A program made the position numbers and the translations under genes. From NCBI GenBank assembly GCA_002269645.1, contig NIVC01001182.1:186001-250000 (forward strand): a DNA stretch of 64,000 nt, written 5' to 3'. This stretch comes from Macrostomum lignano. Its lineage: Eukaryota. Below are positions 1 to 64,000 of the stretch, piece after piece; within the stretch, counting starts at the first letter, position 1; the number at the start of each line of letters is the position of its first letter. The notes below the pieces were generated by a model, which was not told where the DNA came from, did no database searches, and was given only the letters and a program-made list of their open reading frames with translations.

Positions 1-793
<793 letters not shown>

Positions 794-990
794 AAGTAGG
801 TTAACAAGATACGAGCTATACTACAGCCAATGCGAAGAGAGCTTGGATTTAAAGTCGTACTGTTATTCCCAACCAATCGGGCTGATCAATGCGCGAATGT
901 CAATGAAAAGCCTTGAAATAAAAACCGTTAGGAACAAGTTTCTGGACCAAAAACAGTTTTTCTTCAATCCTAACACATCACGGCGAAGTC

Positions 991-3595
991 ATGGACTTGA
1001 ATGTGGTCTTCAAGCTTAACGAATTCATGCGGAGTAATGCAAACATTTCAGGCGGGTATGCCCACAACTTGGGCATGCTGTTTTTTCATTACTATCCGTG
1101 TAAGTTTCCCAGTTCTATACTAGTTTTATTGATAATCCACAAATCGATCAAGCCATATGTACGAGCGAAGTTGATTTTTCAGTTTTTGTTCCAATATTAT
1201 GCTTGGTCGCTGTATTTGGTTCGATTGGCAATGTTCTGGTCATTATGGCCGTGCTCAAAACGAAGGTAATTAGTCATCTTTTCTAACTGTGAAATTGCTA
1301 TTCAGATTAAAAAATAAAGTAATAAATGTGCAAAACTTTGAACATCTGGCAGAGTCTGAGAATAAAAGCAACTACTTTGTGGTTAATCTGGCTGTTGCTG
1401 ACTTGTCTGTCACCGGCTTTGTGGTGCCCATGAATGCTCTCGGTAAGACATACAGACACTGAGACACTGGGATAGTCACACAGCCAGGCACCTGGACACA
1501 GACACTGAGCACAAACGTACAATGAGTCAATATGACATTTTTAAGCTCTATAACACCCAGAAAATGAAACACTACACGCATGAACCGTAAACCAAAGACA
1601 AAGACCAAGCCAAAGCCTATACCCAATCAGCAATTATTTGCAGGAGTTCTGGACGGAGAATGGGTATTCAGCCAGCACCCAGTCCTCTGCAAGGTGATCG
1701 GAGCGGTGTGCCTCACCAGCTGCTTCTGCTCTATGCTGAACATTGGCGCCATCGCACTAAATCGTTACATGTGCATCTGCCATCATGATTCCTATGGGCG
1801 AGTGTTCACAAAGCGTAGCACCATTGTTTACTGCGTTGTTCTTTGGCTGTTCAGTGCAGCCTCGCGTAAGTTGAAACGTCTGGGAGCGGTTTTTGACTAG
1901 CGCAAAACCGGTAACTGGAGGCCAACCCACTATTTTTATGGGCAGATGTGCAACCGACAGCTCAGCCGCTGCTATTGCTCCAAGGACTGTGGATGGTCGT
2001 CACACACACCCTCAATTACCTCAGCTAATGCTGGCACCCATTTTACAGCTGGGTGAACTGAAGCAATGCAGAGTTAAGTATCTCTCTCAAGGACACAGAC
2101 TGTTTCGAGTAGGTCGAGAATCGAACCCCCCGACCTTTCAGTCGTGATTCCGACGCTCTAGCCACTAGGCTACAACCTGCTGTACTCCCGTGAAAGCGTG
2201 TGCATGCTTAAAAGTGATGGGAACAAAAACAGAAAAAACAGCAAAACAGCTTGCCAATCCTCAAAGCCAGGCCAAGAAGCTGAAAAATCGGGCAATCAAA
2301 TCACGGGGATACCTGGGACGACGCGGAAAAGAAAAACTGCTTTTGCTGTTGTGTCAGGTGAAGACTGGTTATGGATTAAATTGAAATTAATGGGATCGAA
2401 TTAGTCCCTATGAAAGCTCCTGGATTATTGGGTACTAAGGAAAAATCGAGCAAGCTAAGTGTGGAATTAACTATTTACGGATTTTGGTTAGACCAGAAAT
2501 GACAAATTATTAAAAGGATTATAGTGAAGGATTTAGGCGCTAATCCATGAACAAACCTGCATCTTGAAGGAGCTTTTGATGCAAAATTTGCGCGTGCTTG
2601 TAGACCGAACAGTAAAACCGGTTATGACTGACATGGCTGCCACACAAAAATCACCAAAGAGTAATTGAATATTATGATAATTCGAGTCTTTGAAAATATT
2701 CTTCGACAAATAGAGCATATCAAATTCAATCAATTGCTCGCATTTCAGCTTATAGCTAAACCGAAGGCGTTTATTTGTCGTAGTGCATTTAGTATGCCTT
2801 TGAGAAATCGGATTTTCCCCGACCGAATTTGTCTATGGCGAAACCCCGTTGAGCGCTATGCGTACTGGAGATACGATAGATGTACGTTCCTTACAGGCCT
2901 CCGGTTCATTTGTAAGAAAACCGGGTGTAGCTCTCCATGACACAATGGAATCATTGATTCACCAATAAAAATTGGGGCCACAGCCAAGGGGACGCCCCCA
3001 CCCCCCTAATCGGCTGGCAAAGCATGTGGCGCCTTACTTGGTAACCTGTGGAAAGAGTTCAGAGATCAATATATCATTCGATCCCGCAGAGTCGCCGAAC
3101 TTCTACGGCTGGAGCGAGTACACCTTCGACCGGAAACAGTTCATCTGCGTATTTAATCGGCTAGCGTCTCTGAGCTTTGCTCTGTTTTTCATTCTGGCTG
3201 GCATCTACGTTCCCCTGGTGCTAATTGGCATCTGCTACGCTCTTATCTATCGTCACGTGATTCGCGTACGCCGGCGCGTCGCTTGCGCCGTTTCTACGAA
3301 TAGCAACACGGAGAATCCCCAGTTAGTGAAAGAGGTCCGTCTGTTGAAGACATTTTTCACTATTTTTGTCACCTTCTGCGCCTGCTGGGTGCCGTACGCT
3401 ACGGTGACGGTGGCCGATGTTCGGGACACATTTCCGCTGCAGTTGCACGCCTTCACTGTGCTGATTTGTCACGTCAACTCTGCGCTTAACTGCATCATCT
3501 ATGCGGCGTCGAATCGACAGTTTCGAACTGGCTATGCCAAGCTGCTGTGCGGAGCATCTTGCTGTGAGTTTTACAGTTTGGCTGGTGCCGAATGA
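991..3595 (+). CDS. Melatonin-receptor-like class A (rhodopsin family) GPCR, 5 exons, about 336 aa; possible 1-nt frameshift at exon 3
   Basis: Exons 991-1099, 1183-1265, ~1353-1442, 1644-1865, 3090-3595 with GT-AG ends. Motifs: TM1 GSIGNVLVI, TM2 NLAVAD, TM3 ALNRY (NRY is typical of melatonin-type receptors), TM4 W..PNFYGW, TM6 FCACWVPY, TM7 NSALNCIIY. The exon 2/3 junction needs one extra base or an atypical GAG acceptor at 1354. Confidence 0.85.
1930..2177 (-). mobile_element. tRNA-derived SINE, family A, copy 1 (GPCR intron 4)
   Basis: Reverse complement begins GGTTGTAGCCTAGTGGCTAGAGCG (A box) ... GGTTCGATTC (B box), followed by TGTGTCCTTGAG...TTAACTCTGCATTGCTTCAGTTCACCCAGCTGTAAAATGGG. 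Homologous to 8720-9023 and 27321-27575. Confidence 0.85.
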
Positions 3596-3769
3596 ACAGC
3601 ATGCAAGGGTTAAGCCGAATGCTAATATTCTCCATCATTACTAGTGTTGAGGTTTATTCCAATTGCCAGGCAATAGTGCAAAAATCTTGTATTGGTTGGT
3701 GCCAAACCTCATAATTTCAAGACTTTGGGAAAAAGTTGCGATACTATGGTTGCTGGATTACGTGGATCA

Positions 3770-3985
3770 AATGAAGTTACTGAGATGCCCGTGGGGAGTT
3801 ATTTAGATGCCAAGATTCACATTAGGTTGCTGAAATGTGAAGTACTCATGTGGGGAGTTGCTGAGATGCCAATACTCACAGGGAGTTGCTGAGATACCAA
3901 TACTCACAGGGAGTTTCTGAGATGCCAATTACTCAAGTGGGGAGTTGCTGAGATGCCAATTACTCAAGTGGGGAGTTGCTGAGAT
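3770..3985. repeat. Imperfect ~30-bp tandem repeat (GGGGAGTTGCTGAGATGCCAATACTCA core)
   Basis: About 6-7 degenerate copies are visible. Confidence 0.75.
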
Positions 3986-6026
3986 GCAAATACTCACGGA
4001 GCATTTCCTTGATGCAGATGCAGAAATGCGGAGGTCCTCCCCAAGGCTAACCTGCCAACCAACCCTGAGGCAGCCGTCATCAATGCTTAATGCTGTCATT
4101 CTATTTACAAAATATCACAAGAGCAATTACTTAATGCGACATGACTTTTCAGGATGGCCATGGATGCAGAGTGGCCTTAGAAAACAGACAGATAAATCGA
4201 TCGGCTGAGCTCTTCGACACACACACTCTCTCTGACACAATTAGTACTCATACTGGCCTCAAAAAGTAGCATAATAGTATTCAAGTCGCTACAAGCAGCT
4301 CCTGCAGCTGCGGTAGGTCAAACACACTGAGAGACGAACGCGGGAAATTGACAAAGGAAATCGAAATCAGCTAATCCGGAGATTAGGCTAATCTGTTCTA
4401 ACTGGCTCACCAAACTTGAATCTTGTCAATTTCAAGGTTCTGCTGGATCATACTATAGTACTTCTACAGCAAAGGAGATTCTTGCCATCCGGCGAGACAT
4501 CTGTTCCATCAGCTTTTGACCAAAAATGTTTCGAACGAAATCGTCAGTGCTACTGGCAGTATTACAAATGAATTTTAAAAACAAAAACAAATGCAAGCGA
4601 GATTGGGCATGTTTTCAGTTAGATCGTAGTTTAGCACTATAAAATGAAAATAATCTTTACTGTCTGAACTCCTTCCTAATTGAAAACGGAGCAAAGTAAA
4701 TGCGTTTAATCCGAGATTCATCTGCTCAAAAATAAAGAATATATACGGTCTATGCGATACGAATTCTGTAGTAACGAATTTATTAGTATTTACGACGTTA
4801 TTCAATAGGTTGTACCATAGACAGCGAATTCGGTAGAAAACTATCTTAGGGGACTCTTATGTGAAATATGGTGTAACTCGCCAATGCATATATAGTTGGC
4901 TGTAGCTGCGTATTTCAGTGAAGTTCGAACAAAGCGATACCGTCTTTTAGCACGTCCTGAATATTTCAAATCCGCATATCTGTATGTACATCCCCAGGTA
5001 ACAGACCACTGCATACAAATCAACCAGCTGGAGTTGAGATGTCGTTGCATCGATCAGCAGCTGCTGCGCCTCACTGAGGAGATCTGGCATGGACATTGAT
5101 TCAATCTGGTCGCGGTTACATACACTCGTATATACGGGAATGCAATTTCACACTTACCGACTCTGCAATGCATGCAGCACATGCCCACCATTGACAACTA
5201 AAGCAGACGGACGTTATGCACTCGATTTTCTTGGAAATGAGCCGGAGAGGTGGCAGGCCGGTAAGGAACTTCGCTCAGTCAATAGCAGCAGTATGTTTTT
5301 GCTCTCGTCAATCATAATTTCGGCTATGACGAAATCTATATGTCGGCTATGTTCTGCACACTGTAGCGATCTACGAAAAATATGCGTTCCTTATCGGCTC
5401 ATTTCTAAGAAAATCAAGTGTGTAGCGCCTTCTACATGTACTTCAGCTGTCCATGATGTGTTTACTCTTTCATGTACATGCATGTTGGCATATACATGTA
5501 TATGAGCGTATATATCCAATTATCCAAGGCAAATTACATATACGTTTTTAGACCGATTATTTGCTACTATTCGAAAGGGCTATCAGACACACAATTTTTT
5601 CGTGGTAACTAGATATGTAAATGACATGAATACAGAATAGAGATGTACCTAATTGTTGACACCTAATTAAATTCTCAACGTGCTTTTCATCTTGACTGTT
5701 GAGCTCTCGCGTCGATTTGATCGATTTACGTGTAGATATTCAAAGACAAATTAAATGTGTACCATAATGAAATACGACGTGCACGCGCTAAGCAACTTGC
5801 AGCGACTGCTCTACCACCCAGCCGTTTCGTCATGACTAATTATCATATGCACTGTCACGTCTTATCAAATTGCGGTAACAATTACATGCATGTACATGGA
5901 CTGGAATTAGGCGTTCAGTGAATAAAAAATTGTCTTCCCTTTAAGATATAAGTCATCTATCTATTAAAAATTCATAAGTTACTTTGTACCTGCTGTAAAT
6001 TTTTTGTAACAATAATTGTAATAAGT

Positions 6027-6028
<2 letters not shown>

Positions 6029-6087
<59 letters not shown>
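6029..6087. repeat. (TAA)n microsatellite
   Basis: Direct reading; it produces the poly-Leu of the spurious ORF 5953-6543. Confidence 0.95.
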
Positions 6088-6091
<4 letters not shown>

Positions 6092-6169
6092 GTAATAATT
6101 ACATGTTTAACGCAGAGTATTAGCTGTACTTGTGAGCATTTGCATGTGCATGTACTCGTACATGTATAA

Positions 6170-6500
6170 ATAACAACAACAACAAAATAAGCAGCCCCAC
6201 AAGCATAGGTCACAGTTAGAGCAGGGCACGTCAGATGGCGCGCCGTAGATCCTGGAAGCGAACGAAGCCCGCTCCGTTGGCAGTGTCGGGCGCCCCATTG
6301 CAGTGTCGCACAACAGGCAGTCCACGTATCGACGGGTCGGGCCTGACCCCGCCTGAACGGACCCTGCAAGGTGAGCAGCAGGACGTCCTGAACAGGTTGG
6401 GGGCAGTAGCCCTCGGCCCGAATCACGTGGCCCGCCAGTTGAAGTCGCCGCCGGCGCAGGATGGTAACCATGGACGGGCGCTGCAGCTTTGGCCCGATAC
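6170..6500 (-). mobile_element. 5'-truncated non-LTR retrotransposon (RTE-like LINE) 3' fragment
   Basis: Minus-strand translation RRRRLQLAGHVIRAE...PVQDVLLLTLQGPFRRGQAR, then after a frameshift YVDCLLCDT. This resembles the post-RT C-terminus of RTE-clade ORF2. It is followed by a (TTG)n/(TTA)n-like tail. Confidence 0.6.
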
Positions 6501-7390
6501 TGTAAATGTACTGTACAATGTAAAGAGTAATTGGACTACTCAATTAGAAGGATGGAAAATTTTCTTGGAAAATTTTATGAGGGCAGGTTTACTGAAAAAA
6601 TCACAGCTCTATCGATATTCATAAGCTTTTCGTTTGTTAAATTGCTTTATATGTTAATTTTATATCCTACGGTGCAATCATCCGTCCACGCACTGTGCCT
6701 AAAATCATTAAAAAGCACACAGCACATAGTACTCATCGGTTTTTTGATCCTTTTTTAATCATTATTTGTCTAATTACTGCCTGCATGCATGTGTAACAAA
6801 ATGTGTGTAGCACGTACTATATCTGATATAAAATACAGCTAGTAATAGATTCATAAAACCTATGAGTCTAGTTGTACCATTTTTTATGATTTTAGGCAAT
6901 AGGCAATAGGACATAGCACAAATAAGTTTATTGCTCCGTTAAATACAGTACTCAACGTGCCGATAAGTTTTCTTCACTGGTTTGAGTCGACTCACAATCC
7001 TCTCGTACTTTAGGATAAAAGTTTGTCGTTAAAAATTTAGCACCAAGCAATGACTGTTAAGTTTTATTTTTGCGCAAAATATTTTATGATAGTTTGCATT
7101 GGTTTCATTCACTTAAAATGCTCATAATACACAAAACAAATATTACGCTGCCAAACTGTGTTTATATTTTTAACATACGTTTCACATAGACAATTTAAAC
7201 GTCAGCTGGGCGCGATAATTTTGATATCGTGGGCACGGATGTGCTGAGTGAATTACGAACGGACTAGTCGAATCATTCCTGAGCTGTGGCTGGAAATTTA
7301 CTGTCGCTAACTGGTCAAGAATAAAATTTATAAGTATAGTAAAGTGCTGCATTTAGAGCTTTTTGCAAATTTAGGTAGACAACATTCGCT

Positions 7391-10300
7391 ATGCACAGTG
7401 TGAAATATATTATTCTTCTTACTTTATTATGTTTAGTTTCTGACTCATTTTCTGATACCACGGAGCCCTTTGCGAGATTCGAGTACAAATTATCATTTAA
7501 AGGACCCTATCTGACCCAAAAGGATGGTTCTATTCCATTCTGGGAGTATGGAGGACGTAAGTTGTTTTTTTCAAACCATTTTATAAGTAAAGTTACTGTC
7601 CTACTGAATGCTTTTCATATAAGAAACAAAGATTAGTCTTGAAATTTTATTATGTCTTACAAAATTTTGGTAACTATATTTAAAAAGTGAATATTTCTAT
7701 CAGTACTAGTACTATACCTCACTAGTATGGTTTTTACTTGAAAAAGATTATACATTTTTAATTTTGTATTAAGACAATTTGTACAAATTCTATCCAGTGT
7801 TGGGGCTTTATAGCTTAGCACTGATATTTTTCTAGCTAATAAAAAAATTAAATTTAATTTACACAAGATAAAATTGAATTAGTTAACTTGTTATATTAAA
7901 GTTATTATTAAATTATAAGTACATACTTTGTACATTCAGAAGTTGTGTCTGTCATATTACTCTTTTTGAGTGCTACAATTTTTTGTTTGTATGGTTCGCA
8001 TTGCAAGGTTAAAAACTTTAGTCTTTAAACTCATAGTGTAATATTTCAATTGATAATAGAATCATTAATTTGCTATTTAATATTTGTACATATATTAAAT
8101 TAATAAATTAAAGCATTCCCAAATAATTTTCACTTTTCACAAAAATTTTGAATTTTAAAAACAAAAATTTTATCTTAATTTCAAAAAATTCTTTAAACAG
8201 ATGCCATCGCTGGTGACAGCTACATTCGCCTAACGCCGTCCATGTCTGGCAAACAAGGCCACGCCTGGACCAAAAAACTCGCCGATTTCGCCAACTTTCG
8301 TCTGGACATTGCTACTCGAGTTTCTGGCGTCGGTCGACACGGCGGAGACGGACTCGGCATCTGGTTTGTAGACGAGAAACCAGACTATAACTTGCCCAGC
8401 GTCCGGGTATTCGGTGGTGCCAGCAACTGGACAGGATTAGCTGTACTGCTGGACACCTACGATAATGATGGCAAAAATGACAATCCAAAGATTGGCGGCT
8501 TTGTTAGCTCTAATAAAGCCTTGGCTTGGAGTCACGACACTGACGGTCTCGACCAGGACATCGGCCACTGTCTGAGGAACTACCGGAATCGGCCTTTCCC
8601 CGTCCGGCTGAGGCTGCAGTACCTCAATAAGCGGCTGACGCTGCACGTTAACAATGGAGTGGCTAGCGAGGATAGCGAGAGCGACTATGAGGTGAGTCGG
8701 AGCGCCATGTCAATAATAATAATTAAATTGATTACACCTGCCCTAATGGGCAGATGTGCAACGTGCAACCGACAGCTCAACCGCAGCTATTGCGCGGCGC
8801 ATCTGACAGCTGCGTACGGCTGTTCAGTCCAAGGACTGGGGGGTCACCACAAACCCCCAATTACCCCAGCTAATACTGGTAACCATTTTACAGCTGAGTG
8901 AACTGAAGCAATGCAGAGTTAAGTGTGTAGTTCAAGGACACAAATTGTTCCAGTGGGATCGGGAATCGAACCCCCGACCTTCAAGTCGTAGTCCGATGCT
9001 CTAACCACTAGGCTACAACCCCCATGGTCAAACTGTCAGTATTAGCGCTAATTCAAACAAACTGTCAGTATAAGCGCCAAGTGAAACTGTCAGTATTAGC
9101 GCCATGCCAAACTGTCAGTATTAGCGCCATGCCAAACTGTCAGTATTAGCGCCATGCCAAACTGTCAGTATTAGCGCCAAGTCAAACTGTCAGTATTAGC
9201 GCCATGCCAAACTGTCAGTATTAGCGCCATGCCAAACTGTCAGTATTAGCGCCAAGTGAAACTGTCAGTATTAGCGCCATGCCAAACTGTCAGTATTAGC
9301 GCCAAGTCAAACTGTCAGTATTAGCGCCATGCCAAACTGTCAGTATTAGCGCCATGTGAAACTGTCAGAATGGGCGCCAGAGCCGACTACCCCCAACGCA
9401 CTGTTTTGCAGTTGTGCTTCGAGAAGGACAACGTTGAACTGCCAGGCAAAGGCTACTTCGGCGTCACGGCATCCACTGGCGGTGTGTCAGACGACATGGA
9501 CGTGTACAGCTTCGTGGTTCACTCGTTGTCAGTCAAAGGCGCAGCTGACCAAAGCGAAGCGGCCATCAAAGCCAGCGAAGAGGAGCGCAAGAAATACGAA
9601 CAGGAATACGAGGAGTATTCTAAGAAACTGCGCGATCAAATCGACGCCATCGCCAAGAGCCACAGGGAAGCCGTTGAAGGTCAAACTGGCTCGGGCGGCG
9701 ACGCGGGCAAGCCGGGCGATTCTGCGGTCGAAGATGAAGCCGCCAGGCAGTACCGGCAGATCTGGGAGGAGCAATCGAAGATCCGGGCTTCAATTCACGA
9801 CGTGGCCTCAGCGGTGGCCAATGCTAGGCACGACTTGGCTACCAGCATCACGGAGGTCACGCATTCTGTAGACGCAGTCAAAAGAGAATTGGCCGACGTG
9901 AAAACTGCCGCTAATGCGGCCGCTGGTGAGATACTACTCACATTGGGGTCTATACTAGTAGTATGATTGTATTTCCTCTGTTGATAATTAATTATGTTCA
10001 TTTTAAAAGTTCTCTCTCTCTCTCTCTCTTCATCTCCCTTCTTTCCTTTCCTTCTTTTTTATTAGCGGCAGGGGGCAGTGTGCACTGCATTGCTGCCCAT
10101 TCCGCCGACTCCCCTGAGCAGGCACACGAGCGCGCGGATACGTACGCACAGGCACACACTCACACAGGAGTGTACAGCGGCCCTAACTTTATTTATCGTT
10201 AGGCATGTACACTTCACTGCGCCTTGGGGGGTTGGCTCTCAAGGCCGTTAATTGCACGAGCATAGCGAACAGACACACGATAATCCATACAGACGCACGA

Positions 10301-13300
10301 TAATTCACATAGACACGATAATCCATACAGACGCACGATAAGTCACATAGACACGATAATCCATACAGACGCACGATAAGTCACATAGACACGATAATCC
10401 ATACAGACGCACGATAAGTCACATAGACACGATAATCCATACAGACGCACGATAATCCAGACAGACACACGATAATCCATACAGACACACGATAATCCAT
10501 ACAGACACACGATAATCCATACAGACACACGATAATCCATACAGACACACGATAAGTCACATAGACACGATAATCCATACAGACACACGATAATCCATAC
10601 AGACACACGATAATCCATACAGACACACGATAAGTCACATAGACACGATAATCATACAAACACACGATAATCCATACAGACACACGATAATCTACATCGA
10701 TACAGGACAATCCATACAGACACACGATAATCCATACAGACACACGATAATCCAGACAGACACACGATAATTCATACAGACACACGATAATCCATACAAA
10801 CACACGATAATCCATACAGACACACGATAATCCATACAGACACACGATAATCCATACAGACACAGGATAATCCACATAGACACACGATAATCCATACAGA
10901 CACACGATAATCCATACAGACACACGATAATCCATACAGACACACGATAATCCGTACAGACACACGATAATCCATACAGGCACAGGATAATCCACATAGA
11001 CACACGATAATCCATACAGACACACGATAATCCATACAGACACACGATAATCCATACAGACACACGATAATCCATACAGACACACGATAATCCATACAGG
11101 CACACGATAATCCATACAGACACACGATAATCCAGACAGACACACGATAATCTATACAAACACACGATAATCCATACAGACACACGATAAGTCACATAGA
11201 CACGATAATCCATACAGACGCACGATAAGTCACATAGACACGATAATCCATACAGACGCACGATAAGTCACATAGACACGATAATCCATACAGACGCACG
11301 ATAAGTCACATAGACACGATAATCCATACAGACGCACGATAAGTCACATAGACACGATAATCCATACAGACGCACGATAAGTCACATAGACACGATAATC
11401 CATACAGACGCACGATAATCCAGACAGACACACGATAATCCATACAGACACACGATAATCCATACAGACACACGATAATCCATACAGACACACGATAATC
11501 CATACAGACACTCGATAAGTCACATAGACACGATAATCCATACAGACACACGATAATCCATACAGACACACGATAATCCATACAGACACACGATAATCCA
11601 TACAGACACACGATAAGTCACATAGACACGATAATCCATACAAACACACGATAATCCATACAGACACACGATAATCTACATCGATACAGGACAATCCATA
11701 CAGACACACGATAATCCATACAGACACACGATAATCCAGACAGACACACGATAATTCATACAGACACACGATAATCCATACAAACACACGATAATCCATA
11801 CAGACACACGATAATCCATACAGACACACGATAATCCATACAGACACAGGATAATCCACATAGACACACGATAATCCATACAGACACACGATAATCCATA
11901 CAGACACACGATAATCCATACAGACACACGATAATCCATACAGACACACGATAATCCATACAAGCACAGGATAATCCACATAGACACACGATAATCCATA
12001 CAGACACACGATAATCCATACAGACACACGATAATCCATACAGACACACGATAATCCTTACAGACACACGATAATCCATACAGGCACACGATAATCCATA
12101 CAGACACACGATAATCCAGACAGACACACGATAATCTATACAAACACACGATAATCCATACAGACACATGATAAGTCACATAGACACGATAATCCATACA
12201 AACACACGATAATCCATACAGACACACGATAATCCAGACAGACACACGATAATTCATACAGACACACGATAATCCATACAAACACACGATAATCCATACA
12301 GACACACGATAATCCATACAGACACACGATAATCCATACAGACACACGATAATCCATACAGACACACGATAATCCATACAGACACAGGATAATCCATACA
12401 GGCACAGGATAATCCACATAGACACACGATAATCCATACAGACGCACGATAATCCATACAGACACACGATAATCCATACAGACGCACGATAAGTCACATA
12501 GACACGATAATCCATACAGACGCACGATAAGTCACATAGACACGATAATCCATACAGACGCACGATAATCCAGACAGACACACGATAATCCATACAGACA
12601 CACGATAATCCATACAGACACACGATAATCCATACAGACACACGATAATCCATACAGACACTCGATAAGTCACATAGACACGATAATCCATACAGACACA
12701 CGATAATCCATACAGACACACGATAAGTCACATAGACACGATAATCCATACAAACACACGATAATCCATACAGACACACGATAATCTACATCGATACAGG
12801 ACAATCCATACAGACACACGATAATCCATACAGACACACGATAATCCAGACAGACACACGATAATTCATACAGACACACGATAATCCATACAAACACACG
12901 ATAATCCATACAGACACACGATAATCCATACAGACACACGATAATCCATACAGACACAGGATAATCCACATAGACACACGATAATCCATACAGACACACG
13001 ATAATCTATACAGACACACGATAATCCATACAGTCACACGATAATCCATACAGACACACGATAATCCATACAGACACACGATAATCTATACAGACACACG
13101 ATAATCCATACAGTCACACGATAATCTATACGGACACACGATAATCTATACAGACACACGATAATCCATACAAACACACGATAATCCATACAGACACACG
13201 ATAATCCATACAGACACACGATAATCCATACAGACACACGATAATCCATGCAGACACAGGATAATCCATATAGACACACGATAATCCATACAGACACACG

Positions 13301-14743
13301 ATAATCCATACAGACACACGATAATCCATACAGACACAGGATAATCCATACAGACACACGATAATCCAGACAGACACACGATAATCCATACAGACACACG
13401 ATAATCTATACAAACACACGATAATCCAGACAGACACAGGATAATCCACACAGACACACGATAATCCATACAGACACACGATAATCCTGACAGACACAGG
13501 ATAATCCATACAGACATACGATAATCCATACAGACACACGATAATCTATACAGACACACGATAATCCATACAAACACACGATAATCCATACAGTCACACG
13601 ATAATCCATACAGACACACGATAATCCATACAGACACACGATAATCCATACAGACACACGATAATCCGTACAGACACACGATAATCTATACAGACACACG
13701 ATAATCCATACAGTCACACGATAATCCATACAGACACAGGATAATCCATGCAGACACACGATAATCCATACAGACACACGATAATCCATACAGACACACG
13801 ATAATCCATACAGACACAGGATAATCCATACAGACACATGATAATCCATACAGACACACGATAATCCATACAGACACACGATAATCTATACAAACACACG
13901 ATAATCCAGACAGACACAGGATAATCCACATAGACACACGATAATCCATACAGACACACGATAATCCTGACAGACACAGGATAATCCATGCAGACACACG
14001 ATAATCCATACAGACACACGATAATCTATACAGACACACGATAATCCATACAAACACACGATAATCCATACAGACACACGATAATCCATACAGACACACG
14101 ATAATCTATACAGACACACGATAATCCATACAAACACACGATAATCCATACAGACACAGGATAATCCATGCAGACACACGATAATCTATACAGACACACG
14201 ATAATCCATACAGACACACGATAATCTATACAGACACACGATCCCCTGATTCCACAAGCCAAGCTGAGATACCAATTCAGCCCCAAATTAATGTGACTGC
14301 ACTAGGAATCGAGCCTGGGCCGCTGGCACATGAGAGCGCCGCACTAGATCACTGGGCTACGGTCCCTATCATTCAAATAGACTAAATCAAACTAACAGTG
14401 TGGCACCAGTTACATAATTATCATCTAATCCCCAGCCGGCAGTAACAGCAAAGCCAGTGGAGGCAGTGCCGACGCTTACGCAGTCAAAGAGCTGCGCGAC
14501 ATCCTGACCAGGCTAGCTGACAAGGTGGACCATCTGACCAGCAGGCATTCGGAACTGTCCGAACGCGTTGGTCGATCTGTTCAGCTCAATCAGCAGAATT
14601 CCGGCTCACAGGGCGACCAGGCCTCATCAACCTGCGCGACCACCTATGGGCTCTACTGTGCCATTCTGCTACAGACTGCAGCCTTTGTCTGCCTGGGCAT
14701 GTTCTATTTGAAACGCCAAGATGCTGCTAAGAAGTTTTATTAA
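7391..14743 (+). CDS. LMAN1: ERGIC-53 / lectin mannose-binding 1 (L-type lectin cargo receptor), 4 exons, 492 aa
   Basis: Exons 7391-7556, 8201-8691, 9412-9925, 14436-14743 (1479 nt, in frame, all GT-AG). Signal peptide, RFEYKLSFKGP, GDGLGIWF, LDTYDND, GYFGVTASTGGVSDDMDV, coiled-coil stalk, Cys before the TM helix, and cytoplasmic tail KRQDAAKKFY*. Confidence 0.95.
8720..9023 (-). mobile_element. tRNA-derived SINE, family A, copy 2 (LMAN1 intron 2)
   Basis: A/B boxes (GTAGCCTAGTGGTTAGAGC; GGTTCGATTCCC), same central and 3' body as the other two copies, AT-rich tail. Confidence 0.85.
9030..9368. repeat. 25-bp minisatellite ACTGTCAGTATTAGCGCCATGCCAA
   Basis: About 13-14 copies, directly abutting the SINE head. 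Confidence 0.95.
10130..14365 (-). mobile_element. tRNA-derived SINE, family B, split by a 4-kb minisatellite
   Basis: 10130-10262 and 14250-14365 align colinearly with the two halves of the uninterrupted copy at 42960-43190. Confidence 0.8.
10268..14242. repeat. 20-bp minisatellite CACACGATAATCCATACAGA (with 18-bp variant), about 4 kb, LMAN1 intron 3
   Basis: About 200 units. Source of all the CLYGLSCVCMDYRVSVWIIV pseudo-ORFs. Confidence 0.99.
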
Positions 14744-15479
14744 AGCTTTAATTAATATTAATGGAACTGCAGTCTTGTTGGGTGTCGGTGTGTTCCTATA
14801 AATTATTTATATATTTATTTTGTGCTTTACTAAACTTCAGAAGATCCTGTTTGATTGTTTTATAATATAGAGTCCCGACCCCCCCGTCTTGAGGCTGAGG
14901 ACAGAATGTCTATGGCCGAACCTCTCATAGAACCTGATTTCTGACTCTTGGTGCCGATATAATCCACATTAATTAACACTGTTCTTATTAACGCCTTTCC
15001 CCTAGATTGTCCTGTGGTTCAACTGTTTTGTTGCTTGTTTTTCTTTGTCAGTATTTCTTGCTCTTGGTGTGTTTCAGAACCTCTTTTTGTTTGCTTTAAA
15101 CTTTTACTCTTTTTCCAATACGAAATTAATGATTTTTGTTTAGCATCGTCAGCTTTCCAGTAGATTAAAATTAAGATTAAAGTTTTTAAGGCAGTCATTC
15201 GATTTTAAATGTTTTACAAGAACAAGCTAGTTGAAATTTTCTTTGTTCACTGTGTTTTTTCTCCTGGTGAATTGCAGCTTTTCTGTGTGTTTCTGTCAGT
15301 TTAATTGCTTTTCTGTCTAGTCTTTACTAGTGGTGTTTGGGTTCTGAATATTTTTTGACGAGAGCTTGTTATTGGGTACGTGTCCTAATATTCTAGTGCT
15401 GTCTCTCTCTCTCTCTCTCATCTCATGTCTCATCTCAGGCTCACCTCTCCACTCTAAACCCTGCCTTCATTGCAATCTT

Positions 15480-16375
15480 TAATTTCTCCCTTCATCTCAC
15501 TTTCTAGTCTCTCCCTTCATCTCGCTCTCTAATCTCTCCCTTCATCTCCCTCTCTAGTCTCTCCCTTCATCTCCCTCTCTAGTCTCTCCCTTCATCTCCC
15601 TCTCTAGTCTATCCCTTTATCTCCCTCTCTAGTCTCTCCCTTTATCTCCCTCTCTAGTCTCTTCCTTTATCTCCCTCTCTAGTCTCTTCCTTTATCTCCC
15701 TCTCTAGTCTCTCCCTTCATCTCCCTCTCTAGTCTCTCTCTTCATCTCCCTCTCTAGTCTCTTCCTTTATCTCCCTCTCTAGTCTCTCCCTTCATCTCCC
15801 TCTCTAGTCTCTTCCTTTATCTCCCTCTCTAGTCTCTTCCTTTATCTCCCTCTCTAGTCTCTCCCTTCATCTCCCTCTCTAGTCTCTCTCTTCATCTCCC
15901 TCTCTAGTCTCTTCCTTTATCTCCCTCTCTAGTCTCTCTCTTCATCTCCCTCTCTAGTCTCTCCCTTTATCTCCCTCTCTAGTCTCTTCCTTTATCTCCC
16001 TCTCTAGTCTCTCCCTTCATCTCCCTCTCTAGTCTCTTCCTTTATCTCCCTCTCTAGTCTCTTCCTTTATCTCCCTCTCTAGTCTCTCCCTTCATCTCCC
16101 TCTCTAGTCTCTCTCTTCATCTCCCTCTCTAGTCTCTTCCTTTATCTCCCTCTCTAGTCTCTCTCTTCATCTCCCTCTCTAGTCTCTCCCTTTATCTCCC
16201 TCTCTAGTCTCTTCCTTTATCTCCCTCTCTAGTCTCTCCCTTCATCTCCCTCTCTAGTCTCTCTCTTCATCTCCCTCTCTAGTCTCTTCCTTTATCTCCC
16301 TCTCTAGTCTCTCTCTTCATCTCCCTCTCTAGTCTCTCCCTTTATCTCCCTCTCTAGTCTCTCCTTTTATCTCAC
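15480..16375. repeat. 25-bp pyrimidine-rich minisatellite ATCTCCCTCTCTAGTCTCTCCCTTC
   Basis: About 35 copies. Confidence 0.95.
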
Positions 16376-16896
16376 TGTCCAGTATCCCTAATCTCACATT
16401 TAATCTCTTTTAATCCCACTTTGACTTTTGAGCCGCTAGTCAAAGAGTTTTAATTAATCTGTTTTGCCCTGTTGGTGGAAGGAGTTTATTTGCAAATGCA
16501 ATATTTTACTAGCAGTAGCTAGTAAATAGAAGTAAATATTAAAAAAATATTCTTCCATAATTTCATCGCTCTATCGTTTTAATAACCATAATTTCAATAA
16601 ATATGCGTCCTATGGCACACGCTTTGAAAATTGTGCAAGCCAAAACACGGTTGAGTCACAGCGACCAATCAAGAAATGTTCCAGGAAAAGATTGCTGAAA
16701 GCAGAAATTACTTTCTTCTTAATTTATTTCTTGCTTTGATAAAACTGGACTGCTTCTTGACAGATTTATTGCTTCGAAATCTTTCATTCAAGAGAGCAAT
16801 CATTCCTTGAGATGACGGGGCATCAAATTTTGGGCTCAATCGCGTTTTAGGCGATTATTTTATTGATTTTTCAATTTCACTTGCCACGACCGCGGC

Positions 16897-16903
16897 TATA
16901 AAA
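16897..16903 (+). promoter_or_regulatory. Candidate TATA box (TATAAAA)
   Basis: GCGGCTATAAAATG lies ~100 nt upstream of a strong donor G|GTGAG at 17000, the first of a chain of putative + strand exons. Inference only. Confidence 0.3.
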
Positions 16904-17049
16904 TGCTGGGACTTCGGTGCAGACTCCAGGAAAATTGCAAGGAAATTATTTTGCTAAGACTGGCTTCTGTTTCTTTGAGACACGCACTGAAGACTGAGGG
17001 TGAGCTGTGCTTACGGATACGCTTGAGTGTTTATGTGGCTATAACAGCC

Positions 17050-18290
17050 CGCCTCTCACCCCTCACTAGCCCTCTCTCACCCCCCGTTCCCCCTTCTCGT
17101 TCCTCTCTTTCAGCCTCTCTTTCCCCTCTTCTCTCCTCCTTCCCCTCTCTCACCCTCTCCTTCCCCTCTTCTCCTCTCATTCTCCTCTCCTTCCCCTCTC
17201 TCACCCTCTCCTTCCCCTCTTCTCCTCTCATTCTCCTCTCCTTCCCCTCTCTCACCCTCTCCTTCCCCTCTCTCACTCTCTCCTTCCCCTCTCTCACCCT
17301 CTCCTTCCCCTCTTCTCCTCTCATTCTCCTCTCCTTCCCCTCTCTCACCCTCTCCTTCCCCTCTCTCACTCTCTCCTTCCCCTCTCTCACCCTCTCCTTC
17401 CCCTCTTCTCCTCTCATTCTCCTCTCCTTCCCCTCTCTCACCTTCTCCTTCCCCTCTCTCACTCTCTCCTTCCCCTCTTCTCCTCTCATTCTCCTCTCCA
17501 TCCCCCTCTCACCCTCTCCATCCCCTCTTTCACCCTCTCTTTCCCCTTTTCTAATCTCCTTCCCCTCACCCTCTCCATCCCATTTCTCACCCTCTCCTCC
17601 CCACTCCCACCCCTCTTTCCTCTCTCTCACCCTCTCGTTCCCCCTCCCACCCTCTCGTTCCCCCTCCCACCCTCTCGTTCCCCTCCCACCCTCTCGTTCC
17701 CCCTCCTTCATCTCCCTCCTCTCGTTCTCTCGTTCCTCGTTTCTCGTTTCTCGATCCTCTCGTTCCCCTCCCACCCTCTCGTTCCCCTCCCACCCTCTCG
17801 TTCCCCCTCCCACCCTCTCGTTCCCCCTCCCACCCTCTCGTTCCCCCTCCCACCCTCTCGTTCCCCCTCCCACCCTCTCGTTCCCCCTCCCACCCTCTCG
17901 TTCCCCTCCCACCCTCTCGTTCCCCCTCCCACCCTCTCGTTCCCCCTCCCACCCTCTCGTTCCCCCTCCCACCCTCTCGTTCCCCCTCCCACCCTCTCGT
18001 TCCCCCTCCCACCCTCTCGTTCCCCCCCACCCTCTCGTTCCCCCTCCCACCCTCTCGTTCCCCCTCCCACCCTCTCGTTCCCCTCCCACCCTCTCGTTCC
18101 CCTCCCACCCTCTCGTTCCCCCTCCCACCCTCTCGTTCCCCCTCCCACCCTCTCGTTCCCCCTCCCACCCTCTCGTTCCCCCTCCCACCCTCTCGTTCCC
18201 CCTCCCACCCTCTCGTTCCCCCTCCCACCCTCTCGTTCCCCCTCCCACCCTCTCGTTCCCACTCCCACCTTTTTTCCTCACTTTCACCAT
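17050..18290. repeat. CT-rich low complexity plus ~21-bp repeat CCCCTCCCACCCTCTCGTTCC
   Basis: Direct reading. ORFs 16903-18342 and 17031-18290 are artefacts of it. Confidence 0.95.
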
Positions 18291-18414
18291 TTTCCCCTCT
18301 CTTACCAGACTCTTCTTGTCTGGTCTTCACCACATATATTGAATCCACATTTACATATCCTGCAGGTAACTGAGCCACAAATAAACAAATAAGATAGTCA
18401 ATTAACGCCAACAG

Positions 18415-18785
18415 CGTCGTGACTTCAAGCCAATCGAGACACTTCAAAAGCCCCAACGGCGCCATGTCTCACGCTGATTCAAACCCAGCCAAATCGATGA
18501 AATTTTCTTCAACGCTTCAAGCCATTTGTCCACAGTGTCCTTTGTTCCCTATGTCTACCTGTGCCAGCACTGGCTACCCCTGTTCAGCGGCTACCTTCAG
18601 TAGCGAGTCACAGCAGCACGGATTGATCTGCAGTGCCGCTGCAGCCGCCGCGGCCGCAGCTGCCGCCGCCGCTGCAGCAACCAGCTGGGCCAGAAGTAGC
18701 GGTGAGCAGACTGACAATCCAAATCATGCCCGCTGCTGCTCCTGCTCTGAAGAGTCTGCAAATTTGGCTCAGGATTTCAAGATTT
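18415..18785 (+). CDS. Putative coding exon with a poly-Ala tract (ATG 18464), possibly the 5' exon of the downstream homeobox gene
   Basis: Acceptor CCAACAG at 18414, GCCATG at 18464, GC-rich non-repetitive ORF with a 14-Ala run, and donor T|GTGAGT at 18786 (phase 1). Confidence 0.45.
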
Positions 18786-18859
18786 GTGAGTACTTGAGAG
18801 TATAATTTTGCAGCTGCTTAAAATAATGGGGGATTTTGTGTTTTTTATATGGTGCATTT

Positions 18860-19730
18860 TGGTTTTGGTACATTAGTATTGTGGTTTCGGTACAGGGTAT
18901 TGTGGTTTCGGTACAGGGTATTGTGGTTTCTGTACAGGGTATTGTGGTTTCGGTACAGGGTATTGTGGTTACGGTACAGGGTATTGTGGTTACGGTACAG
19001 GGTATTGTGGTTTCTGTACAGGGTATTGTGGTTTCTGTACAGGGTATTGTGGTTTCTGTACAGGGTATTGTGGTTTCGGTACAGGGTATTGTCGTTACGG
19101 TACAGGGTATTGTGGTTTCTGTACAGGGTATTGTGGTTTCGGTACAGGGTATTGTGGTTTCGGTACAGGGTATTGTGGTTTCGGTACAGGGTATTGTGGT
19201 TTCGGTACAGGGTATTGTGGTTTCGGTACAGGGTATTGTGGTTTCGGTACAGGGTATTGTGGTTTCGGTACAGGGTATTGTGGTTACGGTACGGGGTATT
19301 GTGGTTTCGGTACAGGTATTGTGGTTTCGGTACAGGGTATTGTGGTTTCGGTACAGGGTATTGTGGTTTCGGTACAGGGTATTGTGGTTTTGGTACATTG
19401 GTATTGTGGTTTCGGTACAGGGTATTGTGGTTTCGGTACAGGGTATTGTGGTTTCGGTACAGGGTATTGTGGTTTCTGTACAGGGTATTGTGGTTACGGT
19501 ACAGGGTATTGTGGTTTCTGTACAGGGTATTGTGGTTTCGGTACAGGGTATTGTGGTTACGGTACAGGGTATTGTGGTTACGGTACAGGGTATTGTGGTT
19601 TCGGTACAGGGTATTGTGGTTTCGGTACAGGGTATTGTGGTTTCGGTACAGGGTATTGTGGTTTCGGTACAGGGTATTTTGGTTTCGGTACAGGGTATTG
19701 TGGTTTCGGTACAGGGTATTGTGGTTTTGG
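18860..19730. repeat. 21-bp minisatellite GGTACAGGGTATTGTGGTTTC
   Basis: About 41 copies. Confidence 0.98.
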
Positions 19731-20239
19731 TGTAAAGATGTTTATCGCATAATAATTTTTTAGTTTTTTATTCTTATGCCCAGAATAGAGCCAAGCTTAG
19801 AGCGCAAGTTGCGCGATTGCATTTTGTATAGCAATATATTTCAAACAAAAAGTTTCTATGAAACAGTGAATATGCTCGGGCCCAGATCGATAATCCTTAA
19901 TTTAATGAGGATACGCTCGTAAAAATTTAAAACAAAGAAAAGTTTATAAAATGGGAATAATATTTATTCGGTTTTTGCATAAAACTAAATTTTTAATTCT
20001 TGGGGCGATCGAAGCCATGAGGTAGACAATTAAGTTTAAATATCCGTAAGATTAATAGCGATGGGCATGTTATCGTTTCTGAATCAACTACTGAGAGTGT
20101 GAGTAGTAGCGGATGGCAAGTGAAAAATTATTCTACAAAAACACAGATTCATATTATCAGGGATTAAATGTTTTGCGATGAAGATTAAAAAGCATTCCTT
20201 AGCGACCTGTTACCACCGAATAGATGTAACATTCCTGCA

Positions 20240-22170
20240 GTCAATCAGATAAACTTTCCAATCAAACAGTTGACATTCCAATCAAACAGGTGACATTCCA
20301 ATCAAGCAGATAAACATTCCAATCAAACAGGTGACATTCCAATCAAACAGGTGAACATTCCAATCAAACAGGTAAACATTTCAATCAAACAGATAAACAT
20401 TCCAATCAAACAGACAAACATTCCAATCAAACAGGCGACATTCCAATCAAACAGATAAACATTCCAATCAAACATATAAACATTCCAATCAAACATATAA
20501 ACATTCCAATCAAACAGATAAACATTTCAATCAAACAGGTGACATTCCAATCAAACAGATAAAGATAAACATTCCAATCAAACAGGTAAACATTCCAATC
20601 AAACAGATAAACATTCCAATCAAACAGATAAAGATAAACATTCCAATCAAACAGGTAAACATTCCAATCAAACAGATAAACATTCCAATCAAACAGATAA
20701 AGATAAACATTCCAATCAAACAGATAAAGATAAACATTCCAATCAAACAGATAAAGATAAACATTCCAATCAAACAGGTAAACATTCCAATCAAACAGAT
20801 AAACATTCCAATCAAACAGATAAAGATAAACATTCCAATCAAACAGATAAAGATAAACATTCCAATCAAACAGGTAAACATTCCAATTAAACAGATAAAC
20901 ATTCCAATCAAACAGATAAAGATAAACATTCCAATCAAACAGATAAAGATAAACATTCCAATCAAACAGATAAAGATAAACATTCCAATCAAACAGGTAA
21001 ACATTCCAATCAAACAGATAAACATTCCAATCAAACAGATAAAGATAAACATTCCAATCAAACAGATAAAGATAAACATTCCAATCAAACAGATAAACAT
21101 TCCAATCAAACATATAAACATTCCAATCAAACATATAAACATTCCAATCAAACAGATAAACATTTCAATCAAACAGGTGACATTCCAATCAAACAGATAA
21201 AGATAAACATTCCAATCAAACAGGTAAACATTCCAATCAAACAGATAAACATTCCAATCAAACAGATAAACATTCCAATCAAACAGATAAAGATAAACAT
21301 TCCAATCAAACAGATAAACATTCCAATCAAACAGATAAAGATAAACATTCCAATCAAACAGATAAACATTCCAATCAAACAGATAAACATTTCAATCAAA
21401 CAGATAAACATTTCAATCAAACAGATAAACATTCCAATCAAACATATAAACATTCCAATCAAACAGATAAACATTCCAATCAAACAGATAAACATTTCAA
21501 TCAAACAGATAAACATTTCAATCAAACAGATAAACATTTCAATCAAACAGATAAACATTTCAATCAAACAGATAAACATTTCAATCAAACAGATAAACAT
21601 TTCAATCAAACATATAAACATTTCAATCAAACAGATAAACATTCCAATCAAACAGATAAACATTCCAATCAAACAGATAAAGATAAACATTCCAATCAAA
21701 CAGATAAACATTCCAATCAAACAGATAAAGATAAACATTCCAATCAAACAGATAAACATTCCAATCAAACAGATAAACATTCCAATCAAACAGATAAACA
21801 TTTCAATCAAACAGGTGACATTCCAATCAAACAGATAAAGATAAACATTCCAATCAAACAGGTAAACATTCCAATCAAACAGATAAACATTCCAATCAAA
21901 CAGATAAAGATAAACATTCCAATCAAACAGATAAAGATAAACATTCCAATCAAACAGATAAACATTCCAATCAAACAGGTAAACATTCCAATCAAACAGA
22001 TAAACATTCCAATCAAACAGATAAACATTTCAATCAAACAGATAAACATTCCAATCAAACAGGTTAACATTCCAATCAAACAGATAAACATTCCAATCAA
22101 GCAGTTGACATTCCAATCACACAGGAAACGTTCCAATCAAACAGGTGACATTCCAATCAAACAGGTAACA
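20240..22170. repeat. 21-bp minisatellite AAACATTCCAATCAAACAGAT with 27-bp (AAAGAT insertion) and CAGGTGACA variants
   Basis: About 85 copies. Confidence 0.98.
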
Positions 22171-22781
22171 TTCTAACAGGTAAACAGGTAAAACTCCAAT
22201 AAAAATTATGATTACAATCAAACACAGGTACAATCAAACAGGTACACTGAGTCTCCAAACTTAAGAAAACATCCCTACTAATGGCGCTTGTGTAATGTAA
22301 ATGAAGCAAGTTGTTTTCAATACAAACAAAAGCAAAAACAGTACTCAATAATAGCAGGAAAAAGCATGATGCAATAATGTCAATAATAAAAAAGTGACTA
22401 AGTTTTGCGGGCAAAGTGCAGTTCTGTGTGTTTACAATTTAACGACACAATTACCAAGGACCACTGTACGAGATTATTTTTCCATCAAACTTTTAATTCC
22501 TTTGTTTTTTCTTTCCCATCACAAAACCAATGATTGCATTCAAGTAACACGCTGTTCACGCTAAATTAAAGGAATGGTAATCACCTTCACTGGCCCGGAT
22601 CAAATTAAAATCATTAACAGCATCTTTGAGCTTTACGTCCAGTTATACCACAGAGGTCCTTGGCAAATTCAACAAAATAATACGAGGTCAAATATAGATT
22701 GAAATGGTTTCATCTCCTGTCAGTCTGCCAGTCATGCTGCTGTTTGGAACTGCTTCCAGTAAAGTAAACCGTTTGCCCGCT

Positions 22782-48432
<25,651 letters not shown>

Positions 48433-49389
48433 GTTGTGTTGCTTGCAGCACTGTAATTTTCTACTTCTTCAAGCCTTTCGTAACAAGAATCTGTCGTCTT
48501 AAAATTCTAGTTGGCTTAACAGCTGTCAAGAACTGTCAACACACAGACCAGCGTCCAGATGTAGTAGAGACAGACCTAAATAAATGTCAGTTCACTTTTC
48601 AAGTACTGTCCCAGCCGAGCCTCCGTCTGTACTCCAACCGTACTTCCAAGTTGAGACCGAGTTATTCGAGGACCGAACAAGACTGCTTGCTTGCTGTAAC
48701 AACAGAATGGCACAAACAGTGTTAGGCGAAGCGTTTTATATAACAACTGCGGTTCTCTCCTTTCTTAGTCTTGGACTGTTCGTCAGGCACAAGCAGCGCA
48801 AGAAGGGGTGCCATGCAGTCAGACCGAACCCTCTTAGGCAAAACCCTCAACCCGTGCGCTGGAGAGAGTCTGCCAGAGATAGATGACGAATCAGCTGCAG
48901 GCTGGGGTGGGGTGGGCGGCAACTGCTATTGGAACCGTTTTTAGACGTGAAATAAGAAAGAAAAGGGAGAGAAAGATATGGAGGATTTTTTATAAGATAC
49001 TATACAGTACAAGCAATTGTTCAGATTCAAAAAACAAATAGCTCGGACTATGATTACTAATACTAATAGTATGCATTCACTAAGGTTTAATAAACTACTA
49101 AATTGTTTAATTTCACCGTCCGTACCTTAAAGTGCAGCGTCTATAGAAATGCGCAGTTTAATGTGCAGTTCGTATTATCTAAGATCTGATAGTCAACTGC
49201 AGTACGGCGATGATATGCAAACTTGTGACGAAGGCCTCTGATAAACCATAATTTGTTATCGAATATTGTACTATAGCATGCTACGGGTATATATGGGTGT
49301 CTTAAAATCGTGCACATATATAGAAATAATTGGCTGTTAGTTAGTTAGTTAGGGAGATAGTTAGGGTGAAAGTTGCATAGGTCACCTTA

Positions 49390-50990
49390 AGACAGGAGTG
49401 TCACCTGTTAGACAGGAGTGTCACCTGTTAGACAGGAATATCACCTGTTAGACAGGTGTGTCACCTGTTAGACAGGATAATGTCACCTGTTAGACAGGAG
49501 TGTCACCTGTTAGACAGGTGTGTCACCTGTTAGACAGGATAATGTCACCTGTTAGACAGGAGTGTCACCTGTTAGACAGGAGTGTCACCTGTTAGACAGG
49601 AGTGTCACCTGTTAGACAGGAGTGTAACCTGTTAGATAGGAGTGTCACCTGTTAGACAGGATAATGTCACCTGTTAGACAGGAGTGTCACCTGTTAGACA
49701 AGAGTGTCATCTGTCAGACAGGAGTGTCACCTGTTAGACAAGAGTGTCACCTGTTAGACAGGAATATCACCTGTTAGACAGGAGTGTCACCTGTTGGACA
49801 GGAGTGTCACCTGTTAGACAGGAATATCACCTGTTAGACAGGAGTGTCACCTGTTAGACAGGAGTGTCACCTGTTAGACAGGAATGTCACCTGTTAGACA
49901 GGAGTGTCACCTGTTAGACAGGAATTTCACCTTTTAGGCAGGAGTGTCACCTGTTAGACAGGAGTGTCACCTGTTAGACAGGAATATCACCTGTTAGACA
50001 GGAGTGTCACCTGTTGGACAGGAGTGTCACCTGTTAGACAGGAATATCACCTGTTAGACAGGAGTGTCACCTGTTAGACAGGAGTGTCACCTGTTAGACA
50101 GGAATGTCACCTGTTAGACAGGAGTGTCACCTGTTGGACAGGAGTGTCACCTGTTAGACAGGAGTGTCACCTGTTGGACAGGAGTGTCACCTGTTAGACA
50201 GGAATATCACCTGTTAGACAGGAGTGTCACCTGTTAGACAGGAATTTCACCTGTTAAACAGGAATTTCACCTGTTAGACGGGAGTGTCACCTGTTAGACA
50301 GGAGTGTCACCTGTTAGACAGGAATATCACCTGTTAGACAGGAGTGTCACCTGTTAGACAGGAGTGTCACCTGTTAGACAGGAATATCACCTGTTAGACA
50401 GGAGTGTCACCTGTTAGACAGGAATGTCACCTGTTAGACAGGAGTGTCACCTGTTAGACAGGAATATCACCTGTTAGACGGGAGTGTCACCTGTTAGACA
50501 GGAATTTCACCTGTTAGACAGGAATTTCACCTGTTAGACAGGAATTTCACCTGTTAGACGGGAGTGTCACCTGTTAGACAGGTGTGTCACTGGTTAGACA
50601 GGTGTGTCACTGGTTAGACAGGAGTGTAACCTGTTAGATAGGAGTGTCACCTGTTAGACAGGAGTGTCACCTGTTAGACAGGTGTGTCACTGGTTAGACA
50701 GGAGTGTAACCTGTTAGACAGGAGTGTCACCTGTTAGACAGGAATATCACCGGTTAGACAGGAGTGTCACCTGTTAGACAAAAGTGTCACCTGTTAGACA
50801 GGATAGCGTCACATGTTAGACAGGATAGCGTCACATGTTAGACAGGATAGCGTCACATGTTAGACAGGATAGCGTCACATGTTAGACAGGATAGCGTCAC
50901 ATGTTAGACAGGATAGCGTCACATGTTAGACAGGATAGCGTCACATGTTAGACAGGATAGCGTCACATGTTAGACAGGATAGCGTCACAT
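49390..50990. repeat. 20-bp quasi-palindromic minisatellite ACAGGAGTGTCACCTGTTAG, ending in a 22-bp derivative ACATGTTAGACAGGATAGCGTC
   Basis: About 70 plus 9 copies. Confidence 0.98.
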
Positions 50991-51194
50991 TGTTATATGT
51001 CACTGGTGTCACCTCGAGATGCGTAAAACCGAAAATTCATAAAAGTTAAACTACCCGTCATGTTAATAACTTTTTTTAATTATCGCACGGTTTGCTACTT
51101 ACAGTAGGCTTGTAAGTACATGGCGCAGGTACTTAAGATCGAGTCAGATTTTTAACGAAACAAAACAATTCCATCAATAATCACCACTCTCCAG

Positions 51195-51556
51195 CACAGT
51201 CGGATCCCAGAAGGTGCACAGAGGTCAAAAGCGAGGCGGCAGATCCTAAAACCGGACAACCTCATCATCAGCAGCAGATTCTGTGGTCAGGCAAGAGTCA
51301 ATCAGGCACCAGCAGCCACCTGCAGTATCAACAACAGGCAGTCGTGAAAATCAGACGACAAAGAACTAACTACAGTCGCCTGCAATTGTTGGAACTTGAA
51401 AAAGAATTCCACTTCACCAAATACCTGACTAGAGCCAGAAGAAGGGAGCTGGCAGACAGTCTTCAGGTGACGGAGAGGCACGTGAAGATTTGGTACCAGA
51501 ACCGGCGGATGCGCTGGAAAAAGGAGCAGCGGCAGCAGCAGCAGCAGCAGATATGA
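51195..51556 (+). CDS. ANTP-class (Hox/ParaHox-like) homeobox exon; homeodomain at 51350-51529
   Basis: [60 protein letters not shown]. The frame is open from acceptor CCAG at 51194 (phase 1) to TGA at 51556; AATAAA at ~51704. Confidence 0.9.
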
Positions 51557-51719
51557 TTTATTTGATCGCTAAAGTAGCTCGATGGACAGGACAGAGGAAT
51601 TGTTATTTTAGGTCATAAATTATCTAAATACCATCAGCTGAGCTTCCAGTTTGAAAATCAAACATTTTTTCAAAAAAAAAATATTAAAAATGTGAAATTT
51701 TTGAATAAATTTCACAAGC

Positions 51720-54565
51720 ACCAGTGCCTTAAGCACCAGGGTCTTTAGCACCAGTGCCTTTAGCACCAGGGGCTTTAGCAACCAGGGGCTTTAGCAACCA
51801 GGGGCTTTAGCAACCAGGGGCTTTAGCACCAGAGGCTTTAGCACCAGGGGCTTTAGCACCAGGGGCTTTAGCACCAGGGCTTTAGCACCAGGGCTTTAGC
51901 ACCAGGGGCTTTAGCACCAGTGGCTTTAGCACCAGTGGCTTTAGCACCAGTGGCTTTAGCACCAGGGGCTTTAGCACCAGTGCCTTTAGCACCAGTGCCT
52001 TTAGCACTAGGGGCTGGGCTTTAGCATCAAGGGCTTTAGCACCAGTGCCTTTAACACCAGTGCCTTTAGCACCAGTGCCTTTAGCACCAGGGGCTTTAGC
52101 ATCAAGGGCTTTAGCACCAGTGCCTTTAACACCAGTGCCTTTAGCACCAGTGCCTTTAGCACCAGGGGCTTTAGCATCAAGGGCTTTAGCACCAGGGGCT
52201 TTAGCATCAGGGGCTTTAGCACCAGGGGCTTTAGCACCAGGGGCTTTAGCACCAGTGGCTTTAGCACCAGGGGCTTTAGCACCAGTGGCTTTAGCACCAG
52301 GGGCTTTAGCACCAGGGCTTTAGCATCAGGGGCTTTAGCACCAGAGGCTTTAGCACCAGGGGCTTTAGCACCAGGGGCTTTAGCACCAGGGCCTTTAGCA
52401 CCAGGGGCTTTAGCATCAGTGGCTTTAGCACCAGTGGCTTTAGCACCAGGGGCTTTAGCACCAGTGGCTTTAGCACCAGTGGCTTTAGCACCAGTGGCTT
52501 TAGCACCAGGGGCTTTAGCACCAGTGCCTTTAGCACCAGTGCCTTTAGCACTAGGGGCTGGGCTTTAGCATCAAGGGCTTTAGCACCAGTGCCTTTAACA
52601 CCAGTGCCTTTAGCACCAGTGCCTTTAGCACCAGGGGCTTTAGCATCAAGGGCTTTAGCACCAGTGCCTTTAACACCAGTGCCTTTAGCACCAGTGCCTT
52701 TAGCACCAGGGGCTTTAGCATCAAGGGCTTTAGCACCAGGGGCTTTAGCACCAGGGGCTTTAGCACCAGGGGCTTTAGCACCAGGGGCTTTAGCACCAGG
52801 GGCTTTAGCACCAGTTTAGCACTTTAGCACCAGGGGCTTTAGCACCAGGGCCTTTAGCACCAGGGGCTTTAGCACCAGGGCTTTAGCACCAGGGCTTTAG
52901 CATCAGTGGCTTTAGCACCAGGGCTTTAGCACCATGGGCTTTAGCACCAGGGGCTTTAGCACCAGGGCTTTAGCATCAGGGGCTTTAGCACCAGTGGCTT
53001 TAGCACCAGTGGCTTTAGCACCAGTGGCTTTAGCACCAGTGGCTTTAGCACCAGGGGCTTTAGCACCAGTGCCTTTAGCACCAGTGCCTTTAGCACTAGG
53101 GGCTGGGCTTTAGCATCAAGGGCTTTAGCACCAGTGCCTTTAACACCAGTGCCTTTAGCACCAGTGCCTTTAGCACCAGGGGCTTTAGCATCAAGGGCTT
53201 TAGCACCAGTGCCTTTAACACCAGTGCCTTTAGCACCAGTGCCTTTAGCACCAGGGGCTTTAGCATCAAGGGCTTTAGCACCAGGGGCTTTAGCACCAGG
53301 GGCTTTAGCACCAGGGGCTTTAGCACCAGGGGCTTTAGCACCAGGGCTTTAGCATCAGTGGCTTTAGCACCAGGGGCTTTAGCACCATGGGCTTTAGCAC
53401 CAGGGGCTTTAGCACCAGGGCTTTAGCATCAGGGGCTTTAGCACCAGTGGCTTTAGCACCAGTGGCTTTAGCACCAGTGGCTTTAGCACCAGTGGCTTTA
53501 GCACCAGGGGCTTTAGCACCAGTGCCTTTAGCACCAGTGCCTTTAGCACCAGGGGCTGGGCTTTAGCATCAAGGGCTTTAGCATCAAGGGCTTTAGCACC
53601 AGGGGCTTTAGCATCAAGGGCTTTAGCACCAGTGGCTTTAGCACCAGGGCTTTAGCACCAGGGGCTTTAGCATCAAGGGCTTTAACACCAGTGGCTTTAG
53701 CACCAGGGCTTTATCACCAGTGCCTTTAGCACTAGGGGCTGGGCTTTAGCATCAAGGGCTTTAGCACCAGGGGCTTTAGCATCAAGGGCTTTAGCACCAG
53801 TGGCTTTAGCACCAGGGCTTTAGCACCAGGGGCTTTAGCATCAAGGGCTTTAACACCAGTGGCTTTAGCACCAGGGCTTTAGCACCAGTGCCTTTAGCAC
53901 TAGGGGCTGGGCTTTAGCATCAAGGGCTTTAGCACCAGGGGCTTTAGCATCAAGGGCTTTAACACCAGTGGCTTTAGCACCAGGGCTTTAGCACCAGTGC
54001 CTTTAGCACTAGGGGCTGGGCTTTAGCATCAAGGGCTTTAGCACCAGGGGCTTTAGCATCAAGGGCTTTAGCACCAGTGGCTTTAGCACCAGGGCTTTAG
54101 CACCAGGGGCTTTAGCATCAAGGGCTTTAACACCAGTGGCTTTAGCACCAGGGCTTTAGCACCAGTGCCTTTAACACCAGTGCCTTTAGCACCATTGCCT
54201 TTAACACCAGTGCCTTTAGCACCAGTGCCTTTAGCACCAGGGGCTTTAGCATCAAGGGCTTTAGCACCAGGGGCTTTAGCACCAGGGGCTTTAGCACCAG
54301 GGGCTTTAGCACCAGGGGCTTTAGCATCAGGGGCTTTAGCACCAGTGGCTTTAGCACCAGGGGCTTTAGCACCAGTGGCTTTAGCACCAGGGCTTTAGCA
54401 TCAGTGGCTTTAGCACCAGTGCCTTTAGCACCATGGGCTTTAGCACCAGGGGCTTTAGCACCAGGGCTTTAGCATCAGTTGCTTTAGCACCAGTGCCTTT
54501 AGCACCATGGGCTTTAGCACCAGGGGCTTTAGCACCAGTGCCTTTAGCACCAGGGGCTTTGGCAC
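51720..54565. repeat. 15-bp minisatellite GCTTTAGCACCAGGG with higher-order structure
   Basis: About 190 copies. Source of the LKPLV/ALAPG pseudo-ORFs. Confidence 0.99.
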
Positions 54566-55292
54566 CAAGAGTGTCAGCACTAAACGGCCCCCAGCGCCAG
54601 AACCCTGAGTGAGCGTGTCAGATACGGCCTCTGTCCTCTGAAAACGAACTACACTGTAGTAGCTTACCATAGTACTAATCTGTTTTTTAGTTAGACGCAA
54701 TACAGTTTCGCATGCATAATATTGAATCTGGAAGTTGAGGTGAGGTGAACCATATTGCCCAGCCAGAGCTAAAACTGAAAGCTTAAAATGCCGCCAGGTC
54801 TGACAATGACATGTAATAATTAGTAATCCATGAAGTGTCTAAGAAATTTCCTGCAGTATATAAAAACTCTAACAAAACGCGAATCAACTACTTGCAGTTC
54901 TGATACTAGCAATAAAACTACAGTATATATTACGCAAATTAACTGACCAAATATAATATGTACATCCCGCGCAAGCGTATTCCTGCAAACTAACCATGAG
55001 CTGTAATAACATTGATTTTGCTTTAATGTTAACGTTTTGATTGGCAAATATCAAATTTAAACCACTTGTTACAGAAGGGAATTTTTTATTTAACGAATTA
55101 ATATTTGTTAAACAATGAAATTTACATCTAATAAACTCACTTATACTTGTAATTATTGTTACATTCAATAACTTATAAGTCACATTAAAATTGAACTTGT
55201 ACACAAATAATTATATAAATAAACAAATACAGACATTACGCTCATATTTAAAAATGTCACAATGTCCTTTTGTTCGCGAATCTCAACCCAGC

Positions 55293-58200
55293 TCAGATGG
55301 ACTTCAACAACTGCGCCGCTTCATCTCTTGACTGAAAGAAAAACAAAATTTGAATAAAATGATTTGTTTCAAAAAGATCAAAACAGCAAATTAAAACAAA
55401 CCTGTTTGTCGTCAACCGTGTCGCCCTTATAATTGACAGTTCTCTGCAGATAAGTCCGCGCATTGGTCCTGTCACCTTTGCGCAGGTAGGCTTTGCCGAT
55501 GTACAGCAAACTGCTGCTGTAGAAATTCGGGTCAACTGAAATTGAAAAGTGACTGTTGATTAGGGTCAAATTAAAAACTAATTCTATAGATTTTAGGTCA
55601 CTGAGTCTCAGAAGACAACCTACGCTTCCGGTTAGTATATACAGGAACCTATACTTCCGGTTAGAATATACAGACAACCTACACTTCCGGTTAGTATATA
55701 CAGACAAACTACGCTTCCGGTTAGCATATACAGACAACCTACACTTCCGGTTAGTATATAGACACCCCTCACTTCCGGTAAGTATAGAAAACCTACACTT
55801 CCGGTAAGTATAGAAAACCTACACTTCCGGTTAGTACATACAGACAACCTGCACTTCCGGTTAGCATATACAGACAACCTACACTTCCGGTTAGTATATA
55901 GACACCCCTCACTTCCGGTAAGTATAGAAAACCTACACTTCCGGTTAGTACATACAGACAACCTGCACTTCCGGTTAGTATATACAGACAACCTACACTT
56001 CCGGTTAGTATATACAGACAACCTACACTTCCGGTTAGTATATACAGACAACCTACACTTCCGGTTAGTATATACAGACAACCTACACTTCCGGTTAGTA
56101 TATACAGACAACCTACACTTCCGGTTAGTATATAGACACCCCACTTCCGGTAAGTATAGAAAGCCTACACTTCCGGTAAGTATAGAAAACCTACACTTCC
56201 GGTTAGTATATACAGACAACCTGTTGCGTAGGCTTTGTATTTTATGTTTCGTTGTTAGTTATAGTTGTAGGTCTCATTTTAGTATATCGACGATATGTAC
56301 GTCTCCGGGCCCCGCCCCCCATTATCGCTTAGTGTACATGCAATCTCAGCCCCACCCCAATCTTTTGTGTGTCATTTAGCAGTTAAATATAAAAGGAACG
56401 ATGGCTTGAATTTGTTCGTGAGAGTGCGTTGTGGCAATAGTCAAAAACCTGCCGAGAGTTTGAACAAAAGTTATTTGTCTTTAGAACATAAATCTGGTAG
56501 CAGAGCGTGGTTGTGAAATCGAATGTCATTCGGAGACGAAAAGGCTGCGGATGCAGCAGCGGCAGCAGCAACAGCATCAGCATCTGAGCGAAATCAAGAG
56601 AGATCGGAATCGGAGCAACGAGTGGTGCAACTGAAGGGCAAAAAGGCTGTCGAAAAATGTGCCTTCACTAAGCAGCGAAACAAGCTACTCAAGTACCCCG
56701 ACTCGGACGGCGTGACACTGGAGGGCGCGGAGAGAGATGGTCATCAGAGAGAGTTAGAGGCCGCAAAGTGTCAGAAAGCTGAACTGGAAGAGCGTCAACA
56801 GCGGTTGAGAGAAACATTTGAGGCTAAGCAAAAGGAGTTGGAGTATGAAATGGAGAGGCTAGACAGAGTGGTTGGAGTTCAGCGGCAGCAAGTTCAGTCG
56901 CGAAGTGTACACGAAGCGCGTGAGGAGTCGCAAACTACGGGGGAGGGGTGGCAACCCAAAGAGTGGCCAATCAACAATCCAGGCTGGCGGCCAACCCCAA
57001 TTAGCGAAATGTACACTGCGCGTACTGGCCCGGCTGGAGTTAGCGCAAACGAAAGGCCTAGGCAATTTGAGTCAGAGTGGCGGGCTGGCCTATCATTTGG
57101 CGGAGCAGGGCAGGCGGCGGCAATGTACGCAGAGGATCAGTCAGCTAGGATTGGACAGGACATGTGGCGACAATTGCAGCGTGTGTCTATTCCTGTGTTC
57201 TCAGGAGACAAGCGGCAGTATGAGGGGTGGAAGGCTGCCTTCTATGCATGTGTGGATGAGTCGCCGGCTTCAGACGCGAACAAGTTGTTGCAGCTGCGTC
57301 AATCCCTGCAAGGGGAGGCACTTAAGCTTATTGTGAATTTAGGGTTCTCGGCTTTCGCCTACCGGTCTGCACTAGTGCCACTAGAGCGTTTAGAGCGAGA
57401 GTACGGTGGAGAGAGACGCAGATTAACGTTAGCTCTGGAAGACTTGGACAATTTTCGGCCGATTCAGACGGAGAGTGCAGCGCAGTTAAAAAAGTTGGCA
57501 GACCTGTTGGATGTGACCGTGAATAATTTGAAGGCGGCTGGGCGTGACGTTGAGCTAAGTAGCAATGGCCTGTTACATTTGCGCGTTCAGCGGAAGCTGC
57601 CCGCAGACACCTTGGCGCGCTATCACCGGTGGGTGGGCGAGAACTCTAAAGTAGATTCGCTGAGTGTGCTCCATCAGTGGTTGTTACAGGAGGCTGAATA
57701 TCGGACGATTGCGTGGGAGGCGACGCGAGGAGTGGTACCGGTGAGCGATGGCGGTCGGGAAGCTGGAAGAAGTGGTCAGGGTCTCGTGAACCACAGCGAA
57801 CACTGTTCATTCACAACGACGCCGCTGAAAGTCGCAGTGTCGAACCAACAGACAACCGTAGGTTATGTCGTCTCTGTGGAGAGCAGCATGGAGTGTGGGC
57901 GTGCCCTAGGTTTGCGCGTATGGATGTTGAAGCTCGATGGGCAGCGGTACGCGAGTGGAAGCTGTGCTTTGGGTGCTTGGGAAGCAACCACATGAGTTTG
58001 TCGTGCAGACGATTGCGAAGCTGCGGCATCGACGGGTGCAAGGCCAGGCATCACCGGCTGCTCCACCAAGCGCAAAAGAGTGAGTCGATGGCACGCCACG
58101 AAGGGGGGATGCAGAAGGTCCTCAAGGCGCCAAGTTCAGGCGAGAGGCCGAAGGAGACGATGAACAAGCAGCGAGAAGCCTGTACTTTGCTAGTTAGGGA

Positions 58201-61200
58201 GACCGCTGCGGTTGCGCTGCGAACCGTCCCGGTGATCTTGTCCAATGGAGACCGACAGGTGCAAGTCAACGCGCTTCTGGATGATGCGAGCACAAGAACA
58301 TATTTGAACTCGGACGTGGCGGCCGAACTTGGGCTGGAAGAGAAGTTTGAGCAGATGAACGTTAAAGTACTCAACGGACAGGTAAATACCTTCCAGACAG
58401 CGCCGGTTGAAGTGGACTTGAAGAGTCTTGATGGAGCGTTTCGAGCTAGGGTTTTGGCGTACACCACGGAGAAAGTGACGGGTGATATGAAGGCCGTGGA
58501 TTGGAGTCAGCTAGCGTCGCAGTGGCATCATTTGCGTGGCATTCCGTTCAGCAGAGTTGAAGGCAATCAGACGGTTGACATGCTCATCGGCATCGATCAC
58601 GTTGATCTACACTTCGCCTGCCGTGAGGTCGGGGGTCAACCTGGAGAGCCGACAGCGCGACTGACGCCGATCGGTTGGACGTGTGTGGGACCGATAAGGG
58701 ACGACGGACCGGAAGCTGGACGACAGAGGACTTTCCTATCGATTGCGGATGGAGACTTGGATGGCGTTTTAAAGCGTTTCTGGGAGGTGGATGAGGTCCC
58801 CGACGGTGGAGCGATGGTCACGTTGTCGATGGGAGAGCAAGAGACCGTTCAATTGACGAAGAGTTCAATGAGGATGGAGGCCGGTCGTTACCCGGTGGCG
58901 ATCCCATGGAAGATGGATCCGACAACGTTGCCAGACAACAAGGATATGGCGCGGCAGCGGCTCGTTAATACGGAGCAACGGCTTAAGAAGAACCCGGAGC
59001 TGGCGCAGGCGTATCAGCGAGTGTTTGATGGACAGCTGGAGAAGGGCTACATTCAAGAAGTCGACGGAGCCGCCGGTCAGGGAAGTTGGTACCTGCCACA
59101 TTTTGCAGTAGTGAGAGCGGACAAGGAGACAACAAAGACTCGCATAGTCTTTGACGCGTCTGCTCGCTGTGGCGGTCTCAGCCTTAACGATGCCATCCAC
59201 ACCGGACCGAAGCTGCAAAAAAATCTCGTCAGCGTGCTGCTAAGATTTCGCAAGCATCCGGTCGCGCTAGTTTGTGATATTGAGGAAATGTATCTTCGAA
59301 TTCGGTTGGCTCCAGATGATCGCCGCTTCTTTCGGTTCTTGTGGCGCGGAATGCAAAAGGAATGTGAGCCAAAAGTATACGAGTTCTGCAGCGTGGTCTT
59401 TGGCGTCAACTGCTCCCCGTTCCTGGCTCAACTAGTGGCACAAGAGAATGCAAGGCAACATCAGGATCAACTGCCTTTGGCGGCAACGACGGTTTTGAGG
59501 TCCACCTACATGGACGACAGTCTCGACTCCATGGAGACAGTTGAGAAAGCAAAGCAGTTGTATGAGCAGCTGATGGAGCTGTGGAAGAGAGCCGGTATGC
59601 GAGCTCGGAAGTGGCTTTCGAACTCTGAGGAAGTCCTGCAATCGATTCCAGTTGAAGACAGGGCAGAACGCGCTGAGCTACTACTGCAGGGTGAATCACC
59701 AACCGCGAAGGCACTTGGCGTAAGCTGGAACGCACGGATGGATACGCTTTTAGTCAGTATCGATGACGGCAACAGCAAAGGCTTGATTACTACAAAGCGG
59801 CAGATGTTGCGATGCATCGCGGGGGTGTTTGACCCTTGCGGTTTCGTGGCTCCAGTTGTGACGCAAGGGAAGATTCTGTTGCAGAAGGTGTGGCGCTTAG
59901 GTGTTGGCTGGGACGAAGCGTTGGATCCGGACTTAGTGACAGAAGCAACTGAGTGGTCTAGAAAGCTGTCGGCGGCCAGTGAAATCTCGGTGCCACGCTG
60001 TCTAAGTGACCAAATGCATGATGTAGAGCTACACACATTCGTTGACGCATCGCAGGACGCGTATGGAGCTGTAATTTACCTAAGGAGTGCAGTCAATTCG
60101 GAAGCATCAACCGTGCGGCTCGTAGGAGCAAAGTCTCGAGTAGCCCCTCTGCAGACGGTCAGCGTTCCAAGACTCGAGCTGATGGCAGCGGTGTTGGGCG
60201 TAAAGCTGGCCAAAGTGGTTTCTGAGGCGTTGGAAGTGGAACGGAGCAAGATGGTATTGTGGAGTGACAGCCAAAACGTATTGTGGTGGATCAGAAAGCA
60301 AAGCCGAGTGCTCAAGCCGTTTGTCGCCAACCGAGTCGCGTTCATTCAGGAGGAATTCCGAATTAATCAATGGCGCTACGTGCCCACGAAGCTGAACCCA
60401 GCCGATGTGCTGTCGCGAGGCTGCAACGCGGAGGAGCTGAGCCGCAATGAGCTGTGGATGCACGGACCAGAGTTTCTGATGCGAAGTGAGCAGGTGTGGC
60501 CAGAGAGAACACTTCCAGCAGAGCCAGCGAAGCCAGAGACGAAATCGACGTGTAGGAACATAAGAACAGTGGACGTTGCATCGGAGGAGAGGTTGTTCTT
60601 GACGTCAGCCGAGCTAGAGACGTCGGACTGGAGACTGGACCCGGCGCGGTTCTCGAGTTTTCGGAGACTGCAGCGTATTACGGCCTGGGTGTTGCGCTTC
60701 ATTAGAAACTGCCAGCGGACGCAGGTGCTCAGGGTTGATGGGGAGTTGACCGGAGAGGAACTGAATGACGCCGAAGAGCAGCTCGTGCGATTGGCGCAAA
60801 ATGAAGGTTTCCGGATGGTTAAGGATCGAGACAAACAGTTGTCGTGCCTGAAACCCGTGATGGACGCTGCGGGATTGATGCGAGTAGACGGGAGGCTAAA
60901 GTTCAGCCAGCAGATGTCATACGATGCTAGGCACCCCATCATCTTGCCTCGAAGACACTGGATTACGAAGCTGGTGATCAAGCAGCATCACGAGGAGCAG
61001 CTGCATGGCGGAACCAACCAGACGCTAGCCGCGATCTCGGCCCGGTATTGGATCGTCAGCGCTCGAGAGGCCATTCGCGAGTGGGAACAGGAATGCGCAG
61101 TCTGCAGGAGGAGCAAAGCTAAGCCGATAGACCAGTTGATGGCGCCATTACCCGAAGTACGTCTCGAAGGGTCGTTGAAGGCCTTCACCAACACAGCCGT

Positions 61201-63881
61201 AGACATGGGCGGGCCGTTTCTGACTGTCCAAGGACGAGGCAGGGCGAGACAGAAGCGATACATCGCATTGTTTACGTGTCTGGAGACGCGCGCCGTACAC
61301 CTGGAGGTGACATTCGGTTTTGATGCAGACTCCTTCCTAAATGCATTTTTTCGAATGGTCGGTCGGCGAGGACTACCGAAGCAGATGCATTCAGATAATG
61401 GAGGCAATTTCGTGAAGGGTGCTGAAGAGCTGCGGAGCTTGGAAGAGTTGAGCAGGTCAAAGGTGCAGCAGGCGGCTTCGAATCACGGAATCAGATGGCA
61501 CTTCCAGCCTCCAGCCGCACCGCACTTTGGAGGAGCGCACGAGATCATGGTGCGAGCTGTTAAGCGAGCGCTGCAAGTTGTGCTCAGCAATGCGGAAGTG
61601 AACGACGGAGTTTCAGTCAGCGGTAGTCGGAGTCGAGGCACTGATCAATTCGCGGCCGATCACATACCAGTCAGCCAATCCTAAGGACGAAGTCCCACTG
61701 ACGCCTAATCACTTCCTGCACGGACAGGCGGGTGGTCAGTTCGCGCCGGACATCTCAGCTGATGTTGCAAAAGACCCACGTCGACGCTGGCGGCGCGTTC
61801 AGGAGTTGGTCCGGCATGTGTGGCGGCGGTGGATGCAGGAGTGGCTGCCAGGCCTCCAGCGCCGAACCAAGTGGACCAAGTCGCAGCAGGACTTGCAAGC
61901 TGGCGACGTGGTGCTGATCGTGCAAACCGACTCTCCGCGAGGTCACTGGCCGCTAGGTCGGATTGTCAACGTCTTCCCCGGCCGGGACGGACGAGTCAGA
62001 GTCGTCAACGTGCAAGTCGGCCAGAAAGTGCTAGTGAGATCGGTAAATAAGCTGTGTCTGCTTGAGAGTCAAGCGGAGCCAGCTGACTGATTTTTGGCCT
62101 TGACGATGTGACACGTTTTTTTTCCGGAGCACAGCAGTTATTTTTGGTCTGCAGTCAGTGTTGCGTGACCTTTTGGTGCTGATAGCGTTTGCGGTCCAGG
62201 AGAGTGTAGCAGCTTGAAATTTTGTTTTCACATTTAGTGTTATTTTGGTGGAGGGTTTTTTTTCGTTTTCCTTTTGGTTTATGCACTTTGTGCTGGCTAT
62301 AGACTGTTAAATTTAAGCGGTTTTGAACGCCTTTGCCCATGTGTTCTTTTTTTTCAATCGTAACACGCGCTTTTTTGGTTTTGTAGTAGCCGTTCAGGTT
62401 TATTGACATTATTTTTTATTGCATCGGAGGGTTCCTCATTCGAATATTTGGTGAATGTGCATTAACGGTTTTTGCTGCGGTGGCGGTGCATCTTCGCGAA
62501 TTTGATTGCTGATTGTGTTCTATCAGGAAGGGGGGAATGTTGCGTAGGCTTTGTATTTTATGTTTCGTTGTTAGTTATAGTTGTAGGTCTCATTTTAGTA
62601 TATCGACGATATGTACGTCTCCGGGCCCCGCCCCCCATTATCGCTTAGTGTACATGCAATCTCAGCCCCACCCCAATCTTTTGTGTGTCATTTAGCAGTT
62701 AAATATAAAAGGAACGATGGCTTGAATTTGTTCGTGAGAGTGCGTTGTGGCAATAGTCAAAAACCTGCCGAGAGTTTGAACAAAAGTTATTTGTCTTTAG
62801 AACACAACCTACACTTCCGGTTAGTATATACAGACAACCTACACTTCCGGTCAGTATATACAGACAACCTGCACTTCCGGTTAGCATATACAGACAACCT
62901 ACACTTCCGGTTAGTATATAGACACCCCTCACTTCCGGTAAGTATAGAAAACCTACACTTCCGGTTAGTACATACAGACAACCTGCACTTCCAGTTAGTA
63001 TATACAGACAACCTACACTTCCGGTTAGTATATAGACACCCCTCACTTCCGGTAAGTATAGAAAGCCTACACTTCCGGTAAGTATAGAAAACCTACACTT
63101 CCGGTTAGTATATACAGACAACCTACACTTCCGGTTAGTATATACAGACAACCTACACTTCCGGTCAGTATATACAGACAACCTGCACTTCCGGTTAGCA
63201 TATACAGACAACCTACACTTCCGGTTAGTATAGCCCACCTTCCTCGGCCCTCAGCAGGTATTTCAACGCCTCATCATAACTGGACGATGGCGGCGTGGCA
63301 AAGAAGGCCGCAGCCAGTTTCCGCTGATACCAGGGCAGGTCGGCCACTTCAAAGCACCAGGCTCCGAGGCAGTGCAATACGACGGCGTCATCTGGCTTGG
63401 CCTCGACAGCCCGCTGAAAGTGATCCCGAACTAAATAGGAATTTTCTATTCGTTTCTTTGTACCCTCGAACCGGCCCGTGAGCTCCAGCAGAATCCCCAT
63501 CCACTTGTGGCAGGCAGAGTTCTGTGGCTCCAGAGCCAGGCCTTGCTTGGCGAATTCGAATGCCTCGTAGGTCAGCGCTTTCCTAGCTGATTCGTCGTGT
63601 GTGGCGTTGGCCATGGCGCGGGCGCCGCGGGCTGCGCGCCAGAACACTTCGGCGCATTGGTAGACAGCAGAGCCAGTGGCGAGGGCGTTGCACAGCTGGC
63701 TGTAAGCCTCAGCTTCGAAACCAGATGTGTGCAGCTTGTCTACATTGGCTAGAAGCTGCTCCAGGCTAGCAGATTCGATTGTAGGCTGGTTTTCTGTGGT
63801 GGGAACAAATTGTGTTTCCCTATAATGAGGTTTATTGTACTGTATAAGCTTAGTTATGGGCATTTCTGTAGTTGCAGTCAT
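55293..63881 (-). CDS. RMDN1: Regulator of microtubule dynamics protein 1-like (RMD1/FAM82B), 3 exons visible, about 271 aa
   Basis: Exons 63881(or acceptor at 63819)-63239, 55535-55402, 55331-55293 with matching phases. Motifs WRAARGA, ACHKWMGIL, KRIENSYLVRDHFQRA, LGAWCFEVADLPWYQRKLAAAFFATPPSSSYDEALKYLLRAEE|VDPNFYSSSLLYIGKAY. The true 5' end may lie beyond the window. Confidence 0.92.
55610..56221. repeat. 30-bp minisatellite ACAACCTACACTTCCGGTTAGTATATACAG, left part
   Basis: Continues at 62805-63232 after the LTR element. Confidence 0.97.
56222..56488 (+). repeat. 5' LTR
   Basis: TGTTGCGTAG...TTTAGAACA; no differences from the 3' LTR found by eye. Confidence 0.95.
56495..56512 (+). promoter_or_regulatory. 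Primer-binding site complementary to the initiator Met tRNA 3' end
   Basis: TGGTAGCAGAGCGTGGTT, 6 nt after the 5' LTR. TGGTAGCAGAG is the complement of the metazoan tRNAi-Met 3' end CTCTGCTACCA. Confidence 0.85.
56523..62090 (+). pseudogene. BEL/Pao gag-pol polyprotein broken into three frames (56523-~57750, ~57750-61607, 61608-62090)
   Basis: Homologous motifs continue across frame switches near 57720-57800 and at 61607 (NDG-EF instead of NDEEF...VEALINSRP...LTPNHFL). Confidence 0.85.
62525..62537 (+). promoter_or_regulatory. Polypurine tract
   Basis: AGGAAGGGGGGAA immediately before the 3' LTR. Confidence 0.9.
62538..62804 (+). repeat. 3' LTR
   Basis: Same 267-bp sequence as 56222-56488. 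Confidence 0.95.
62805..63232. repeat. 30-bp minisatellite, right part
   Basis: Resumes exactly in register after the TSD. Confidence 0.97.
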
Positions 63882-64000
63882 AAAAGCAGTTTAAACAGAG
63901 TTTTTTGCATTTATTATTATCACTATCAGTAATTTTTTATAATAATTGATAATGAGAAACTATAACTATAAAAAAACTTCAAGGTACCATATTTCCATAG

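Follow-up and report, generated by a model that had tools for sequence, protein, structure and literature searches.

A divergent, fast-evolving and previously uncatalogued homeobox gene, judged by its sequence to be Hox-like (ANTP class), lies on the plus strand of the 64,000-nucleotide stretch of the Macrostomum lignano genome analysed here (contig NIVC01001182.1, positions 186,001 to 250,000; hereafter the window). In the favoured model, which is held with low confidence and to which a probability of roughly 0.35 is attached, the homeobox exon would be spliced to a poly-alanine-encoding exon far upstream, around a complete NELL gene transcribed from the opposite strand.

The homeobox exon is genuine, and its homeodomain is without doubt beyond chance. 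The coding part of the exon occupies 51195..51556 and closes with a TGA at 51554-51556, and translation of 51197-51556 yields a TGA-terminated peptide of 119 aa, residues 53-109 of which (51353..51523) match the Pfam homeodomain profile PF00046 over its full length (profile positions 1-57; 74.2 bits where 22.9 is the cut-off, E=7.1e-21). Codon usage is biased in this frame, with a score of 0.194 as compared to -0.035 and -0.274 in the other two. From stop to stop the frame extends over 51137-51553, leaving 139 open codons with the key homeodomain residues intact, and its sole Met sits within helix 3 (NRRMRWKK), which leaves the exon no usable ATG; an earlier note had described it as having no in-frame ATG. 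That note also had the exon begin at a phase-1 acceptor, and AG|51195 does read as phase 1 because two bases are left before the first full codon, so that an upstream coding exon is needed if this site is used. On a donor and acceptor matrix trained on NELL splice sites, the acceptor at 51195 (CTCCAG|CAC) reaches 6.8, where 12 real NELL acceptors span 5.1-13.5; it conforms to a published motif, [T/C]TNCAG, follows 45 nt in which no other AG occurs, and coincides with a rise in GC from 0.37-0.39 upstream to 0.53 downstream. A second CAG, 5 nt further on, provides a phase-0 acceptor at 51200 (CACAG|TCG) whose score of 2.8 falls below all 12; the earlier note had not listed it as a separate site. 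Beyond the stop codon by 148 nt is an AATAAA (51704..51709) that probably serves the homeobox mRNA as its poly(A) signal, and a minisatellite (51717-54567) begins just after it.

With respect to class, residues R5, L16, F20, W48, Q50, N51 and R53 of the homeodomain are intact, while positions 8 and 49 carry Y in place of F; thus the conserved core of L16, F20, W48, F49, N51 and R53 departs only at F49, and conservatively. The presence of Q50 and of ELEKEF agrees with Hox and HOXL membership within the ANTP class, and the best-ranked match and nearly all others among the matches listed are Hox-type homeodomains, the best being of Hox1/labial type. The Hox homeodomains compared are 60-68% identical to this domain, M. 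lignano Hox7 is 53% identical, and the values for Cdx, Eve, Gsx and Post2 are 46-52%; by pairwise identity the domain is nearly equidistant from Hox1, Hox3, Hox4, Lox5, Antp and Hox8. A hexapeptide of the form [YF][PD]WM[KR] was not found upstream of the homeodomain, where only ILWSGK in the homeobox exon and TSWARS in the upstream exon were seen. The 64-kb window holds just this one homeobox and so no linked Hox gene; the Hox cluster is disrupted in flatworms. The gene does not appear in the published, transcript-based list of M. lignano Hox genes (Currie et al. 2016, PMC4815179), nor was its protein found in the protein collections searched. These collections are incomplete for M. lignano, as a local ERGIC-53-like lectin was also missed at a strict threshold.

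The proposed partner, at 18415..18785 on the plus strand, is probably a coding exon, a call that rests on the third-base pattern of its alanine codons, its codon score, and the fall in GC at both of its ends. Entered through an acceptor at 18414|18415 (AACAG|C), it carries an ATG at 18464 within GCCATG, from which 107 codons plus one base run to a phase-1 donor at 18785|18786 (TTT|GTGAGT). The earlier note was right about both the GCCATG and the phase-1 donor, but its run of 14 alanines is 15 residues long when recounted (18635..18679). The 15 codons (GCC GCT GCA GCC GCC GCG GCC GCA GCT GCC GCC GCC GCT GCA GCA) vary at the third base only, with 8 of 8 departures from GCC falling there (p ~1.5e-4 if substitutions were equal across the three positions), and such variation is the signature of a poly-Ala tract translated from the plus strand. 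In frame the score per codon is 0.237, which none of 65 control ORFs attains (mean -0.22, SD 0.18, maximum 0.20), and the other two frames score -0.146 and 0.003; GC is 0.55 in the exon as compared to 0.34-0.35 in its flanks, dropping sharply at either boundary. The length of the ORF is within chance, since control ORFs reach 142 codons, and no homologue was found among 1.84 billion representatives. Within the exon lies a second phase-1 donor, at 18701|18702 (GCG|GTGAGC), which scores 9.0; the donor at 18785|18786, whose exon side (TTT) is poor, scores 0.8 (69th percentile). The codons between the two donors score 0.367, as compared to 0.024, or no bias, for the first 57 codons of the exon.

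What appears to be the 5' end of an upstream gene precedes this exon, much as the earlier note had described it, with a TATA-like box and two short exons whose splice sites are present. The box (CTATAAAAT, 16896..16904, plus strand) can be read directly in its GC-rich context (ccgcggCTATAAAAtgctgg) and is a putative promoter element. A putative non-coding first exon (16927..16999), its start guessed at about 30 nt after the box, ends at the donor AGG|GTGAGC (16999|17000; score 7.8, 96.8th percentile), and the intron that follows holds a CT-rich minisatellite (17087-18269). A putative non-coding second exon (18309..18365) is bounded by the acceptor TTACCAG|A (7.7) and the donor CAG|GTAACT (8.2), and is separated from the probable coding exon by an intron of 49 nt (18365|18366 to 18414|18415) that includes an AATAAA at 18380. 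The 179-nt 5' untranslated leader that results from these exons is free of ATG, as are 6% of shuffled versions.

Between the two coding exons, on the minus strand, lies a gene that by its sequence is M. lignano NELL2 itself. Its coding region (22785..48432, ATG at 48432, stop at 22785) comprises at least 16 coding blocks, which are, exon by exon, 90-100% identical (most 96-100%) to the UniRef M. lignano NELL2 entry (P0121); matches to NELL1/2 extend across many phyla with E values down to 1e-133, and arthropod and mollusc NELL1/2 proteins share 35-41% identity over the full query. Pfam detects EGF_CA and VWC domains, and the protein has the layout of NELL1/2 orthologues, consisting of a Thrombospondin-N/LamG-like N-terminus, VWC, EGF repeats and VWC. 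Relative to the UniRef model, two exons are predicted differently and one contains a one-base homopolymer frameshift (C5 against C6), so that phase arguments resting on single bases are not fully safe in this assembly. An acceptor (TTACAG) stands 17 nt before the NELL ATG, one verified donor uses GTTAG, and the 3' region has no TTTATT, with ATTAAA seemingly serving instead.

If the two plus-strand exons are joined, the TATA promoter near 16.9 kb would drive transcription through the two short non-coding exons, and translation would start at ATG 18464 in the Ser/Ala/Cys-rich exon with its 15-alanine tract. The donor at 18785, or that at 18701, would then be cis-spliced in phase 1 to the acceptor at 51195, and the product would be a homeodomain transcription factor of 227 aa (or 199 aa). 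The proposed plus-strand intron of 32,409 nt (18786..51194) follows from the agreement in phase between splice signals that are read directly, and it would enclose all 25.6 kb of the antisense NELL gene, whose coding region does fall within that interval, as had been claimed. Translation across 18785/51195 bears out the earlier report of an open protein of 227 aa with phase 1 on both sides, and each of the two GTGAG donors matches 51195 in phase, which is a 1-in-3 event, the value given before. The exon at 18.4-18.8 kb is the best upstream partner for the homeobox exon in the window, as had been proposed: no other non-repeat plus-strand ATG-ORF with a GTRAG donor, a compatible phase and a coding signal was found there, none with such a donor in either phase occurs in the 2.76 kb from the NELL ATG to the homeobox exon, and 18786-22198 contains no AATAAA, with no further plus-strand coding exon seen before 51195. 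Also counted for the join are the disrupted flatworm Hox cluster, which weakens the premise of the earlier note that such nesting is unusual because Hox genes are compact, and the poly-Ala tracts in the N-terminal arms of the M. lignano Hox1 and Cdx2 transcripts. Counting against it, the intron would be about 30 times the M. lignano mean of ~1.0-1.4 kb, and of 2,255 AG sites scored on the plus strand in its vicinity, 28 beat 51195; the upstream exon has 57 unbiased initial codons, a weak donor at 18785, and neither a homologue nor a canonical hexapeptide. Neither the 227-aa nor the 199-aa product was matched in exact look-ups, and the collections searched yielded nothing on the 18785-51195 junction, be it a transcript, an annotated protein or a homologue; nor did a transcript or annotated protein there favour any of the competing models.

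Two further points against the join are each the nucleus of a competing account. The upstream exons could form a small orphan gene of their own at 16.9-20.2 kb, a serious prospect if somewhat short of even, and one compatible with the other alternatives. Here the 18785 (or 18701) donor would be spliced to the first good acceptor, only 1 kb away, at 19784 (TTATGCCCAG|AATAG), which scores 7.0 (98.1st percentile) and equals 51195. The resulting 997-nt intron would resemble verified NELL introns in size and build, and a minisatellite (18856-19731) would fall within it, as in other introns here; T+AA or G+AA followed by TAG would give an immediate stop at the junction and a poly-Ala protein of 107 or 80 aa, and the mRNA would end in a possible AT-rich terminal exon (19784..20200, plus strand) after an ATTAAA at 20163 or 20184, a signal that NELL apparently also uses. 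Signals of this kind are, however, expected by chance at a GC of 0.33, a poly-Ala protein without recognisable domain or homologue would be odd, and the phase match to the homeobox exon would become a 1-in-3 coincidence. The homeobox mRNA, for its part, could take its start codon from a spliced leader, a reading that is on balance unlikely though far from negligible. The M. lignano leader terminates in ATG (PMC8629364), and 30-39% of genes receive it; a leader ending …TTGCATG and trans-spliced to 51199|51200 would place its AUG in frame with the homeodomain in an exon without an ATG of its own, initiating a 119-aa protein (MSDPRR…), so that no upstream exon would be required and no 32-kb intron either. 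The promoter would then lie within or just upstream of 49.4-51.2 kb, with the outron removed, the exon at 18.4-18.8 kb would be part of another gene, and NELL would simply be a divergent neighbour; the TTACAG 17 nt before the NELL ATG shows this to be the usual local gene layout. Among flatworms, all leaders reported so far end in AUG and more than 40 Schistosoma mansoni cDNAs need the leader AUG as initiator, although obligatory use is the minority case. Flatworm leader-AUG mRNAs (Cheng et al. 2006, cited in PMC9851317 and PMC12582326) combine an AUG leader, an ATG-less exon and an in-frame acceptor, as here, but of the two AGs that lie within 5 nt of each other here the in-frame one is the weaker, scoring below the 12 verified sites. 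At the motif-matching 51195 a leader AUG would be out of frame and open only 51 codons without the homeodomain. This reading also leaves the phase-matched, probably coding exon at 18415-18785 unexplained, and the 119-aa protein is absent from the collections. By its sequence, the homeobox exon may take its start codon from the exon 32 kb upstream or from the leader.

Other sources of a start codon are improbable. A local ATG at 51120 could serve as part of a three-codon mini-exon (ATGGCGCAG, 51120..51128, plus strand) spliced across a 71-nt intron to 51200, giving an open frame of 121 aa, or, if the T5 at 51149-51153 is truly T6 through an assembly deletion or a polymorphism, one added T would create an uninterrupted, intronless ORF of 145 aa. 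A TATA-like CATAAAAG is found ~70 nt upstream, and the C5 against C6 difference in NELL is a homopolymer length difference of the same sort, but the mini-exon donor (CAG|GTACTT) scores 0.6 (66th percentile) and lacks the GT[G/A]AG motif of 65% of M. lignano donors, its acceptor would be the weaker 51200, the base at -3 of the ATG is T, and 51120-51194 looks intronic or untranslated because its GC is 0.39, as compared to 0.53 in the exon and a local coding GC3 of 0.66. It is similarly doubtful that another upstream coding exon was missed, the candidates being ORFs of 19 codons (49278-49335, plus strand; GCT|GTTAGT, score 2.0) and 10 codons (46165-46195, plus strand; TGT|GTGAGC, score 3.0). Both have usable phase-1 donors, GTTAG has its precedent in NELL, and an intron 49336-51194 would repeat the local layout of minisatellite (49381-50979) between unique sequences; against this, both ORFs are tiny and without coding signal, the 49336 donor belongs to a (GTTA)4 microsatellite, and the Hox and ParaHox transcripts examined from M. 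lignano have long N-terminal arms. Hardly more probable is that the homeobox exon is an orphaned partial duplicate in a recently duplicated genome, its first exon lost and the remainder untranslated or decaying. That Currie et al. do not list it and that the protein collections lack it would fit, but the latter point is blunted by incomplete coverage, and the open 139-codon frame with its intact residues, the frame-specific codon bias, and the acceptor and AATAAA still in place all speak against it.

Among known Hox genes, the homeodomain shares Q50 and further residues with Hox1/labial, including two M. lignano Hox1 transcripts (PMC4815179) that also possess a poly-Ala tract in the N-terminal arm. 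Identity to M. lignano Hox1 is, however, only 63% over 60 residues; the domain studied here carries the central-class features LTERH and RWKKE, has Y for F at positions 8 and 49, and is not preceded by a counterpart of the PFKWMEIKR hexapeptide found there. Of the homeodomains compared, those of Smed-Hox4a (68%) and Smed-Lox5a (67%), flatworm genes of Hox4 and central type, come closest in identity, and an ILW…KS, 21 residues before the homeodomain, loosely resembles the LYSWMNPKSG of Smed-Lox5a, but it is degenerate and, unlike the canonical layout, is encoded in the homeodomain's own exon. As identity is 60-68% to every class, no orthology is assignable. With respect to gene nesting, the closest parallel to the favoured join around NELL is provided by OMG, EVI2A and EVI2B, complete genes located on the opposite strand inside an intron of NF1. 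If the two exons are joined, NELL would likewise lie wholly antisense within one intron, but here the host would be small, with ~0.7 kb of coding sequence, and the guest, with its 25.6 kb and at least 16 coding exons, would take up ~80% of the intron, where the mean intron of this genome is 1 kb long.

The homeobox exon reported in the earlier note (51195-51556, plus strand) is present, encoding 119 aa to a TGA and containing a full Pfam homeodomain (74.2 bits, E=7e-21). As that note also held, the exon lacks a start ATG of its own, the stop-to-stop frame opening at 51137 and the sole Met lying in helix 3, and it begins at a phase-1 acceptor, CTCCAG|CAC at 51195; a second CAG lies 5 nt downstream, at 51200, and is in phase 0. 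The best matches to the homeobox peptide in 5.8 billion clusters are Hox1/labial-type homeodomains at just 58-71% identity, and no close relative was found among those clusters. Compared with references from Currie et al. 2016 (PMC4815179), the homeodomain is 63% identical to M. lignano Hox1, Hox3 and Hox8, 67-68% identical to Smed-Lox5a and Smed-Hox4a, and 46-52% identical to Cdx, Eve, Gsx and Post2. It shares marks with Hox1 (YLTRARR) and with the central class (LTER.,.WKKE), and positions 8 and 49 are Y. Identity as Hox1 was rejected because several classes are equidistant and the canonical hexapeptide is absent from the gene. These properties, together with the mixed class marks and the absence of the homeodomain from the Hox/ParaHox transcripts that Currie et al. 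2016 list for M. lignano, including the Hox ORFs of their supplement, point instead to an uncatalogued divergent HOXL gene, the only homeobox within the 64-kb window.

Between this exon and its putative 5' partner lies a NELL gene on the minus strand. A query built from Cys-rich minus-strand ORFs returned one outstanding match, the UniRef Protein kinase C-binding protein NELL2 of Macrostomum lignano (P0121), at 88% identity (E=0) over the crudely joined query, followed by NELL1/2 of arthropods, molluscs and deuterostomes at 28-41%. A tblastn search with P0121 placed the coding region from Met1 at 48432 to the stop at 22785, in blocks of 90-100% identity, most of them 96-100%, with one partly overlapping block at 84%; the 12 introns that could be placed exactly are all GT-AG and 311-5570 nt long. 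This match identifies the window as DNA of M. lignano or of a strain almost identical to it. No contig encoding P0121 is on record. The UniRef model itself appears mispredicted at two places (24757-25068 and 33010-33306, minus strand), omitting the end of an EGF exon and, at its other odd segment, departing from a genome that offers Cys-rich VWC-like ORFs instead. In the exon at 40423-40458 (minus strand), the window has C5 where the UniRef model has C6 (…CCCTGCCCCC(C)GGTCACG…). The resulting frameshift falls in a VWC-domain exon; either the assembly is wrong at the homopolymer or this copy of the duplicated genome truly carries the shift. The sequence AAAATTACAG|TGC, 17 nt upstream of the NELL ATG (48433-48460, minus strand), fits [T/C]TNCAG, the preferred trans-splice acceptor in M. 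lignano (PMC8629364), and NELL is thus probably SL trans-spliced; a leader AUG there would start a short ORF, MCCKQHK*, in another frame.

The remainder of the window is occupied by unrelated genes and repeats. An ERGIC-53/LMAN-like L-type lectin gene (7379-14740, plus strand) has Lectin_leg-like exons at 7379-7633, 8197-8700 and 9390-9930, an intron in which a 20-mer is repeated about 200 times over 4 kb (10269-14242), and a last exon, found by ORF scan at 14429-14740 (plus strand), which codes for a transmembrane segment and for a C-terminal …KKFY*; this last exon rules out the exons at 16.9-18.8 kb as coding exons of the same gene. A search with an exon of the lectin gene gave no matches at E<=1e-20, too strict a threshold, in protein collections that are incomplete for M. 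lignano. A multi-exon rhodopsin-family GPCR gene (1104-3592, plus strand) lies at the left end, beside some 800 nt of (TAC)n repeats at the very edge (1-800), and a homologue of RMD1-3 (regulator of microtubule dynamics protein 1-3, TPR; 63228-63890, minus strand) lies at the right end. A BEL/Pao LTR retrotransposon (56283-62830, plus strand) consists of a gag-like ORF (DUF1759), a 1,328-codon pol ORF with RVT_1, Peptidase_A17 and integrase domains, and a DUF5641 tail; its flanking direct repeats, at 56283 and 62599, share an encoded ORF and are probably the LTRs. ARAGORN made one call, a degenerate pseudo-tRNA at 27321-27395 (plus strand), and similar pieces occur near 2050-2140, 8940-9000, 14300-14380, 43070-43240 and 45100-45210; the tRNA-arm-like strings common to several ORF translations (…ESNPGP…, …GIEPGPLA…) suggest a dispersed tRNA-derived SINE family. 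Almost all introns and spacers contain a minisatellite with a period of 15-30, and most are largely occupied by such arrays, at least 25 in the window as a whole with periods of 15-42 and up to 200 copies, usually bordered by 50-200 nt of unique sequence beside each splice site, matching the character of a genome that is 15% tandem repeats (PMC5730564).

On the far side of NELL, the plus-strand exon at 18415-18785 probably is a real coding exon. Its earlier description stands: an ORF runs from ATG 18464 (GCCATG) for 107 codons and one base to TTT|GTGAGT, and the TATA-like box and two short 5' exons carry the signals ascribed to them. The alanine run is likewise present, at 15 residues rather than the 14 counted before. 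ORF length is uninformative by itself, since ORFs of up to 142 codons occur among the controls. A codon log-odds score trained on 1,639 local codons comes to 0.237 per codon, or 0.14 without the alanines, as against a mean of -0.22 (SD 0.18, maximum 0.20) for 65 control ORFs, the highest-scoring of which is a LINE-like fragment. The alanines are encoded by GCC, GCT, GCA and GCG, and the eight codons that differ from GCC all do so in the third base, a pattern with a probability of about 1.5e-4, assuming substitutions equal across the three positions; translated poly-Ala tracts usually look like this. GC content is 0.55 in the exon versus 0.34-0.35 beyond both proposed splice sites, much like the pattern of the homeobox exon (0.53 versus 0.37-0.39 outside). 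The spliced 5' leader is free of ATG over 179 nt, as are 6% of shuffles. Counting against translation, the first 57 codons alone score 0.024, and HMMER found no homologue of the 107-aa peptide in 1.84 billion representatives, a result that says nothing on partner exons.

A minus-strand reading of this exon was rejected, with codon scores of about 0 and a poly-Ala tract whose NGC codons would yield a Ser/Cys/Gly/Arg mix, and a protein of 113 aa, made without splicing and terminating at TAA 18806, is unlikely, AATAAA and ATTAAA being absent for 1.35 kb downstream and GC dropping sharply at 18786. The putative 49-nt intron contains an AATAAA at 18380-18385 (plus strand), 30 nt 5' of the 18415 acceptor, in a layout that resembles an operon junction, where a poly(A) signal is followed by a trans-splice acceptor; the 18415 exon might accordingly start a trans-spliced downstream cistron.

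Because the stronger acceptor of the homeobox exon, 51195, is in phase 1, its use calls for a preceding coding exon. The poly-Ala exon has two GTGAG donors, both in phase 1, that at 18701|18702 scoring 9.0 and that at 18785 scoring 0.8 on a matrix trained on 12 NELL donors, and the joined product is, as had been proposed, an open frame of 227 aa. A scan of all ATG-ORFs upstream of the homeobox with a GTRAG donor in compatible phase, extended to any GT donor in 48433-51194, gave weak local candidates only; from the NELL ATG (48432) to 51195, no ATG-ORF outside the repeats has a GTRAG donor in one phase or the other, and among the plus-strand ORFs of at least 45 codons at 14-51.2 kb none makes a convincing additional coding exon. 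AATAAA is absent for 3.4 kb 3' of the poly-Ala exon, and poly-Ala N-terminal arms are also found in M. lignano Hox1 and Cdx2. Judged from sequence, there is roughly a one-in-three chance (about 0.35) that a single 32.4-kb coding intron splits a Hox-like gene and houses a complete 25.6-kb antisense NELL of at least 16 coding exons. Against the join stand the implied intron itself, 32,409 nt in a species whose mean is 0.98-1.4 kb (sources including PMC5730564), the 28 of 2,255 plus-strand AG sites scored around it that outscore 51195, and a nearer acceptor at 19784, described below with the separate-gene reading. Exact look-up found none of five candidate products (227, 199, 119, 121 and 113 aa) on record, and no protein containing either exon occurs in the protein collections, which cover M. 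lignano poorly.

Where a spliced leader can supply the AUG, an ATG-less exon that opens at an acceptor does not require an upstream exon. The M. lignano leader, 35 nt long (CGGTCTCTTACTGCGAAGACTCAATTTATTGCATG; PMC8629364), is trans-spliced onto 30-39% of genes (PMC8629364; PMC5730564). According to PMC9851317 and PMC12582326, which cite Cheng et al. 2006, all reported flatworm leaders end in AUG; in S. mansoni, 28% of trans-spliced mRNAs carry the leader AUG in frame, and more than 40 cDNAs depend on it as their initiator. Joined at 51200, the leader ATG would read MSDPRR… into the homeodomain, for 119 aa. However, it is out of frame at the first AG, 51195, which is the one that matches the motif, and the in-frame 51200 scores 2.8, less than all 12 verified acceptors. 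Initiation from the leader thus loses weight and is on balance unlikely, yet AGs 5 nt apart can compete. Rfam gave no matches over the window and ARAGORN just the one pseudo-tRNA, with no SL RNA gene or other RNA relevant to the homeobox start. A rough likelihood weighing gave a 30-kb intron a low prior and obligatory use of the leader AUG a modest one, and took in the scarcity of decent exons nearby, the phase-matched and probably coding orphan exon, and the acceptor strengths; by it, the long-intron join and leader initiation differ by less than a factor of two, and their order flips with the intron-length prior. The long-intron join is nonetheless the preferred of the two. A short leader-initiated isoform from the tandem acceptor might also coexist with the long-intron form.

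The remaining explanations carry less weight for the homeobox start, and a small share of the probability is assigned to no model. A local ATG at 51120 could serve through a ATGGCGCAG mini-exon, but its donor, GTACTT, lacks the species' GT[G/A]AG motif; alternatively, one added T in the T5 run (51149-51153, plus strand) puts that ATG in frame, intronless, for 145 aa, a change made plausible by the C5/C6 homopolymer frameshift between the NELL exon in the window and its UniRef model, although the T5 stretch has intron-like GC, and a start of either kind is improbable. There is an equally slim chance that another, missed exon supplies the start, tiny phase-1 ORFs at 49278 and 46165 having no coding signal. 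Little probability attaches, too, to an orphaned duplicate exon, which a duplicated genome (PMC5730564) would favor: the codon bias is frame-specific (0.194, versus -0.035 and -0.274 in the other frames), the key residues are intact and an AATAAA lies 148 nt 3' of the stop, which argue that the homeobox gene is functional. Judged independently of the homeobox, the odds are somewhat short of even that the 5' exons form a separate small gene, as splicing to 19784 would imply. The acceptor there, TTATGCCCAG|AATAG, is the first good one and scores the same as 51195; the route would use a typical 1-kb minisatellite intron, with a stop at the junction, and ATTAAA follows at 20163 and 20184.

Were the long intron real, it would form an extreme host-nested pair for a compact-intron genome (mean intron about 1 kb), in which a developmental transcription factor would be transcribed antisense through a whole neural signalling gene, with transcriptional interference between the patterning gene and NELL likely. 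Were the leader AUG used, the outcome would be a homeodomain protein with its initiator from a spliced leader. For trans-splicing flatworms, gene models cannot rest on the assumption that every exon lacking an ATG depends on one further 5'. Under either explanation the significance does not reach beyond flatworm genomics. There is precedent for nested antisense genes, for leader-AUG initiation and for the disruption of the Hox cluster in flatworms; the novelty lies in a further divergent Hox-like homeobox gene for M. lignano, outside the published transcript-based list, and possibly an unusually lopsided host-guest gene pair.
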